The position numbers and the translations under genes are program-made. Under the pieces are notes generated by a model. That model made no database searches and had not been told where the DNA came from. It saw only the letters and a list, made by a program, of their open reading frames with translations. From assembly GCA_036381515.1 (NCBI GenBank), contig DASVCR010000074.1, positions 6,629 to 70,628 of the forward strand: a DNA stretch of 64,000 bases, read 5' to 3'. How positions within the stretch are numbered: position 1 is the first letter of the stretch; every line of letters starts with the position of its first letter. Below are positions 1 to 64,000 of this stretch, piece after piece. The stretch comes from Gammaproteobacteria bacterium (GTDB lineage: Bacteria > Pseudomonadota > Gammaproteobacteria > Steroidobacterales > Rariloculaceae).

Positions 1-669
1 GGCGGGATCGGCGAGCGCTGCCGCAACGCGCTCCGCGTCCGCTTCGCGATCGTCCGGATGATCGAGGTCGAACGGGCTCATCTTGACCAGCTCCTCGCGG
101 CTGTAGCCCGTGATCTCGCAGTAGCGGTCGTTGACGCGAACGATTCGGCCGGCCGCGTTCACCTGCACCGCGCCGACCGCGACGCTGTCGAAGAAACCGC
201 GGAGGTTCGCCTCGCTCTCCCTCAATGCCCGCTGGGCCTCGCGCTGCCGCTCCTCGCGGTCCGTGACGTCGACGAGCACCGTCGTCGCGCCGGTCGGCGC
301 TCCGGCGGCGTCGAACGTCGGGGTGACATAGCAGAGCACGGTGCGCCGACTTTGGTCCGGCCGGACGATCACCGTCTCGCTGCCCTCGTACGGCCGGCCG
401 TCGGCGAGCGCGAGCGCGGTCGGCGAACGGTCGGCCGGGAGTGGCGTGCCGTCCGGCGCAAGCAGGATCTCGGCGCCCGAGAACCGCTCGGTCAGGTCGT
501 TCAGCTTCGGCCGTCTGCCCCAGAGCGCCGCCGCGCGCTCGTTGAAGCCGGTGATCCGCCCTTCGGCGTCGCACGAGTACGTGGGCGCCGGCAGCGCTTC
601 GAGGGGCACCGCGTAGGCTTGGAGTGCGGGGGCGGACCGCGCCTCGTTGTCCGAAGCGGGAGCAGACAT
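1..669 (-). CDS. PAS-domain sensor protein, N-terminal part (gene runs off the window start)
   Basis: The minus-strand frame is open from ATG (669-667) to the window edge, so it is absent from the ORF track. My translation starts MSAPASDNEARSAPALQAY. It contains PAS-like blocks (YSCDAEGRITGFNERAAALWG; VQVNAAGRIVRVNDRYCEITGYSREELVKMSPFDLDHPDD). GC3 bias is strong. Confidence 0.75.
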   Translation of the reverse strand, partial: MSAPASDNEARSAPALQAYAVPLEALPAPTYSCDAEGRITGFNERAAALWGRRPKLNDLTERFSGAEILLAPDGTPLPADRSPTALALADGRPYEGSETVIVRPDQSRRTVLCYVTPTFDAAGAPTGATTVLVDVTDREERQREAQRALRESEANLRGFFDSVAVGAVQVNAAGRIVRVNDRYCEITGYSREELVKMSPFDLDHPDDREADAERVAAALADPA

Positions 670-760
670 GCCGGGGTCGCTCCTGATAGGAATCGTGTAG
701 GTGAAGCGGGCCGAGCCGAAGATAGCACAAGGCCGAGCGGTTGCCACCACGGTCCGCGGG

Positions 761-786
761 CGCATGTCGCCGACCGGCGACATGCG
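761..786 (-). terminator. Stem-loop downstream of the 809-2002 gene (11-bp perfect stem, 4-nt loop, no U-tract)
   Basis: cgcatgtcgcc-gacc-ggcgacatgcg read directly. It lies about 20 nt past the minus-strand stop at 809-811. Confidence 0.3.
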
Positions 787-808
787 TCGGACGCGCGGCG
801 CGCGCTCT

Positions 809-2002
809 TCAGCGAGGCGCGACTAGTTGCGGGCTCGTATCCTCGCCGATGAACTCGGGCGCGAGCTCGTTGCAGGGATGCGCGACGTACGGCACGTCGG
901 ACGGCAGCACGATGTCGTAGCCGACGTACTCGTCCTCGAAATAGACCGGGTCCCGGGCGACATAGTCGCGGCGCAGCTCCATCGTCTCCGGGTTCAGCGA
1001 GAAGCGCTCGACGACGTGCAGCTCGCTGCTGTGCCGCACCGGCGGCGCGAGCACGCCGGGCGCGAAGCCGATCGTGTCGACGACGAGCACGTCGCCTTCC
1101 CAGCGGCCGATCGAGTGCCCCGCATAGCTCGGCTCGACGTCCTCGGGATGCTCGTCCATGTTCATGTGGATCACGCGCTCGAAGCTGTAGAGGCCGTAGT
1201 TGATGACGATGCGATCGCCCTTCTGCGTGATCCGATTCACCGCGCCGTCGAAGACCCAGTCGAACAGGATGCTCGTCGGCTCGCAGCGCAGCCTCGGGTT
1301 GTCCTCGGGCGACCACATCCGGAACGCGTCCGCCTCGGCCTGCCCGCGCGCGGTCAGCGTGACGGGGCGCGGTCCCCAGCCGGCCGGCGGCACGTCCTCG
1401 AGCGCGACCTCGCCCGACTCGACGGCCTCGATCATGCTTTTCGGCACGAGATTGCTGCGGCCGTCCGGCGCGACCGCGATCACGTATTGCTCCTGCGCCC
1501 AGTCGCCCGAGATGTTCAACTCGCCTGACGCGAGGCGTAGCGGCCGATTCCCGCTCACGCTCGTCGTCCGATGCTCGAGCTGATCGTTGCGATTGAGCTC
1601 GAGCGCGTCGCCGATCTTGATGTCTTCGAGATAGCACGCGCTCGGATCGTCGCGGTGAGCGAAGCCGAAGACGGTCGCCTGCGCACCGATCTCGAACATC
1701 TCCTCGGTCCAGCCCGAGCGGCGAAGGAGCGTCGCTGCGCGCATCTCGCAGCGCATCGCTCGCGGCTCGCCGTTCGCGTCCACGGTGTCGAGGTACAGAT
1801 ACGAGTGCGGGTTCACGAAATCGATGCGGGTGATCGTGCCCGTGATTTCGACCGGCTGCGATCGGTCGAAGCGGCCGAGGCCGTGATGCGCGAGCGACAC
1901 GGCCGGTATCGTGAGGGCGGCGGCGACGGATGCCGCGAGGACGCCCGCAAGCGGCGCTTTGCGCGCGGCGACGACGCACCGCGTGAAGTCGAGTCGGTCC
2001 AC
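809..2002 (-). CDS. Secreted hypothetical protein (N-terminal HH...NPH module resembling DUF6152-type proteins; C-terminal domain paralogous to 4047-5546)
   Basis: ORF 809..2131(-). I place the start at GTG 2002, which is preceded by GGGGGGAGA. A signal peptide follows (VAARKAPLAGVLAASVAAALTIPAVSLAHHG). GC3 bias is strong. Confidence 0.75.
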   Translation of the reverse strand: MDRLDFTRCVVAARKAPLAGVLAASVAAALTIPAVSLAHHGLGRFDRSQPVEITGTITRIDFVNPHSYLYLDTVDANGEPRAMRCEMRAATLLRRSGWTEEMFEIGAQATVFGFAHRDDPSACYLEDIKIGDALELNRNDQLEHRTTSVSGNRPLRLASGELNISGDWAQEQYVIAVAPDGRSNLVPKSMIEAVESGEVALEDVPPAGWGPRPVTLTARGQAEADAFRMWSPEDNPRLRCEPTSILFDWVFDGAVNRITQKGDRIVINYGLYSFERVIHMNMDEHPEDVEPSYAGHSIGRWEGDVLVVDTIGFAPGVLAPPVRHSSELHVVERFSLNPETMELRRDYVARDPVYFEDEYVGYDIVLPSDVPYVAHPCNELAPEFIGEDTSPQLVAPR

Positions 2003-2219
2003 GCTGTCTCCCCCCTGTTGTCGTCGCGACGATCGTTGTCGCGACGATCGTCGAAACGGTGCGACGCGACCGATGTTCGCGCGCGCGGGCCGGTCTTGTC
2101 CAGCGCAGCGAAGGCACCTTGGTGTGCGCAACCGGGCCTCGCCGCCGAGCTTCTCGTGCGCGCCGGGATCGGCCGCGGCAGGCCCGGCCGATCCCGATGC
2201 GCGAGCCGCGCGAATCGGC

Positions 2220-2780
2220 TCAGCTCACGTCGTTGTAGGGTCGGATCTCGCTGACGGCCTGCTCGAGCCGGGACGCGTCGCGGGACGTCGTCGCGGTCAC
2301 CCAAGCGCCCGGCTGCAGCGCCTCGAGCTTCGCCGCCGAACCTTCGGGCACCCGAACGCGGAAGACGAGGTAGATGTCATCCATCTCCGTGCCGACGTAC
2401 TCGGCCGGAAGCTGGAGCTTGCCCGCGGAGCCCGCCGAGTCGCCCCGGCTGACCGCTGCAATGCCGGCGCCCCACGTGAGACCCGTCCACGTGATCGTGA
2501 TCCGATCGCCCTCCGACAGCTCGCGGAGTATCGAGCGGTCGGCACGCGCATCCATTCGCGCCTTCAGCGTCGCGGTCCGGGACGCCGCGTCGAACGAGAC
2601 GAGCTCGGCCGACCACTCGTATTGGCCGCTCTCGTCCGCCGAGCTTTCCGCGAAAGCCGGTTGTGACTGGACGAGCACGAGCATGGCGACGATCGACGCA
2701 CCGAACAGCGTGTCCTTGATCTTTGCCAATCTGCTTGCGATGGCGCTCACGGTGTTCCTCCTTTTTCGTTGTTGGTGCAT
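2220..2780 (-). CDS. Secreted hypothetical protein
   Basis: ORF 2220..2993(-). The internal ATG at 2780 gives MHQQRKRRNTVSAIASRLAKIKDTLFGASIVAMLVLVQSQPAFA, a signal-peptide-like N-terminus. The upstream extension is Arg/Pro-rich and looks non-coding. Confidence 0.65.
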   Translation of the reverse strand: MHQQRKRRNTVSAIASRLAKIKDTLFGASIVAMLVLVQSQPAFAESSADESGQYEWSAELVSFDAASRTATLKARMDARADRSILRELSEGDRITITWTGLTWGAGIAAVSRGDSAGSAGKLQLPAEYVGTEMDDIYLVFRVRVPEGSAAKLEALQPGAWVTATTSRDASRLEQAVSEIRPYNDVS

Positions 2781-2845
2781 CGCGGCGCTGCAGACGGCGC
2801 ACGCAACGCCGCTAGGCACCGACACTAGGGTCGGCGAGCGCGAAT

Positions 2846-3082
2846 TCAAGGATCGGCGATTTGTGAATCCATACAGTCCGGCGGGTCGCGGTCGAGGATC
2901 CGACGCGCGCGCTCGAGCTGATCCTCCGGCACGAGCAGCTGCACGCCTTCGATGCCGCCTTCCCAGACCGTGCCGAGGCCGACGACGACGCACGGCACGC
3001 CCTCGGCCTCGAGGGCGATACGGTCGAGGTCCGCCTCGACGCGGGTCGGGTAAGTCGTCATCGAAATCATTCGTGCGCTCAT
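2846..3082 (-). CDS. Small DUF2007-like (putative signal-transducing) protein
   Basis: ORF 2846..3202(-). ATG at 3082 gives MSARMISMTTYPTRVEADLDRIALEAEGVPCVVVG...LLVPEDQLERARRIL, the pattern typical of DUF2007. Confidence 0.6.
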   Translation of the reverse strand: MSARMISMTTYPTRVEADLDRIALEAEGVPCVVVGLGTVWEGGIEGVQLLVPEDQLERARRILDRDPPDCMDSQIADP

Positions 3083-3248
3083 GGCGCTCCTCCCGTGGTG
3101 AAAATCGCCAATCCTTAGCGACGCGTATCCGGTTCGGCGTAAGGCTCCGACATCTAAATCAATATCTTGAAAAGAAAAAATGCTTTGGCACGCGATTCGC
3201 AACGAGGCGCCGGTTCATCGTGATCTCGACCATTTTTCCGGAGGCGCC

Positions 3249-3542
3249 ATGAAGATCCTGACCGTGCTGCTCGTGCTGCTCCTGATCGTGATCGGTCTGC
3301 CGATCCTCGCGTCTGCGGCATGGGCGATCTTCGCGCTCGTGTTGCCCGTCGCCTTCCTGGTGATCTGGTTCCTGCCGATCCTGATCATTCTGTGCTCGGA
3401 CAAGACGACGGGGGGCGAGAAGCTCGCGTGGATTCTCGCGATCGTCTTCCTCTCGTGGTTCGCGTGGATCTTCTACTTCCTGCTCGCACCGATTAAGCCC
3501 CGGTACGACTATCCGCGCTATACGCGTTCCTACTACGGTTGA
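3249..3542 (+). CDS. Small membrane protein with PLD-nuclease N-terminal (PLDc_N)-type domain
   Basis: ATG 3249 is preceded by GGAGG. The product has three hydrophobic helices and the KLAWILAIVFLSWFAWIFYFLL motif. Confidence 0.75.
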   Translation: MKILTVLLVLLLIVIGLPILASAAWAIFALVLPVAFLVIWFLPILIILCSDKTTGGEKLAWILAIVFLSWFAWIFYFLLAPIKPRYDYPRYTRSYYG

Positions 3543-3553
3543 GGCCCCCCGAC

Positions 3554-3901
3554 ATGCCGACCCGCTCCCGACCGCTGTCTGCAAAGCTGCTCGCCGCGAT
3601 CGCCGTGCTCGGGCTCGCCGTGCTCGGCCTGATCGGCATCGTGCTTCCGGTGATCCCGGGCCTCGTGTTCCTCGCCCTCGCGGCGTTGATCGTCGCCCGG
3701 CACGTGCCGTCGGTCGACGCCCGGCTGCGGCGACATCGCGTGCTCGGCAGACACATGCATCGTGTGGACCGGTTCTTCGGACTCGGCCTCGCGGATCGGA
3801 TGCGCGTCGCGGGCCTCGTCGCGCTGAAGGGCGTGCTCGACGGGCTCGACCGGGCGGCCGACTGGCTCGGGAAGCACGCGTCCGGGTCGCGCGTGCGCTG
3901 A
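3554..3901 (+). CDS. DUF454/YbaN-like inner-membrane protein
   Basis: ORF 3539..3901, ATG at 3554. LGLIGIVLPVIPGLVFLALAALIVARH resembles the YbaN-type N-terminal hairpin. Confidence 0.65.
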   Translation: MPTRSRPLSAKLLAAIAVLGLAVLGLIGIVLPVIPGLVFLALAALIVARHVPSVDARLRRHRVLGRHMHRVDRFFGLGLADRMRVAGLVALKGVLDGLDRAADWLGKHASGSRVR

Positions 3902-4046
3902 CGTTCGTCGGCGCCGCGCGCCCGCGTCCTCGGCCGTCACCGCGTCATCGCGCCGCCGGCGCAATGCTATAGTCCGATAGTCGCCGGAACGGCTCGGTCA
4001 CGATCCGTGCCCGCGCCGAAGCCCGAGCACCCGGGGGCGAAGAAAG

Positions 4047-5546
4047 ATGGCGCCGAGGGGGAGGAAAGCTCACGGTCCGTCGCGCAAAGCCGGGACTCAC
4101 CCGTTGCCGCGAGCGTGCGGCGTCGTCGTCGCGGCCGTCGCCGCGTCGGTGTTCGGCGCCGCCGAAGCGCAGCGCACGGCGCGGATCGACTTCGTCAGCG
4201 TCGGCCGCGGCGCGGCGCTCGATCCCGCGCTTCCTGCGCCGCTGCGCACGCCGCGGGAGGCGCTCGAAAACTTTCCGCCCGTCGAGATCGAAGGCTTGCC
4301 CGAGCGCCACTGGGTCGTCGGCCCGCACCGTATCATCCGCACGCGGCCGGACGGCGAGCGCTACGAGGAGCGCGTCGGCAGCGCATGGAACGGCGACGTG
4401 CCCGCCGGCATCGAGCCGCTGCCGGTCGACATCTTCACGACGGCCGACTTCTACGCCGACCGCGCGCTCTGGAGCGACCCGCGCTACTTCCGCTGCAACA
4501 GCCCCGGCGCGCTGGAGCAGCAGTGGGCGGCGTTCGGCGGCGGCGCTGGCGTCATCGGCGACGATCCGCCCGCGACGGCCGCGTGGGGTCACTGCGATCG
4601 CGACTATCCGCGCGACGCGATCGTGAGCCCGTATCCGTTCCGGACCGCCAAGGATCATTACGAGGCGCTGCTCGAGGAGACGCGTGCGAGAGGCGGGCCC
4701 ACGGTGCACACGTACGCGACCGTGCCCGGCGAGTGGAGCGGCCGCTACGTCTGGCCGCGCGGGCAGAACTGGTACGCGGAGCTCTTCTGGAATCAGTTCC
4801 CGACGATCCTGTCGCTCCTCACGCCGGAGTACCAGACCCGCTTCGTGCAGCAGGCGTATCACCAGGGACACACGAACGCGCCGCAGTGGCCGGCGCAATA
4901 TTGCTGGCCCGAGGGCTTCATGCGCCGCTGGCATTACCACGGCGTCACGAACCAGCCGCATACGGTCCTCGTGACGCCGACGCTCGTGCAGATCATGGCG
5001 GGCGATGCGGACAACTTCGTGACGAACGTGCACATCGGCCGCGAGTTCGAGATGGACGGTCCGGTCCCGTACCTCGGCGAGCAGGTGCCGCGCTGGTACG
5101 GCGAGACGATCGGCTTCTGGGACGGCGACGTGCTGATCACGTGGACGTCGAACATCCAGGGCTGGAAGGTGCACGGCAACCCCGAGTTCTCGAGCAGCCT
5201 GCAGACGATCGAGATCTACACGCCGAATCGGGACGAGGCCGGCGCGCTCGTCGGCCTCAATCACGAAGGCATCTTCTACGACCCCGAGGCGCTCGTCGAG
5301 CCGATCCGGATCGTTCGGAACCTCGAGAAGATCAGCGGCTTCGAAGAAGGCGATCCGTACGTCTTCATCGAATGCAATCAGACGATTTTCCCGATCGGCG
5401 GCCGCGCGACGCCCGTATCGCCGGGCACGACGATCGAGTACGAGATGCCGGACATCTACGGCCGCCCCTGGGCGGCCATCTGGGAGAAGCACTTCGAGCA
5501 GGGCATGCAGCGGCCCGACGAAGAGGATATCTTCGACTTCGAGTAG
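4047..5546 (+). CDS. Secreted hypothetical protein (paralogue of the C-terminal part of 809-2002)
   Basis: 499-aa ORF with a signal-peptide-like N-terminus ([17 protein letters not shown]). It shares the block [15 protein letters not shown] with GHSIGRWEGDVLVVD of the other protein. GC3 bias is strong. Confidence 0.8.
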
Positions 5547-5592
5547 CTTTCTCCGCGGTGCCTCCGCTCGCCGCGATTGCTAGACTCGCCGC

Positions 5593-6267
5593 ATGGCGAA
5601 GAGAACCGACATCCTCCCGGCCGAGGTCTATCAGTACGTGCTCCGCTCGTCGCGCGAGCCCGACGTGCTCGCGCGGCTGCGCGCGGCGACCGCGAAGCTG
5701 CCGAACAGCGTGATGCAGATCGGGCCCGATCAGGGCCAGCTGATGGCGCTCCTCGTCAAGCTGATCGGCGCGCGCCGCTGCATCGAGATCGGCACGTATA
5801 CGGGGTACTCGGCGCTCGCGGTCGCGCTCGCGCTGCCGCCGGACGGGCTCCTGATCACGTGCGACGTGAGCCGCGAATGGACCGACATCGGCCGCCCGTT
5901 CTGGCGCGAGGCCGGCGTCGAGTCGCGCATTGACCTGCGGATCAAGCCCGCCGTCGAAACGCTCGACGAGCTCCTCGCGGCGGGCGAGGCAGGGCGGTTC
6001 GATTTCGCCTTCATCGACGCCGACAAGACCGGCTACCGGGCCTACTACGAGCGCCTGCTGCGGCTGATTCGCCCGGGAGGCCTGATCGCCGTCGACAACA
6101 CGATCGCGCTCGCCGGCGGGCCGATCTTCTCCGAAGGGTCGGAAAGTGCCGCGGCGCTGCTCGAGCTGAACGCGTTGCTGCGCGACGACGAGCGCGTCGA
6201 TCACGCGATGCTGTCGGTCGGCGAAGGGCTCACGTTGCTGCGGAAACGCGACAGCGCGGCCGCATAG
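5593..6267 (+). CDS. Class I SAM-dependent O-methyltransferase (caffeoyl-CoA OMT-like family 3)
   Basis: 224 aa. It carries VMQIGPDQGQLMALLVKLIGARRCIEIGTYTGYSALAVALAL and FDFAFIDADKTGY...GGLIAVDN, which are family-typical motifs. Confidence 0.9.
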   Translation: MAKRTDILPAEVYQYVLRSSREPDVLARLRAATAKLPNSVMQIGPDQGQLMALLVKLIGARRCIEIGTYTGYSALAVALALPPDGLLITCDVSREWTDIGRPFWREAGVESRIDLRIKPAVETLDELLAAGEAGRFDFAFIDADKTGYRAYYERLLRLIRPGGLIAVDNTIALAGGPIFSEGSESAAALLELNALLRDDERVDHAMLSVGEGLTLLRKRDSAAA

Positions 6268-6277
6268 GGGCTTTGTC

Positions 6278-6333
6278 GCGGCGGGCCGTGCCCGGCGCGG
6301 CGGCCCGTGCCCCGGCGCGGCGGGCCGTGCCTC
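6278..6333. repeat. Three tandem copies of a ~20-bp GC-rich unit (ggcgcggcgggccgtgccc-like)
   Basis: Read directly in the intergenic region between the OMT stop (6267) and the next start (6425). Confidence 0.7.
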
Positions 6334-6424
6334 GGTCGCGACGCGGGATTTGCGGTTCCGTACGGGGGACACTTGCAGGCCCGATGCAGTATGCTACCCG
6401 AAACCACGTAGGTTATCGGGCACG

Positions 6425-8773
6425 ATGCTCTCGAGGCCGATCGTCGTTGCCGCCGGCGCGGCTGCCGCAGCCGTCGGCATTGCAGCCGTTGGGTTCTCCG
6501 CTGTCGGCGGGGGAATGTCTTGGCCGTGGCTCGGCGGCGGCGAGAAGTGGCAGGTCCTCGAGCGCTATTGCGTCACCTGCCACAACGATATCGACCGGTC
6601 AGGCGATCTCTCGTTCGAGAGGATCGACCGGAGCGACTTCCACGGCAACGCTGCGATCTGGGAGACGGCGGTGCGCAAGGTGCGCACCGGCTTCATGCCG
6701 CCGCTCGACGCGCCCCGCCCGGATCGTGAAGTGCTCGACGGCTTCGCCTCCTGGCTCGAGGACGAGCTCGACGCGGCCTGGCAGGCCGCGCCGAATCCCG
6801 GCACGAGGCCGCTCGCGCGGCTGAACCGTACCGAGTACGTGAACGCGATCCGGGATATTCTCGAGTTCGACGCGTCCGCAATCGCTGGGACGCTGCCGGC
6901 CGATGTCTCGGTCGACGGCTTCGACACGAACGCCGCGGCGCTGACGGTATCGCCGACGCTGCTCGAGGCCTACGCGCTCGCCGCGATGCAGATCGGCCGC
7001 CGCGCCGTCGGCGACGTGACGATGGGGCACGGCGAGACACGCTACACGGCGCCGGGCGGCCAGGCGCAGCGTCGGCATCTCGAAGGCTTGCCGCTCGGCA
7101 CGCGCGGCGGCCTCGTCGTCGAGCACGTCTTTCCGCTCGACGCCGTCTACGAGTTTTCCATCGCCGCGTCGAGCTCGCGGAAGGGATGGAACAACCCGAC
7201 CGGCGCGATGGTCTGGTGCGACGGGCCGAAGGTCGACGTGACGTTCAACGGGGCGCCGGTCGACGTGCCGAACCCCCGCCGCTTCCGCCTGCGCGTGCCG
7301 GCCGGCCCGCAGCAAATCGCGGTCGCGCTCGTCGACGACGTGCGCTGCGCGGGCGTGAACGAGCTCTATCTCGGGGAGATCGCGTCGCCCGGCGGCGTGC
7401 AGTCGTTGACGATCACCGGGCCGTTCGATCCCGAGGGCGCGGGCGATACGCCGAGCCGGCGCGAGATCTTCGTCTGTCACCCGGATTCGGGTGCGGACGA
7501 GGCCGCGTGCGCGCGGCGGATCCTGTCGCGGCTTGCGACGCGCGCGTACCGCCATCCGGCGACGCCCGCCGAGGTGGACGAGCTCCTCGAGTTCTATCGG
7601 CTCGGCCGGGACGAAGGCGGCGACTTCGAGGTCGGCATCCAGTACGCGCTGTCCAGGCTGCTCGCAAGCCCGCGGTTCCTCTATCGATTCGAGCACGAGC
7701 CAGCGGACCTTCCGGTCGGCTCCGTCTATCGGATCTCGGATTTCGAGCTCGCGACGCGGCTGTCGTTCTTCCTGTGGAGCAGCATTCCGGACGATGCGCT
7801 GCTCGCGGTCGCGGCCGAAGGGCGCCTCGCCGACCCCGACGTGCTCGCGGCCGAGGTCGAGCGGATGCTGGCCGACCCGCGCGCGTCGGCGCTCGTCGAG
7901 AGCTTCGCGAGCCAGTGGCTGCTGCTGCGCAAGCTGGACGAGGCAGCGCCGCAGGACCCGGACTTCGACGCGGACCTGCGCGCCGCGATGCGCCGCGAGA
8001 CGGAGCTCCTCTTCACGGACCTGCTCCGCGAGCGGCGCAGCGTTCTCGACCTGCTCGACAGCGACTACACGTATTTGAACGAGCGGCTCGCCGAGCACTA
8101 CGGCATCGAAGGCGTGCGGGGCAGCCACATGCGGCGCGTCGAGCTGCCGCCGGACAGCCCGCGCCGCGGGCTGCTCGGGCACGCGAGCCTGCTGACCGCG
8201 ACGTCCGCGCCGAACCGCACTTCGCCGGTCGTGCGCGGCAAATGGATCGTCGAGAACCTGCTCGGCGCGCCGGTGCCGTCGCCGCCGCCGGGTGCCGAGG
8301 CGGATCTGTCCGCCGAGGCCGCGGAGGCAGAGAACCTCAAGGGCGACACGGTGCGCGAGCGGCTCGAGATGCATCGCGCGAGCACCGCGTGCTCGGGCTG
8401 TCACGGGATGCTCGATCCGCTCGGGCTCGCGCTCGAGAACTTCGATCTGCTCGGCCGCTGGCGCGAGCAGGAGGACGGGCATCCGGTCGACGCGCGCGCG
8501 GAGATGGTCGACGGCACGCGGCTCGAAGGTCCGGCGGATCTTCGCCGTGCGCTCTTGTCGCGCTCGGAAGCGTTCGTGACGGCGCTGACCGAGCAGCTGA
8601 TGACGTACGCGCTCGGCCGCGAGCTCGAGCACTACGACAAGCCGGTCGTGCGTAGCGTCGTGCGCGCGGCCGCGCAGGACGACTACACGCTCCATTCGCT
8701 CGTGCACGCGATCGTCGCGAGCGATACGTTCCAGAAGCGCGTGAAGACCGGCACGGGACCGGTCTCGGAGTGA
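6425..8773 (+). CDS. DUF1592/DUF1588/DUF1585-family protein with N-terminal haem-c motif
   Basis: ORF 6350..8773, ATG at 6425 (MLSRPIVVAAGAAAAAVG). A CVTCH motif lies near the N-terminus. The long conserved-looking body is typical of the DUF1592 partner of DUF1552 proteins. Confidence 0.85.
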   Translation: MLSRPIVVAAGAAAAAVGIAAVGFSAVGGGMSWPWLGGGEKWQVLERYCVTCHNDIDRSGDLSFERIDRSDFHGNAAIWETAVRKVRTGFMPPLDAPRPDREVLDGFASWLEDELDAAWQAAPNPGTRPLARLNRTEYVNAIRDILEFDASAIAGTLPADVSVDGFDTNAAALTVSPTLLEAYALAAMQIGRRAVGDVTMGHGETRYTAPGGQAQRRHLEGLPLGTRGGLVVEHVFPLDAVYEFSIAASSSRKGWNNPTGAMVWCDGPKVDVTFNGAPVDVPNPRRFRLRVPAGPQQIAVALVDDVRCAGVNELYLGEIASPGGVQSLTITGPFDPEGAGDTPSRREIFVCHPDSGADEAACARRILSRLATRAYRHPATPAEVDELLEFYRLGRDEGGDFEVGIQYALSRLLASPRFLYRFEHEPADLPVGSVYRISDFELATRLSFFLWSSIPDDALLAVAAEGRLADPDVLAAEVERMLADPRASALVESFASQWLLLRKLDEAAPQDPDFDADLRAAMRRETELLFTDLLRERRSVLDLLDSDYTYLNERLAEHYGIEGVRGSHMRRVELPPDSPRRGLLGHASLLTATSAPNRTSPVVRGKWIVENLLGAPVPSPPPGAEADLSAEAAEAENLKGDTVRERLEMHRASTACSGCHGMLDPLGLALENFDLLGRWREQEDGHPVDARAEMVDGTRLEGPADLRRALLSRSEAFVTALTEQLMTYALGRELEHYDKPVVRSVVRAAAQDDYTLHSLVHAIVASDTFQKRVKTGTGPVSE

Positions 8774-8791
8774 ATCTCGACGGGAGGCGCT

Positions 8792-10075
8792 ATGCGGTAT
8801 CTGACGAAGAAACACCTGTCGAGGCGCACGGTGCTGCGCGGCGCCGGCGTCGCGATCGGGCTGCCGCTGCTCGAGTCGATGTTCCCCGCCGGCATGCGCC
8901 GCGCGTCCGCGGCCGGCGTGCCGCCGGTGCGGCTCGGGTTCTTCTACATCCCGCACGGCGCGGTCATGGACCGCTTCACGCCTTCCGGCGAAGGGCGCGA
9001 CTTCACGCTCGGGCCGATCCTCGAGCCGCTCGAGCCGTATCGCGATCGCTTCAACATCGTGAGCGGCCTGAAGCTCGGCGCCGCCTACATCGGCGACTCT
9101 TCGGCGGCCGAGAACCACTCGCGCTCGTCGAAGTGCTGGCTGACGTGCATGCCGGACGGCACGGGGCCGTCGCCCGCGTCCGCCGACCAGCTCGCGGCGC
9201 GGCACATCGGCCAGGAGACGCCGCTGCCGTCGCTCGAGCTCGCGCTCGAGGCGGGCTCGTCGATCGCGTACGCGACGCCGACTACGCCGCTGCCGATGGA
9301 GGTCAATCCGCGCATCGTGTTCGAGCGGCTGTTCGGCGACGGCAGCACACCCGAGGAGCGGGCGGCGCGGCAGCGGCAGCTGTCGAGCCTGCTCGACGCG
9401 GTGATGGGCGAGGCCGCGGCGTTGCAGCGCAACCTGCCGGCCGCCGATCGCGAGCGCGTCGACCGGTATCTCTCCGACATCCGCGAGCTCGAGCGGCGCC
9501 TCGCGCTCGTCGCGGACTCGCCGCTCGCCGAGCTCGAGGTGCCGGACAAGCCGGCCGGCGTGCCGTCCGACTTCGAGCAGCACGCGGCGCTGATGTTCGA
9601 CCTGCTCGCGATCGCGTGGGCCGCGGATCTCACGCGCGTCTCGACGTTCCTGATCGCGCGCGAGCTCAGCAACCGCGTCTATCCGCGGAGCGGCGTCAGC
9701 GAAGGGTTCCACAACTGCTCGCACCACTCCGAGGTGCCGGCGAACATCGACCGGCTCGCGCAGCTCAACGTCTATCACACGCGAACGACGATCGCGTACC
9801 TGCTCGAGAAGCTCGCGACGACGCCGGACGGCGACGGCACGCTGCTCGATCATTCGCTCGTGCTCTACGGCAGCGGCATGAGCAACCCGAACCAGCACGA
9901 TCACGATCCGCTGCCGATGCTGGTCGCGGGCGGCGCGTCCGGGCGGGTGCAGGGCGGGCGTCACATCCGCGTGCCGGAAGGCACGCCGGCTGCGAATCTC
10001 CTGCTCGCGATGCTGCACAAGGTCGACGTGCCGGTCGAGTCGTTCGCCGACAGCACGGGGCTCGTCGAGATCTGA
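8792..10075 (+). CDS. DUF1552 domain-containing protein (Tat-type signal)
   Basis: The start is preceded by GGGAGG. MRYLTKKHLSRRTVLRGAGVAIGLPLLESM is the hallmark DUF1552 N-terminus. Confidence 0.9.
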   Translation: MRYLTKKHLSRRTVLRGAGVAIGLPLLESMFPAGMRRASAAGVPPVRLGFFYIPHGAVMDRFTPSGEGRDFTLGPILEPLEPYRDRFNIVSGLKLGAAYIGDSSAAENHSRSSKCWLTCMPDGTGPSPASADQLAARHIGQETPLPSLELALEAGSSIAYATPTTPLPMEVNPRIVFERLFGDGSTPEERAARQRQLSSLLDAVMGEAAALQRNLPAADRERVDRYLSDIRELERRLALVADSPLAELEVPDKPAGVPSDFEQHAALMFDLLAIAWAADLTRVSTFLIARELSNRVYPRSGVSEGFHNCSHHSEVPANIDRLAQLNVYHTRTTIAYLLEKLATTPDGDGTLLDHSLVLYGSGMSNPNQHDHDPLPMLVAGGASGRVQGGRHIRVPEGTPAANLLLAMLHKVDVPVESFADSTGLVEI

Positions 10076-10076
10076 T

Positions 10077-11843
10077 ATGGCGCTCCGGGCAACGTCCGCC
10101 GTGCCGCACGAACGGGCGATCGACGCCGTATTGCGGCACGGCGTGGGCCTAACCGTGCCGCGCTCGCCCGCGGCGCTCGTCGGGCTCGGCGCGCTCGCGT
10201 TGGTTCTCGTGCTGACCACGAGTCCGTCCGCGCTCGCTCAGCCGCGAGCGATGCCCGACGGCGCGGCGCGCCCCGTGCCGCTCGCGCCCGCGCTCGAGGA
10301 CGTTCCCGCGTCGCCGCTCGCCGAGGCCGCGCGCCGCGGCGACGTCGACGACGTGCTCGCGCTCCTCGCCGCAGGCGGCCTCGACGTCGACGCGCCGAGC
10401 CGCGACGGCACGCCGGCGCTTCACTGGCTCGTGCGGCTCGGGGAGCGCGAGGCCGTGCGGCGGCTGATCGCGGCCGGTGCCGACGTCAACAGGGCGAACC
10501 GCTATGGGTTGAAGCCGCTGCACGTCGCGATCGAAGCGGGCGATGCCTCGATCGTGCGGCTTCTGCTCGAGGCCGGCGCCGATCCGAGCGCGCCCGATCG
10601 CGCCGGCGAGTTGCCGCTGATGCTCGCCGCGCGCGTCGGCGAGCCCGCGGTGGCCGAGGCGCTGCTCGCGCACGGCGCGGAGGTCGATGCGCGCGAGCCG
10701 CACTACGGACAGACGCCGCTGATGGTCGCGGTTCGCGAGGGACATCTCGAGCTCGTCGAGCTGCTTCTCGACGCGGGCGCCGACGTCGACGCGCAGACGT
10801 TCGCCGAAGATCCGCCGCGCTTCATCCCGCCGAGCGAATCTCCGGAGGGGCTCTCGAAGGGCGTCGGCATCATCCGCGCCGGCTGGCCCGAGGGACGCGG
10901 CAAGCGCTTCCCGGCGGGCGGCTCGAAGACGCCGCTGCTCTATGCGACGCGCCACGGTCACCTCGAGATCGTGCGGCGCCTGATCGAGGCCGGCGCCGAT
11001 CTCGAGCTCGCGGACGGCAACGACATCACGCCGCTGATCAACGCGATCGTGAACGCGAGCGCGGTGCGCATCAGCCGCGACGGCAAGACCGATCACATGA
11101 AGATCGCGAACGTGCTGCTCGATGCCGGCGCGAATCCGAACGCGATGGACTGGTACGGCCAGACGCCGCTCTGGGCCGCGGTCGACATGCGCAACCTCGA
11201 GCTCGGGCCGCGCAACAACGAGTTCAACGTCCGCGACGAGGCGTTCGCGCTGATCGAGCGGCTGCTCGAGCTAGGCGCGGATCCGAACGCGCGCACGCGC
11301 GAGTTTCCGCACGAGCGTCGCTTCATCGTCGAGGTCGTCGGCTCCGTCGCATGGGTGGATCTCACGGGACAGACGCCGTTCCTGCGCGCCGCGGCCGCGG
11401 GCGATCTCCCGGTGATGCGTCTGCTGCTCGAGCACGGCGCCGATCCGAACATCCCGACGTATGCGGGGACGACGCCGCTGATGGTCGCCGCGGGCGTCAA
11501 TTGGGCCGTGGACGAGACGTACACGGTCAGCGAGGACGCGCTGCTCGAGGCCGTGAAGATGACGATCGAGCTCGGCAACGACGTGAACGCCGTGAACTCG
11601 ATGGGCGTCGGCGCGATCCACGGCGCGGCGAATCGCGGTGCGAACGCGATCATCGAGTATCTCGCCGCGCACGGCGCGCGGCTCGACGTTCCGGATAAGC
11701 AGGGCCGCACGCCGCTCGATTGGGCGGAGGGCGTGTTTCTTGCGACGCATCCGCCGGTCCGCAAGCCCGAGACGATCGCGCTGATCGAGCGGCTGATCGA
11801 AGAACAAACGGGGCAGACAGGGCTCCGCCGTGCAGGGCTCTGA
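10077..11843 (+). CDS. Secreted ankyrin-repeat protein
   Basis: It starts 1 nt after the DUF1552 stop. It has a signal-peptide-like segment (LVGLGALALVLVLTTSPSALAQ). It carries many ankyrin repeats (G.TPLH.A...G....V..LL..GAD.N pattern). Confidence 0.85.
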   Translation: MALRATSAVPHERAIDAVLRHGVGLTVPRSPAALVGLGALALVLVLTTSPSALAQPRAMPDGAARPVPLAPALEDVPASPLAEAARRGDVDDVLALLAAGGLDVDAPSRDGTPALHWLVRLGEREAVRRLIAAGADVNRANRYGLKPLHVAIEAGDASIVRLLLEAGADPSAPDRAGELPLMLAARVGEPAVAEALLAHGAEVDAREPHYGQTPLMVAVREGHLELVELLLDAGADVDAQTFAEDPPRFIPPSESPEGLSKGVGIIRAGWPEGRGKRFPAGGSKTPLLYATRHGHLEIVRRLIEAGADLELADGNDITPLINAIVNASAVRISRDGKTDHMKIANVLLDAGANPNAMDWYGQTPLWAAVDMRNLELGPRNNEFNVRDEAFALIERLLELGADPNARTREFPHERRFIVEVVGSVAWVDLTGQTPFLRAAAAGDLPVMRLLLEHGADPNIPTYAGTTPLMVAAGVNWAVDETYTVSEDALLEAVKMTIELGNDVNAVNSMGVGAIHGAANRGANAIIEYLAAHGARLDVPDKQGRTPLDWAEGVFLATHPPVRKPETIALIERLIEEQTGQTGLRRAGL

Positions 11844-11878
11844 CCCCAAACACATTGAATCAGGCAGGGCTCTGACCC
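11832..11878 (+). repeat. Two direct copies of GCAGGGCTCTGACCC (variant of the REP-like core)
   Basis: Copies at 11832-11847 and 11864-11878. The first copy contains the ankyrin gene stop codon. Confidence 0.6.
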
Positions 11879-11917
11879 GAATCAACGACGATAACGAGAA
11901 CCAGCGAGGACCCGACG

Positions 11918-12967
11918 ATGAGTGCCCCGATTCCGCCCAAAGACGCCGACCGTGATGCCGCTTCGCTCGATCGCCGCACCGTGCTGCGCAGCGCGTCGGC
12001 GCTGCTCGCGGGCGCGGCGCTCGCGCAGACGTTCCGCGACGCGCGAGCGCAGGAGGGCGGCGGGGCAGGTGCATCCGCAGGCGCGGCCTCGTCGTCCGAG
12101 GGTCAAAGCGCTCCGCCGTCGATCCCGGGCTTCACGCCATATGACATCGAGACGAGCGGCGGCGTCACGATCCACGCGGTGAAGGGCGGCGACGGTCCGC
12201 CGGTGCTCCTGCTCCACGGTGCGCCGCTGACGCACTACACGTGGCGCGACGTCGCGCCGCGCCTCGCCGAGGAGTACACCGTCGTCGCCGCGGACCTGCG
12301 CGGCTACGGCGACAGCAGCAAGCCGCAGGGGCTGCCCGACCACTCGAACTACTCGAAGCGGGCGATGGCGCAGGATCAAATCGACGTGATGCGCCACTTC
12401 GGCTTCGAGCGGTTCGCGCTCGTCGGCCAGGACCGCGGCGGCCGCGTCGGTCATCGCATGGTGCTCGATCATCCGGACGCCGTCACGAAGGCGGTGTTCA
12501 TCGACATCGTGCCGACGTATTACCTCTACACGCACGTCACGCTCGACTTCGTGCAGGCGTACTACCACTGGTTCAGCTATCTGCGTCCCGCGCCGATCCC
12601 GGAGAACGAGCTGCTCGAGCGCAACGCGGAGCGCGCCCGCTCCGGGCGTCCGTTGCCGCCTGCGATGGCCGAGTACCAGCGCACGAACGGCACGCCGGAG
12701 GGCGTGCACGGCATGTGCGAGGACTATCGTGCCGGCGCATCGATCGACCTCGTGCACGACGCGGCGGACATCGACCAGCGCATCCGCTGCCCACTGCACA
12801 TCCTTTGGGCTGAGGGCGGCTCGATGGATCGCCTCTACGACGTGCTCGCGATCTGGCGCGAGCGCGGCACGAACGTGACCGGGCGCGCGATGCCCGGCGG
12901 TCACAACATGCAGGAGGGTGCGCCGGACGAGGTGCTTGCCGAGCTCAGGCAATTTCTGCGGAGCTGA
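11918..12967 (+). CDS. Tat-exported alpha/beta hydrolase, haloacetate-dehalogenase/epoxide-hydrolase-like (Asp nucleophile)
   Basis: Twin-arginine leader SLDRRTVLRSASALLAGAALA. HGAPLTHYTWRDV...DLRGYGDSSKP. The nucleophile elbow is GQDRGGRVGH (Asp rather than Ser). Confidence 0.85.
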   Translation: MSAPIPPKDADRDAASLDRRTVLRSASALLAGAALAQTFRDARAQEGGGAGASAGAASSSEGQSAPPSIPGFTPYDIETSGGVTIHAVKGGDGPPVLLLHGAPLTHYTWRDVAPRLAEEYTVVAADLRGYGDSSKPQGLPDHSNYSKRAMAQDQIDVMRHFGFERFALVGQDRGGRVGHRMVLDHPDAVTKAVFIDIVPTYYLYTHVTLDFVQAYYHWFSYLRPAPIPENELLERNAERARSGRPLPPAMAEYQRTNGTPEGVHGMCEDYRAGASIDLVHDAADIDQRIRCPLHILWAEGGSMDRLYDVLAIWRERGTNVTGRAMPGGHNMQEGAPDEVLAELRQFLRS

Positions 12968-13096
12968 CCGACGCCGCGCTTCTCGATCAACAGCGGTGGC
13001 GGCTATCGGGTGAGCGCAGATCGTGTCCGCAATCGCGCGCGAGCGGCGAGTTTGCTCGAAATGGTTCTATACGGGCACGGCTGGAGCGGGACTCGA

Positions 13097-13124
13097 AGTT
13101 CAGCGGCCGCGTGATGTCAACTGC
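13097..13124 (-). repeat. Truncated/degenerate copy of the attC-like element
   Basis: agttcagcggccgcgtga + tgtcaactgc: both arm ends of the 13917-14042 element are joined with the centre missing. It overlaps the stop of ORF 13117-13812. Confidence 0.45.
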
Positions 13125-13812
13125 CGGTCGAAAATTGAACATTTGTGGCGGCCGTCGGGTTTCCCTGGCATGCCGACGCGCGAATTTGCTGTACTCGCCG
13201 GCGAGTAACGCGCTGGAGCATGACAGGATAGCCATTTAGCAACATATTGAACGCGACGATCCACGCGGCCTCAGTGAACTGCCCGAGAGCCAGAAATAAC
13301 AGCGCGACTGAGGAAGCCAATATGAACGTCGCGCCGTGACATGCCTCGGCGCCTCGTGTCGTGGAGTCGATGCGATCCAGAAGTTCTCGACGGTTCTCGG
13401 CCTTTGGGGGTGGCTCCCCGCCGTGCATTAGAGGCCATATGCGGGTCGCAACGATCCGTTTGACCAGCCCGACGCCAAGGAAGCGGTAAAGGACGGGTTC
13501 TACCGGATGAATGGCTACGAGAAAACGAGGCAAGCGCAAAGCGCCGCGCATCAGCCACATCAAGAATAGACCGTTTGGACCCCACGCCAGCCCGAACGCC
13601 AACGCTGGGAAAGGCGAGCCAGCCAACGCAGATGGAAGAACTCCAAGGCCCAAGAAGAGTATCCGATACCCCCACACCTGTGCCGACAGTGGAATCATCG
13701 GTAACCTCATTCCGCCGGCGTGACACGGCCCGAAGCCAAGCTGCTCCAGGGCAAGCTTCAGGGACATGGTCGCCGTTCTGGGATAGCCGATACCAATTAC
13801 AGCAAGGGGCAT
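13117..13812 (-). CDS. Membrane protein with glycosyl-4,4'-diaponeurosporenoate acyltransferase (CrtO)-like C-terminal region; N-terminal ~34 aa look like a sulfotransferase fragment (possible chimeric or decayed cassette ORF)
   Basis: It lies in a low-G+C patch. The C-terminus HGATFILASSVALLFLALG...NMLLNGYPVMLQRVTRRR matches the N..NxYP..LQRYNR pattern. The N-terminus VIGIGYPRTATMSLKLALEQLGFGPCH matches the start of Sulfotransfer_4-type enzymes. Confidence 0.5.
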   Translation of the reverse strand: MPLAVIGIGYPRTATMSLKLALEQLGFGPCHAGGMRLPMIPLSAQVWGYRILFLGLGVLPSALAGSPFPALAFGLAWGPNGLFLMWLMRGALRLPRFLVAIHPVEPVLYRFLGVGLVKRIVATRIWPLMHGGEPPPKAENRRELLDRIDSTTRGAEACHGATFILASSVALLFLALGQFTEAAWIVAFNMLLNGYPVMLQRVTRRRVQQIRASACQGNPTAATNVQFSTGS

Positions 13813-13916
13813 ATTCGTCCTTTCAAGCGGGCAGGGTCACTGTGGTTAGCTCGTCCCCGTCAAAAGGAGACCTCGCCCTAAACTCGTTGCCAAAAGTGCG
13901 TGCGCGCTACTGCATC

Positions 13917-14042
13917 GCATAACGTCGCAGTTCAGCGGCCGCGTGACCACGTGTCCAGCGCGGTACTCGTGCATAATGAAATCGAGTACGTGCGACGCGC
14001 CCGTGCCGCCGTGTCACCGTCCGATGCAACTGCTCGTTCTAC
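13917..14042 (-). repeat. attC-like imperfect palindrome (integron cassette recombination-site architecture)
   Basis: The minus strand reads GTAGAAC-gagca-GTTGCATC...GCTGAAC-tgcgac-GTTATGC. This is the R''-L''...L'-R' layout with 5- and 6-nt spacers. The arms pair with a few unpaired bases. It starts 6 nt after the stop of ORF 14049-14519. It is closely similar to 17586-17710 in the opposite orientation. Confidence 0.55.
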
Positions 14043-14048
14043 GGGATG

Positions 14049-14519
14049 CTACGGCAAGCGCTTGCGAACTTCAGCGCGTGCGCGTGAGGCGATGCCAATA
14101 AACTCCTCGTCTGAGCCGCTGAGAAACGTCTGGCCGAACTCACTAAGATCATGCGCCAGATGGTGGAAGCCATCCATTGGGTCAGAAGAGAACCCGGGGT
14201 ACTGGTTAACGGGTTTCGCGCCCAACACAACTCTCATATAGGAATCGTGATCGAGCGACGTCTCGCCGAGATGATACGTAACTAGCCCGAGAGAATACCT
14301 GAAATGAAGTTCGAGTCGCCGCGTGCCGCGGACAAAGCTCCCACTGGCAGAGCTCCCGCCAGAGCTATGCCCTGCAGCGCCGGGAACCCATACGAAGCCG
14401 TGTGGAGCGAGCACCGGCTCGAGTATGGCGCAGCCGGCAGCAAGCGCTTCTTCAGGAGAACGCACCTGCGCAATCATGCGTATAACGCTCCGGATGAGCG
14501 GCGCGCTGCCGACGGTCAT
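14049..14519 (-). CDS. Hypothetical protein (orphan, cassette-like ORF)
   Basis: 156-aa ORF in the low-G+C patch. Its amino-acid composition is plausible and I recognise no motif. The attC-like element follows immediately at its 3' end. Confidence 0.55.
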   Translation of the reverse strand: MTVGSAPLIRSVIRMIAQVRSPEEALAAGCAILEPVLAPHGFVWVPGAAGHSSGGSSASGSFVRGTRRLELHFRYSLGLVTYHLGETSLDHDSYMRVVLGAKPVNQYPGFSSDPMDGFHHLAHDLSEFGQTFLSGSDEEFIGIASRARAEVRKRLP

Positions 14520-14553
14520 CTTTAGGCACTATATCCATCCCGCATCCGCTCCA

Positions 14554-14573
14554 CAGCTCAGCGGCCGCACGTC
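14554..14573 (-). repeat. Degenerate half-copy of the attC-like element arm
   Basis: cagctcagcggccgcacgtc resembles the gcagttcagcggccgcgtgac arm. No partner arm was found before the FG-GAP gene stop (14644). Confidence 0.35.
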
Positions 14574-14643
14574 GGCGTGTCATGCGTGGCGCGTGCGCAC
14601 AATGGCCACGCCGCGCTAGGAGGGACCCGCCAGCGCATCGGCG

Positions 14644-16071
14644 TTACGGCAGCGGCACCTCGGGGCTGTCCACCGCCCGGGCCTGCCGGAACGACGCGAC
14701 GGGCTCCGGCGTCCGCACCTGCTCTAGCCAGAACACGCCGTCGTAAGGTCCGCTGTTGCCGCGCGTGCCGACGAAATCCACATCGCCGTCCCCGTCCATG
14801 TCGCGCTCGATGAACATGTCGAACATCCCGCGCTGTCGGCGCGAGAAGTCGTGGCGGACCCACGTGCCGTCGCCCTGATTCTGGTACCACGCGAGCCGCC
14901 CGAGCGCGCCCCGCGGCGTCGGATCGTCGCGATCTCGCGGGCTCAGGCTGTAGCCGCCTGTCATCAGGTCCGGGTCGCCGTCGCCGTCGATGTCCGCGAC
15001 CCGAAGGCCCACGACCGAGTCCGGCGCGTATGAATCGATCCGGTGCTGTCGCCACGGCGACGTCGCCGTCTCCGGCTGCTCGAGCCAGACGAGCTCCGGC
15101 CCGACGATCCGCGCAGGATTGAACGTCACGATGTCGAGACGGCCGTCGCCCGAAAGGTCGACGAACTCCATGTGAAACCCGTGCACCGGGATCGGTGCCG
15201 CCGAAGGCTCGGCGGGCTCGAGCGCGAGGTCGTGCGTCGCGAAGCGAAACTCGCCGTCGCGGCCTTGGTTCTCGAACCAGACGATGCGCTGCTCGGCGAC
15301 GCTGCCGCCGACGATATCGATGTCGCCGTCGCCGTCGAGATCGACCGTGTGCGAGTTGATCGGCCACGTGATCTTCGTGAGCACGTGCTCGACCCACTCG
15401 TCGTCGAGCGGATCGCCGACGATCTCGAAGAACGAGATCGGCGTCGGATCCTGATCGACGGTCGGCCCTTGCGCGCCCTTGTTCGGCGACGTGACCTCGA
15501 GCCGGCCGTCGCCGTTCAGGTCCGCGACGAACACGCGGATGAACGAGCCGCGATCGCGGGTCACGGACGGGATCAGGCGCTGCCAGTCGGCGGCACGAGC
15601 GGCCGGTCCGCCCGGATTCTCGAAATAAATCAAGTGCGCGAGCTCGCACGCGACGATCACGTCGAGGTCACCGTCGCCGTCGAGGTCGGCGATCGCAGCG
15701 TCCTCGGCCGCGGCAGCCTCGGGACCTTCGGCGAGCGTCGCGAGCACCCAGCGGTCGGGATCGCCCGTGCCGAACGCGATCCGCACGTAGCCTTCCGGAT
15801 CGCCGCCGTAGACGTCGTCCGCCTCGTGCACCGAGATGATGTCCTCGTAGCCGTCGCCGTCGAGGTCCGCGATCGCGAGGCCGTCGCTGCCCCGGAGCGG
15901 GATGCCGCCGAGCGCCTCGTCGTCGATGATGTGCTCGCGCCACGAGATGTAGCGACCGTCCGCGGCTCGCGCGGCCGTCGGCTCGTCCGCGAGCCCGTCG
16001 GCGATCGCGGCGCGCTGAGGCAGCGCGAGCGGCGTGGCGGCGAGGATGAGCGCGGGAAGTGTTCTACTCAT
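14644..16071 (-). CDS. Secreted FG-GAP/VCBS repeat protein
   Basis: 475 aa. It has a signal peptide (MSRTLPALILAATPLALP) and repeated D.DGDGD.D calcium-binding/FG-GAP motifs throughout. Confidence 0.9.
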   Translation of the reverse strand: MSRTLPALILAATPLALPQRAAIADGLADEPTAARAADGRYISWREHIIDDEALGGIPLRGSDGLAIADLDGDGYEDIISVHEADDVYGGDPEGYVRIAFGTGDPDRWVLATLAEGPEAAAAEDAAIADLDGDGDLDVIVACELAHLIYFENPGGPAARAADWQRLIPSVTRDRGSFIRVFVADLNGDGRLEVTSPNKGAQGPTVDQDPTPISFFEIVGDPLDDEWVEHVLTKITWPINSHTVDLDGDGDIDIVGGSVAEQRIVWFENQGRDGEFRFATHDLALEPAEPSAAPIPVHGFHMEFVDLSGDGRLDIVTFNPARIVGPELVWLEQPETATSPWRQHRIDSYAPDSVVGLRVADIDGDGDPDLMTGGYSLSPRDRDDPTPRGALGRLAWYQNQGDGTWVRHDFSRRQRGMFDMFIERDMDGDGDVDFVGTRGNSGPYDGVFWLEQVRTPEPVASFRQARAVDSPEVPLP

Positions 16072-16341
16072 GGCGCATTCCCTCCTGCGGCACCGCGGCC
16101 AGCGCGGCCGCGCCGGTCAGTGTACCCGAAACGGGAACGGTCGCCGGCGGTGTGGTGTGCCTGGTTCGTGCGGCAGGGCTCGCTGTGTCGCGCGTTGCAC
16201 CGCCTCTCGTTGCTCGACCGCCGCGGCTGCCGTTCATGCGACGGCGGTGGCCTCGACGGCCGACGCTCGCGACGCGTACACTCGAGCGGCCTTGAGCCAT
16301 CGATAAACAAGAACCAAGCCGAATCGAGCGGGAAGAATGCG

Positions 16342-17211
16342 ATGATGATCGGAAAGACAGCGATGGGCTGCGTGCTGCTCCTTGCCGCGGGAGCGGCGTG
16401 CGCGCAGGCGCAGATCCCGGATCAGGTCGATGCGGTCTGCAGCCGCGCCGACCTCCAAGCGGCGGCCGAGAGCTACGTGGAAGCGCAGAAGTCGGGCGAC
16501 GTCTCGAAGATGAAGCTCGCGTCGGACGCGGTGTTCGTCGAGAACATGTCGCCCGTCGATCGCAGCGCAGGTTCGTGGAACACCGCGCTGCCGATCGCGT
16601 TGTCGCGGAGCTTCGTCGACGAGACGCGCTGCAAGACGTTCACGGAGATCGTCGTCACGGAGGGCGGTCACCCTTACGTGATCGGCACTCGGCTCTATGT
16701 CGACGGCGGCGAGGTCATCCGCGTCGACAGCCTCGTGACCGACGAAGGCGACTGGCTCTTCAACGCGAACGCGTACCTCAAGTATTCGAGCGCCGAGGAC
16801 TGGACCCCGCTGCCCGCGGAGCGGCGCACGCCGGCGCAGGAGCTGATCAACGCGGCGAACGCGTACCTCGATCTCTTCTCCGACAAGTTCGTCGAGGTGC
16901 CGTGGGGCATCCCGTGCGCGCGGCTAGAAGGCGGCGCGTACACCGATCGCAGCGGCGATCCGAACGCGACGTGCGAGGTCGGGATTCCGCGCGGCGTGCT
17001 CTACATCGTCAACCGCGACTACGTCGTCGACGAGGAGCTGGGCGTCGTGAACGTGTTTTGCCGCTTCGGCAACAGCACGACAGGCATGCCGGATTCGCAT
17101 ACGTTCCGTCTCGTCGACGGCAAGCTCAGGTACGTGCACACGTTGAGCGTGAATCTGAACCCGAACGCGCCATCGCCGCAGGCGGACGACAACGGCGTGA
17201 TCTTGCGCTAG
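16342..17211 (+). CDS. Secreted hypothetical protein
   Basis: This is the C-terminal part of track ORF 15043..17211. The in-frame ATG at 16342 gives MMIGKTAMGCVLLLAAGAACAQAQ, a signal peptide. GC3 bias appears only downstream of this point. Confidence 0.75.
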   Translation: MMIGKTAMGCVLLLAAGAACAQAQIPDQVDAVCSRADLQAAAESYVEAQKSGDVSKMKLASDAVFVENMSPVDRSAGSWNTALPIALSRSFVDETRCKTFTEIVVTEGGHPYVIGTRLYVDGGEVIRVDSLVTDEGDWLFNANAYLKYSSAEDWTPLPAERRTPAQELINAANAYLDLFSDKFVEVPWGIPCARLEGGAYTDRSGDPNATCEVGIPRGVLYIVNRDYVVDEELGVVNVFCRFGNSTTGMPDSHTFRLVDGKLRYVHTLSVNLNPNAPSPQADDNGVILR

Positions 17212-17274
17212 GAGGGTCAGCGTCGCAAGAAATTGGGGTCAGAGCCCGTTAGGCAGGAAGGGCGCCCGATCCGA

Positions 17275-17306
17275 GCGTTGTGCAATACAAGCGTTGTGCA
17301 ATACAA
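17275..17306 (+). repeat. Perfect tandem duplication of a 16-bp unit gcgttgtgcaatacaa (contains GTTGTGC core-like sites)
   Basis: Read directly. GTTGTGC is at 17277-17283 and 17293-17299. It is the exact complement of GCACAAC at 17586-17592. Confidence 0.8.
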
Positions 17307-17338
17307 ATGAGCCGTTTCACGATTCGCTGTGGGGGGCG

Positions 17339-17566
17339 ATGGACATTGCCTTGCGGGTAACTGTCTTATCGATCGTCGCGGTCGGCCTGTGTCTGATTGT
17401 GTGGCTGTGTTATCGCCTTTTGCGATGGGCGCGCACAGGGACTGGTGGAGCGCACATGCTGGGTGCGGTCCTAACCGAAGTTACTCAGAGCCCTGCTGTT
17501 CAGGAAGCCAAGCAGGGTAAGAAATCTCGTGAGGACGGTGGAGGTGACCCTCCGAACGGGCAGTGA
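17339..17566 (+). CDS. Small membrane protein (orphan, cassette-like ORF)
   Basis: ORF 17294..17566, ATG at 17339 (MDIALRVTVLSIVAVGLCLIVWLCYRLL). It has one TM helix and low G+C. An attC-like element lies 20 nt downstream. Confidence 0.5.
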   Translation: MDIALRVTVLSIVAVGLCLIVWLCYRLLRWARTGTGGAHMLGAVLTEVTQSPAVQEAKQGKKSREDGGGDPPNGQ

Positions 17567-17585
17567 AGAGCGCCGTGTGCCGCTT

Positions 17586-17710
17586 GCACAACAAGCAGTT
17601 GCAGCGGACCGTGACACCTTGGCGCGGGCGCGTCGCACTGCGACACTTCACTATGCACGTGCGGCGCGCTGGACGCGTGGTCACGCGGCCGCTGAACTGC
17701 GGCGCTTTGG
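17586..17710 (+). repeat. attC-like imperfect palindrome
   Basis: GCACAAC-aagca-GTTGCAGC...GCTGAAC-tgcggc-(gctttgg). R'', L'' and L' are well formed and the R' position is degenerate. Its arms and much of the centre match the 13917-14042 element in inverse orientation. Confidence 0.55.
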
Positions 17711-17737
17711 AAAAAGGGCTCTGACCCCGATTTTCTG

Positions 17738-17947
17738 TCACTTCCGCGCGCCGAGCCGCGCGAGCATCAGCGAGAGCTCTTCCGGGCTGATGTAGAAGTG
17801 CTCGCAGACGCGGCCCCAGAGCATCGCCGTCGGCACGTTGCGGTCGGCGCGCTCCTTCTGCGTCTCGTGCAGCACGTGGAGGACGATCCGCTCCTTCCGC
17901 GTCAGCCCGTCGCGGACGTCGGGGAGGATGTCGTCGAGGCGTTTCAC
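17738..17947 (-). CDS. Small hypothetical protein, possibly winged-helix
   Basis: ORF 17738..18037(-). The 5' end of that ORF is REP DNA, so I prefer the internal GTG at 17947 (VKRLDDILPDVRDGLTRKERIVLHVLHETQKE...). The start is uncertain and no clear RBS is present. Confidence 0.45.
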   Translation of the reverse strand: MKRLDDILPDVRDGLTRKERIVLHVLHETQKERADRNVPTAMLWGRVCEHFYISPEELSLMLARLGARK

Positions 17948-18019
17948 GGGAGGGGTTCCGCTTGCGTATTGCCGGGGCACGATGTCCAACGAGGCGCTGA
18001 CCCTACGATACCAGCAGGG

Positions 18020-18096
18020 GAAAATCGTGTCAGACACCTTTTTCGCAGAAAAAGGTGTCTGACACGATTTTCAAGAAGGTGTCTGACACGATTTTC
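18020..18096. repeat. REP-like cluster: three copies of GAAAATCGTGTCAGACACCTT (one forward, two inverted), the first two forming an 18-bp perfect hairpin
   Basis: cgtgtcagacaccttttt (18026-18043), loop cgcag, aaaaaggtgtctgacacg (18049-18066). The third copy is at 18076-18096. Confidence 0.85.
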
Positions 18097-18174
18097 GGTT
18101 GCGCGACGCTTCTGTCGTGGACGATGATGACGGCGCTCCCCTTTGGGGACAAGAACAACGAGGAGGGGAACCGC

Positions 18175-19587
18175 ATGACCGCATTGACGAGGTGGCTTTG
18201 CGCCGCGCTCGCGGCATTGGCCGTGTCGGCCGCGCACGCACAAATCTCGCTGAACGGCGCGCGTATCGGCGCCGAGGACGTCGCCGCGCTCGCAGAGTTC
18301 TACCAGAAGGCGTTCGGTCTCGAGGAAGTGAACCGGCTCGAGTTCCCGGGGATGCTCGAGATCATGCTCGACTTCGGCGACACGGTCGACGCCGCGAAGG
18401 CAAATCCCGCGGCGGACGTCGTGATCATGACGCGCGAGTCAGACGATCTGGAGGATTCGGTCCCCCACCTGATCTTCAACGTCGCCGATGCGGCCGCCGT
18501 CGCCGCGGCGGTCGAGGCGGCCGGCGGCACGATGGACGGACCGCCGCGCGCGTTCGGCAATACGGGCATATTGATCGCGTTCGGCCGCGATCCGGCCGGC
18601 AACCGCTTCGAGCTGATCCAGGGGCTCGGCGGTCCGCAGGCGTCGGCGGGGCGAGGCACGCTCGAGCGGATCACCGTCCACGGCACGTCGCTCGAGGGCA
18701 ACCTCTCCGGCGACGACCCGAATCGCGAGGTCTTCGTCTACCTGCCGCCGAGCTACGCGTCGCAGCCGCAGCGCCGCTATCCGGTCGTCTACTTCCTGCA
18801 CGGGTACGGCGTCGGCGCGGAAGTCTACGCGAACCTGCTCGGCCTGCCCGACGCGATCGACCAGGCGATCGCGAACGGCGCGCGCGAGATGATCGTCGTG
18901 CTGCCGGATGCAAACACGGTCTACAACGGCAGCATGTACTCGAGCTCGCCGACGAACGGCGACTGGGAGGGCTTCGTCGCGAACGACCTCGTCGCGTACA
19001 TCGACGAGCACTACCGGACGATCCCGCGCGCGGAGAGCCGCGGGCTCGCCGGCCACTCGATGGGCGGCTACGGCACGCTGCGTATCGGCATGAAGCACCC
19101 GGGCGTGTTCGGCGCGTTGTACGCGATGAGCTCGTGCTGCCTGATGAACGCCGCGCCGTCGAAGGAGGCCGTCGAAGCGCAGATCGAGCGCACGAAGAAC
19201 GGCCGGCCGACGGAAGGCCGCGGCTTCGCGAACGTGCTGCTCGCGCAGGCCGCGGCGTGGGCGCCGAATCCGCAGAATCCGCCGCTTTACATCGACTGGC
19301 CGTACAAGGACGGCGAGCGGCAGCCGCTCGTCGAGGCGAAGTGGATCGCGAATTCGCCGCTCGCGCTGGTCGATCAGTACGTGCCGAGCCTGAAAAGCTA
19401 CCGCGCGATCGCCATCGACGTCGGCAACGCGGACGGCCTGCACGACAGCAACGTGCAGCTATCGGAGGCTTTGCGCCGGCTCGGCGTCGAGCACACGTTC
19501 GAGGTGTACGACGGAGATCACGGCAACCGCGTGGCGCAGCGCTTCCGGGAGAACGTGATGACGTTCTTCACGGAGCACCTCGAGTAG
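18175..19587 (+). CDS. Secreted VOC (glyoxalase-fold) domain fused to esterase-D/putative esterase family alpha/beta hydrolase
   Basis: ORF 18055..19587. ATG 18175 is preceded by GAGGAGGGG and gives a signal peptide (MTALTRWLCAALAALAVSAAHA). The VOC-like N-domain is followed by YPVVYFLHGYG...GLAGHSMGGYG, the esterase nucleophile elbow. Confidence 0.85.
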   Translation: MTALTRWLCAALAALAVSAAHAQISLNGARIGAEDVAALAEFYQKAFGLEEVNRLEFPGMLEIMLDFGDTVDAAKANPAADVVIMTRESDDLEDSVPHLIFNVADAAAVAAAVEAAGGTMDGPPRAFGNTGILIAFGRDPAGNRFELIQGLGGPQASAGRGTLERITVHGTSLEGNLSGDDPNREVFVYLPPSYASQPQRRYPVVYFLHGYGVGAEVYANLLGLPDAIDQAIANGAREMIVVLPDANTVYNGSMYSSSPTNGDWEGFVANDLVAYIDEHYRTIPRAESRGLAGHSMGGYGTLRIGMKHPGVFGALYAMSSCCLMNAAPSKEAVEAQIERTKNGRPTEGRGFANVLLAQAAAWAPNPQNPPLYIDWPYKDGERQPLVEAKWIANSPLALVDQYVPSLKSYRAIAIDVGNADGLHDSNVQLSEALRRLGVEHTFEVYDGDHGNRVAQRFRENVMTFFTEHLE

Positions 19588-19606
19588 CGCGGCTCGAGCC
19601 GGACGG

Positions 19607-19632
19607 CACCGCTCGCCTCGGCGCGAGCGGTG
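19607..19632 (+). terminator. 10-bp perfect GC-rich stem-loop 20 nt after the stop (no U-tract)
   Basis: caccgctcgc-ctcggc-gcgagcggtg read directly. Confidence 0.35.
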
Positions 19633-19836
19633 CGGCCGGCCGCCTCGATCCCGGCGACGCGCGCGAGATCGATGGCCTACTAGCGCGCGATATAGCGCCC
19701 CCCGCCGCAGCACGAAGCGGCACATAGCACCGTCGCCGCGGCCCTAGCAGGTAGCCCGCGGCTACTGACAGGCGGCCGTCGCCGACGACGATCGCGAGCC
19801 CGGTCGACGCGACGCTCGTACGACGCGCCGACCCTG

Positions 19837-21216
19837 TCAGCGGGAGCCGCCGGACCGCGAGTACGCGATCCGATAGATCACGCTCGCCTCGTCGTCGCTC
19901 AGGAGCAGTGAGCCGTCGCCGAGCTGGACGAGGCTCGACGGCCGCCCCCACGGCTCGCCGGCGTCGGTGATGAAGCCGACGAGGAAATCGACGTACTCGC
20001 CGGTCGGCACGCCGTTCTCGAGCGGCAGCCGCACGACCTTGTGCCCGGTGCGGTCCGCGCGGTTCCACGACCCGTGGAACACGGCGAACGCATCGCCGAC
20101 GTACTCCTCGGGGAACGCCGCGGCGCCCGAGCTCGGCCCGTAGAACAGGAAGCCGACCGCGGCCGAGTGCGCGCGGTACGGCACGTCCGGCGTCAGCGCC
20201 TTGCCGGCGAGATCCGGCCGCTCTCCGGCGTGGCGCGGGTCCTCGTGGTTGCCCATGTAGTACCACGGCCAGCCGTAGAAGCCGCCTTCCTGCACGCGTG
20301 TCGAGTAGTCCGGGACGATCTCGTCGCCGAGCCCGTCGCGCTCGTTGACGGTGCACCACACGTCGCCGTTGTCCGGATTCATGCCGAGCGCGACGCAGTT
20401 CCGGATCCCCGTCGCGTAGATTTTGCCTTCGGGCGCGACGACCTTCCCGTCTGCCGCGACGTCGAAGACGAGCACGTCGGCGCGTCGCGTCTCGTTGCCC
20501 CACGCGGCGCCGACGCCGTGCTCCGCTTCCCACGCCTCGATGCCGCCGGGCGGCGATTCCGGCATGTCCTCGGCGACGTTCGACTCCGAGCCGACCGAGA
20601 CGAACATGCGACGTCCGTCCGGCGAGAAGACGAGGTCGCGCGTGTAATGGCCGCGGCCCGTCGGCGCGAGCTCGGGCACGAGGACCTCGGGCTCGCCGGA
20701 CGCGGTCGTGTCTCCCGCCCGGTAGCGATAGCGGACGACGCGGTTGTTCTCCGCGACGTACAGCCACTCCGGGTTCTCGGCCGGGTAGAACTGCATGCCG
20801 AACGGCTGCGTCAGCCCTTCGGCGAAGATCGCGACGCTCTTGGCCGTGGCCCCGTCCGCGGACGGGCGCAGCACCCTGATCCGGCCGGGGCGCGTCTCCG
20901 CGACGAACACGTCGCCGTTCGGCGCGACGCGCATCACGCGCGGCCGCTCGACGTCGCGGGTGTAGACGTCGACCGTGAATCCTTGCGGCACCGTGAGCTC
21001 TGCGTCGTCCGGCCGCGGGACGATGCGCGGGAAATTCACGTTGGAGCCCGTCGCGAACGGCTCGGGCAGCGAGGACAAGTCTATTCGATGCACGCGGCCC
21101 GGCGCGTCGCGCTGCCAGTCGGGACCTGCGTCCTGGGCGGCGACGACGCTCGGGATGAGCATCACGGCGGCGACGGAGAGAAAGACGGCCGAAAGCGCGG
21201 AATATCTCAGCGACAT
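19837..21216 (-). CDS. PQQ-dependent sugar (glucose/sorbosone) dehydrogenase-like beta-propeller
   Basis: ORF 19837..21255(-), ATG at 21216 (MSLRYSALSAVFLSVAAVMLIPSVVAAQ). LTVPQGFTVDVYTRDVERPRVMRVAPNGDVFVAE is the typical SGDH N-terminal pattern. Confidence 0.85.
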   Translation of the reverse strand: MSLRYSALSAVFLSVAAVMLIPSVVAAQDAGPDWQRDAPGRVHRIDLSSLPEPFATGSNVNFPRIVPRPDDAELTVPQGFTVDVYTRDVERPRVMRVAPNGDVFVAETRPGRIRVLRPSADGATAKSVAIFAEGLTQPFGMQFYPAENPEWLYVAENNRVVRYRYRAGDTTASGEPEVLVPELAPTGRGHYTRDLVFSPDGRRMFVSVGSESNVAEDMPESPPGGIEAWEAEHGVGAAWGNETRRADVLVFDVAADGKVVAPEGKIYATGIRNCVALGMNPDNGDVWCTVNERDGLGDEIVPDYSTRVQEGGFYGWPWYYMGNHEDPRHAGERPDLAGKALTPDVPYRAHSAAVGFLFYGPSSGAAAFPEEYVGDAFAVFHGSWNRADRTGHKVVRLPLENGVPTGEYVDFLVGFITDAGEPWGRPSSLVQLGDGSLLLSDDEASVIYRIAYSRSGGSR

Positions 21217-21448
21217 GGTGTCCCCCGGGCGGTTCGTTCGACTCGTTTGCGGCATTTTCGCACGAAATCGGGTCGGACACCTTGCAGATCAGGATCGCGG
21301 GCCGGCTCGGAAGAGCCGGCCCACCTTGGCCAAGCGCTACCTCGCCTCGGAGGGAAGACGCCACGCCTCAGCCGAGCGCGGCCTCATTTGAGGACCGGCA
21401 CGCTGTTGAAGACAGGCACGCCGTCCCACCTGAAAAAGGCGCGCCGCC

Positions 21449-22339
21449 TCAGCCGAGGAACGGCACGCCGTGCAGCGCCTGCACGAACGTGAACGCGACG
21501 AGCCCGACGTAGCCCGCCGCGGCGACGATCAGCGCGGCGCGGGCGTTCGGCCGCCCGAGCGCGACGGCGAGCGCGCCGAGCGCGGGCAGCGCCTGCTGCG
21601 CATGCAGCGCGAAGAAGTGTGCGACGCGCAGGTCTCCGCCGGTGCGCGACCAGCCGAGAAGAGGCAGGCCGCCGGCATCGGTCGCGACGCCGCCGACCCA
21701 ATGTCCGCCGCTCGCGCCCAGATATCCCGCGGTGATCAGCGTTGCGCCGAACGCGATCACCGCTCCCGCGACGAGACCGAAACGCATCGCCGGCGCGATC
21801 GGCACCGCACGTTGCCGCGCGATCATGATGCCCTGCACGAGGATCGCTGCGATCAGCACGACAGCGCCGACGCCGGCCAGCCTGAAGGCCGCGAGCCAGA
21901 ACGGCGAGTCGTAGTTGAAGTGCGACGGAACGCCGTTCGCCGCCGCGAGCACGAGCCAAGACATCTCGTAGAAGCCGACCGCGAGCGGGGCGAGGACCAC
22001 GAAGCGTCCCGCGCGCGTTCGCTGCGACTCGCGGGGCAGGAAGCCGAAGGCCCATGCGAGCGTCGCGTAGTACACGGCGAGCGAGATGAAGAACTTCGTC
22101 GGCTTGATCCACACGTCGATGCCGTTCACGGTGCGCGCGTCGAACGGCATCGCGGCGAGCGTGACCGCCGCGCCGACGAGCGCGATCAGTGCTGCGGTCG
22201 CGAGCTTCGGCTGACGCTCGTGAAGCGCTGCGAAGGGCCGCGGCAGCCTCCTCGCGAGCACGGAGCGGTTTTCTTGCGCGCCGGCGCGTCCCGATGCGTC
22301 GCGGCTCGCGTCGAACGTCGTTTGGAGCAGGGTAGCCAT
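21449..22339 (-). CDS. Integral membrane protein, function unknown
   Basis: 296 aa with multiple hydrophobic helices. It is divergent from the TetR gene, with a shared operator region. Confidence 0.75.
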   Translation of the reverse strand: MATLLQTTFDASRDASGRAGAQENRSVLARRLPRPFAALHERQPKLATAALIALVGAAVTLAAMPFDARTVNGIDVWIKPTKFFISLAVYYATLAWAFGFLPRESQRTRAGRFVVLAPLAVGFYEMSWLVLAAANGVPSHFNYDSPFWLAAFRLAGVGAVVLIAAILVQGIMIARQRAVPIAPAMRFGLVAGAVIAFGATLITAGYLGASGGHWVGGVATDAGGLPLLGWSRTGGDLRVAHFFALHAQQALPALGALAVALGRPNARAALIVAAAGYVGLVAFTFVQALHGVPFLG

Positions 22340-22355
22340 GTCGAGCCTCCCAATG

Positions 22356-22410
22356 TAGACAGTGTCTAGTTAACATCGACGACGGTACGACTTAAACTAG
22401 ACACTGTCAA
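22356..22410. promoter_or_regulatory. Two copies of a 13-bp palindromic operator TAGACAsTGTCTA (likely TetR binding sites) in the divergent promoter region
   Basis: tagacagtgtcta is at 22356-22368 and tagacactgtcaa at 22398-22410. Together they form the 14-bp inverted repeat gacagtgtctagtt / aactagacactgtc. The local sequence is AT-richer. Confidence 0.7.
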
Positions 22411-22432
22411 GTAGAGATCCGAAGAGCGGACC

Positions 22433-23215
22433 ATGGGCACATCGAGAAAGCGTCCGAGCGGCGGACCACGCAAACGGCCGGAGCCGACGCCGAGGAAGGC
22501 CGCAGCGCGCAGGCCCAAGACCGCGGGCGCGCCCCGCGCGGCCGGCAAGCCGCGCGGCGCGGCGGGGAAATCATCCGCAGGAGCCGCGCGCCGGGGCGCG
22601 GCCGGCCCGTATCACCATGGCGACCTCCGCCGCGCGCTGCTCGCGGCGACGGAGGAGCTGCTCGAGACCGCGGGCGTCGAGGCGTTCACGCTGCGCGAGG
22701 TCGCGCGCCGTGCCGGCGTCTCGCACGGCGCGCCGGCCCACCACTTCGGCGACGTGCAGGGGCTCCTGTCCGAGTTCACCGCCGAGTCGTTCGCGGAGCT
22801 CGCGGCCGCGATGCGGCGCCGGCGCTCGCAGGCGCCGGCCGGCGCGTTCGACCAGCTCCGCGCGAGCGGCATCGCATACGTCGAGTACGCGGTCACGCAT
22901 CGCGCCCGCTTCCAGCTGATGTTCCGCAGCGACCGGCTCGACTGGAACCGCGCGTCTCTCGCGAGGTCGTCCGCCGACGCGTTCGGGCAGTTCGTCGAAT
23001 GCATGGACCGCGTGTGCCGCGAGGCCGGCGCGCCGCCGGAGCTCGATGCCGACAAGATCGCGCTCGCGTGGTCCACGGTGCACGGCTTCGCGACGCTGCT
23101 GATCGACAACCGAATGTTCGCGGAGATCGTCTCGGGCGGCGAGCTTGCCCGCGCGCTCGCCGCGCTCGGCCGAGTGCTCGATTCGACGCGGCCGGCCCTG
23201 GAGCGTCGCGAATAG
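22433..23215 (+). CDS. TetR/AcrR-family transcriptional regulator (long basic N-terminal tail; start uncertain)
   Basis: HHGDLRRALLAATEELLETAGVEAFTLREVARRAGVSHGAPAHHF is a canonical TetR HTH. Confidence 0.9.
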   Translation: MGTSRKRPSGGPRKRPEPTPRKAAARRPKTAGAPRAAGKPRGAAGKSSAGAARRGAAGPYHHGDLRRALLAATEELLETAGVEAFTLREVARRAGVSHGAPAHHFGDVQGLLSEFTAESFAELAAAMRRRRSQAPAGAFDQLRASGIAYVEYAVTHRARFQLMFRSDRLDWNRASLARSSADAFGQFVECMDRVCREAGAPPELDADKIALAWSTVHGFATLLIDNRMFAEIVSGGELARALAALGRVLDSTRPALERRE

Positions 23216-23324
23216 CGCTGCGCGACGCCCTGCGTGCGGGCCGTTTCCTCGCGGACGGCGGAATTGTCGCGGGCACCTTCGCCTGCTAACGTGAACTCGG
23301 ATCACTCCGCGGGGGGAGACGATC

Positions 23325-25400
23325 ATGGCCGACCAAGAACGTCACGAAACAAAGGCCGATCCCGCACGCGAGAAGGGCTTGAGCCGGCGAGATTTCGTAA
23401 GGAGCGGCGCGGCGGGTCTCGGCGCGGCCGCGCTGCTCGTCGGCGGCCCCGCCGCTGCGCAGAACGGCCCGACGAACGCGGCCGGCATCGAATGGGACTA
23501 CGAGGTCGACGTCGTCGTCGCGGGCGCCGGCTGCGCCGGGCTCACCGCCGCGATCCGCGCGCGCGACCTGGGCGCGAGCGTCCTCGTCGTCGAGCAGAAC
23601 TTCGACGTCGGCGGCCGCATGCTGCACAGCGGCTCGTTCATCTCGCTCGGCGGCGGCGACCCGGTGCAGCTTCGCGACATGAAGGGCGAGAGCGATCCGG
23701 AGGGCTTCATCACGATGCCGCCGGTCGAAGGTCCGGAGGAGCTCGACGACGACGTCGAGCTGCTCTTCAAGGACATCACGGACTGGTCGATCGTCGACCG
23801 CAAAGGCGCCACGCCTTACCGCTACAACGAGCCGGAGATGGTCCGCGCGTGGGCCGAGAACTGCCCTGCAACGCGCGAGTTCCTGATGCAGAACTACATC
23901 CGATTCGCGCGCATCAACGGCACGCACGCGGGCGGCGGCATGTCGCGTGCGCGCGGGTGCGTCTGCTTTCTGATGCTCGGCGACGAGACCGACATCAAGG
24001 CCGGCACGATCACGGCGGAGGACGCGGGCCTCGCAGACCCCGAGCGGACGAGCGCGTTCGCGCCGGTGCAGATGAACATCGCGTCGCGCTTCGTCGGCCC
24101 GGGCGCGGTCAGCAACGGCGTCGCACTCGCGCGCCCGCTCGAGTTCTCGGCGCGCGAAAAGGGCGTTCAGTTCATGCTGAACCGCCACTTCGACGAGCTG
24201 ATCCGCGAGCAGCCTTTCGCCGGCCGCGTGCTCGGCATCAAGGCGCACTACTCGCCGCGCTTCGATCCGGAGACGGGGCAACGCCTCGAGAGCTACTGGC
24301 AGAACGGCAACATCGACGAGCGGCGCGAGGTCGTCTACATCCGCGCGCGCAAGGCCGTGATCCTCGCGAGCGGCGGACACGCCGGCAATCCGCAGCTTCG
24401 CAGCATGTTCTACCCCGCGTTCCGCGAGCCCCTGTTCCCGACGAGCGGTTTCGCGCTGTTGGGGCCGCACTCGCAGGACGGCAGTGCGCTGATCGCGGGC
24501 CTGAAGATCGGCGCGAATCTCGCAGGCATGCAGCAGAATCCGTCCGGGCTCACGTATCACATCTCGACGCGCCTCGGCACGCGTGACGCGTACACCGGGA
24601 TGATGCCGGGGCACCCGACGTTCCCGTTCCGCGGCTCGAGCGGGCTAGACGTCGGCAACGCCGGCTTCGAGGAGTTCATCGCGGTGAATCAGGTCGGCAA
24701 GCGGTTCTTCAACGAGGTGCGCCTGCCGCTGCGAGCCGGCGGCGGCCAATATCCGGGCGGCGGCATCGCGCCGAACCGAGGCGTCGAGCACAAGCCGGGC
24801 GACTGGCGTAACTGCCGGCACGAGTGGCTGCAGACGACGTACAGCTACGACCACGGCCTCGAGGCCGCGCTCGCGATCAACGAAGGCTCGGAGCCGCCGC
24901 ATTACTATTCGGGGCCGCTCTGGGCGATCTTCGACCAGGCGGCCGTCGAGCGGGCCGGTTGGGAGCTGCGCTTTCCGTTCGTCGCGGACAACGGCTACTT
25001 CTTCAAGGCCGACACGATCGAGGAGCTCGCCCGCAAGATCGAGGCCGGAAACGAGTTCCAGCGCGTGCCGCTGAAGTATCTCGCGGAGACCGTCGCGACG
25101 TGGAACCGCTACGTCGACGAGGGCGCGGACCCCGAGTTCGAGCGCGAGGCCGATGCGCCGATGCATCGGATCGACACGCCGCCTTTCTACGCGCTTTCGA
25201 TCATGGCGGTCTGGCACGACTCGTACGGCGGGCTGCGCTGCAACGGGAAGCAGCAGGTCATCGATCTGCAGGGCCAGGTGATCCCGGGCCTCTACGCCGG
25301 CGGCGAGGCCGTCGGCGGCTTCAACAAGCACGGCCTCGGCAAGGGCCACGTGCATGGCTTCATCGCGGGCACGCACGCGGCGCAGGAGCCGGTTGCATGA
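23325..25400 (+). CDS. Tat-exported FAD-binding oxidoreductase (fumarate reductase/3-ketosteroid dehydrogenase-like flavoprotein)
   Basis: RBS GGGGGGAGA. Leader LSRRDFVRSGAAGLGAAALLV. Dinucleotide fold DVVVAGAGCAGLTAAIRARDLGASVLVVEQ. Confidence 0.9.
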   Translation: MADQERHETKADPAREKGLSRRDFVRSGAAGLGAAALLVGGPAAAQNGPTNAAGIEWDYEVDVVVAGAGCAGLTAAIRARDLGASVLVVEQNFDVGGRMLHSGSFISLGGGDPVQLRDMKGESDPEGFITMPPVEGPEELDDDVELLFKDITDWSIVDRKGATPYRYNEPEMVRAWAENCPATREFLMQNYIRFARINGTHAGGGMSRARGCVCFLMLGDETDIKAGTITAEDAGLADPERTSAFAPVQMNIASRFVGPGAVSNGVALARPLEFSAREKGVQFMLNRHFDELIREQPFAGRVLGIKAHYSPRFDPETGQRLESYWQNGNIDERREVVYIRARKAVILASGGHAGNPQLRSMFYPAFREPLFPTSGFALLGPHSQDGSALIAGLKIGANLAGMQQNPSGLTYHISTRLGTRDAYTGMMPGHPTFPFRGSSGLDVGNAGFEEFIAVNQVGKRFFNEVRLPLRAGGGQYPGGGIAPNRGVEHKPGDWRNCRHEWLQTTYSYDHGLEAALAINEGSEPPHYYSGPLWAIFDQAAVERAGWELRFPFVADNGYFFKADTIEELARKIEAGNEFQRVPLKYLAETVATWNRYVDEGADPEFEREADAPMHRIDTPPFYALSIMAVWHDSYGGLRCNGKQQVIDLQGQVIPGLYAGGEAVGGFNKHGLGKGHVHGFIAGTHAAQEPVA

Positions 25401-25478
25401 GCGTGAGCGCCGGCCCCCGGCGACGCACCGGGCCGGCCGTAACGGCCACGTGACGCACGCAGATCGGAGTGTCGTGAC

Positions 25479-26132
25479 ATGAGCTCTGACAGCGACGAGA
25501 AGGCGAGCCGCGACCACGCGAACCTGCACGCGAGAAGCATCGTCGTCTGGGACGTGCCGAGCGCGATCGAGCGCGGCGCGACGTTCAGCGTCAAGGTCGG
25601 CATCAAGTGCAGCGCCGAATGCGTGCCCGATACGTGGGTCTTCGGCATCCGCGATCACGAGGGACGCGTGCGCGCGTCGCGGCGCGTCGGCCCGGAGCCG
25701 TGGCCCGGCACGGCGGCGCTGTTCTACGCGGAAGCCGAGCTCGAGGCCCCTGCTTCGGAAGGACTCTTCGCGTGGGAAGCCTTCGCCCCGGCGATCGATG
25801 GCGACGGCGACGACGTCGGCCACGGCGACGCGTGCGCGAAATTCAGCGTCCGGGTCGTGCCCGCACCCGAGTGCCGCCTGACGGTCGTCGCGATCGACAA
25901 GGAAAGCCGGTCGCCGGTCGCGGGCGCGAAGGTCGTCGTGCACCCGTACCGCGCGATCACCGACGAGCGCGGCGTCGCGGAGCTTCGCGTGCCGAAGGGA
26001 CCGTTCCGCCTGTTCGTCAGCGGCCGCGACTACTTCCCGTTCCGCCACGACGCCGACGCGGTCGAGGACGTGACGGTGACGGCGGAGCTCGAAGCGGATC
26101 TCGGCCCGAGCGACGCGGAGCTTTGGTCCTGA
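25479..26132 (+). CDS. Hypothetical protein with Ig-like N-domain and carboxypeptidase-regulatory-like C-domain
   Basis: 217 aa with GC3 bias. C-terminal LTVVAIDKESRSPVAGAKVVVHPY...TDERGVAELRVPKGPFRLFVS. Confidence 0.7.
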   Translation: MSSDSDEKASRDHANLHARSIVVWDVPSAIERGATFSVKVGIKCSAECVPDTWVFGIRDHEGRVRASRRVGPEPWPGTAALFYAEAELEAPASEGLFAWEAFAPAIDGDGDDVGHGDACAKFSVRVVPAPECRLTVVAIDKESRSPVAGAKVVVHPYRAITDERGVAELRVPKGPFRLFVSGRDYFPFRHDADAVEDVTVTAELEADLGPSDAELWS

Positions 26133-26599
26133 TCGCGCGGCTCGCGGCGCTCTGCGTGACGCTCGCCGTCGTGTCCGGGCGGCTCCCGGCGGACGAGCCG
26201 GCGAGGGGCGAATCCGCGGGCGGGCTCGAAGCGTCGATCTGGGACGGTGTCTTCACCGACGCGCAGGCGCGGCGCGGCCGCGAGCTCTATCCCGGACCGT
26301 GCGGCAAATGCCACGGCAAGCGGCTCGACGGGGCGCCCGACGATCCCGACATGTTCTCGACGAAACCGATCGGCGGCCCGAAATTCCTGCGGAACTGGGA
26401 CGGCCGCTCGCTCGGCGTGCTCTTCGAGTACCTCCGCACGACGATGCCGGCGAACAATCCGGGCTTCCTGTCGGACGGCGAGTATGCGGACCTGCTCGCG
26501 TACATGCTCGCGGTCAGCGGCGCGCCGCCGGGGGAGGTGGAGCTTCCGCCGGACCCGAGCGCGCTCGCAGCGGTCGCCATCCGCAAGGCGCCGGACTGA
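26123..26599 (+). CDS. Mono-haem c-type cytochrome (start codon uncertain: TTG 26123, or GTG 26156)
   Basis: This is the C-terminal part of track ORF 25607..26599. It has a hydrophobic leader LVLIARLAALCVTLAVVSG followed by a CGKCHG haem-binding motif. Confidence 0.7.
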   Translation: MVLIARLAALCVTLAVVSGRLPADEPARGESAGGLEASIWDGVFTDAQARRGRELYPGPCGKCHGKRLDGAPDDPDMFSTKPIGGPKFLRNWDGRSLGVLFEYLRTTMPANNPGFLSDGEYADLLAYMLAVSGAPPGEVELPPDPSALAAVAIRKAPD

Positions 26600-26612
26600 C
26601 CGGCCGCACCGA

Positions 26613-27365
26613 TCACCCGAGCTGCGCGAGCCAGGCCGTGAAGACGGCCCATGCCTCGGTGCGTGCGATCACGACCCGGAGCCACTGCACGGTCACGATC
26701 AGCGCCAACCCCGCCACCCACATCGGGTGCACGCGGCCGATCGCGCGCCGGTCGAGCAGGACGACGCCGATGAGGAGCAGGTCCACGATCACGGCGCCGA
26801 TCACGATCCGCTCGGGCTGTGCGATCTGCGGCACGATCATGATCAGCCGCGCGATGGCTGCCTGGATGATCGAGAACGCAGCCAGCGTCATTGCGCGGCG
26901 GTGCACGTCCGGGCGTCCGATGTTCGTGATGCCGACGGCGATGAACGTCGTGAAAAGCAGCGTGCCCGAGAAGCTGAGCGCGGCGGCGGCCCGCGCCGCG
27001 TCGGGCCTCGGTCCGGGAAGGTTCGCCGCGAGGCTCACGATCGCGGCGAGTATCCCCGAGAACAGCATCCACGCCGCGAGCGCGATACCGAAGAGCCCCA
27101 GCATCATGTGCGCGCGGGTCCGCCGCGCTGCGGCCAGGCTCGTCTGCGCTACGAAGTAGAGCGTCCACGCGAAGAACAGCACGCCGTGCACAAGGATCGC
27201 CGGGTGCAGCGCGAGCGTGCCGGCGACGAGCGGCGAAAAGAAGGTCGGTGTGAAGCCTGCGAACGCGATCGACGCGAGCAGTAGGGCGGAGTAGACGTAA
27301 AGGCGCGGGCGAGACCGGCGACGCGTGCACGCAGACGCGACGGCCGATGGAACGGCTACGGTCAT
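26613..27365 (-). CDS. Integral membrane protein, function unknown
   Basis: This is the C-terminal part of track ORF 26613..28484(-). ATG at 27365 (MTVAVPSAV...). The remainder has about 7 hydrophobic helices. Upstream of this ATG the frame is antisense to the regulator gene. Confidence 0.7.
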   Translation of the reverse strand: MTVAVPSAVASACTRRRSRPRLYVYSALLLASIAFAGFTPTFFSPLVAGTLALHPAILVHGVLFFAWTLYFVAQTSLAAARRTRAHMMLGLFGIALAAWMLFSGILAAIVSLAANLPGPRPDAARAAAALSFSGTLLFTTFIAVGITNIGRPDVHRRAMTLAAFSIIQAAIARLIMIVPQIAQPERIVIGAVIVDLLLIGVVLLDRRAIGRVHPMWVAGLALIVTVQWLRVVIARTEAWAVFTAWLAQLG

Positions 27366-27464
27366 GAGACGATCTCCTGTCGCCGACCGCCGTCCGATTG
27401 CCGCGGCGTCCGGCTCGGACGACACTATGAGGTCCGGAGCCAGTGAAATCGCGTTGCCGGAACG

Positions 27465-29045
27465 ATGAAATACGGTGAGACCGGCATGGGGGAAGCCCGT
27501 ATCGGTGACCTGTCGACCGGTGTCCGGAGCGGCGCGAACCCGATCTACGCATTCGGCGAGTTTCGGCTCGATCCCGCCGGCCGCAGGCTGACGTGCACCG
27601 ACGGTGAGGTCGTCGCGATCACCGGCAAGCCCTTCGATGCGCTCGTGTACCTCGTCGAGCGCGCCGGAACGGTCGTGTCGCGCCGCGAGCTCGCGCATGC
27701 GTTGTGGCCGACGACGATCGTCGAGGACAACAATCTGAGCCAGGTCGTGCTTGCGCTGCGCCGCGTGCTCGGCGACGCGCAGGACGCGCCGCGTTTCGTC
27801 GCGACCGTGCCGCGCCGCGGCTATCAGTTCGTCGCCGCGGTCCGGCGGTTGCAGGCTGCACCGGACGGACCGTCGCTCGTCCCGGCACCGAGGCCGATGC
27901 GGCGGCACGGGCTCTTCGCGGCGGGCGTGCTCGCCGTCGCGGCGATCGCCGGAGCCTGGCTCGCGTCGCGCGACGATGCCGGCGCCGCGGGGGAAGGCCT
28001 CCCGCCGAATGTCTCGTCGAGAGCCCCGGAGCCGACGACGTCGCTCGAGGCCTATGCGCTCTACTCGCAGGCGGTCGCGCTCTACCGCGCGAGCGGCGGC
28101 ATCGGCGTCGGCATGCCGCTCGCCGTTCGCGAGACGCTGACGGCGCGCCTGGACGAGGCGCTCGCGATCGATCCGGACTTCGCGGCCGCGCTCGGCTGGC
28201 GCGCGCACGTGGCGCTCGACTCGTTGATGTTCGACCCGTTGCCCGCCGACGACTGGCCGCTGGCGAGCCGGCGGCTGATCGAGCGCAGCGAGCGCGACGC
28301 GAGCCGGGCACTCGAGCTCGACCCGGGGCTCGCGATTGCGCACGTCGCGCTCGCGCGTCTCGACATGTATCGCGGCCGGTTCGCCGAGTCGAAGGTGCGG
28401 CTCGACGAGGCGCGGCGGCTGCGGCCGACCGATTCCGTCGTGCTGCACTATCTCGCGCTCGTCGCGAATCTGCTCGGTGAGCATCGCGAAGCGGCCTCGG
28501 CGGCGCGGCGCGCCCTCGAGCTCGAGCCGAAGAACCCGGCGCCGTACGCGCCGCTCAGCGTCGCGCTGCGCGCCCTCGGCGACCAGGCCGGCGCGGCGGC
28601 GGCCGCGCGCGGCATGATCGAGGCCGCTCCGGCCGCGGCGATCGGCTACGTTACGCTCGCGCGGACGGAGACCGAGCGTGGCGACGTGCCGCGAATCCTC
28701 GAGGCGTTACGGCTCGCCGAGCGCTTTCTCGACGAAACGACGCGCAACTTCCGCGCCGACGCCGCGCTGTCGTACGCCCGCGCGGGCGCGCCCGAGGACG
28801 CCGCGAGGTTGATTCGCGAGATCGAGGAAGACAGCGCCGGACGCCATATCGGCCCGGGGCTCGCCGCGATGATGCGGCTCGCGGTCGGCGACTATGCGGG
28901 CGCGCGAGAGCTTCTCGACGAGGCGATCGCGGCTCGCGCGGACGGCATGGATCCGATGCCGCTCTTTCTGATCGCGCGCAATAGCTGGGCGGATCCGGTG
29001 CTCGAGCAGCCGGAATGGCGGGCGCTGCGCGAGCGGCTCGAGTGA
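27465..29045 (+). CDS. CadC/ToxR-like transcriptional regulator: OmpR/PhoB-type winged-helix, TM segment, periplasmic TPR domain
   Basis: YAFGEFRLDPAGRRLTCTDGEVVAITGKPFDALVYLVERAGTVVSRRELAHALWP...VATVPRRGYQFV. A TM segment (LFAAGVLAVAAIAGAWLA) and TPR-like repeats follow. Confidence 0.85.
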   Translation: MKYGETGMGEARIGDLSTGVRSGANPIYAFGEFRLDPAGRRLTCTDGEVVAITGKPFDALVYLVERAGTVVSRRELAHALWPTTIVEDNNLSQVVLALRRVLGDAQDAPRFVATVPRRGYQFVAAVRRLQAAPDGPSLVPAPRPMRRHGLFAAGVLAVAAIAGAWLASRDDAGAAGEGLPPNVSSRAPEPTTSLEAYALYSQAVALYRASGGIGVGMPLAVRETLTARLDEALAIDPDFAAALGWRAHVALDSLMFDPLPADDWPLASRRLIERSERDASRALELDPGLAIAHVALARLDMYRGRFAESKVRLDEARRLRPTDSVVLHYLALVANLLGEHREAASAARRALELEPKNPAPYAPLSVALRALGDQAGAAAAARGMIEAAPAAAIGYVTLARTETERGDVPRILEALRLAERFLDETTRNFRADAALSYARAGAPEDAARLIREIEEDSAGRHIGPGLAAMMRLAVGDYAGARELLDEAIAARADGMDPMPLFLIARNSWADPVLEQPEWRALRERLE

Positions 29046-29120
29046 CCGCCGCGTCGCCGCTCGTTTCCGTCCGCGCCGCGCGGGTGTAAGCTCGGTATCC
29101 CCACCTTCGAGGCCATCCCG

Positions 29121-29960
29121 ATGCCGCGCCCCCTCGTCATGCTCCTCCTCGCCTTCGCGGCCGCATCGTCTGTCGAGGCCGCCGACGTCAACGGCATTCC
29201 GATCCACTACTCGACGCACGGATCCGGTCCCGCGACGCTCGTGTTCGTGCACGGCTGGACGTGCGACGAGACCTCGTGGGCGACGCAGATCGAGCCGTTC
29301 TCGGATCGCTATCGCGTCGTGACCGTCGACCTGCCGGGGCACGGCAAAAGCGGCATGCCGGCCGCGGACGCGTTCTCGCTCGATCTCTTCGCGGATGCGG
29401 TCGAGGCGGTCCGCGCGGAAATCGGCGCGGAGTCGATCGTGCTGATCGGGCACAGCATGGGTGCGCCCGTCATTCGGCAATACGCGCGCCGGTACCCGCA
29501 GCACGTCGCGGCGCTCGTGCCCGTCGACGGACCGATATCGGTGCAGGCGTTCGTGCTCCCGGGCTCGGAGAGCGGGGGACCGCCGCAGTTTCCGGACGTC
29601 AGCGGTCCGGAAGGGCTCGACGCGCGCGAGACCGCGATCCGCGCGATGTTCACGCCGGACACGTCTGCCGAGGTCGAGGCGCACGTGCTCCGGATGATGC
29701 TCGCCGCGCCGGAAGCGACGGCGGTCGGCGCGCTGCGCGCGATGGGCGACGAGGCCGTGTGGGCCGACGCGACGATCCCGATGCCGGTCTACGCGATCTA
29801 TGCGGGGACGGCGCAAATGCCGGATGTTGCCGTGGTGCGGCAGAACGTGCCGGAGTTCGAGGTCGTGCAACTCGAAGGCACGGGCCACTTCCTAATGATG
29901 GAGAAGCCGGCCGAGTTCAACGCGCTGCTCGAAGGGTTCCTGGACAGGTTGGGGTTCTGA
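29121..29960 (+). CDS. Secreted alpha/beta hydrolase
   Basis: Signal peptide MPRPLVMLLLAFAAASSVEA. HGWTCDE...GHSMGAPV nucleophile elbow. C-terminal GTGHFLMMEKP. Confidence 0.85.
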   Translation: MPRPLVMLLLAFAAASSVEAADVNGIPIHYSTHGSGPATLVFVHGWTCDETSWATQIEPFSDRYRVVTVDLPGHGKSGMPAADAFSLDLFADAVEAVRAEIGAESIVLIGHSMGAPVIRQYARRYPQHVAALVPVDGPISVQAFVLPGSESGGPPQFPDVSGPEGLDARETAIRAMFTPDTSAEVEAHVLRMMLAAPEATAVGALRAMGDEAVWADATIPMPVYAIYAGTAQMPDVAVVRQNVPEFEVVQLEGTGHFLMMEKPAEFNALLEGFLDRLGF

Positions 29961-30008
29961 AACGGCCGGCCACGGCGGCGCCGCTGGCCGCGCTCTGTGC
30001 CGGGCGGC

Positions 30009-30545
30009 TCAAAGTCCGGTCGGAATGTCGACCGGCGCCTCCCTCCGCAGGAATTTCCATTCGCCGTCCTCGCGGATGAATTGGTCATCGTAATGGCCGA
30101 GGAACACGAGTCTCGGCGCGCCATCGTCGCCGGGCGTGACGTACAGCCACAGAGTCCGCGCCGACGCCTGGTCGCCGTCGATCTCGATCTGCTCATTCGT
30201 CAGGATGTGGAACGTCCCGGAGCCTTCCGGGCGCGGGTCGTGGCCGATGGTGTCGTCCATCAGCTTGAAGATCGCGTCCGGGCCTTTCGCCGAGCCGAGG
30301 CCGCCTACCCACTCGCCGTTCGTCGCGAACAGGCCCGCGAGCGTCCGATAGTCGCGATGATCGTGTGCCGTGCCGTACGCGAGGATCAGCGCGCGTATCG
30401 CCTCGCGGTCCTCGAGGATCCGAACGCGCGCGGCGAGCGCTTCGATGTCGGCCGGCGCCGGTGCCGGCTGCTGCGCGTGCGCACTGAGCGTCGACATCGC
30501 CGCGGCGACCGTTACCGCCGCGATTCGGGCAGATCGAGCGGACAT
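30009..30545 (-). CDS. SnoaL-like / NTF2-fold protein with signal peptide
   Basis: RBS GAGGAGGAA. LEDREAIRALILAYGTAHDHRDYRTLAGLFATNGEW is typical of SnoaL_4. Confidence 0.8.
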   Translation of the reverse strand: MSARSARIAAVTVAAAMSTLSAHAQQPAPAPADIEALAARVRILEDREAIRALILAYGTAHDHRDYRTLAGLFATNGEWVGGLGSAKGPDAIFKLMDDTIGHDPRPEGSGTFHILTNEQIEIDGDQASARTLWLYVTPGDDGAPRLVFLGHYDDQFIREDGEWKFLRREAPVDIPTGL

Positions 30546-30783
30546 CGTCTTTTCCTCCTCCGACTGTGAGACGATTGCACGACGAGCTTACGCGCGGCCG
30601 AGGCGGGGGGAAACGCGGCCGCGACGTGGCCGCGGAGTATTGGCGAATGCGGAATGATCTTAGCGTATCGCGCCAGTCTATCGCGGTGCCGCCCATTTGC
30701 GCTTCCCGCGACGCAAACGTCCGAGGTCAAGAAACTCTTTTCCAGTCAATATTTTGGGGCGCGCCGAGCCGTCCTCGGGACGC

Positions 30784-30799
30784 TGGCACACGAATTGCC
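30784..30799 (+). promoter_or_regulatory. Sigma54 (-24/-12) promoter candidate upstream of the transporter operon
   Basis: TGGCACacgaaTTGCC matches the TGGCAC-N5-TTGC consensus with exact GG/GC spacing. It sits about 170 nt upstream of ATG 30971 in a 420-bp lower-G+C intergenic region. Confidence 0.6.
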
Positions 30800-30970
30800 A
30801 TCAAGCCGGAGCCCAGGAAGGGCACGTAACGGCAAGAGGAAGTCAGGGGACTCGAAGGGGACGCATCGCGCGAGCGATGCCGGCGATCCGACCGGGGACG
30901 ATGTCCGCGCCAGCGGGCATCGCAGGGAGATACGACGAATGACAACCGGACGTTTGCGTAGGGGCAGGCG

Positions 30971-31891
30971 ATGGCTGCCGTGATCGTCGCCGACAGCGTC
31001 ACGCACGCGTACAAGGGGGGCACCGTCGCGCTCGACGACGTCAGCCTCGAGATCGGCACCGGCCTCTTCGGCCTGCTCGGCTCGAACGGCGCCGGCAAGA
31101 GCACGTTGATGCGGATCCTCTGCACACTGCTCGTGCCGACGCAGGGCCACGTGACCGTGGACGGGCTCGACGTCGTGGCCGAGCGGCGCAGCGTACGCCG
31201 CCTTCTCGGCTACCTGCCGCAGGAGTGGAGCGCGTGGCGCCTGCAAACGGTCACCGAGGTGCTCGACACGCTCGCCGCGCTTTCCGGCCTCGTGGACAAG
31301 AAGATGCGCAAGCGGCGCATCGCCGAGGTGCTCGACGCGGTCGGCCTCGCGAAGGTCGCGAACCGCAAGGTCAAGCAGCTTTCCGGCGGCATGGTGCGGC
31401 GCCTCGGCGTCGCGCAGGCGCTCGTGCACGAGCCGAAGGTGCTCGTCGTCGACGAGCCGACGGTCGGTCTCGATCCCGAGGAGCGCTTGAGATTCCGTCA
31501 GCTGATGGCCGAGCTCGGCCGCGACCGTGCGATCGTGCTGTCGACGCACATCGTCGCCGATCTCGGCGCCGCGTGTTCCGACCTCGCGGTCCTGCACCGC
31601 GGCAAGGTCGAGTTTCGCGGCTCGCCGGCGGAGCTCGTCCGGCGTGCCGCCGGCAAGGTCGTCGAAATCGCGGTGCCGGAGGCGGCGGAGGCCGACCTCG
31701 CCGAGCGGCTCGAGGTCGTCGCGCGCGAATCGGCGAACGGCCGCGTGTCGCTGCGCGGCGTGATCAAGGACGGGCACGTCCCGGACGGCGCCCGCGCCGT
31801 CGACGACGTGACCCTAGAGGAAGCCTATCTCGCGTTCATGGTCGAGCGCGGCCGTCACATCGACGAGCTCGGCATCGACGACGGCGCGTAA
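30971..31891 (+). CDS. ABC transporter ATP-binding protein (ABC-2 type)
   Basis: Walker A GSNGAGKST, signature LSGGMVRR, Walker B VLVVDEPTVGLD. Confidence 0.95.
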   Translation: MAAVIVADSVTHAYKGGTVALDDVSLEIGTGLFGLLGSNGAGKSTLMRILCTLLVPTQGHVTVDGLDVVAERRSVRRLLGYLPQEWSAWRLQTVTEVLDTLAALSGLVDKKMRKRRIAEVLDAVGLAKVANRKVKQLSGGMVRRLGVAQALVHEPKVLVVDEPTVGLDPEERLRFRQLMAELGRDRAIVLSTHIVADLGAACSDLAVLHRGKVEFRGSPAELVRRAAGKVVEIAVPEAAEADLAERLEVVARESANGRVSLRGVIKDGHVPDGARAVDDVTLEEAYLAFMVERGRHIDELGIDDGA

Positions 31892-31970
31892 GCGCCGAAG
31901 GCTCGACTTTTTCTCGCAACCGGGGAGAACGGCCATCATCAACGTAAGCCACATCCGCACGGTCGCCCGC

Positions 31971-34900
31971 ATGGAAGGGCGGCACACGCGCCGTCTCGTG
32001 CGGTACTGGGTGTTCCTGTCGATCGCGTACCTGCTGGGCATCGTGTCTTACTTCTATTACGGCACGCTGCACGCGCTCTTCTCGTCGATGTCGGCGACCG
32101 TCGGCTTGATCGGTCCCCGCTATCTGATAGGGGCGATCGCGGTCTATTACATCACCGGCTTCGTGCTCGGCATCGTTTTTCTCGGCTTCGACGTACGGGC
32201 ACGCGACGTCCGAGAAGGAATCGTCGAGGTGCTCGATTCCCGGCCGCTGACGAATCTCGAGCTCGTCGCCGGCCGGTTCCTCGCGCTCTTCCTCGCCGGG
32301 TGGGTGCCGATCGTGATCCTCGCGGTCCTGATCCAGGCGCTCGGATGGCTGTTGCCGCTCCTCGGCTCGCCGGTCGGACGCACGGTGGAGCCGCTGTCGC
32401 TCGTCACACTCGCCGTGCTGATGGCCGTGCCCGCGATCGCGTTCGCGATCGCGCTCGTCTTCGTCATCACGCTGCTCGTGCGGCATCGGCTTCTCGCGGC
32501 GCTGATCTCGATCGCCGCGATCGTCGGCGTGTACTGGGCGCTGTTCACGATCCCGGTGATCTACGCGCCGTTCGTCGATTTCCTCGGCATGACGTCGGCG
32601 GGCACGCCGTCGGACATCGTTCCGGTCCTCGCGATGCCGGACGCCGGTGCGCAACGTCTCGGCATCCTCCTGGTCGCGCTCGGGCTCGTCGGCATCGCGG
32701 CCGTGATCCATCCGCGGCTCGACGGGGGCCGCCGCGGGCGGCCCGCGGCAGCGTCGCTCGCGCTCGTGCTCGTGGGCTTCGCGCTGATCGCGATGACGGC
32801 GCAGATGCGCATCGGTCAGGCCGCGCAGATGGAGGCGTGGCGCACCGCTCACGAGGCCCGGCGCGACGAGCCGATCGCCGACATCGTATCGATCGCAGGC
32901 ACGATCGACATCGAACCCGGCCGCGCCGTCCTCGCCGATCTCACCGTCGAGCTCGAGGCGCCGCCCGACCAGTCCTTGAGCCGAGTGCTGCTCACGCTGA
33001 ACCCCGGCCTCGTCGTCGACGACGTGCGCACGGCCGGCGGTGCGACGCTCGCATTCACGCAGCGCGACGGTCTGCTCGACATCGAGCTCGATCGTGCGCT
33101 CGCCGCAGGCGGACGGGCCGCGCTGACGCTCCGCTACGCCGGCAAGCCGGAAACCAGGTTCGCGTATCTCGACTCGGCGATCCGGCTCGAGCAGCTGAAC
33201 GCGAACCAGTCGCAGATCGGGCTTCTCGGCTACGAGCCCGCCGTCTTCGACCGGCGCTATGTCGCGTTGATGCCCGGGATTCACTGGCTGCCGGCTGCGG
33301 GGGTCGACGTCGGCCGCGACGATCCGCGGCACCGGCCGACGGACTATTTCGACGTCGCGCTCGACGTCACGTTGCCGCCGTCATGGCTCGCCGCGGGGCC
33401 CGGCAAGCGGCAGCCCGTGAGCTCGACGGACGACGCGGCCACGTTCCGGTTCGCGCCTGCCGTCAGCGTTCCGGAGGTCGCGCTGGTCGCCGGCGAGCTC
33501 GAGAGCTTCGCAACCGAAATCCGCGGGATCACGTTCGAGGCGCTCGTGCATCCGAGACACGCGGACAACTTCAAGGTGCTCGCCGGCGCTCGTGTGGAGA
33601 TCGAGCAGTGGATCGCGGACCGTCTCGATGCGAGCGCGGACGCCGGGCTCGACTACCCGTTCGATGCGTTTACGGTCGTCGAGGTCCCGAACAGGCTGAG
33701 GGGCTTCGCCGGCGGCTGGCGTCTCGATACGGCGCTCGCGCCGCCCGGCATGATGCTTCTGCGCGAGACGAGCTTCCCGACGGCGCGGTTCGACTTCGAC
33801 GTGCGCACGGTGTTCGGCAACCTCGACCCGGATGCGCAGGAAGGCGGCGCTGCTCGGGTCAACCGCGATCGCGTCGTGGCGTTCTTCAGCAACGACATCG
33901 CCGGCGGCAACGTGTTCACGGGCGCGGCCCGCTCGTTCTTCGCGCACCGCACGTCGGCGGCAGGGCCGGACGCGATCGCGCTCGACTTCGTGCTCGAGGA
34001 GCTCGCGACGCTGCTCGTGTCGGGGCAGCGCGGCTACTTCTCGGCGCATCTCTTCACGAACATCAACCAGGCGACGACCAGCGTCGTGAGCTCGATGCAA
34101 GGCGCGAGCAGCATCGCCGACGCGATGATCACGAGCCGGACCACGCAGCCGGACGTCTGGAACGTCGCGCTCGACGTGCCGCTGTCCGATATCGATCCGT
34201 GGAGCGATCCGCAGCGGACGATCGACCTGCTCGCGCTGAAGGGCGGGGAGATGGCGCAGGCGATTTACGACACGCTCGGCCCGCGCGCCGTCGGCGAGCT
34301 GCTCGCCGCGCTGCTCGAGCGCCGCGCGGGCCGGTCGTTCACGCTCGCCGATCTCGTCGCGGCCGGCGCCGACGTCGACGAGAGCCTCGGCCCGATGCTG
34401 ACCGAATGGGTCGGCGGCACGGGCCTTGCGGGCTTCGTCGCGCAGCGCGTCGAGCTCTATCGGCTGCCCGACGAAGGCAACGGCGACAGCCGCTATCAGC
34501 TCCTCGTGCGCATCGCGAACCCCGAGCCCGTCGTCGGATATGCGCGGGTCGCGTGGACGATGGAGCGCGGCGGGTCGCGCACGTTCGGCGACCCGATCCG
34601 GATCGCCGGCCGCTCGGCGATCGAGTACGGCGTCGTGCTGTCGCAGCCGCCGGCGGTCGTCTACGTGCATCCGTATCTGTCGCTGAACCGCGGCGACTTC
34701 CTCGCCGGGCTCACAGACACCGCGGAGGTCAGGAGCCGGAACGCCGAGCCGTTCAACGGCGTCCGCGACGTGCCGATCGACGAGCTCGCGGACGCGCGCA
34801 TCGTCGCGGACGATCTCGACGAAGGCTTCACGATCGTCGACGACGAGGCCGGCGCCGACATGCGCCTCGCCGGGCGAGGCGGGCCGACGGCCGGCCTCGA

Positions 34901-35405
34901 CAACGGTCTGCCGATCGCGGTGGGCGCGCTCCCGCCGGGCGCATGGAGCCGCAGGGCGAATGAGACGGCCTGGGGCCGGTACCGGCACACGTTCGCCTTC
35001 GTCGGCGCGGGCGAGGGCAAGCGCCGGGCGGTCATGCCGGCGTCGATCCCGACGGCCGGGCTCTGGGAGCTCGAGATTCACCTGCCGTTCGTGCAGATCC
35101 TGCCGGCGCCGAACCGCGGCACGTGGCAGCTCGAGATCGTGACGGCCGACGGGCGTGAGACGGTCAGCTACGATGCGACGGTCGCGAACGTCGGATGGAA
35201 CCTCGTCGGCCGGTTCCAACTCCCGGCCGGCGATGTGCGCGTCGAGATCAGCGACCGGACCGACGGCCGCATGGTGATCGCCGACGCGGTCGGCTGGTCG
35301 CCGGTGAGGGCCGATCGCCCGGCGGACGACACGGGCTCGAGCGAAGCGCTCTCCGACGACGCGCCGAGCGACGCCAACTCGAACGACACGGACTCGACCC
35401 TATGA
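31971..35405 (+). CDS. ABC-2-type permease fused to a very large extracytoplasmic domain
   Basis: 1144 aa. The N-terminal ~300 aa are multi-TM (ABC-2-like). The long soluble region has no HEXXH that I can find. The in-frame upstream peptide AIINVSHIRTVAR looks like the usual permease N-terminus. The true start may therefore be a non-canonical ATC near 31935, preceded by GGGGAGA. Confidence 0.8.
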   Translation: MEGRHTRRLVRYWVFLSIAYLLGIVSYFYYGTLHALFSSMSATVGLIGPRYLIGAIAVYYITGFVLGIVFLGFDVRARDVREGIVEVLDSRPLTNLELVAGRFLALFLAGWVPIVILAVLIQALGWLLPLLGSPVGRTVEPLSLVTLAVLMAVPAIAFAIALVFVITLLVRHRLLAALISIAAIVGVYWALFTIPVIYAPFVDFLGMTSAGTPSDIVPVLAMPDAGAQRLGILLVALGLVGIAAVIHPRLDGGRRGRPAAASLALVLVGFALIAMTAQMRIGQAAQMEAWRTAHEARRDEPIADIVSIAGTIDIEPGRAVLADLTVELEAPPDQSLSRVLLTLNPGLVVDDVRTAGGATLAFTQRDGLLDIELDRALAAGGRAALTLRYAGKPETRFAYLDSAIRLEQLNANQSQIGLLGYEPAVFDRRYVALMPGIHWLPAAGVDVGRDDPRHRPTDYFDVALDVTLPPSWLAAGPGKRQPVSSTDDAATFRFAPAVSVPEVALVAGELESFATEIRGITFEALVHPRHADNFKVLAGARVEIEQWIADRLDASADAGLDYPFDAFTVVEVPNRLRGFAGGWRLDTALAPPGMMLLRETSFPTARFDFDVRTVFGNLDPDAQEGGAARVNRDRVVAFFSNDIAGGNVFTGAARSFFAHRTSAAGPDAIALDFVLEELATLLVSGQRGYFSAHLFTNINQATTSVVSSMQGASSIADAMITSRTTQPDVWNVALDVPLSDIDPWSDPQRTIDLLALKGGEMAQAIYDTLGPRAVGELLAALLERRAGRSFTLADLVAAGADVDESLGPMLTEWVGGTGLAGFVAQRVELYRLPDEGNGDSRYQLLVRIANPEPVVGYARVAWTMERGGSRTFGDPIRIAGRSAIEYGVVLSQPPAVVYVHPYLSLNRGDFLAGLTDTAEVRSRNAEPFNGVRDVPIDELADARIVADDLDEGFTIVDDEAGADMRLAGRGGPTAGLDNGLPIAVGALPPGAWSRRANETAWGRYRHTFAFVGAGEGKRRAVMPASIPTAGLWELEIHLPFVQILPAPNRGTWQLEIVTADGRETVSYDATVANVGWNLVGRFQLPAGDVRVEISDRTDGRMVIADAVGWSPVRADRPADDTGSSEALSDDAPSDANSNDTDSTL

Positions 35406-36490
35406 GCAAGCTCCGCCGGACCCGAAGCAGGATCGCCCCCATCGCCGTCGCGAGCGTGCTCGTCGCCGCTTGCGCGCCGCAGGGCGGCGAGCAAACCGTC
35501 GAGTTCCGCGTGCCGGTCACGGTCGAGGAAGTCGGCGTCGCGACGCTCGAGGACCGCATCGTCACGACCGGCACGCTGCGCACGCCGGAGCTCGTCACGC
35601 TGAGCGCGCTCGACACGGGCGTGCTCGAGATCAATCGCGCGCCGTCCGGGCGCCGCTACGCCGAGGGCGACTTCGTCGCGGCCGGCGAAGAGATCGCGCG
35701 GATCGTCGGCGAGGACGTGCGGATCGCCGCGCGCATGGCGGCCGCGCAGCGCAGCTTCGAGGCCGCGCGCGCCGAGCTCGAGGCGAATCGGGATCTGTTC
35801 CAGCGCGGGCTGATCAACCAGACGGCGCTGAACAGCGTCGCGAGCGCGTTCGAGGACGCGAAGCTCGAGCTCGAGCGCGCGCGCCGCACCGAGGAGCGCA
35901 ACATCCTGATCACGCCGATCGACGGGGTCATCCTGAAGCTCGCGCGCAACGAGGACGGCCAGCTCCTCGCGAACGGCCAGCTCGTGAATCCGAATCAGAT
36001 GATCGCGCAGATCGCGCCGCTCGATCCGCTGATCGCCGACGTCGATCTCGTCGGCCGCGACATCGCCGTGGTGCGCGTCGGGCTCGAGGCGCGCGTCCGC
36101 TATCACGCGTGGCCGCACGAGGAGTTCACGGGCAAGGTGTTGCGGCTCGCGCCGACCGTCGACCCGCGCACGCGAGCGCTGCGCGCCGAGGTCGAGGTCG
36201 GCAACGCCGAGCGCGTGCTGCGCCCCGGGATGTTCGTCGAGGTCGTGCTGATCGGCGAGCGCCGCGAGAACGTGCCCGTCGTGCCCAGGCGCGCACTGAC
36301 CGATCGCGGCGGAAGGCGCGTCGTCTTCGTGCTGCGCGGGCAGCGCGTCGAGCAGCGCGCCGTCGAGATCGGGCTCGGCGACGACGAGTACGTCGAGATC
36401 CGGCAGGGCGTCGAGCCCGGCGACCGCGTCGTCGTCCGCGGCCTCGAGACGCTGACCGACCAGATGCTGGTGCGCGTCACCGGGCCGTGA
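35402..36490 (+). CDS. Efflux RND periplasmic adaptor (membrane fusion protein), lipoprotein
   Basis: The ATG overlaps the upstream stop (ATGA). Lipobox ASVLVAAC. It has HlyD/MFP-type coiled-coil and beta-barrel motifs (ITPIDGVILKL..., RPGMFVEVVL). Confidence 0.9.
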   Translation: MSKLRRTRSRIAPIAVASVLVAACAPQGGEQTVEFRVPVTVEEVGVATLEDRIVTTGTLRTPELVTLSALDTGVLEINRAPSGRRYAEGDFVAAGEEIARIVGEDVRIAARMAAAQRSFEAARAELEANRDLFQRGLINQTALNSVASAFEDAKLELERARRTEERNILITPIDGVILKLARNEDGQLLANGQLVNPNQMIAQIAPLDPLIADVDLVGRDIAVVRVGLEARVRYHAWPHEEFTGKVLRLAPTVDPRTRALRAEVEVGNAERVLRPGMFVEVVLIGERRENVPVVPRRALTDRGGRRVVFVLRGQRVEQRAVEIGLGDDEYVEIRQGVEPGDRVVVRGLETLTDQMLVRVTGP

Positions 36491-36494
36491 GAAC

Positions 36495-36578
36495 AAAAAT
36501 CGTGTCAGACACATTTTCGCACCGGAAATTGTGTCAGACACCTTTTTCCGGCGGAAAAAGGCGTCTGACACGACTTCC
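36495..36578. repeat. REP-like cluster (three copies, two forming a hairpin) inside the operon between the MFP and RND genes
   Basis: aaaaatcgtgtcagacacatttt; gaaattgtgtcagacaccttttt-ccggcgg-aaaaaggcgtctgacacgacttcc. Confidence 0.85.
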
Positions 36579-36587
36579 GCGACACTC

Positions 36588-39500
36588 ATGTCCGAAGCGC
36601 TAGCCCGCATCGCCGTCCGCCGCCCCGTCGCCGTCACCGTGCTCGCCGCCGCGATCGTCGTGCTCGGCTGGGTCTCGTGGCGCGGGCTGCCGCTCGATCT
36701 CCTGCCGGACATCGAGAGCCCGACCGTGCTCGTGTCGGTCACCGCCGGCGAGCGTCCCGCGATCGAGATGGAGCGGCTCTACGGTGAGCGCATCGAGCAG
36801 CTGCTCTTCACGGTGCGCGGCTTGCGAGGCATCGACCAGATCGCACGCACGGGCGAGCTGATCACGCGCGTGACGTTCGACTGGGACGCCGACATCGATC
36901 TCGCGCTCGTCGACGTCAACAAGGCCGTCGCGCCGATCGCCGCGGATACCGACGTCGACGAGGTCCGCGTGCGGCGCTTCGATCCGCGGCAGCTGCCGGT
37001 GCTCGTGCTCGGGCTCGTGCCGGCCGACGGGCGGCAGATGGACCTCGCGGAGCTGCGCCGCATCGCCGAGCGCCGGATCGCGCCGGGCCTCGAGCAGCTG
37101 CGCGGCGTCGCGGAGGTCCGGGTCACCGGCGGACGCGAGAAGCAGGTCGAGGTGCGCCTCGACCGCACGCGCCTCGACGCGTACGGCCTCACGATCGACG
37201 AGGTCCGGAGCCGCATCAGCGCGACGAACGCCGACGTGAACGCGGGCACGCTCGTGCAGGGCGATCGCGTGTACCTCGTGCGCGGCCTGTCGCGCTTCAC
37301 CGGCCCCGACGACGTCGCGAGGACGGTCGTGCGCTACGAGGAAACGGCCTCGCAGGGCACCGTGCCGATTCACGTCGCCGATCTCGGCGAGGTCGTGCTC
37401 GCCGACGCCGAGATCACGCACGTCGTGCGCGTCGACGGCGTCGAAGGCGTCGGGCTCTCGATATACAAGGAGGCCGGCGCGAACACCGTCGAGATCTCGC
37501 GGCTCGTGCGCGATGCGCTCGAGCGTCTTGCCACGGACCTGCCCGGGATCGACGTCAGGACGGTCGCGGACGAGGCCGCGCTGATCGAGGACGCGATCGC
37601 CGACGTCGAAAGCGCCGCGCTCCTCGGCATCGCGCTCGCGGTCGCGGTGCTCTTCGTGTTCCTGCGCAGCCCCGGGCCGATCCTCGTCGTCGCCACCGCG
37701 ATCCCGGTCTCGCTGCTCGCGACCGTGTTCGCGATGGGCCTCGCGGGCCACAGCCTGAACCTGATGACGCTCGGCGGCCTCGCGCTCGGCGCCGGCATGC
37801 TCGTCGACAACGCCATCGTGGTGATGGAGAGCATCTTCAGGCGGCGCGCGCAAGGCGACGCGCCGGCCGACGCGGCCGCGAAGGGAACGGGCCTCGTCGG
37901 CGGCGCGATCGTCGCGAGCACGCTGACGACGTGCGTCGTGTTTCTGCCCGTCGTGCTGATCGAGGGGATGGCCGCACGGCTCGTCGGCGGCATCGCGTTC
38001 ACGGTCGTGATGTCGCTCCTCGTGTCGCTCGCCGTCGCGGTCGCGCTGATCCCGGCGCTCGCGGCGTGGCTCCTGCCCCGCGAGCGCACGCGCGACGTCG
38101 ATCCGGGCAACTCGCGCGTCGAGGCGGTCGTCTATGCGCTGCTCGGCCGGCCGTGGACGGTCGTCGGATGCGCGGCCGTGCTCTCCGCCGTCGCGGCCGC
38201 ATCGCTGTGGCGGCTCGGGACGGAGCTCTTGCCGCCGGCCGATCCGCGGCAGTTCAGCGTGCGCATCGTCGGGCCGCCCGGACAGCGGGTTGAGTCTACG
38301 GTCGAGACAGTCTCCGTCGTCGAAGCCGTGCTCGCGGAGGCCGCCGGGGAGGATCTCCGCGCGATGCTGTCCGAGGTCGGCCGGCTGCCGAACGACGACC
38401 GTCTGATTCGCGAGCAGCAGACCGAGGAGAACACGGCGGAGATCAGGCTCCTGCTCGCGGCCGGCGGGCAGGGCGGCAGCACGGTCGTGCAGAAGGCCGT
38501 GCCGGTCGTCGCCGGGCTCAATGGCGTCGAGGCATCGTGGGAGGTCGGAAGCTCCGCGCTGTCGCGCGCGCTCGGCACGGCCGGGCCGCCGATCGTCGTC
38601 GAGATCGCCGGCGACTCGATCGAGGACCTCCGCAGCGCCGCGGAGCACGTGCGCGAGCGGCTCGCGGCGGTGCCCGAGCTCTGGAACGTGCAGACGTCGT
38701 TCGAAGGCGCGCCGCCCGAGATGCGCATCACGCTGAAGCGGGCGCTCGCGGACGGCCTCGGCGTCGACCTCGACGCGGTCGGCGCCGTGCTCGAGGCGTC
38801 GCTCGACGGGCTCGACGCGACGACGCTGACGATCGGCGACGAGGAATACGACGTCGTGCTGCGACTGCCCGTCGCCGATCCTGACACGTTGCTCGCGCTG
38901 CCGCTCAGCACGCGCGACGGTCATCGCGTCACGGTCGGCGACGTGGCCCGGCTCGACCAGGTCGAGGGCGCGCGCGAGATCGTAAGGCGCGATCAACGGC
39001 GCATCGCGCGCGTCACGGCGCGGATCGCACCCGGCGTGACGGCGCCCGAAGCGCGTGCCGCGGCGCTCGCCGCCGTCGCGGCGGCGGATCTGCCGCCGGG
39101 CCTCTCGGCCGAGCTCGCCGGCGAGGAGCGCGAGCGCGCGCGCACGACCGAGGAGCTCGGCTTTGCGGCGGCGCTCGCGTTGCTGCTCGTGTTCATGGTC
39201 CTCGCCGGCACGTTCGAGTCGCTGCTCCATCCGGTCACCGTCCTTGCGGCGATTCCGCTGTCGTTGATCGGCGTCGCGCTCGTGCTCGTGCCGGCCGGCG
39301 CGCCGATCGGCGTCATGGCGATGCTCGGCCTGATCGTGCTCGCGGGCATTGCCGTCAACGATGCGATCCTGCTCGCCGATGCGGCGAAGCGGCAGATCGA
39401 CGATGGCGTCGAGCGTCGGCGCGCGCTCGCTCGCGCGGCGTCGATACGCCTGCGGCCGATCATTATGACGACGGCGACGACGGTGCTTGCGCTCGTGCCG

Positions 39501-39659
39501 CTCGCGCTCGGGACCGGCGAGGCGGCGCAGCTGCGCGCGCCGCTCGCGCTGACGGTCATCGGCGGGCTCACGGCGTCGACGCTCGGCTCGCTGTTCGTGA
39601 TCCCGTGCGTCTATCTCGTGCTCGACCGGATCGGCTTCCGATCCCGCCGGGCGACGTAG
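36588..39659 (+). CDS. RND efflux transporter permease (AcrB/HAE-type)
   Basis: ORF 36531..39659. ATG 36588 gives MSEALARIAVRRPVAVTVLAAAIVVLGWVSWRGLPLDLLPDIESPTVLVSV, a canonical RND N-terminus. It is about 1020 aa with 12-TM architecture. Confidence 0.92.
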   Translation: MSEALARIAVRRPVAVTVLAAAIVVLGWVSWRGLPLDLLPDIESPTVLVSVTAGERPAIEMERLYGERIEQLLFTVRGLRGIDQIARTGELITRVTFDWDADIDLALVDVNKAVAPIAADTDVDEVRVRRFDPRQLPVLVLGLVPADGRQMDLAELRRIAERRIAPGLEQLRGVAEVRVTGGREKQVEVRLDRTRLDAYGLTIDEVRSRISATNADVNAGTLVQGDRVYLVRGLSRFTGPDDVARTVVRYEETASQGTVPIHVADLGEVVLADAEITHVVRVDGVEGVGLSIYKEAGANTVEISRLVRDALERLATDLPGIDVRTVADEAALIEDAIADVESAALLGIALAVAVLFVFLRSPGPILVVATAIPVSLLATVFAMGLAGHSLNLMTLGGLALGAGMLVDNAIVVMESIFRRRAQGDAPADAAAKGTGLVGGAIVASTLTTCVVFLPVVLIEGMAARLVGGIAFTVVMSLLVSLAVAVALIPALAAWLLPRERTRDVDPGNSRVEAVVYALLGRPWTVVGCAAVLSAVAAASLWRLGTELLPPADPRQFSVRIVGPPGQRVESTVETVSVVEAVLAEAAGEDLRAMLSEVGRLPNDDRLIREQQTEENTAEIRLLLAAGGQGGSTVVQKAVPVVAGLNGVEASWEVGSSALSRALGTAGPPIVVEIAGDSIEDLRSAAEHVRERLAAVPELWNVQTSFEGAPPEMRITLKRALADGLGVDLDAVGAVLEASLDGLDATTLTIGDEEYDVVLRLPVADPDTLLALPLSTRDGHRVTVGDVARLDQVEGAREIVRRDQRRIARVTARIAPGVTAPEARAAALAAVAAADLPPGLSAELAGEERERARTTEELGFAAALALLLVFMVLAGTFESLLHPVTVLAAIPLSLIGVALVLVPAGAPIGVMAMLGLIVLAGIAVNDAILLADAAKRQIDDGVERRRALARAASIRLRPIIMTTATTVLALVPLALGTGEAAQLRAPLALTVIGGLTASTLGSLFVIPCVYLVLDRIGFRSRRAT

Positions 39660-39667
39660 GTCCGACC

Positions 39668-42600
39668 GTGGTGCTCGACCTCGTCGCGCTGCCCGTTCGC
39701 CGGCCTACCGCGACGGCGATGTTCTTCCTCGCGCTCGTGATGCTCGGGCTCTTCGCGTGGTACCGGATACCGATCGAGCTGATGCCGGCGCTCCGCGGCG
39801 AGCAGCTCGTCGTGTCGTTCGTGCGTCCGGGGTCCGAGCCCGAGGTCGTCGAGCGCGAGATCCTGCTGCCGCTCGAGGCGCGCGTCGGCGAGCTGCCGGG
39901 GCTCACCGAGACGTGGGGCGAGGTGAACGGCGCGAGCGGCCGTCTGCAGCTCCAGTTCGAGCGCGGCACGAACATCCGCGTGCGCGAGCTCGAGCTCAAC
40001 AGCATCGCGGCGGAGCTCGCGCGCACGCAGCCGGAAGGCACGTTCATCAACGTCTCGTCGCAGGACCTGACGGCGTTCAGCCGCTTCGCGATGATCATCC
40101 ACGTGACCGGGGGCGCCGATCCGAACGCGTTGCGCGATCTCGTCGAGCAGCGGATCGAGCCGCGGGTCGCCGCGGTCCCCGGCGTGAGTCAGGTGCTTGC
40201 GACGGGCGGCGCGCCGCGCGAGGTCACCGTGTGGATCGACCCGGAGCGCTGCGCGGCGCTCGGCATCCGTCCCGAGACGGTCACGGCGCTGCTCGGCCGG
40301 TCCGTGCAGCGGCTGCGCTTTCTCGGCGGCACCGAGCGCGACGGCCGCCGCTGGCAGGTCACGCTCGACGGGCGCCCCGGCGGCGTCGCATCGCTCGGCG
40401 AGCTCAGGATCGATCCCGCGCGGCCGGTGCTCTTGCGCCACGTCGCCGACATCGAGATGACGACCGCGCGCGCCGACAGCGCGTTCCGGATCAACGGCGC
40501 CGACGCGACGGGGCTCATCGTCTTTCAGGAGGAGGGCGAGAACCTCGTGCGGCTCGGCCGCGCGCTGCGCGAGCGGGTCGAGGAGCTCCGCGCGGAGTGG
40601 GCGCCGTACGGCGTCGATTTCCGGATCGGCTTCGACGCGGCCGAGACCGTCGAGGAGCAGCTCGATCGGCTGAAGCAGCTCGCGCTGTCGGGCTTCGTGA
40701 TCGCGCTCGCCGTGCTCTACCTGTTCCTGCGCGAGCTGCGCGCGGTCGCGGTCGTCGCCGTCGCCGTGCCGATGAGCCTGCTCATCGCGGGCGCGATGCT
40801 CTATCTCGGCGGCTACACGCTGAATCTCGTCACGCTGCTTGGTCTCGCCGTCGGCATCGGCATGCTCGTCGACAACAGCATCGTCGTCTTCGAGGCCGTG
40901 CAGCGGTTCCTCGAGCGCGGGCTCTCGGCGGAGTCCGCTGCAATCGCGGGCATCAGGCGCACCGTCCGCGCGATCGTCGCGGCGAGCGCGACGAACGCCG
41001 TCGTGTTCCTGCCGGCCGTGTTCCTCGTCGACGACAGCTTCATCCGCGGCGCGCTCGAGCTCGTCGCGATCGCGATCCTGCTGCCGCTCTTCGCGTCGCT
41101 CGTCGTCGCGGTCGGCTTCGTGCCGCTCCTGGCCGAGAAGTTCGCGGCGCCTGCTGCGGCCGCGCGCCTCGCGCGGCGGGCCGATTGGCGGCGGGAGCAC
41201 GGCGGCAAGCCGCCGCCGCAACGTGCCCGGGCGCTCCTGTCCGCGATCCTGAAATCCGCGTTGCGGCGGCCCGCGCCTTGGCTCGTCGCCGTCACGGTGT
41301 CGATCGTGCTGACGATCGTGATCGCGTTGCCGTGGGTGCTCGTCGGCAGCCTCGCGCAGCAGGCCGAGCAGGCCGACCAGGTCAGCCTCGAGATCGAGCT
41401 CGCCGGGAGCCGATCGCTCGACGCGGCGACCTCCGTCTTCGCGCGGATCGAGCAGGCGGTGCTCGGCCTCGACGGGATCGAGCTCGTCGAGAGCTCGTTC
41501 CAGGAGGTCGGCGGCACGCTGACCGTGCACCTCGATCCCGCCGCACGCGACGCGGGCGGCGCAACGGCCGGGCGCGTCCGCGAAGAGGTGCGCAAGGCCG
41601 TCGAAGGCCTCGACGGCGTCGAGCTCCGGACGATGACTCTCGACGGCACCGGCGGGGGATCGGGCGACGAACGCAACGGCGGCGGGGGCGGCGCGCTCGG
41701 CGGGTCCGCGTCCGAGGTGCGCGTGTCCGGACCGGACATGGTGCAGATCAACCTGATCGCGCGCGAGATCCAGTCGCGGCTCGAGTCGATCCCCGACGTC
41801 GAGGAGGCGTGGATCTCGGGCGGCACGGGCCAGGACGAGCTGCGCGTCGAGCCGCTGGCCGCCGCGCTCGCCGCATATCGGCTCAATCCGGAGGACGTGC
41901 TGAACGCGCTGAACGTGTTCCGGCGCGAGGGCGTACAGCTCCAGGTCGGGTTCACGCTCGCCGACGGGCGCGAGCTGCCGCTGACCGTGCGTCGGCCCGA
42001 CGTCGTCGCGTACGACGCGCTCGCGTCGATCGACGCGCTCCGGCTCGCGACGGACGAAGGCGTCGTGCCGTTCGGCGTCGTGACGACGGGCAGCCGCGTG
42101 CCGGCGCCGCCCGCGATCGCGCATCACAATGGCCGGCGCGAGCTTTCGGTGAGCTACAGCCTCGGCAGCTCGGCGCCGGAGCAGGGGCCCGAGCGCCTGC
42201 GGCTCGAGTCGGCAATCGAAGAGGCGGTGCGCACCGTTTACCGGCCCTCGGGGTACACGGTCGAGTCGGTCGTCGACGAGGGCACGGATTGGTTCAGGCT
42301 CGTCTTCGTGCCGGTGCTCCTGCTGCTCTACGCCGTGCTCGCGATCACGTTCGAGTCGTTCACGCTGCCGATCCTCGTGCTCGTCGCCGTGCCGCTGACC
42401 GTGCTCGGCGCGACGTGGTCGCTCGTGCTCGCCGGCGTAGGCGCCGGCATCTACGCGCTCGTCGGCGTGATCGCGCTGCTCGGGCTCACGGTGAATCCCG
42501 CAATCCTGCTCGTCGACCGCATGCAGCAGCGCGTGCTCGGGAGCGGCTCGAGCGGCGGCGCGGCCGCGATCGCCGCGGTGCGCGAGCGCACGCGGCCCGT

Positions 42601-44431
42601 GCTGATGACGAGCGCGACGACGATCGCGGGCTTGTGGCCGCTCGCGCTGTCGACCGGCCAGGAGCTCGAGATCTGGCCGCCGTTCGCGACCGTCGTGATG
42701 GGCGGCCTCGCGACGTCGACCGTGCTGACGCTCGTCGTCATTCCGGTCGGCTTCGTGCTGCTGACGCGCATCGACCGGATCTTCGGCAAGCTCGGTCCGT
42801 GGATCGTGCTCGGCTGGATCGCGGCGACGGCGGCGGTCGTCGCGCCGCTGATCGTCACGGATCGCTTGAACGCGCTCGGCTGGCAGATCACGACGACCGT
42901 GCTCGTCGCCGCAGCGCTCCTGTGGCTCGCGCTCGCGATCTTCCACCGGGCGCCGAAGCTCGCGTTCGATCCCGCCGCGACGGCGATCGAGGCCCGCTAC
43001 CTCGCGAAGGTGTACGGCAGGCCAGGATCGGTCAAGCGCGCGTGGCGGCTCGGCCGCGACGGCGGCCGCGACGGCGGTGCGTCCGCCGCGCGCACGCGGC
43101 GCGACGCGGGCGAGCGCGCGCTGACGTTCACCATGCTCTTCGCGGGCGCGCTCTATCTCGCGACGCACCTGGGCTCGATGCCGTGGCGGCTCGTCTTCGC
43201 GTACATCGCGGCGGCGTTCGCGGCGCGTGCGGTGATCGAGCTCCGCCTCGCGGTGCTGCCGCCGCGCGAGGAGGCGCGCGACGCACGGATCGCCCGCGGC
43301 CTCACGTTCGATGCGATCGTTCCGACGCTCGCGCCGTGGATCATGCTCGCGGCGCTCGCGGTCGCGTACATGGTGCTGCCGGCCATCGACGGCACGCGCC
43401 AGGCGCTGCCGCCGGTCGCCGTCGTCGTGCTCGCCGGGCTCACGCTGATCGTGCAGCTCGGCCGCCGGACCGCGCGCCGCGCCGCGGGTGCGGCCGCGGC
43501 GGGCGCGCCGGCGGACGTCGGCCGCGTGCGCGCCGCGTGGCGGCAGGCGTGTCTCGCGGTATTCGGTCTCGACCTCCCGCGCGCCGAGATCGAGGCGCTC
43601 GCGACGACGAGCTTCGCGGCGAAGCAAGGCATGATCGGCATCCTCGGTCCGAACGGCGCCGGCAAGACGACGCTGCTCCGGATGCTTGCGGGCGTGCTCG
43701 ATCCGACCGCGGGCGCGATCCACTACAGCGGTCTGCCGAAGCGCCGCGTCGGCGGCTACGTGAGCCGCTGGGTCGGCTATCTGCCGCAGGAGTTCGGTCT
43801 GCCGAATCACCTGACCGCGCGCGAGTATCTCGACTACTTCGCGCTGCTCTACGAGGTCGGGGACCGGCAGGAGCGGCGCGAGCGCGTCGACGCGCTGCTC
43901 GCCGAGGTCGGTCTCGACGAACGCAAGGACGAGAAGATCGGCGCGTACTCGGGCGGCATGCGGCAGCGCGTCGCCGTCGCGCGCACGTTGCTCCGTCATC
44001 CGCCGATCATCATCGTCGACGAGCCGACGGTCGGGCTCGATCCGCGCGAGCGGATCCGTTTCCGGAACCTGCTCTCGCGGCTCGCCGAAGGGCGCGTCGT
44101 GCTGTTCTCGACGCACGTCGTCGAGGACGTCGCCGTGTCGTGCCGGCGGGTCATCGTGATGAGCCGCGGCCGGATCGTCTACGACGGCGCGCCTGCGGAC
44201 CTCGCGGGGCTCGCGGCGGGGAAGACGTGGGAGATCCGCCTGGCGGCCGGCGAGCACGTCGAGCTCCCGCGATCGTGCAAGGTCGTCGATCAGGTGCCCG
44301 ACGCGGGCGGCGGCGTGCGCATGCGCGTGCTGTCCGCGACGCAGCCGCATCCGGCGGCGAAGGCGATCGAGCCCGTGATCGAGGACGGCTATCTCGAGCT
44401 CGTGACGCGAGGAGGCGAGCGCGATGCGTGA
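39668..44431 (+). CDS. RND efflux permease fused in frame to extra TM helices and a C-terminal ABC ATPase domain
   Basis: ORF 39605..44431. GTG 39668 follows the upstream stop at 39659. The RND N-terminus is LPVRRPTATAMFFLALVMLGLFAWYRIPIELMP, and the RND body runs to about 42790. Hydrophobic segments follow. The NBD has GPNGAGKTT (about 43646-43672), YSGGMRQR (about 43949) and IIIVDEPTVGLD (about 44005-44030). No stop or frame change interrupts the ORF. Confidence 0.85.
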   Translation: MVLDLVALPVRRPTATAMFFLALVMLGLFAWYRIPIELMPALRGEQLVVSFVRPGSEPEVVEREILLPLEARVGELPGLTETWGEVNGASGRLQLQFERGTNIRVRELELNSIAAELARTQPEGTFINVSSQDLTAFSRFAMIIHVTGGADPNALRDLVEQRIEPRVAAVPGVSQVLATGGAPREVTVWIDPERCAALGIRPETVTALLGRSVQRLRFLGGTERDGRRWQVTLDGRPGGVASLGELRIDPARPVLLRHVADIEMTTARADSAFRINGADATGLIVFQEEGENLVRLGRALRERVEELRAEWAPYGVDFRIGFDAAETVEEQLDRLKQLALSGFVIALAVLYLFLRELRAVAVVAVAVPMSLLIAGAMLYLGGYTLNLVTLLGLAVGIGMLVDNSIVVFEAVQRFLERGLSAESAAIAGIRRTVRAIVAASATNAVVFLPAVFLVDDSFIRGALELVAIAILLPLFASLVVAVGFVPLLAEKFAAPAAAARLARRADWRREHGGKPPPQRARALLSAILKSALRRPAPWLVAVTVSIVLTIVIALPWVLVGSLAQQAEQADQVSLEIELAGSRSLDAATSVFARIEQAVLGLDGIELVESSFQEVGGTLTVHLDPAARDAGGATAGRVREEVRKAVEGLDGVELRTMTLDGTGGGSGDERNGGGGGALGGSASEVRVSGPDMVQINLIAREIQSRLESIPDVEEAWISGGTGQDELRVEPLAAALAAYRLNPEDVLNALNVFRREGVQLQVGFTLADGRELPLTVRRPDVVAYDALASIDALRLATDEGVVPFGVVTTGSRVPAPPAIAHHNGRRELSVSYSLGSSAPEQGPERLRLESAIEEAVRTVYRPSGYTVESVVDEGTDWFRLVFVPVLLLLYAVLAITFESFTLPILVLVAVPLTVLGATWSLVLAGVGAGIYALVGVIALLGLTVNPAILLVDRMQQRVLGSGSSGGAAAIAAVRERTRPVLMTSATTIAGLWPLALSTGQELEIWPPFATVVMGGLATSTVLTLVVIPVGFVLLTRIDRIFGKLGPWIVLGWIAATAAVVAPLIVTDRLNALGWQITTTVLVAAALLWLALAIFHRAPKLAFDPAATAIEARYLAKVYGRPGSVKRAWRLGRDGGRDGGASAARTRRDAGERALTFTMLFAGALYLATHLGSMPWRLVFAYIAAAFAARAVIELRLAVLPPREEARDARIARGLTFDAIVPTLAPWIMLAALAVAYMVLPAIDGTRQALPPVAVVVLAGLTLIVQLGRRTARRAAGAAAAGAPADVGRVRAAWRQACLAVFGLDLPRAEIEALATTSFAAKQGMIGILGPNGAGKTTLLRMLAGVLDPTAGAIHYSGLPKRRVGGYVSRWVGYLPQEFGLPNHLTAREYLDYFALLYEVGDRQERRERVDALLAEVGLDERKDEKIGAYSGGMRQRVAVARTLLRHPPIIIVDEPTVGLDPRERIRFRNLLSRLAEGRVVLFSTHVVEDVAVSCRRVIVMSRGRIVYDGAPADLAGLAAGKTWEIRLAAGEHVELPRSCKVVDQVPDAGGGVRMRVLSATQPHPAAKAIEPVIEDGYLELVTRGGERDA

Positions 44432-45206
44432 GCATGCGACGAAGGCGGGCGCGTCCGTGCGCGCGAGCGGGCTCCGCGCCGCGGCGGCGAGGGCCGCGGC
44501 CGCTGCGGTCGATGCGGCGCTGCTGCTCCGGCTGTCGCTGCGGCTCCAGCTCGGCAAGCGCTTCCTCGCCGTGCCGCTGCTCGCGCTCCTGTGGCCCGCG
44601 TACCAGGCGTTGACGCTCGTCGTCGGGTGGCGCGCCGAGAGCTTCGATGCGAGCGACGCGCAGAACGCGCTGATCGGCTTTCCGCTCGCCGTGCTTGGCA
44701 TCGGGCTCGGCGTGCGCATCATCGCGGGCGAGATCGAGCAGCGGACGCTCGAGGTTACGTACACGGTCCCGGGCGGCGCGGCGCGGGTCTGGATCTCGAA
44801 GCTCGCGGCCGCGGCGGCGGCGCTGCTTGCCGCGGAGGCGCTCCTCGGGATCGTGACGGCGTTGTTCTTCACGCCCTATCCGCCGAGCGCGCTCTACGGC
44901 GCGTTCCAAAGTGCGGTGTTCTATCTCGCCGCCGCAGCGGGGCTCGGCGCGCTCCTGCGGAGCGAGATCACGGCCGCGCTCGTCGCGGGCGTGCTGCTCA
45001 CCGCGAACGGTTTCCTGACCGGGTTCGGCGGCGCACCGAGCCGCTGGTCGCCGTTCTTCAATCCGCTCGCGGTCGACGAAGCGAGCGCTGCCGACGTGCT
45101 GGCGTGGACGGTGCAGAACCGCATCGGCGTCGCGCTCGCGACCGCGGCGCTCGTCGCGCTGTCGTGTGCTCGGGCGGAACGGCGGGAGAAGCTGCTCAGG
45201 GTGTGA
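44424..45206 (+). CDS. ABC-2-type transporter permease
   Basis: The ATG overlaps the upstream stop (8-nt overlap). 260 aa, multi-TM, with GEIEQRTLEV as the typical ABC-2 motif. Confidence 0.8.
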   Translation: MREHATKAGASVRASGLRAAAARAAAAAVDAALLLRLSLRLQLGKRFLAVPLLALLWPAYQALTLVVGWRAESFDASDAQNALIGFPLAVLGIGLGVRIIAGEIEQRTLEVTYTVPGGAARVWISKLAAAAAALLAAEALLGIVTALFFTPYPPSALYGAFQSAVFYLAAAAGLGALLRSEITAALVAGVLLTANGFLTGFGGAPSRWSPFFNPLAVDEASAADVLAWTVQNRIGVALATAALVALSCARAERREKLLRV

Positions 45207-45220
45207 GGCGATGAGCGACA

Positions 45221-45366
45221 CAAAAATCGTCGGCACGAAAATCGTGTCCACAAAAATCGTGTCAGACACCTTTTTCGGCGAGGTCCGTTCGATATCCCGA
45301 CCCCTTCGGCCGAAAAAGGTGTCTGACACGATTTTTCCGAGAAAAAGGGTGTCTGACACGATTTTT
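45221..45366. repeat. REP-like cluster: degenerate direct partial copies, then a long nested hairpin and a further inverted copy
   Basis: caaaaatcgtcggcac, gaaaatcgtgtccac and aaaaatcgtgtcagacaccttttt (45252-45275). Then aaaaaggtgtctgacacgattttt (45313-45336) and aaaaagggtgtctgacacgattttt (45342-45366). Confidence 0.85.
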
Positions 45367-45470
45367 GTCCGGAATGCAGAACCGCTGCGAAGTCAGGATC
45401 GTCGCGTGACTTCGCGCGGACGGCTGCCGATAATTTCGAGCGCCCGGCTTGGGGCGGGAGGTGAGTAACG

Positions 45471-45914
45471 ATGACTTGGTGGGCATGGATCATTCTCGGC
45501 GTCGTGCTGCTCGGCGCGGAGCTCTTCGCGATCGACGCGCAGTTCTATCTCGTGTTCCTCGGCCTGTCCGCAGTCCTCGTCGGCGTCGCGGGCAGCCTGG
45601 GGCCAGATCTGCCGTCGTGGATCGAATGGCTGTCGTTCGCGGCGCTTTCCGTCCTCACGATGTTCACCGTTCGGAAGCAGCTCTACGAGAAGGTGCGGGG
45701 CAGGCCGCTCGGCACCGTCGAGAGCGACGTCGGCGGACGCGTCGAGCTCGCGGAGGATCTCGCGCCGGGCAAGTCGTGCCGCACCGAGTACCGCGGCTCG
45801 CTGTGGACGGCGGTGAACGTCGGGACCCGGCCGATCCCGGCCGGCGAGCAAGCACGTATCGAGGCGGTCGACGGGCTCACGCTGCACGTCCGCAGCGTCG
45901 TCGGCGAAGAGTAG
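45471..45914 (+). CDS. NfeD-family membrane protein
   Basis: RBS GGGAGGTGAG. The product has two or three TM helices and a C-terminal OB-like domain (GRVELAEDLAPGKSCRTEYRGSLWTA). It lies upstream of an SPFH gene, as is usual. Confidence 0.85.
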   Translation: MTWWAWIILGVVLLGAELFAIDAQFYLVFLGLSAVLVGVAGSLGPDLPSWIEWLSFAALSVLTMFTVRKQLYEKVRGRPLGTVESDVGGRVELAEDLAPGKSCRTEYRGSLWTAVNVGTRPIPAGEQARIEAVDGLTLHVRSVVGEE

Positions 45915-45945
45915 CGGCCGGGTATCGGCCACGGAGGAGAGGCAC

Positions 45946-46929
45946 ATGGATCAATACACCGGGCTTGCAGTAGCCGGTGCACTCGTAGTTCTCGTCGTCA
46001 TCGTGATCGCGAAGACGGCGGTCGTCGTGCCCCAGCAAAACGCCTACATCGTCGAGATGCTCGGCAAGTACAGCCGCACTTTGCAGGCCGGCTTTCACAT
46101 CCTGATTCCGTTCGTCGAGCGCGTCGCGTACAAGCACACGTTGAAGGAGCAGGCAATCGACATTGCCGAGCAGGTGTGCATCACGAAAGACAACGTCCAG
46201 GTGGGCATCGACGGCGTGCTCTACCTCCGAGTCCTCGATCCCGCGCGCGCGTCCTACGGGATCTCGGATTACGTCTTCGCGATCTCGCAGCTCGCGCAGA
46301 CGACGCTGCGAAGCGAGATCGGCAAGATCGACCTCGATCGCACGTTCGAGGAGCGTGCGTCGATCAACGCGAACGTCGTCACCGAGCTCGACAAGGCTTC
46401 CGAGCCGTGGGGCGTCAAGGTGCTGCGCTACGAGATCAGAAACATCAATCCGCCCGCGGACGTGCTCCAGGCGATGGAGAAGCAGATGCGTGCGGAGCGG
46501 GAGAAGCGCGCGTTGATCCTGACGTCAGAGGGCGAGCGCGACGCGAAGATCAACCAGGCCGAGGGCGAGAAGCAGCGGATCATCAAGGCGTCGGAGGCCG
46601 CGCGCGAGCAGCAGATCAACGAGGCGGCCGGCGAGGCCGAGGCGATCCTCGCCGTCGCGAAGGCCACGGCCGAGGGCTTGAGGCTCATCGCCGAAGCCGT
46701 GAGCGGCGAAGGCGGGCTCGAGGCGATGCAGCTGCGCGTCGCCGAGGACTACGTGCGGCAGTTCGGCCACCTCGCGAAGAGCGCGAACACGCTCGTCGTG
46801 CCCGCGAATCTGAGCGACGTCGCCGGCATGATTGCGCTCGCGACCCGCATCTTCGGCGACGGCAAGGCGCCCGGGCCCGAGCGCTCGCCGGCCGTGACGG
46901 TGCCGAAGTCGACGGGCGTCTCGGGCTAG
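45946..46929 (+). CDS. SPFH/Band-7 (stomatin/paraslipin-like) protein
   Basis: RBS GGAGGAGA. VVPQQNAYIVEMLGKYSRTLQAGFHILIPFVERV...LRSEIGKIDLDRTFEER. Confidence 0.92.
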   Translation: MDQYTGLAVAGALVVLVVIVIAKTAVVVPQQNAYIVEMLGKYSRTLQAGFHILIPFVERVAYKHTLKEQAIDIAEQVCITKDNVQVGIDGVLYLRVLDPARASYGISDYVFAISQLAQTTLRSEIGKIDLDRTFEERASINANVVTELDKASEPWGVKVLRYEIRNINPPADVLQAMEKQMRAEREKRALILTSEGERDAKINQAEGEKQRIIKASEAAREQQINEAAGEAEAILAVAKATAEGLRLIAEAVSGEGGLEAMQLRVAEDYVRQFGHLAKSANTLVVPANLSDVAGMIALATRIFGDGKAPGPERSPAVTVPKSTGVSG

Positions 46930-46957
46930 CAACCGGGCAGCGCGGCGACCAGCGGGC

Positions 46958-47458
46958 TCAGCCCCCGAGGTAGTCGCGCTTGCCGATCTGTACGCCGTTG
47001 TGGCGGAGGATCAGGTAAGCCGTCGTATAGTGGAAATAGAAGTTCGGCACGACGTGCGTCAGCAGGTAGTCCTTGCCTTTGAAGGTCAGCGTCCCGTTCG
47101 GATACTTGAGCTCGATGTCGCGCGTCTCCCAGCCGTCGAAGTCCTCCCGTCGGAACGACTGCAGGTGATCGCGCGTCCGCGCGATGCGTCGGTGCAGGTC
47201 CGCGGAGGTCTGCTCGTCGTCGGCCCACTTCGGCGGCTCCTGTCCCGCAAGCCGGCTCGCGCAGCCCTTCGCCTGATCGGACATGATCTGGATCTGCTTC
47301 ACGAACGGCAGCATGTCGGGCGCGAGGCGCCCGTGCAGGAACACCTGCAGGTCGATCTTCCTCGCCTCCGCGTCCGCCTCCGCCTTCGTGAGGATCTTGT
47401 CGAGACTCCCGAGCATCGCGGAGAACGTGATGAATTGATCGTAGACGTCGATGGTCAT
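46958..47458 (-). CDS. DUF1993 domain-containing protein
   Basis: 166 aa. MTIDVYDQFITFSAMLGSLDKILTKAEADAEARKID...LAPDMLPFVKQIQI is typical of DUF1993. Confidence 0.85.
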   Translation of the reverse strand: MTIDVYDQFITFSAMLGSLDKILTKAEADAEARKIDLQVFLHGRLAPDMLPFVKQIQIMSDQAKGCASRLAGQEPPKWADDEQTSADLHRRIARTRDHLQSFRREDFDGWETRDIELKYPNGTLTFKGKDYLLTHVVPNFYFHYTTAYLILRHNGVQIGKRDYLGG

Positions 47459-47653
47459 ACGGACTCCTTACCGTGTGGACACCGCCGGCGTCCCCTCGCC
47501 GGCTGCCGCGCTATCATAGTCGCGCGCCCGACGCGCACATAGCTCGACGCCGTCGACCCGTCCCGGGCATCGCGAAGGCGGGAACCATCCTCGCGCCCAT
47601 CCGCTGGCGCGAAACTTGGATGCGCGCTCTCTAGGCACTCCGGTGAGCGCAGC

Positions 47654-49375
47654 ATGGCGAAGTCCGACCCCACGCCGCCGGCTCCCGTGTCGTGTCGGCC
47701 GTCTTTCCTGATCGGCGACGGGGAAATGGCGCGGCGCATACGCGAGCACAGCTGGTCCGCGACCACGCTCGGCCCGATCGAGCAATGGCCTGCGGCGCTG
47801 CGGGAGGCACTGGGCATTTGCCTGCAGTCGAGCTTCCCGACCGCGATCTACTGGGGGCCGGAGCTGCTTCTGCTCTACAACGATGCGTGGGCGCCGATCG
47901 CCGGCGACAAGCACCCGCAGGCGCTCGGACGCCCCGCCGCCGAGGTGTGGTCGGACATCTGGCACGTGATCGAGCCGCAGTTGCGCGAGGTGCTGCAGAA
48001 CGGCCGCGGCATATCGCTCTACGATCGGATGCTGCCGATGCAGCGAGGCGGCCGCATCGGCGAGACGTACTGGGACTACAGCTTCACGCCGATCCTCGAC
48101 GACGAAGGCAGGGTTGCCGGCGTTTTCAACCAGGGCCACGAGACCACGGACAGAGTCTTCGCGGCGCGCCGCCGCCAGGCCGAGGTGGATCGGCTGCGCG
48201 AGCTGTTCGAGCAGGCGCCTTCCGGCGTCGCCGTGCTGCGGGGACCGACCCACGTCTTCGAGATGGCGAATCCCGCCTACATGCACCTCGTCGGCAATCG
48301 TCAGATTCTCGGCAAAGCCGCCGCGGAGGCGCTGCCGGAGGTGGTCGACCAGGGCTTCATCGCCGTGCTGGACGAGGTTTTTCGCACCGGCAAGACACGC
48401 GCCGGGCACTCGATCAGCCTGATGTTGCAGCGCACGCCCGGCGTTCCCGTCGAGGAACGCGTGCTTGATTACGTGTACCAGCCGATCAAGAGCGCCGCCG
48501 GAAACGTGACCGGAATCCTAATCGGCGCGACGGACGTGACGGAGCGGGCGCGCACCGAAGCCGCGCTCCGCCGCAGCGAGGCGGCGCTGAAGGAGGCCGA
48601 TCGGCGCAAGAACGAGTTCCTTGCGACGCTCGCGCACGAGCTTCGCAACCCGCTCGCGCCGCTGCTGAACGCCGCGCGCCTGATCCAGCTTGCCGGCGAA
48701 GCCGACTCGCGGCTGCGCAAGGCGGCGGACATCGTCGTGCGTCAGGTCCAGACGATGGCCCGCCTCGTCGACGATCTCATCGACGTCTCCCGCATCACGC
48801 GCGGCAGGATCGAGCTCCGCGTGCAGCCCGTCGAGCTCGAGACGATCATCGCGAACGCCGTGGAGGCCGCCCGGCCTCTGATCGCCGAGAAGCGGCACGA
48901 GCTCGAGGTACGCCTCCCGGACCACCCCATCGTGATCGACGGCGACCCGGTGCGGTTGTCGCAGGCGCTGCTCAACGTCGTGAACAACGCCGCGCGCTAC
49001 ACGCCGCCCGGAGGGGCCATCGGGATTCGTGCGGCGCGCGACGGCGACCGCGTGACGATCAGCGTGACCGACAATGGCATCGGCATCGCGCCCGAAGCAT
49101 TGGACGATATCTTCGACCTCTTCACGCAACGCCATGCCGCGTCGGAGGAGCGCGCGCACGGGCTCGGCATCGGCCTCAATCTCGCGCGCGGATTCGTCGC
49201 GCTGCACGGCGGCGAGCTGACCGCGCGCAGCGAGGGCCCGGGACGGGGCAGCGAGTTCGTGCTGACCCTGCCGGCCCGGCCGGATGAGCCGCTGGGCTCC
49301 GACAGGCCGCGCGGCGGATCGCATCGCGGCGAGACGCCCGCATCGCCGCTCCATCCCGGCCGTCGCCTGCTGTGA
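47654..49375 (+). CDS. PAS-PAS sensor histidine kinase (no cognate response regulator adjacent)
   Basis: HisKA H-box NEFLATLAHELRNPL. HATPase N/G boxes LLNVVNNAARYT and DNGIGI. Two PAS-like regions lie upstream. Confidence 0.92.
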   Translation: MAKSDPTPPAPVSCRPSFLIGDGEMARRIREHSWSATTLGPIEQWPAALREALGICLQSSFPTAIYWGPELLLLYNDAWAPIAGDKHPQALGRPAAEVWSDIWHVIEPQLREVLQNGRGISLYDRMLPMQRGGRIGETYWDYSFTPILDDEGRVAGVFNQGHETTDRVFAARRRQAEVDRLRELFEQAPSGVAVLRGPTHVFEMANPAYMHLVGNRQILGKAAAEALPEVVDQGFIAVLDEVFRTGKTRAGHSISLMLQRTPGVPVEERVLDYVYQPIKSAAGNVTGILIGATDVTERARTEAALRRSEAALKEADRRKNEFLATLAHELRNPLAPLLNAARLIQLAGEADSRLRKAADIVVRQVQTMARLVDDLIDVSRITRGRIELRVQPVELETIIANAVEAARPLIAEKRHELEVRLPDHPIVIDGDPVRLSQALLNVVNNAARYTPPGGAIGIRAARDGDRVTISVTDNGIGIAPEALDDIFDLFTQRHAASEERAHGLGIGLNLARGFVALHGGELTARSEGPGRGSEFVLTLPARPDEPLGSDRPRGGSHRGETPASPLHPGRRLL

Positions 49376-49385
49376 CGGCTCCGAC

Positions 49386-51101
49386 ATGCGTGCGCTTCCG
49401 TCGCGGTCGTGGTTTTCGCGACGGCTCGAGCCGAGCCGCGCACACGTCGATTGTCCGTTCCGGACGCCGCTGTCGTCCCCGGGGCTTCTCGTCGGCACGC
49501 TGTTCTTCGCGTTCTCGCTGACGCCGAGCCTGTTGCCGCGCTCCGCGCCGATGCAGGGCATCGTCTCCGGCCTCTCGTTCACCGCCGGCTACGCGCTCGC
49601 CGTCTTCGGCGTGGCGCTGTGGCATTACCTCGAGCTGCCGGTCCCCAAAGGACGCGTGCGGCGCATCGTGCACGGCGTCGCGTGGGCGGGTTGCGTCGTA
49701 ACGGCCGCCGTCTTCCTGTGGAAGGCGTCGGATTGGCAGAACTCGATCCGTGCGCTGATGGAGATGCCGCCGGCCGAAGGCGCACGGCCCGTCACGGTCG
49801 GCATCGTGGCCGTCGCGCTTGCCGCCGTCGTGCTGATCGTCGCGCGGCTCTTCCGGCTGACGTACCGCATCGCGGCCCGCTTCCCCGCCCGCTACGTGCC
49901 GCCGCGGGTGTCGACGCTCCTGGGTATCATCGTCGCCGCCGCTGCCTTCTGGTCCGTCATCGACGGCGTGCTGTTTCGCTGGCTGCTCCGCGCGGTGGAC
50001 GGCTCCTTCCAGCAGCTCGACGCGATGATCGATGCGGACGCGGCGCCGCCCGCCGATCCGCTGCGAAGCGGCGCAGCGGCGTCGCTGCTCGACTGGCAGG
50101 ATCTCGGCCGGCAGGGGCGCGCGTTCGTGTCGTCGGGCCCGACGCGCGATGACCTGCGCGACTTCTTCGGCGACGATGTAGAGACGCCGATCCGGGTGTA
50201 CGTCGGCCTCAACTCGGCCGAGACCGTCGAGGAGCGCTCGCGGCTCGCGCTCGCCGAGCTCGAGCGTACCGGCGGATTCGAGCGCTCGGTGCTCCTCGTG
50301 GTCACGCCGACCGGCACCGGCTGGGTCGATCCGGACGCGATCGACACGATCGAATACGTGCATCGCGGCGACATCGCGAGCGTCGCCGTGCAGTACTCGT
50401 ACCTCGAGAGCGCGTTGTCGCTGCTGATCGAGCCCGAGCACGGCGAGGAGACGGCGCAGCGGCTTTTCGCGGACGTGTACGGCTACTGGACGAAGCTGCC
50501 CCGCGATCGCCGGCCGGCCCTCTACCTCTACGGGCTCAGCCTCGGGGCGCTGCACTCGGATCACTCGTTCGAGATCTACGACGTCATCGGAGACGTGTTC
50601 AACGGCGTGCTGTGGAGCGGCCCGCCGTACCGCAGCGAAACGTGGCGCTCCGCGACCGAGCGGCGCGTGCCGGTCTCGCCGGCATGGCTGCCGCGCTTCC
50701 GCGACAGCACGGTCATCCGCTTCACGGACCAGCACGATCGCCTCGACATGCCGGGCGTGCCGTGGGGGCCGCTGCGTATCGCGTTCCTGCAATACGCGAC
50801 GGATCCGATCACGTTCTTCGATCCGAGCATCGCGTATCGCTCGCCGGAGTGGCTCGATCCGCCCCGCGGGCCGGACGTGACGCCTGCGCTGCGCTGGATC
50901 CCGATCGTCACGATGCTGCAGCTCCTCGCCGACATGAGGGCGGGCGACATCACGCCGCCAGGCCATGGCCACAACTACGCGCCGGAGCATTACATCGACG
51001 CGTGGGTCGCGTTGACCGATCCGCCGCGTTGGAGCGACGAGGAGACGCGCCGGTTGAAGGCGCTCTTCGCGGGCCGCGACCCGAAAGACGCGCTCGACTA
51101 G
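49386..51101 (+). CDS. Membrane-anchored alpha/beta-hydrolase family protein (Abhydrolase_9-like)
   Basis: ORF 49284..51101, ATG at 49386. The N-terminal TM region (LLVGTLFFAFSLTPSLLPRS) is followed by a hydrolase-like domain (YLYGLSLGA). Confidence 0.8.
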   Translation: MRALPSRSWFSRRLEPSRAHVDCPFRTPLSSPGLLVGTLFFAFSLTPSLLPRSAPMQGIVSGLSFTAGYALAVFGVALWHYLELPVPKGRVRRIVHGVAWAGCVVTAAVFLWKASDWQNSIRALMEMPPAEGARPVTVGIVAVALAAVVLIVARLFRLTYRIAARFPARYVPPRVSTLLGIIVAAAAFWSVIDGVLFRWLLRAVDGSFQQLDAMIDADAAPPADPLRSGAAASLLDWQDLGRQGRAFVSSGPTRDDLRDFFGDDVETPIRVYVGLNSAETVEERSRLALAELERTGGFERSVLLVVTPTGTGWVDPDAIDTIEYVHRGDIASVAVQYSYLESALSLLIEPEHGEETAQRLFADVYGYWTKLPRDRRPALYLYGLSLGALHSDHSFEIYDVIGDVFNGVLWSGPPYRSETWRSATERRVPVSPAWLPRFRDSTVIRFTDQHDRLDMPGVPWGPLRIAFLQYATDPITFFDPSIAYRSPEWLDPPRGPDVTPALRWIPIVTMLQLLADMRAGDITPPGHGHNYAPEHYIDAWVALTDPPRWSDEETRRLKALFAGRDPKDALD

Positions 51102-51105
51102 TCCC

Positions 51106-52704
51106 TCACTCCGCGCAGACGAAGTTCTCCGCGTCGTCGATGCTGCCGTCGCCGTCGTAGCGTGCGACCTGCGGGTACGGGCACAGCGGCCGCGATCGCG
51201 TGACGTTGCCGCCGACGACCTTCTTCGCGACGAGCGCGTCGGGCGCGGCGCCCGTCTCGACCCAGTCGATCACGGCGGTGACCGCGTCGTACTGGTCCGG
51301 GCCGACCCCGCCGGCGCAGTGCGCCATGCCCGGCACCATGAAGAGGCGCATGAAGTCGGTCGGGTTCGGGCCGTTCGCGGCCGACGCCTTCTCGTAGTAC
51401 TCGACGCCCATCAGCGGCTGCAGGATCGCGTCCGCCCAGCCGTACGTCATGATGAGCTTGCCGCCGCGCTCGCGGAACTCGGCGAGGTCCGTGTCGGTCG
51501 CGTTCGCCGTCTCGGCCCAGCGCTCGAACAGCTCGACGTCGCGATCGAAATCGAACGTGCGATAGTCGTAGTCTGGCTGCGGCGGATCGAGCACGAGGTA
51601 GCGGAACAGCGACTCGGCGAGGTTGAAGTCCGCCGGCTTGCCGCCGGGCTGGGGTGGCAGGATCAGGTTCGCCCAGCCGGTCTGCTGCGTGCCGCTCGGG
51701 CCCGGCACGAGCGCTTCGCTGCCGACCATGAACCCCGGGAAGAGCCGCTCGCCGCGGCTGTTCGTCGGGCCGTCGTAGACTTTCTGGATCGCTTCCGCCT
51801 GCTCGGGCGTCAGGCATGCGTCCGTGTCGGTGCCGGCGGGACACATAGGCACGTCGCGCGCGACCTCGAACGAGCAGTTGCGGGGATCGTCGATGAGGCC
51901 GTCCTTAAGCCCGTCGACGGCGTCGCACACCGCCATCACGCGCTCGGCGACGAGCGACATCTTCGCCGGCGTGATCGCGACGTCGTCGAGCGCCTGCTGA
52001 TTCCAGATCGCACCGATCGCGAACCCGGTCTGGTCGACCCAAGGCGCGTTCGCGACGATGCCGTCGAAGTCGGACGGATAGCGCTGCGCCTCGAGCAGCC
52101 CCTGCCGGCCGCCGTTCGAGCACGAGTTCCAATAGGAGTACGCGACGGGCTCCGTGTAGTAGCGGTTCGCGATCTCCTTCGCGGCGACCGCCGTCACGTG
52201 CACGGCGCGATACGCGTAGTCGATCGCCTTCTGCGGGTTGCTGAGCACGAAGGTGCCGCCCGGCTCCTTGGCGGCGTCGTGGCCGGTATTCGTGCTCGCG
52301 ATCGCGAAGCCGTGCTCGAGCGCCGTGGCGCGCTCCTGCGCGCTGCGAGGATCGTCGGGTCCCTGGCCGGCGAGACCGCCGTTGCCGATCATGTAGAAGC
52401 GGCCGTTCCACATGGCGGGCAGGTTCACCTCGAACGCGACCTCGGGCTCGATCACGCCGTTCACTCGGCAGTGCGCAGGGACCGTTCCCTCCGCGGCGAT
52501 CTCCCGCGCGGTGATCTCGACGAGCTCGGGCAGCTCGACGTCGGCGAGCCGCGCGCACTCGGTCTTCGGCGCGATCGAGCCGCCCGAGTAGCCCGCGCGA
52601 GAGCGGGCCGCATCGGCGAACGGCTGGGCATGGAGCGGGGCCGCTGCGCCCGCGAGGACGCCCGTCGCGGCGACGAGCGCGAACGAAACCGGCGTGCTGC
52701 GCAT
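51106..52704 (-). CDS. Secreted tannase/feruloyl-esterase family hydrolase
   Basis: This is the C-terminal part of track ORF 51106..53244(-). ATG 52704 gives MRSTPVSFALVAATGVLAGAAAPLHA. NGRFYMIGNGGLAGQ and SYWNSCSNGGRQG are tannase-family signatures. Confidence 0.88.
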   Translation of the reverse strand: MRSTPVSFALVAATGVLAGAAAPLHAQPFADAARSRAGYSGGSIAPKTECARLADVELPELVEITAREIAAEGTVPAHCRVNGVIEPEVAFEVNLPAMWNGRFYMIGNGGLAGQGPDDPRSAQERATALEHGFAIASTNTGHDAAKEPGGTFVLSNPQKAIDYAYRAVHVTAVAAKEIANRYYTEPVAYSYWNSCSNGGRQGLLEAQRYPSDFDGIVANAPWVDQTGFAIGAIWNQQALDDVAITPAKMSLVAERVMAVCDAVDGLKDGLIDDPRNCSFEVARDVPMCPAGTDTDACLTPEQAEAIQKVYDGPTNSRGERLFPGFMVGSEALVPGPSGTQQTGWANLILPPQPGGKPADFNLAESLFRYLVLDPPQPDYDYRTFDFDRDVELFERWAETANATDTDLAEFRERGGKLIMTYGWADAILQPLMGVEYYEKASAANGPNPTDFMRLFMVPGMAHCAGGVGPDQYDAVTAVIDWVETGAAPDALVAKKVVGGNVTRSRPLCPYPQVARYDGDGSIDDAENFVCAE

Positions 52705-52830
52705 GGTGACGATCTCCCTGAATCCGGTAGGGTTCAGCATACACGTTTTTTCGGCGGTGCCGAGCGGAGGGCGGGGGCGGCGGCCGCGGGTTAGAATCCT
52801 GGATTCGTAGCTACAGCGACCCGCAGCGTC

Positions 52831-53394
52831 ATGACCGTCGTTTCCGAGAAAGCCATCGGGGATCATCTCGACTTCGTCGTCGCGCAGCCCGACCACGAGC
52901 AGGCCGTCGTGCGCGACCTCGTCTTCGCCGTGATGGCGTTCAATCAGTACACGCGCGGCGAGCCGCTGCAGGTCAGCTTCCCGCTTTACACGGAAGCGAA
53001 AGTCGCGAGCCGGGGGGCTCTCGGACCGTGCGTGCGGATCACGGGACCCGCGGAGAAGCTCTACGTGCTCACGTTGCGCTACGAGATCGCGGAGCACCTG
53101 CGGGCGGGCCGCGTGATGACGCTCATCCGCGACCGCGTCGTCGTCGAGGCTGGCCGCAACGAGCGCTTCTCGCTGATCCATGGCGCGCCGAAGATCGCGC
53201 TCGCGCAGCCGGCGCGTGCGCGGCCGCTCGTCCTCACCGGGCATTCGCGGCTCATCGAGACGGCAGCCGCGTTGGGCGTCGCCGTGAAGGACGAGGCGGC
53301 GTTCGTCGAGCGCGAGGAGAGCCCCGTCGCGACGGACGGCGAAGTGGATCTGCTCGGCTTCTCGGATCGGAAGACGCTGCCGGTTCTGAAATAG
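52831..53394 (+). CDS. Hypothetical protein (no recognisable domain)
   Basis: 187-aa ORF with good GC3 bias. It is on the same strand as, and 198 bp upstream of, the 53593-58399 operon. Confidence 0.6.
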   Translation: MTVVSEKAIGDHLDFVVAQPDHEQAVVRDLVFAVMAFNQYTRGEPLQVSFPLYTEAKVASRGALGPCVRITGPAEKLYVLTLRYEIAEHLRAGRVMTLIRDRVVVEAGRNERFSLIHGAPKIALAQPARARPLVLTGHSRLIETAAALGVAVKDEAAFVEREESPVATDGEVDLLGFSDRKTLPVLK

Positions 53395-53592
53395 CCCGCG
53401 GCGACGTTTCGTCTCCGCACGCGTCCTGCCCGGATGACGATGGCGCTGCGATCACTGCGCTCGGGACGCAGGAGGGGCGAGTGCCCCTCGTGGCGCGGGA
53501 GCAGCTGTTCGCCGGCCGAACTTTGAACTCGGTCCCCGACGCGCCCCCGGTGGGTGCTCTAACCTCCGCCTCTTCCACAGCGCGAGGTTGCA

Positions 53593-54324
53593 ATGAGCCG
53601 ACCGGTCCCTACACGGCACGAGCCGGCGGAGCGGTTCGCCGACGACCTGCTTCGCCGATTGGACGCGGCAGGCGAGCGAGGCCTGACGTCCGCGGAGCTC
53701 AAGCTGCCTAGCGCGGGCTCGCGGGCGGGCCGCGCGTGCCGCGGCGCGTTGCAGAGTCTGTTGAGGCGCGGCGAGATCGGTAATCTCGGCACCGCGAAGC
53801 GGCCCCGCTATGTTTCGATTGAGTATTACCGCCCGCTCGAGATCGCGTACGACCATATCGCGGCCCGGGCGCGCGAAGCCGGCACCAGGTTGTCGTCGAA
53901 GACCGCGCTCGCAAAGGGGCTCTCCGGCGCGGCAAAAGAGCGTGTCGACGAGGCATTGAAGCTCCTCGTCGCCGAGGGCGCGCTGCTGCGGCTCAAGTGG
54001 GGCGTGCATCCGCTCTACCTGCACGCATCAGCCGTATCCACGCGACCGAAAGGGCACACTGCTAACGGCATCGATGCCGCCGCGCTGCGCCGCGCGTACG
54101 ACGATACCGTCCGCGAGTTCGGGTATCCCGACGTGCTGATCCACGAGCTGCATTTGCGCCTCGGCGGCGAGCTCGAGCCGTTGAAACAGGCGCTGCTCGA
54201 TGCATGCCGGACAGGCGAGGCCATCCCCGGCGTCGGCGACTGGTCGTTGTCTTCGGAGAACGAGCGGGCCGCGGCGCTCTACGTCGACGGACGTCCGCAT
54301 TTGCGGATCCGTTTTAGGCGATGA
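53593..54324 (+). CDS. Hypothetical protein with two winged-helix-like segments
   Basis: 243 aa. LLRRLDAAGERGLTSAELKL...ALQSLLRRGEIGNLG and KERVDEALKLLVAEGALLRLKWG look like wHTH recognition units. Its stop overlaps the next start (ATGA at 54321-54324). Confidence 0.7.
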   Translation: MSRPVPTRHEPAERFADDLLRRLDAAGERGLTSAELKLPSAGSRAGRACRGALQSLLRRGEIGNLGTAKRPRYVSIEYYRPLEIAYDHIAARAREAGTRLSSKTALAKGLSGAAKERVDEALKLLVAEGALLRLKWGVHPLYLHASAVSTRPKGHTANGIDAAALRRAYDDTVREFGYPDVLIHELHLRLGGELEPLKQALLDACRTGEAIPGVGDWSLSSENERAAALYVDGRPHLRIRFRR

Positions 54325-56450
54325 CAACGATGGTCGAGCGGCAAGCGCTGTCCATCAATCCATTCGCCGACGACATTGTCGACGATCCGCGGCGGGTCGA
54401 GTACTCGGTGCCGGGGCTCAACGAAAAGGTCGCCTCGGAGATCGTTTCCCGGATCGAAGCGCTCTGCAACCCGGACGAGCTGAGCCGGCGCCCACACCCT
54501 CGAAAGGCGTTGATCGTGCTCTCGAGACGCGCCGGCTTCGGAAAGTCGCACCTGATCGGCACCGTCTTCAGGAAACTCAGTGGCAAGGCGACGCTCGTGA
54601 ACGTGCGTCCGTTCGAGGATCCGGCGACGCGTTGGAAATCGATCCTCGATCGGGTCGTGCAGGAGCTGGATTTTCCGGACCGCTACACGGAGTCCGTTGC
54701 CGATCAGCCGACGCAGCTCGAACTCTTCGCGCACGGCGTGCTGAGCAGGATTGCCGCCGACCAGCTCGAAGCGAGCCGCGGCAGCAAGCGGGACATCGAC
54801 CGATTACGGCAACCGGCCGACCGGCTGGCAGGACTCAAGCGCCACAAGAAGTGGCGCGAGTACATCGACAACGCGACGCGCGACGGTGCATGGCTGAGCC
54901 AGGTTGAACGTCGGTTGCAGGCGAGCCAGCTGCGCCTCGATACGCCACTGCCGACGTGGCTGCGCGTGCTGTACAGCTACGCCTATCAGGGCGATGACTG
55001 GGATCTGCGCCGTTCTTGTCTCGACTGGATACAGGCGGACGCGATAGAGGACGGGACCGCCGCGGCGATCGGCATCCGTATTGCGGACCGTGTCAATCCG
55101 ATGTATGGCGCGGTCGAGCTAAACGAGCTCGCGAAGACGCGCGTGCTCGACCTCTGCCGCCTGTCGAGATTCTTTCGGCCGTTCCTGTTCTGCTTTGATC
55201 AGACGGAGATGTACGGCAACTCGCCCGAGCTCGCGGCCGCGCTGGGGACGGTGATTCACGAGCTCGTCGACGAAGGCGTGAATCACGTGGCCGTGATCAC
55301 GGCCAATGCTGACCCATGGGAGAAGCTGTTGCGGCCGCACTGGCAGAATGCCAGTCGCGACCGGCTGGATCGACCGTACTTGACGCTGGAAGGCATCACC
55401 CGCCAGCAAGGTTGCGAGCTGGCTGAGCATCGGCTCGGGCTGTTCGACATCGACCGGGCCGGAAGGGACCGCTTCTGGGCCGACCGGCGCTGGCTCGAGG
55501 AACACTTCGAGAGTAGCGCCGAGGTCAGTGTCAGGGATTTTCTCCATCGATGCTCGCACCGGTGGATGGAGTGCGTCGCCCGTCCTGACGCCGCAGTGGC
55601 GCCGGCCGAGCGGGTCCCGCTCACCGCGCTGTTCGAGAAGTACGTTGACGCCGTCAGTGCGAAACCACGCCGACTGGTCTTCGACCGGGACGCGCTCCAT
55701 TGGCTCGTTCGCCATCTGGCCGAAGGGCTTGATGGCGTCGAAGTGGGCACGCTTGGTGAGCGCCCGAAGGGCGGGCTGCCGCTATGGCGGCACGCCGGGA
55801 AGGAGTACGTGTTCGGCTTCGAGTCCGGTACGCACTGGAAGAAGTGGCATAACATCGCACGGGCGGCGCTCGGCAAAAGCGCTGAGCACGGCCGGGTTCT
55901 GGTCTACCCGCGCACGCCGGAGCTGCCGCGGATTCCGAGACCGACGTGGAACGTTGCAAAGCCGGATATCGAGCGGGCGCGTGCGACCGGCGGCCTGCTG
56001 ATCCTCGAGCTCACGAAGCACCGAGTCGTCGAACTCTATGCCGCGCACGAGATGTACGCGGATGCGCTGCAAGGCAACATCGATTGGGCTGTAGACGACG
56101 TGGTGCCGTTCCTGCGCGAGCGATTGGCCGACTTCTGGCGCGAGGTGCTCGACCCTCGCGGCGAGCCTGCACCGACTCGAGGCCCTGATTCGGTATCCCC
56201 GAGTCCGTCCGACGCCGCGCCCGCGGAGCGAAAGCGCATGAAGCGGCGGCGTCCGAACGGCGGCGAGGGCGAGCTTTCGCGTCGCGTCGTCGACGTGATC
56301 CGCAGCAGACGGTTCATGAGCCTCGATGAGTTGCTCGCGACGCTACCCGACGCGGATCGCGAGGCGGTGCTCGGCATCTGCGGCGGCACGGCCGGCATCA
56401 AGGTGCATGCCCACCCGAACCAGACGATCCTGCAATGGCAGACCGCCTGA
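54321..56450 (+). CDS. Large P-loop NTPase (STAND/AAA-like) with C-terminal winged-helix-like tail
   Basis: 709 aa. Walker A LSRRAGFGKSHLIG (about 54531-54555). Walker-B-like FLFCFDQTE (about 55182-55208). The basic linker KRMKRRRP is followed by RFMSLDELLATLPDADREAVLGI. It overlaps both neighbouring genes. Confidence 0.75.
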   Translation: MTTMVERQALSINPFADDIVDDPRRVEYSVPGLNEKVASEIVSRIEALCNPDELSRRPHPRKALIVLSRRAGFGKSHLIGTVFRKLSGKATLVNVRPFEDPATRWKSILDRVVQELDFPDRYTESVADQPTQLELFAHGVLSRIAADQLEASRGSKRDIDRLRQPADRLAGLKRHKKWREYIDNATRDGAWLSQVERRLQASQLRLDTPLPTWLRVLYSYAYQGDDWDLRRSCLDWIQADAIEDGTAAAIGIRIADRVNPMYGAVELNELAKTRVLDLCRLSRFFRPFLFCFDQTEMYGNSPELAAALGTVIHELVDEGVNHVAVITANADPWEKLLRPHWQNASRDRLDRPYLTLEGITRQQGCELAEHRLGLFDIDRAGRDRFWADRRWLEEHFESSAEVSVRDFLHRCSHRWMECVARPDAAVAPAERVPLTALFEKYVDAVSAKPRRLVFDRDALHWLVRHLAEGLDGVEVGTLGERPKGGLPLWRHAGKEYVFGFESGTHWKKWHNIARAALGKSAEHGRVLVYPRTPELPRIPRPTWNVAKPDIERARATGGLLILELTKHRVVELYAAHEMYADALQGNIDWAVDDVVPFLRERLADFWREVLDPRGEPAPTRGPDSVSPSPSDAAPAERKRMKRRRPNGGEGELSRRVVDVIRSRRFMSLDELLATLPDADREAVLGICGGTAGIKVHAHPNQTILQWQTA

Positions 56451-58399
56451 GCGTCACGGAGCTCAAGTGCGCCGTGCTCGATCAAGAGTTTCGGCGCCGG
56501 CTGATCGACGGCGAGCGGCCCGCGATCCCGTGGTGCGTTCCGTCGAATGGCGGACCGCCGGTCAAGGGCGCGTTGTTTCACAAGCTCGCGGACGCGTTCA
56601 CGCGGTGGCTGTCGAGTGCCGGGCCGCAAGGCTTGGATCTCGTGACCGCGGACGATCTTTGGCACGCGCTCTACGACCGCTTCGCCGAAGCGGACCTGAC
56701 GGAGCTCGCGGAAACCGGGCAGCTCGAGTCGGCGCTCCATATAAGCCTTTGCCTGCGCACCTTCTGCACCCGGCTCGCCTCGCTGCGGGGCTCGATCCAG
56801 GGCTTCGCCGGCTGGCAGGATCTTTTCCTCGGCATGGAGCTCCCGATCGAAGGCGTCGTGATCGCGGATACCGACTTCGCGGTGTCGGGCCGGGTCGATG
56901 CAGTGCGCGCCGACACGAAACACGGCGTCGTCGTCGTGGACTACAAGTTGTCGCGCGGCAGTCAGACGAAGCATGACCTGCTGCAGCTGGCGATCTACGC
57001 GCATCTCCTCGAAGCGATTCGGCCCGGGTTGAGCTTCGCCGGGCTGCTCGAGTACTACGATCCGGAGCTCTGCTGCATAGAGGTAGACCCCGACGACCTG
57101 CGCGCATTGTTCCGCGACGTCGTAATGCCCGTGCTCCGCGAGATGACCGACACCCGCCGTGCTGCCGAGGCGCGGCGAACGGGCATCGCGGCGCATCCGG
57201 GCGACGGAAAGGCAGCATCGCCCCAGCAACGCGGTGCGGCCGGCGATCGTGCGGCGGACGAGGCAACCGACGGCTCGGCGGAGACGGCGCAAGCGGAAAC
57301 TACGCACGCCGACACTGCACGAGCGGACGAAGAGCCCGATCTGTCTACGCTAATCGTCGAGACGTTCGCCGACTTCCGTCTCGACGTCCAGGTGGTCGGG
57401 CGCGTGAAGGCGCCGCAGCTCGTGCGCTACAAGGTGCGGCCCGCGCGCGGCGTGAAGGTCGTTTCGCTCGCTAACCGCTCCGAGGACCTGCAGGTGCGCC
57501 TCACGTTGCCGTCACCGCCGCGAATCGGACCCTGCGAGGGATACGTCAGCGTCGACATTCCGAAGAGGTGCCCTCGAACCGTTTATTGGAGCGACATCCG
57601 TTCGGCCTCCCGATCTGAGCACGGGTCCGTCGTCTTTCCGATCGGCGTCGGCGTCGAAGGCGACGTGCTGTTCGCGGACTTCGCGGATCCCAACACGTGC
57701 CACGCGATCGTCGCCGGAACCTCCGGCAGCGGCAAGAGCGAGTTCCTGAAGTCGATGTGCGCGTCGCTGCTCGCGCGCAACCGCCCCGACACGCTGCGCC
57801 TGACGTTGGTCGACCCGAAGATCCTGACCTTCGGCGCGCTGAGCCGCTTCCCGCACGTGTCGGGGCCCGTGATCAGCGACGTCGACGAAGCGATCGAGTG
57901 CCTCGAGCGCGCCGTCGCGGAGATGGAGGCGCGCTATCGTCAGCTCGCCGATGAAGGGTTCACGAATCTCGCCGAGCGGATGTGCGCGGGCCGCGCCGAC
58001 CTGCCGTTCCATGTGATCGTCTTCGACGAGTTCGCGGATCTCGTGCTCGCCGGGAAGCAGCACAAGGCGACGTTCGAGAGCTTCGTCGCGCGGCTCGCCG
58101 CGAAGGGGAGAGCCGCCGGCATTCACCTCGTGCTCGCGACGCAGCGTCCCGACAGGACGATCGTGACCGGAATCATCAAGGCGAACCTGCCGCTGAAGGT
58201 GTGTCTCAAGGTCACGAGCGCCGTCAACTCGCAGATCATCCTCGACGAGGCCGGCGCCGAGACGCTCGTCGGCAAGGGCGATCTCTTGTGCGACCGCGGA
58301 CGCGGCGTCGAGCGCGCGCAATCGCCGTTCGTCCGTCCGGACGACCTCGACGCGCTTTACGCGGAGGCGGCACGTTTCGCGGATCGGGCGACCGCCTGA
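56435..58399 (+). CDS. PD-(D/E)XK (Cas4/RecB-like) nuclease domain fused to FtsK/SpoIIIE-type DNA translocase (alpha+beta domains, no TM, no gamma domain recognised)
   Basis: The N-terminus has GRVDAV...VVVVDYKL...QLAIYAHLL (D, D/ExK, QxxxY). A low-complexity linker follows. Then come the FtsK alpha-like segment (QLVRYKVRPARGVKVVSLANRSEDLQVRL), Walker A GTSGSGKS, Walker B FHVIVFDEFADL and AAGIHLVLATQRP. It overlaps the upstream gene by 16 nt. Confidence 0.85.
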   Translation: MADRLSVTELKCAVLDQEFRRRLIDGERPAIPWCVPSNGGPPVKGALFHKLADAFTRWLSSAGPQGLDLVTADDLWHALYDRFAEADLTELAETGQLESALHISLCLRTFCTRLASLRGSIQGFAGWQDLFLGMELPIEGVVIADTDFAVSGRVDAVRADTKHGVVVVDYKLSRGSQTKHDLLQLAIYAHLLEAIRPGLSFAGLLEYYDPELCCIEVDPDDLRALFRDVVMPVLREMTDTRRAAEARRTGIAAHPGDGKAASPQQRGAAGDRAADEATDGSAETAQAETTHADTARADEEPDLSTLIVETFADFRLDVQVVGRVKAPQLVRYKVRPARGVKVVSLANRSEDLQVRLTLPSPPRIGPCEGYVSVDIPKRCPRTVYWSDIRSASRSEHGSVVFPIGVGVEGDVLFADFADPNTCHAIVAGTSGSGKSEFLKSMCASLLARNRPDTLRLTLVDPKILTFGALSRFPHVSGPVISDVDEAIECLERAVAEMEARYRQLADEGFTNLAERMCAGRADLPFHVIVFDEFADLVLAGKQHKATFESFVARLAAKGRAAGIHLVLATQRPDRTIVTGIIKANLPLKVCLKVTSAVNSQIILDEAGAETLVGKGDLLCDRGRGVERAQSPFVRPDDLDALYAEAARFADRATA

Positions 58400-58612
58400 C
58401 CCGCTGTACCGCGGCCGCCTAGTCGGCGAGCACCCGTATCCAGCCGTCCTGGCGTGACGTCAGGAACAGCGTGCCGTCGCTGCCGCGGCAGCGCGTGCCT
58501 GGGATCGCGCCGGCGGCACCGCTCGCGCAGCTGGTCTTCCCAGGACTGTCGGCAGCGACGAGCACCGACGACCGCAGCTTGACTGTCCGCACGCGTCGTC
58601 GATACTCCGCCA

Positions 58613-59893
58613 GTGGCCAAACGTACAGGCAGCGCGGATCTTCCCCTGCACGGCGGCCGGGTTCCTGCCTGGCTCGCCGCCCGCATGGCCGCACTCGGCC
58701 GGGTGATTGCCGAGGCGATCGTCCATCATTACGGCCGCGACGAGCTGCTTCGAAGACTCGCGCATCCGTTCTGGTTTCAGTCGTTCGGCGCGGTGATGGG
58801 GATGGACTGGCACTCGTCGGGCATCACGACGAGCGTCATCGGCGCGCTGAAGCGCGGGCTCGCGCCGATCGAGAACGAGCTCGGCGTCTACGTGTGCGGC
58901 GGCCGCGGCCGGCACTCGCGCCGCACGCCGTCGGAGCTTGCGAGCGTCGGCGAGCGAACGGGCCTCGCGGGCGACGCGCTCGCGCAGACGAGCCGCCTCG
59001 TCGCAAAGATCGACTCTGCGGCGGTGCAGGACGGCTACGAGCTGTACCTTCATGCGTTCATCGTGAGCGCCGACGGCGATTGGTGCGTCGTGCAGCAGGG
59101 TCTGAACGATGCACGCCGTGAAGCGCGCCGCTACCATTGGCTTTCCGAGAACCTCGAAAGCTTTCTCGACTCGCCGCACGCGGCGATCGAGGGTCGGCGC
59201 CGCGGCAAGATCGTGAACCTCGCCGATGCGCGCGCGGCAGGAAACCGCAGCGCCGCGCTCGATCTGCTGCGCGACGGCCCGGACCGGACGCTCCGCGTGC
59301 TGCGACGGCTCCGCGCGTCCGGCAACGCGACGCCGAGCCTGTTCCCCGAGCTCGAGCCTGCGCACGATCACGTCGAGCTCCGCGACGACGCCCTCGCGCC
59401 GCTGCCCCGTCTGCAGATGCCGGCACGACACGAGGTCCGTGCATCGGACGTCGTGCTGAGAAGGCTGCATGGCGCGCTCGCGGCCGCGACCGAGCGCGGT
59501 CCTCGCGATTTCAGCGACGTGCTGCTGACGCCCGGCGTCGGCGCCCGCACCGTCGCGGCGCTCGCGCTCGTCGCCGAGGTCGTTCACGGCGCGCCGTGCA
59601 GGTTCTCGGACCCCGCGCGCTTCTCGCTCGCGCATGGCGGCAAAGACGGGCATCCGTTCCCGGTTCCGCTCCACGTGTACGACGAGACGATCCGCGTGCT
59701 GAAAAGCGCCGTCGACCGCGCCAGGCTCGGCAACGCCGATCGCCTGCACGCGATACGCCGCCTCGATGCCGAGGCTCGAGCGCTCGAGCGCACGGCGAGC
59801 GGGCCGCGCTTCGACGCGTTCGTCGCTCGGGAACGCGCGCGGTCCTTCGAATACGGCGGGCGCTCCGTCCGGCGACGGCTTCACGACGAATAG
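58613..59893 (+). CDS. DUF763 domain-containing protein
   Basis: GTG start. LPLHGGRVPAWLAARMAALG...HPFWFQSFGAVMGMDWHSSGITTSVIGALK is the conserved DUF763 N-terminus. Confidence 0.85.
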   Translation: MAKRTGSADLPLHGGRVPAWLAARMAALGRVIAEAIVHHYGRDELLRRLAHPFWFQSFGAVMGMDWHSSGITTSVIGALKRGLAPIENELGVYVCGGRGRHSRRTPSELASVGERTGLAGDALAQTSRLVAKIDSAAVQDGYELYLHAFIVSADGDWCVVQQGLNDARREARRYHWLSENLESFLDSPHAAIEGRRRGKIVNLADARAAGNRSAALDLLRDGPDRTLRVLRRLRASGNATPSLFPELEPAHDHVELRDDALAPLPRLQMPARHEVRASDVVLRRLHGALAAATERGPRDFSDVLLTPGVGARTVAALALVAEVVHGAPCRFSDPARFSLAHGGKDGHPFPVPLHVYDETIRVLKSAVDRARLGNADRLHAIRRLDAEARALERTASGPRFDAFVARERARSFEYGGRSVRRRLHDE

Positions 59894-59946
59894 GGGCGGG
59901 CCCTGTTCAATCTTCGCGTCCGTGCAGCCGGGTTGCCGCCTCGAGC

Positions 59947-59971
59947 AAGCATGCTTAATATAAGCTTGCTT
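59947..59971. promoter_or_regulatory. Two 10-bp near-identical palindromic boxes AAGCwTGCTT separated by aatat (MarR-type operator candidate)
   Basis: aagcatgctt (59947-59956) and aagcttgctt (59962-59971). They sit in a short AT-rich stretch immediately upstream of the MarR reading frame. Confidence 0.55.
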
Positions 59972-60056
59972 ATCAATCACGGAAGACCCGCAGATTCCCT
60001 CGAACCAGCCCCCTGAGCGCAGCGTCGGCTTTCTGATCACCGACGTCTCGCACCTG

Positions 60057-60533
60057 TTGCGTCGGAACTTCAACCGGCGCGCGCACGCGCTCGGCTTGAG
60101 CCAGGCGCAATGGCGCGCGCTCGCGCACCTGGCGCGCAACGAGGGGCTGAAGCAGAGCGCGCTCGCGGAGCGCCTCGAGGTCCAGCCGATCACGCTGACC
60201 CGTCTGATCGACCGCATGGAGGCGGCCGGATGGGTCGAGCGGCGGCCGGATCCGAACGATCGCCGGGCAGTGCGGCTCTATCTGACGACTCAGGCGCAGC
60301 CTGTGCTCGCCGAGATGCAGCGCGCCGCGACGGGGATGCTCGACGAGGCGCTGCGCGGCCTGTCGGTCGAGGATCGGCTGCAGCTCGTCGATGCGCTCTG
60401 CAGGATCAAGCGGAACCTGTCCGACGTGGAAGGTCCGGCGGTGCCCGGCCTGGATTCAAGGAAGAAACCCGATGTCCGAAGAGCAACGAAGAAACGCGAT
60501 GCCCGAAGAGATCGTGAAAGCAGAGCCCGCTGA
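60057..60533 (+). CDS. MarR-family transcriptional regulator (5' end probably extends upstream with a non-canonical start)
   Basis: LSQAQWRALAHLARNEGLKQSALAERLEVQPITLTRLIDRMEAAGWVERRPDPNDRRAV is a canonical MarR wHTH. The frame is open from 59964 and encodes SVGFLITDVSHLL upstream of TTG 60057. There is no ATG/GTG/TTG in that stretch. Confidence 0.85.
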   Translation: MRRNFNRRAHALGLSQAQWRALAHLARNEGLKQSALAERLEVQPITLTRLIDRMEAAGWVERRPDPNDRRAVRLYLTTQAQPVLAEMQRAATGMLDEALRGLSVEDRLQLVDALCRIKRNLSDVEGPAVPGLDSRKKPDVRRATKKRDARRDRESRAR

Positions 60534-61623
60534 GGCGCCGCGCCGTCGACCGCGCGTGCTGCGCGCGGTGCTGCTCCTGCTCGGCCCCGTGCTCGTGCTC
60601 GCCGTCGGCGGCTATGTCTATTACACCGGCGGCCGTTACGTCGAGACCGACAACGCCTACGTCAAGGCCGATATCGCGGTCATCAGCGCCGACGTGTCGG
60701 GGCCGATCGTCCGGGTCGAGGTGCACGAGAACCAGCCGGTCGCCGCGGGCGACGTGCTCTTCGCGATCGACGACCGGCCGTATCGCGTCGCGCTCGAGCA
60801 GGCGGACGCGCAGCTGCGCGCGGTGACCGCGATGATCGAGAGCCTGAAGGCGCAGTATCGTCAGCGCGTCGAGGAGCTCGAGCTCGCGCGCACCGACTAC
60901 GAGTTCGCGGAGCGCGAGCTGTCCCGCGCGGTCGCGCTAGCGGCGGACGACCTCGCCTCCGACGAGGCCGTGGACCGCGCGCGTCACGAGCTCGACAGTG
61001 CCGCACGGCGAATGGAGATCGTCCAGCGCGGCCTCGAGCAGCTGCTCGCGCAACTCGGCGGCTCGCCGGAAGGAGACATCGCTCAGCAGGCGAGCTACCA
61101 GGCCGTGAAGGCCATTCGCGATGCCGCCGCGCTCGATCTCGAGCGTACCGTCGTGCGCGCGCCGTTCGACGGCATCGCGAGCAAGGTGCCGGTGGTCGGC
61201 CGGTACGTGGTTCCGGGCGCGGCCGTGATGAGCGTCGTCGCGAGCGAGCACGTGTGGATCGAGGCGAACTACAAGGAAACGGAGCTGACGTACGTCTGTC
61301 CGGGGCAGCCCGTCGAGATCCGCGTCGACACGTATCCGGACCGCGTGTGGCACGGCCGAGTCGAAAGCATCAGCCAGGCGACCGGCGCCGAGTTCTCGGT
61401 GATCCCGGCGCAGAATGCGACGGGAAACTGGGTCAAGGTGATCCAGCGCATCCCGGTGCGGATCGCCGTCGAGCATGCGGAGGAGGGACCGCCTCTGCGC
61501 ACCGGCATGAGCACGACCGTCGAGATCGACACGGGCCACGAGCGCCAACTGCCGCGTTTCATTCGCTTCGGCAATGAAGCGGTCGCCGATTCGCTCGACG
61601 CATCGGACGCGTGCAACGGCTGA
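60472..61623 (+). CDS. emrA: HlyD/EmrA-type membrane fusion protein of an MFS efflux pump
   Basis: ORF 60391..61623. ATG 60472 is preceded by AAGGAAG. It has a TM anchor followed by YVETDNAYVKADIAVISADVSGPIVRVEV...GDVLFAIDDRPY, a canonical EmrA motif. Confidence 0.9.
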   Translation: MSEEQRRNAMPEEIVKAEPAEAPRRRPRVLRAVLLLLGPVLVLAVGGYVYYTGGRYVETDNAYVKADIAVISADVSGPIVRVEVHENQPVAAGDVLFAIDDRPYRVALEQADAQLRAVTAMIESLKAQYRQRVEELELARTDYEFAERELSRAVALAADDLASDEAVDRARHELDSAARRMEIVQRGLEQLLAQLGGSPEGDIAQQASYQAVKAIRDAAALDLERTVVRAPFDGIASKVPVVGRYVVPGAAVMSVVASEHVWIEANYKETELTYVCPGQPVEIRVDTYPDRVWHGRVESISQATGAEFSVIPAQNATGNWVKVIQRIPVRIAVEHAEEGPPLRTGMSTTVEIDTGHERQLPRFIRFGNEAVADSLDASDACNG

Positions 61624-61702
61624 TGTTTCTGCGTGCGCCGCGGCGGATTCTGCACGGACGCGGCGCAAGGCCGGCTCGACGAAGCGTTGCCGCAGGTCCT
61701 CG

Positions 61703-63232
61703 ATGAGCTCCACACCGGCAGTCCCGCACCGCGGCATGATCACGTTCTCGATCATGCTCGCGACGATCATGCAGGTCGTCGACATGACGATCGTGAACGT
61801 CGCGCTGCCGCACATGCAGGGCAGCATGTCGGCGACGCAGGATCAGATCGCGTGGGTGCTGACGTCGTACATCGTCGCGGCGGCGATCGCGACGCCTCTG
61901 ACCGGCGTGCTCGCGGGCCGCTTCGGGCGGAAGCGCCTGTTCGTCACGAGCGTCGTCGGCTTCACGATCGCATCGATGCTGTGCGGCGCGGCGACGTCGC
62001 TCGAGCAGATCGTCGTCTACCGCGTCGTCCAGGGCATGATGGGCGCGGCGCTCGTGCCGCTGTCGCAGGCCGTGCTGCTCGATACGTATCCGCGCGAGAG
62101 GCACGGCTCGGCGATGGCGCTGTGGGGCATGGGCGTGATGGTCGGGCCGATCGTCGGGCCGACGCTCGGCGGCTGGCTCACCGAGTACTACAGCTGGCGC
62201 TGGACCTTCTACATCAACGTGCCGCTCGGCACGCTCGCGCTGCTCGGCGTGCTGGCGTTCCTGCCGGAGACCGAGGGGCGGTCCGGCCGCTTCGACTACT
62301 TCGGCTTCGCGCTGCTCGCGCTCGCGATCGGCGCGCTGCAGCTGATGCTCGACCGCGGCGAGACGGCGGACTGGTTCGCGTCGCGCGAGATCGTTCTCGA
62401 GGCCGTGGTGTCGGGGCTCGCGCTCTATCTCTTCGTCGTGCACATGTTCACGGCGAAGGAGCCGTTCCTCGAGCCCCGTCTCTTCAAGGACCGCAATTTC
62501 GTCGCCGGACTGATGCTGATGTTCACGGTCGGCGTGATGCTGCTCGCGACGCTCGCGCTGCTGCCGCCGTTCCTGCAGAGCCTTCTCGACTTCCCAGTCG
62601 TCACGGCCGGCGTCGTGCTCGCGCCCCGCGGCGTGGGCACGATGGTCGCGATGCTCGTCGTCGGCCGCCTGATCGGCCGGGTCGACACGCGCGGCCTCGT
62701 GCTGTTCGGGCTCGCCGCGACCGCGTACTCGCTGTGGGAGATGACGCTGTTCACGATGGACGTCGGCGTCGCCGAGATCGTCTATACCGGCGTCGTTCAG
62801 GGCGTCGGGCTCGGCTTCATTTTCGTGCCGCTGACGACGATGGCGTTCTCGACGCTCGACCCGGCGCTCAGGAACGAGGGCACCGCGATGTTCAGCTTGA
62901 TCCGCAACATCGGCAGCAGCATCGGCATCTCGCTGTTCGTGACGCTCCTCGGTCAGCGGACGCAAGTCTCGCACGCCGGGCTCGCCGAGCAGGTCACGCC
63001 GTTCCGCGACGTGCTGCGCGCACCGTGGCTGCCGGATGTGTGGGACTTCACGACGCGGACGGGGGCGGTTGCGCTCGACGGCGAGGTCACGAGGCAGGCG
63101 TTGATGATGGCTTACCTCGACGACTTCCGGATCATGATGCTCGTGACGCTGCTGGCCGCGCCGTTGCTGCTGCTCGTGCGGAGCCCTTCTAGTCGCGCGA
63201 ACGCGACCGTCCGGAAGAAAGACGTTTCATGA
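61703..63232 (+). CDS. emrB: DHA2-family MFS drug efflux transporter (EmrB/QacA type, 14 TM)
   Basis: ORF 61574..63232, ATG 61703 (alternatively 61736). IMLATIMQVVDMTIVNVALPHMQGSM and GRFGRKRLF motifs. Confidence 0.9.
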   Translation: MSSTPAVPHRGMITFSIMLATIMQVVDMTIVNVALPHMQGSMSATQDQIAWVLTSYIVAAAIATPLTGVLAGRFGRKRLFVTSVVGFTIASMLCGAATSLEQIVVYRVVQGMMGAALVPLSQAVLLDTYPRERHGSAMALWGMGVMVGPIVGPTLGGWLTEYYSWRWTFYINVPLGTLALLGVLAFLPETEGRSGRFDYFGFALLALAIGALQLMLDRGETADWFASREIVLEAVVSGLALYLFVVHMFTAKEPFLEPRLFKDRNFVAGLMLMFTVGVMLLATLALLPPFLQSLLDFPVVTAGVVLAPRGVGTMVAMLVVGRLIGRVDTRGLVLFGLAATAYSLWEMTLFTMDVGVAEIVYTGVVQGVGLGFIFVPLTTMAFSTLDPALRNEGTAMFSLIRNIGSSIGISLFVTLLGQRTQVSHAGLAEQVTPFRDVLRAPWLPDVWDFTTRTGAVALDGEVTRQALMMAYLDDFRIMMLVTLLAAPLLLLVRSPSSRANATVRKKDVS

Positions 63233-63424
63233 CGGCGTGTGGCGCGCAAGCGCGCTGGACGTCATTGACGTGACACGGCTGCGCGTGCAACGCGCCGGGA
63301 TCTGTGGTCGCGCAATAGCGATCACGCTCGGTGTCCCAGGCCCGGTTTCTAGGCATCGTTCCCCATGCACCCGGCTGGCATCGCGCTTGCATCGCTTCAT
63401 GGCGAACGAAGCGAGGAGAAAGCG

Positions 63425-64000
63425 ATGCGTAGACGGACAGCGAGTTATGGCGCCCTTGCCGCGGCGGTGGTTCTCGCGTGCGGCGTTGCCAATGCCCAGG
63501 AGCGCGAGGAGCTCTCCGAGGCCGAGCGCGCCGAGGTCGAGCGGCAGACGGAGGAGCTCAGGCAGCGGACCGAGCAGCTGGAGCGACAAACGGAGCAGCT
63601 CGACGAGCAGACCGACGAGCTCGCGGAGGGGAACGAGGCCGTCGAGGAGCGGGAGCAGGAGATCGCCGAGCGCAGCGCCGAGGCCGCCGAGGAAGACGCC
63701 GAAGCGGTCGCGGACGAGCAGGAGCTCGAGCAGCGCCGCAACGAGATCATGCGGATGGCGGAAGAGACGCTGGACCAGCTGCGCGAGCAGAACCCTTCGG
63801 CTGCGGCGCTGTATGAGGAGGCGCACGGCTACGCGGTTTTCGATACGACGAAAGGCGGGCTGATCGTGACCGGTGCCGGCGGCACCGGCGTCGCGATGGA
63901 GAAGGACGGCGGCGAGCCGATCTTTATGCACCTCGGCCAGGCCGGCGTCGGCCTCGGTGCGGGCCTCGAGAACTATCGGCTCGTGATGCTGCTGGAGGAC
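63425..64000 (+). CDS. Lipoprotein with acidic coiled-coil region and SYLF (DUF500) lipid-binding domain; partial, continues past the window end
   Basis: The frame is open from ATG 63425 to the window end, so it is not in the track. MRRRTASYGALAAAVVLACG (lipobox). It has an E/Q-rich coiled coil followed by YAVFDTTKGGLIVTGAGGTGVAMEKDG...GQAGVGLGAG. Confidence 0.75.
   Translation, partial: MRRRTASYGALAAAVVLACGVANAQEREELSEAERAEVERQTEELRQRTEQLERQTEQLDEQTDELAEGNEAVEEREQEIAERSAEAAEEDAEAVADEQELEQRRNEIMRMAEETLDQLREQNPSAAALYEEAHGYAVFDTTKGGLIVTGAGGTGVAMEKDGGEPIFMHLGQAGVGLGAGLENYRLVMLLED

What the first reader, a model, noticed from the sequence alone, without database searches (positions are those of the whole stretch)
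56435..58399. Soluble FtsK alpha/beta motor with an N-terminal Cas4/RecB-type nuclease replacing the membrane anchor
Seen: the first ~250 aa carry GRVDAV, VVVVDYKL and QLAIYAHLL. This is a PD-(D/E)XK core, apparently without the Cas4 Fe-S cysteine cluster. An acidic/Ala-rich low-complexity linker follows. After it comes a full FtsK alpha-like segment and a RecA-fold beta domain (GTSGSGKS; FHVIVFDEFADL; HLVLATQRP). I see no TM helices and no gamma (KOPS-reading) winged helix. Canonical FtsK/SpoIIIE proteins are membrane anchored and are not nucleases. A hexameric pump tethered to six nucleases would be a processive DNA shredder.
Basis: partly seen in the sequence, partly recalled or inferred. 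Interest (0 to 1): 0.75.

Follow-up and report, generated by a model that had tools for sequence, protein, structure and literature searches.

The report
Nuclease-armed FtsK pump in defence operon
The gene encodes a soluble FtsK-type DNA pump fused to a RecB/Cas4-like nuclease, and it is the third gene of a three-gene cassette that was predicted by comparative genomics in 2024 to be an anti-phage/anti-plasmid system but has never been tested experimentally.

Summary
ORF 56435-58399 (+, 654 aa) has three domains:
- a PD-(D/E)XK nuclease (PDDEXK_1, E 1.3e-10);
- FtsK alpha (E 8e-10);
- the FtsK/SpoIIIE motor (E 2e-38; PDB FtsK E 1e-81).

It has no TM segment, no gamma domain and no Cas4-type Fe-S cysteines. 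The nuclease residues H49, E135, D155, D169-x-K171 and Q184-xxx-Y188, and the motor residues K434, D531/E532 and Q570/R571, are invariant or nearly so in 120 homologues.

The gene overlaps two upstream genes in one operon:
- A, 243 aa, three tandem winged helices;
- B, 709 aa, an Orc/Cdc6-like AAA+ ATPase with an extra alpha/beta domain and a C-terminal winged helix.

The A-B-C order recurs in about 25 loci from six phyla, each with different flanks. Natural B-C fusion proteins also exist.

This fits the 'Orc/Cdc6 + REase + FtsK-alpha/FtsK + wHTH' class of 'HerA/FtsK capture' counter-invader systems described computationally in NAR 2024 (PMC10853773). I found no experimental test of that class.

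Verdict: a real feature and a new member of a predicted kind. A defence role is likely but inferred, and the cassette does not sit in a defence island. Interest is moderate.

The parts
53593..54324 (+). Gene A, 243 aa: three tandem winged-helix (wHTH) domains, predicted to bind DNA. It is the fastest-evolving of the three genes.
   Evidence: The AF2 model has pLDDT 91.5 and three H-H-H-beta-beta units. Foldseek matches tandem-WH proteins: RPC34, TFIIIC tauB, SelB WH2-4, STK19 and ScpB, with E from 1.6e-5 to about 1e-3. No Pfam, PADLOC or PDB sequence hit. Identity to orthologues is 26-61%, or undetectable in 4 loci with full-length C that also extend upstream of B. Its stop overlaps the start of B (ATGA at 54321-54324).
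54321..56450 (+). Gene B, 709 aa: an Orc/Cdc6-like AAA+ ATPase. The core spans aa ~30-345, with Walker A G72-x-GKS76, D293 and N329. It is followed by a lid, an alpha/beta domain (aa ~434-610) and a C-terminal wHTH (aa ~649-706).
   Evidence: The AF2 model has pLDDT 88 and pTM 0.89. The high-probability Foldseek hits are ORC4, Cdc6 (1fnn), archaeal ORC2 and BrxC, at probability 0.97-1.0 but E only 5e-3 to 5e-2. Pfam gives only a weak AAA_16 hit. The invariant Walker and sensor residues are listed.
55620..56150 (+). Middle alpha/beta domain of B (aa 434-610). It is a candidate inactive restriction-endonuclease-like domain.
   Evidence: The secondary-structure order alpha-beta-beta-beta-alpha-beta-alpha-beta fits a PD-(D/E)XK core. 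There is no conserved D...(D/E)xK, no Pfam hit and hhalign against C's nuclease gives probability 0.2%. The assignment is therefore inconclusive.
56435..58399 (+). Gene C, 654 aa: the protein of the finding, nuclease-FtsK alpha-FtsK beta. Its start overlaps the end of B by 16 nt.
   Evidence: The 16-19 nt B/C overlap is also present in L001, L003 and L004.
56435..57154 (+). RecB/Cas4-type PD-(D/E)XK nuclease domain of C (aa 1-240), predicted to be active.
   Evidence: PDDEXK_1 E 1.3e-10. H49, E135, D155, K171 and Q184 are 120/120; D169 and Y188 are 119/120. An exhaustive search of 1.84e9 representatives finds only 114 relatives. Apart from short fragments and a few intermediate-length proteins I did not examine, the domain sits at the N-terminus of ~600-730 aa proteins or at an internal position in ~1140-1420 aa proteins. 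P0203, the one such long protein checked directly, is a B-C fusion.
57155..57295 (+). Ala/Asp/Glu/Thr-rich low-complexity linker, expanded in this lineage.
   Evidence: This segment is mostly gaps in the homologue alignment. Linker length is 64 aa against a median of 30.
57296..57562 (+). FtsK alpha domain (aa 288-376).
   Evidence: PF17854 E 8.1e-10. The PDB FtsK structure 2iuu aligns from profile position 260.
57611..58354 (+). FtsK beta (RecA-fold) motor, aa 393-640, with intact Walker A and B, Q570 and R571. No gamma domain follows.
   Evidence: PF01580 E 1.9e-38. PDB FtsK E 1.3e-81. PADLOC SspH C-terminus E 4.7e-58.

Best explanation
Genes A-B-C (53593-58399) form one operon. It encodes a modification-independent counter-invader system of the 'Orc/Cdc6 + HerA/FtsK capture' type.

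C is the effector. Like FtsK alpha-beta, it should assemble as a hexameric ring on double-stranded DNA and pump DNA with ATP. Six flexibly tethered RecB/Cas4-type nuclease domains would cut the DNA as it is translocated.

C lacks the membrane anchor and the KOPS-reading gamma domain of cellular FtsK. Targeting and loading are therefore proposed to come from its partners. A is the fast-evolving triple winged-helix protein. B is an Orc/Cdc6-like AAA+ ATPase with its own winged helix and a degenerate nuclease-like domain. Together they would recognise foreign DNA, or a DNA state such as ends or replication, transfer or packaging intermediates, and then recruit or license the C ring.

Shown: the domain composition, the intact catalytic sites, the operon conservation, B-C fusion proteins and a sporadic distribution across phyla.

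Inferred: hexamer formation, coupling of translocation to cleavage, the loader and sensor roles of A and B, and the defence function itself.
For: - Architecture and intact active sites of C.
- A-B-C order is conserved in L001, L003, L004 and about 20 GTDB loci. These span Gamma-, Alpha- and Zetaproteobacteria, Desulfobacterota, Verrucomicrobiota and Planctomycetota, with unrelated flanks.
- Overlapping stop and start codons suggest translational coupling.
- Natural fusions of B(1-~620) to full-length C exist: P0203, P0209, P0228.
- B has an Orc/Cdc6/BrxC-like fold. A is a triple wHTH.
- A and B diverge faster than C.
- GC3 of the cassette is 0.80-0.85 against 0.88-0.93 in neighbouring genes.
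- C's motor is homologous to the C-terminal motor of SspH/DndH. The DndFGH complex is reported to have nickase and translocase activity (PMC11662687 abstract).
- The same domain set is described as a predicted anti-invader system in PMC10853773.
- A precedent exists for a nuclease stacked on a HerA/FtsK-superfamily hexamer that cleaves dsDNA in defence: DUF4297-HerA (PMC11291478).
Against: - I found no experimental evidence for this family.
- The cassette is not embedded in defence islands. Only a handful of 142 flanking ORFs from 19 loci hit PADLOC models, and most of those hits are generic. The window itself carries only metabolic and efflux genes.
- No full-length copy occurs on PLSDB plasmids or INPHARED phages.
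- No modification enzyme is present, so there is no obvious way to spare the host chromosome.
- A and B have no PADLOC hits.
- B's Orc/Cdc6 assignment rests on Foldseek hits with modest E-values. Sequence profiles find nothing significant.
Confidence: 0.6

Rival explanations
1. It is a defence system, but not a 'shredder'. The motor would scan or reposition DNA and the nuclease would make limited nicks or single cuts, as reported for DndFGH. Alternatively, the system acts by abortive infection and degrades all DNA in the cell once it is triggered.
For: C's motor is closest to the SspH/DndH C-terminal motors among defence profiles. DndFGH is described as a nickase and translocase. DUF4297-HerA is reported to act by abortive infection (section headings). 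The absence of a modification module and of a gamma domain argues against sequence-directed discrimination of self from non-self.
Against: RecB/Cas4-family nucleases fused to translocating motors (RecBCD, AddAB, AdnAB) typically degrade DNA processively from ends; this rests on established knowledge, not on a test here. Nothing in the sequence tells nicking apart from shredding.
Confidence: 0.17
2. It is an accessory DNA repair or recombination machine. It would be a bacterial analogue of HerA-NurA or AddAB, in which a dsDNA pump feeds ends to a RecB-type nuclease for end resection, with A and B as DNA-damage or structure sensors.
For: The pairing of a HerA/FtsK-superfamily motor with a nuclease is the logic of HerA-NurA end resection (PMC12977600 abstract). 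The nuclease core aligns with AdnB and AddA nuclease domains. The flanks are housekeeping rather than defence genes. The cassette sits at a syntenic site in a relative that is 85% identical.
Against: The distribution is very sparse and patchy. Only about 20 of the best 80 loci, drawn from 185,579 species representatives, carry the full-length form. There are only 114 clusters at 50% identity among 1.84e9 proteins. The DNA-binding partner evolves fast. The cassette's GC3 is atypical for its surroundings. These traits fit conflict systems better than repair genes.
Confidence: 0.1
3. It is a module of a mobile genetic element. It would process, segregate or transfer the element's own DNA, as in TraB-like FtsK transfer proteins or Tn7-like elements that pair a TnsC-type AAA+ with a TnsA-type nuclease.
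For: FtsK-family motors drive conjugative dsDNA transfer; NCBIfam gives a TraB hit at E 5.9e-15. The Orc/Cdc6-clade AAA+ paired with an REase-fold domain recalls transposon ATPase and nuclease pairs, as noted in PMC10853773. The cassette sits in different genomic contexts in different phyla.
Against: No integrase, transposase, relaxase, tRNA, or flanking direct or inverted repeats lie next to the cassette. There are no plasmid or phage copies. Only the three genes are conserved between loci.
Confidence: 0.08
4. It is a divergent cell-division or chromosome-segregation FtsK paralogue whose N-terminal domain is only structural.
For: The motor is 35-41% identical to cellular FtsK over aa ~300-640. 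The NCBIfam FtsK model gives E 1.5e-56. Public annotation names it 'DNA translocase FtsK'.
Against: It has no membrane domain and no gamma domain. It scores 192 bits against a cut-off of 1566 for the FtsK equivalog. The nuclease catalytic residues are invariant. It is linked in an operon, and sometimes fused, to an Orc-like ATPase. Its distribution is sporadic.
Confidence: 0.02

Closest known systems
Orc/Cdc6-coupled 'HerA/FtsK capture' counter-invader systems (computational description, NAR 2024;52:1005, PMC10853773; restated in PMC12839542)
   Same: The domain inventory matches: a HerA/FtsK motor fused to FtsK-alpha, an active REase-fold nuclease, and an Orc/Cdc6-type AAA+ with an extra domain before its C-terminal wHTH. 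It also has the optional fast-evolving multi-wHTH protein and the same mobile, sporadic distribution.
   Different: I could not confirm that B's inserted domain is an inactive REase. I also could not check the paper's figure or accession lists. The class itself is only predicted, with no experiments.
DndH/DptH and SspH of the DndFGH / SspFGH restriction modules
   Same: The C-terminal FtsK-alpha and FtsK motor is homologous: PADLOC SspH E 4.7e-58 and 1.2e-40, covering the last ~260-320 positions of the profiles. Both combine an REase-fold nuclease with a translocase. DndFGH is reported to be a nickase and translocase.
   Different: SspH and DndH are ~1,600-1,800 aa, with helicase-remnant, TRD and inactive-methylase domains that are absent here. 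The nuclease here is RecB/Cas4-type and N-terminal. The partners are an Orc-like ATPase and a 3xwHTH protein, not DndF/G. No PT-modification genes lie in the window.
Cellular FtsK/SpoIIIE
   Same: The alpha and beta domains match: PDB 2iuu E 1.3e-81, with 35-41% identity to bacterial FtsK motors.
   Different: There is no N-terminal membrane domain, no long linker and no gamma (KOPS) domain. A nuclease domain has been added. It is encoded in a three-gene cassette.
Cas4 / RecB-family nucleases (AddA/AddB, AdnB)
   Same: The motifs match: GxxxH, the D, (D/E)xK and QxxxY. Hits include Cas4 profiles at E 1e-7 to 5e-6, AddA, and PDB Cas4 4ic1 and AdnB aligned over the core.
   Different: It falls below the Cas4 equivalog cut-off (29.9 against 65 bits). 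It has no 4-Cys Fe-S cluster. No cas genes lie nearby. The domain is a separate small subfamily found, as far as checked, only in this system.
DUF4297-HerA (Hailibu) and SIR2-HerA defence systems; archaeal HerA-NurA
   Same: A HerA/FtsK-superfamily hexameric ATPase works together with a nuclease on dsDNA (PMC11291478; PMC12977600).
   Different: In those systems the motor is HerA-type and the nuclease is a separate polypeptide. Here the motor is FtsK-type with an alpha domain, the nuclease is covalently fused, and two extra DNA-binding and ATPase partners are present. HerA profile hits are only weak.

Membership tests
Orc/Cdc6 + HerA/FtsK 'capture' system (PMC10853773) | [quoted passage not shown] | tested here: met
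   PF01580 E 1.9e-38 and PF17854 E 8.1e-10. PDB FtsK E 1.3e-81. Walker A and B, Q570 and R571 are 120/120.
Orc/Cdc6 + HerA/FtsK 'capture' system (PMC10853773) | An active REase-fold endonuclease domain | tested here: met
   PDDEXK_1 E 1.3e-10. H49, E135, D155, D169, K171, Q184 and Y188 are invariant or 119/120. Activity is inferred from conservation and was not assayed. The paper names two REase families; which one this is could not be checked.
Orc/Cdc6 + HerA/FtsK 'capture' system (PMC10853773) | Orc/CDC6-family AAA+ ATPase encoded in the same neighbourhood | tested here: met
   Gene B lies directly upstream and overlaps C. The best high-probability Foldseek hits of its AF2 model are ORC4, Cdc6, ORC2 and BrxC (probability 0.97-1.0, E 5e-3 to 5e-2). 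Walker A, D293 and N329 are conserved. Support is moderate, because sequence profiles are silent.
Orc/Cdc6 + HerA/FtsK 'capture' system (PMC10853773) | Inactive REase domain inserted between the AAA+ core and the C-terminal wHTH of the Orc/Cdc6 protein | tested here: inconclusive
   An alpha/beta domain sits in exactly that position (aa 434-610) with a compatible strand and helix order and no conserved catalytic triad. No Pfam hit, no profile-profile similarity to C's nuclease and no domain-level fold comparison was possible.
Orc/Cdc6 + HerA/FtsK 'capture' system (PMC10853773) | [quoted passage not shown] | tested here: met
   A is three tandem wHTH. B ends in H-H-H-beta-beta at aa 649-706. 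Identity of A to its orthologues (26-61%) is usually lower than that of C (40-61%). A sequence relationship to DndG or SspB was not detected by PADLOC.
Orc/Cdc6 + HerA/FtsK 'capture' system (PMC10853773) | Mobile, sporadically distributed gene neighbourhood | tested here: met
   The same cassette occurs in six phyla with unrelated flanks. Its GC3 is lower than that of its neighbours. However, no element boundaries were found.
Cellular FtsK/SpoIIIE | N-terminal multi-pass membrane domain | tested here: not met
   The highest 19-residue hydropathy mean is 1.47. The N-terminus is a nuclease domain.
Cellular FtsK/SpoIIIE | C-terminal gamma winged helix (reads KOPS/SRS, activates XerD) | tested here: not met
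   No FtsK_gamma hit. The tail after the beta domain is at most 28 aa in 120 homologues. The NCBIfam FtsK equivalog scores 192 bits against a cut-off of 1566.
Cas4 (CRISPR-associated) | RecB-type nuclease core together with a four-cysteine Fe-S cluster and a cas neighbourhood | tested here: not met
   The core motifs are present, but TIGR00372 scores 29.9 against a cut-off of 65. There is no conserved Cys after Y188. No cas genes were found among the window ORFs scanned.
DndH / SspH | Protein of ~1,600-1,800 aa with SF2-remnant, TRD, inactive MTase, REase and C-terminal HerA/FtsK domains, partnered with DndF/G or SspF/G | tested here: not met
   Only the last ~260-320 profile positions match. 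The protein is 654 aa. The neighbouring genes do not hit the Dnd or Ssp models.

The most novel reading that the evidence does not exclude
B would act as a true ring loader, in the way ORC/Cdc6 loads MCM. On recognising foreign DNA, or a DNA end, through its own wHTH and that of A, it would use ATP to assemble or close the nuclease-armed FtsK hexamer around that DNA. Immunity would then be gated by licensed loading of a dsDNA pump rather than by DNA modification. The system would be a loader-motor-nuclease machine with no characterised bacterial counterpart. The natural variants that fuse B directly to the motor and drop the RecB nuclease (P0214, L025) would be a second effector mode.
Probability: 0.2. 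Interest if true: 0.7.

Novelty: new member of a known kind. Interest (0 to 1): 0.4.

Why it matters
If it is functional, this would be a compact three-gene immune system. Its effector joins one of the fastest known dsDNA pumps to a RecB-type nuclease. It appears to be controlled by an origin-recognition-like ATPase rather than by DNA methylation.

The class has only been predicted from comparative genomics. The data assembled here make it directly testable:
- the invariant catalytic residues;
- the B-C fusion proteins;
- the nuclease-less variants;
- carriers with sequenced strains: Bradyrhizobium oligotrophicum S58 and Desulfonema limicola carry the whole cassette, and a gene B homologue occurs in Rhodovulum sp. 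PH10.

It also corrects the public annotation ('DNA translocase FtsK' / 'cell division protein FtsK'), which is misleading.

Tried and rejected
- Element boundaries. A repeat search around 52.8-59 kb found only short, low-identity matches. There are no tRNAs in the window and no integrase or transposase. I found no evidence of a discrete mobile element.
- Promoter and terminator scan of 53.1-58.8 kb. Results were no better than shuffled sequence. The only promoter-like site (58579-58606) lies downstream of C, in front of the DUF763 gene.
- Defence-island test. 142 flanking ORFs from 19 loci were scanned against PADLOC. Only scattered hits appeared (HEC-05, mad3/mad6, DpdE, kinase-type PD-T4-6, sigma54 activators), so there is no clear enrichment.
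- Plasmid and phage searches. Only the motor half matches cellular or phage FtsK-like genes. No record covers at least 80% of the query.
- iREase test for B's middle domain. Pfam at E up to 10 and hhalign against C's nuclease were both negative.
- PDB sequence-profile searches for A and B returned only noise.
- The 585-aa ORF downstream on the minus strand (58460-60217) was rejected as a fourth component. It has no homologue in the other loci, and the plus strand there encodes DUF763.
- The supplement of PMC10853773 held no accession lists. Iyer et al. 2004 is not in the library.
- I found no experimental paper on this family.

Full report
**1. Observation**

Pfam places three domains above gathering score:
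- PDDEXK_1 at aa 38-211 (E 1.3e-10);
- FtsK_alpha at aa 288-376 (E 8.1e-10);
- FtsK_SpoIIIE at aa 393-572 (E 1.9e-38).

A profile of 30 family members matches the Pseudomonas FtsK alpha-beta structure 2iuu at E 1.3e-81. A profile of the N-terminal domain alone reaches only Cas4 4ic1 (E 0.04) and AdnB. Both alignments run through the catalytic core, G-R-x-D-A ... (D/E)-x-K ... Q-x-x-x-Y. NCBIfam and PADLOC give weak Cas4 and AddA hits over the same residues.

The protein has no TM segment: the highest 19-residue hydropathy mean is 1.47. FtsK_gamma does not hit. The tail after the motor is at most 28 aa in 120 homologues.

Only C12 and C111 are conserved cysteines, and none follows Y188. The Cas4-type Fe-S cluster is therefore absent.

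The Ala/acidic linker is real, but it is a lineage-specific expansion: 64 aa against a median of 30.

**2. Conservation**

The database search returned more than 120 full-length relatives with the same three Pfam domains. They come from Gammaproteobacteria, Desulfobacterota, Verrucomicrobiota and Planctomycetota (Kuenenia). The exact protein is annotated 'MAG TPA: DNA translocase FtsK [Gammaproteobacteria bacterium]'.

Across these 120 sequences:
- H49, E135, D155, K171 and Q184 are 120/120; D169 and Y188 are 119/120;
- Walker A K434, Walker B D531/E532, and Q570/R571 are 120/120.

An exhaustive phmmer search of 1.84 billion cluster representatives with the nuclease domain alone found only 114 relatives. 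Apart from short fragments and a few intermediate-length proteins I did not examine, the domain sits either at the N-terminus of ~600-730 aa proteins or at an internal position (~590-1055) in ~1140-1420 aa proteins. This is a small, dedicated nuclease subfamily.

**3.

The gene is the last of three overlapping plus-strand genes:
- A, 53593-54324, 243 aa;
- B, 54321-56450, 709 aa;
- C, 56435-58399.

The A/B junction is ATGA, and B and C overlap by 16 nt.

tblastn of A, B and C against loci fetched around C homologues shows the same B-C order wherever the contig extends upstream of C. This holds in about 25 loci from six phyla. A is detectable in most of them.

The flanking genes differ completely between phyla. 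The exception is an 85%-identical relative (L086), which shares the tannase ... DUF763/efflux synteny.

Identity to the window proteins is usually lowest for A (26-61%, and undetectable in four of the loci with full-length C that extend upstream of B). It is intermediate for B (29-55%) and highest for C (40-61%).

Natural fusion proteins join B(1-~620) directly to full-length C: P0203, P0209 and P0228. In a second variant (P0214, and a 970-aa ORF in L025) B is fused to the alpha-beta motor only, without the RecB-type nuclease.

GC3 of A-C is 0.80-0.85 against 0.88-0.93 in the neighbours.

**4. The partners**

A models confidently (pLDDT 91.5) as three tandem winged helices. Foldseek finds tandem-WH proteins: RPC34, TFIIIC tauB, SelB WH2-4, STK19 and ScpB.

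B models at pLDDT 88 and pTM 0.89 as four parts:
- an AAA+ core, with an invariant Walker A GxGKS, D293 and N329;
- a lid;
- an alpha/beta domain at aa ~434-610;
- a C-terminal winged helix.

The high-probability Foldseek matches of B are ORC4, Cdc6, archaeal ORC2 and the BREX ATPase BrxC. Their E-values are modest, 5e-3 to 5e-2. Sequence profiles find nothing significant.

The middle domain has a strand and helix order compatible with a PD-(D/E)XK core and lacks a conserved catalytic triad. I could not confirm the fold.

**5. What is known**

A 2024 comparative-genomics paper (PMC10853773) describes 'HerA/FtsK capture' systems. One class of these is a mobile neighbourhood encoding:
- an Orc/CDC6 AAA+ with an inactive REase inserted before its C-terminal wHTH;
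- an active REase;
- a HerA/FtsK ATPase, which in one subset is fused to the FtsK-alpha domain and was judged to have been captured from cellular FtsK;

The authors propose that the HTH and Orc components localise the apparatus on invader DNA and that the pump brings DNA to the nuclease. The same group still treats these as predicted systems in 2026 (PMC12839542).

I found no experimental study. The family is not in PADLOC v2: only the SspH, mad8 and Cas4 models hit C, and nothing hits A or B.

The window's operon meets five of the six defining features I could test. The iREase feature is inconclusive.

It is not a cellular FtsK, because it lacks both the membrane and the gamma domains. It is not a Cas4, because it is below the cut-off, has no Fe-S cluster and has no cas context. 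It is not a DndH or SspH, because only the C-terminal motor matches.

**6. Mechanism**

The best-supported reading is a modification-independent counter-invader system.
- C forms an FtsK-like hexamer on dsDNA and pumps it with ATP.
- The six tethered RecB-type nucleases cut the DNA as it is pumped.
- A and B supply target recognition and loading or licensing, standing in for the missing gamma domain.

Shown: the domains, the intact active sites, the operon and fusion linkage, and the sporadic distribution. Inferred: oligomerisation, coupling of translocation to cleavage, the roles of A and B, and the defence function.

Two experimentally studied analogues lend plausibility. DndFGH is reported as a nickase and translocase. 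In DUF4297-HerA, nucleases stacked on a HerA hexamer cleave dsDNA.

**7. Caveats**

- The cassette is not in a defence island, either here or in 19 other loci.
- It has no plasmid or phage copies.
- It carries no modification gene, so how the host chromosome is spared is unexplained.
- No element boundaries were found.

These points keep alive three rivals: an accessory end-resection or repair machine, a mobile-element function, and a nicking or abortive-infection mode of defence.

**8. Verdict**

It is a new member of a kind already described in silico, so the surprise to a specialist is moderate.

Its value is as a well-defined, experimentally untouched system. Carriers with sequenced strains include Bradyrhizobium oligotrophicum S58 (L015) and Desulfonema limicola (L003). 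A gene B homologue also occurs in Rhodovulum sp. PH10.

Noticed in passing
L025:6222-9131 (Verrucomicrobiaceae MAG) and protein P0214 (997 aa): This is a variant in which B(1-~628) is fused directly to the FtsK alpha-beta motor (C residues 303-639). The RecB/Cas4-type nuclease domain is missing. Either B's middle domain or another protein must then supply the effector activity.
   Followed up: partly
window 56468-56470 and 56765-56767 (C12 and C111 of protein C): Two cysteines in the nuclease domain are conserved (99/120 and 97/120) even though the Cas4 Fe-S cysteine set is absent. Their role is unknown: they could be a remnant, a disulfide or a metal site.
   Followed up: no
window 52831-53394 (+): A 187-aa ORF lies directly upstream of gene A and is 93% identical to a called gene at the same position in L086. 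It has no Pfam or PADLOC hit and is absent from the other loci. It overlaps the 5' part of the 712-aa tannase ORF on the minus strand. The tannase Pfam match starts only at aa 253, so the tannase start is probably over-extended.
   Followed up: partly
window 58460-60217 (-) versus 58613-59893 (+): The long minus-strand ORF downstream of C (585 aa, no hits) is probably spurious. The plus strand there encodes a DUF763 protein (E 2.8e-125), which is also present downstream in L086.
   Followed up: yes
window 39605-44431 (+): A 1608-aa ORF combines a full AcrB-type RND transporter domain (aa 28-1053) with a C-terminal ABC ATPase domain (aa 1342-1475). It is either an unusual fusion or two genes merged in one frame.
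   Followed up: no
window 6350-11843 (+): A Planctomycete-type PSD/PSCyt multi-domain protein and a DUF1552 protein are followed by a 588-aa ankyrin-repeat protein. This is an unusual set for a gammaproteobacterial MAG.
   Followed up: no
window 12000-18000, ORF 15043-17211 (+): This stretch has lower G+C (0.645-0.67 against ~0.70). It holds a 722-aa ORF (GC3 0.80) with no Pfam or PADLOC hit, and may be another horizontally acquired gene.
   Followed up: no
L001:10203-16131: In one gammaproteobacterial MAG the cassette lies next to an SbcCD-like pair (AAA_23/SMC_N plus Metallophos), a Uma2 endonuclease and a Helicase_C protein. This is the only flank examined that looks like a DNA-conflict or repair cluster.
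   Followed up: no
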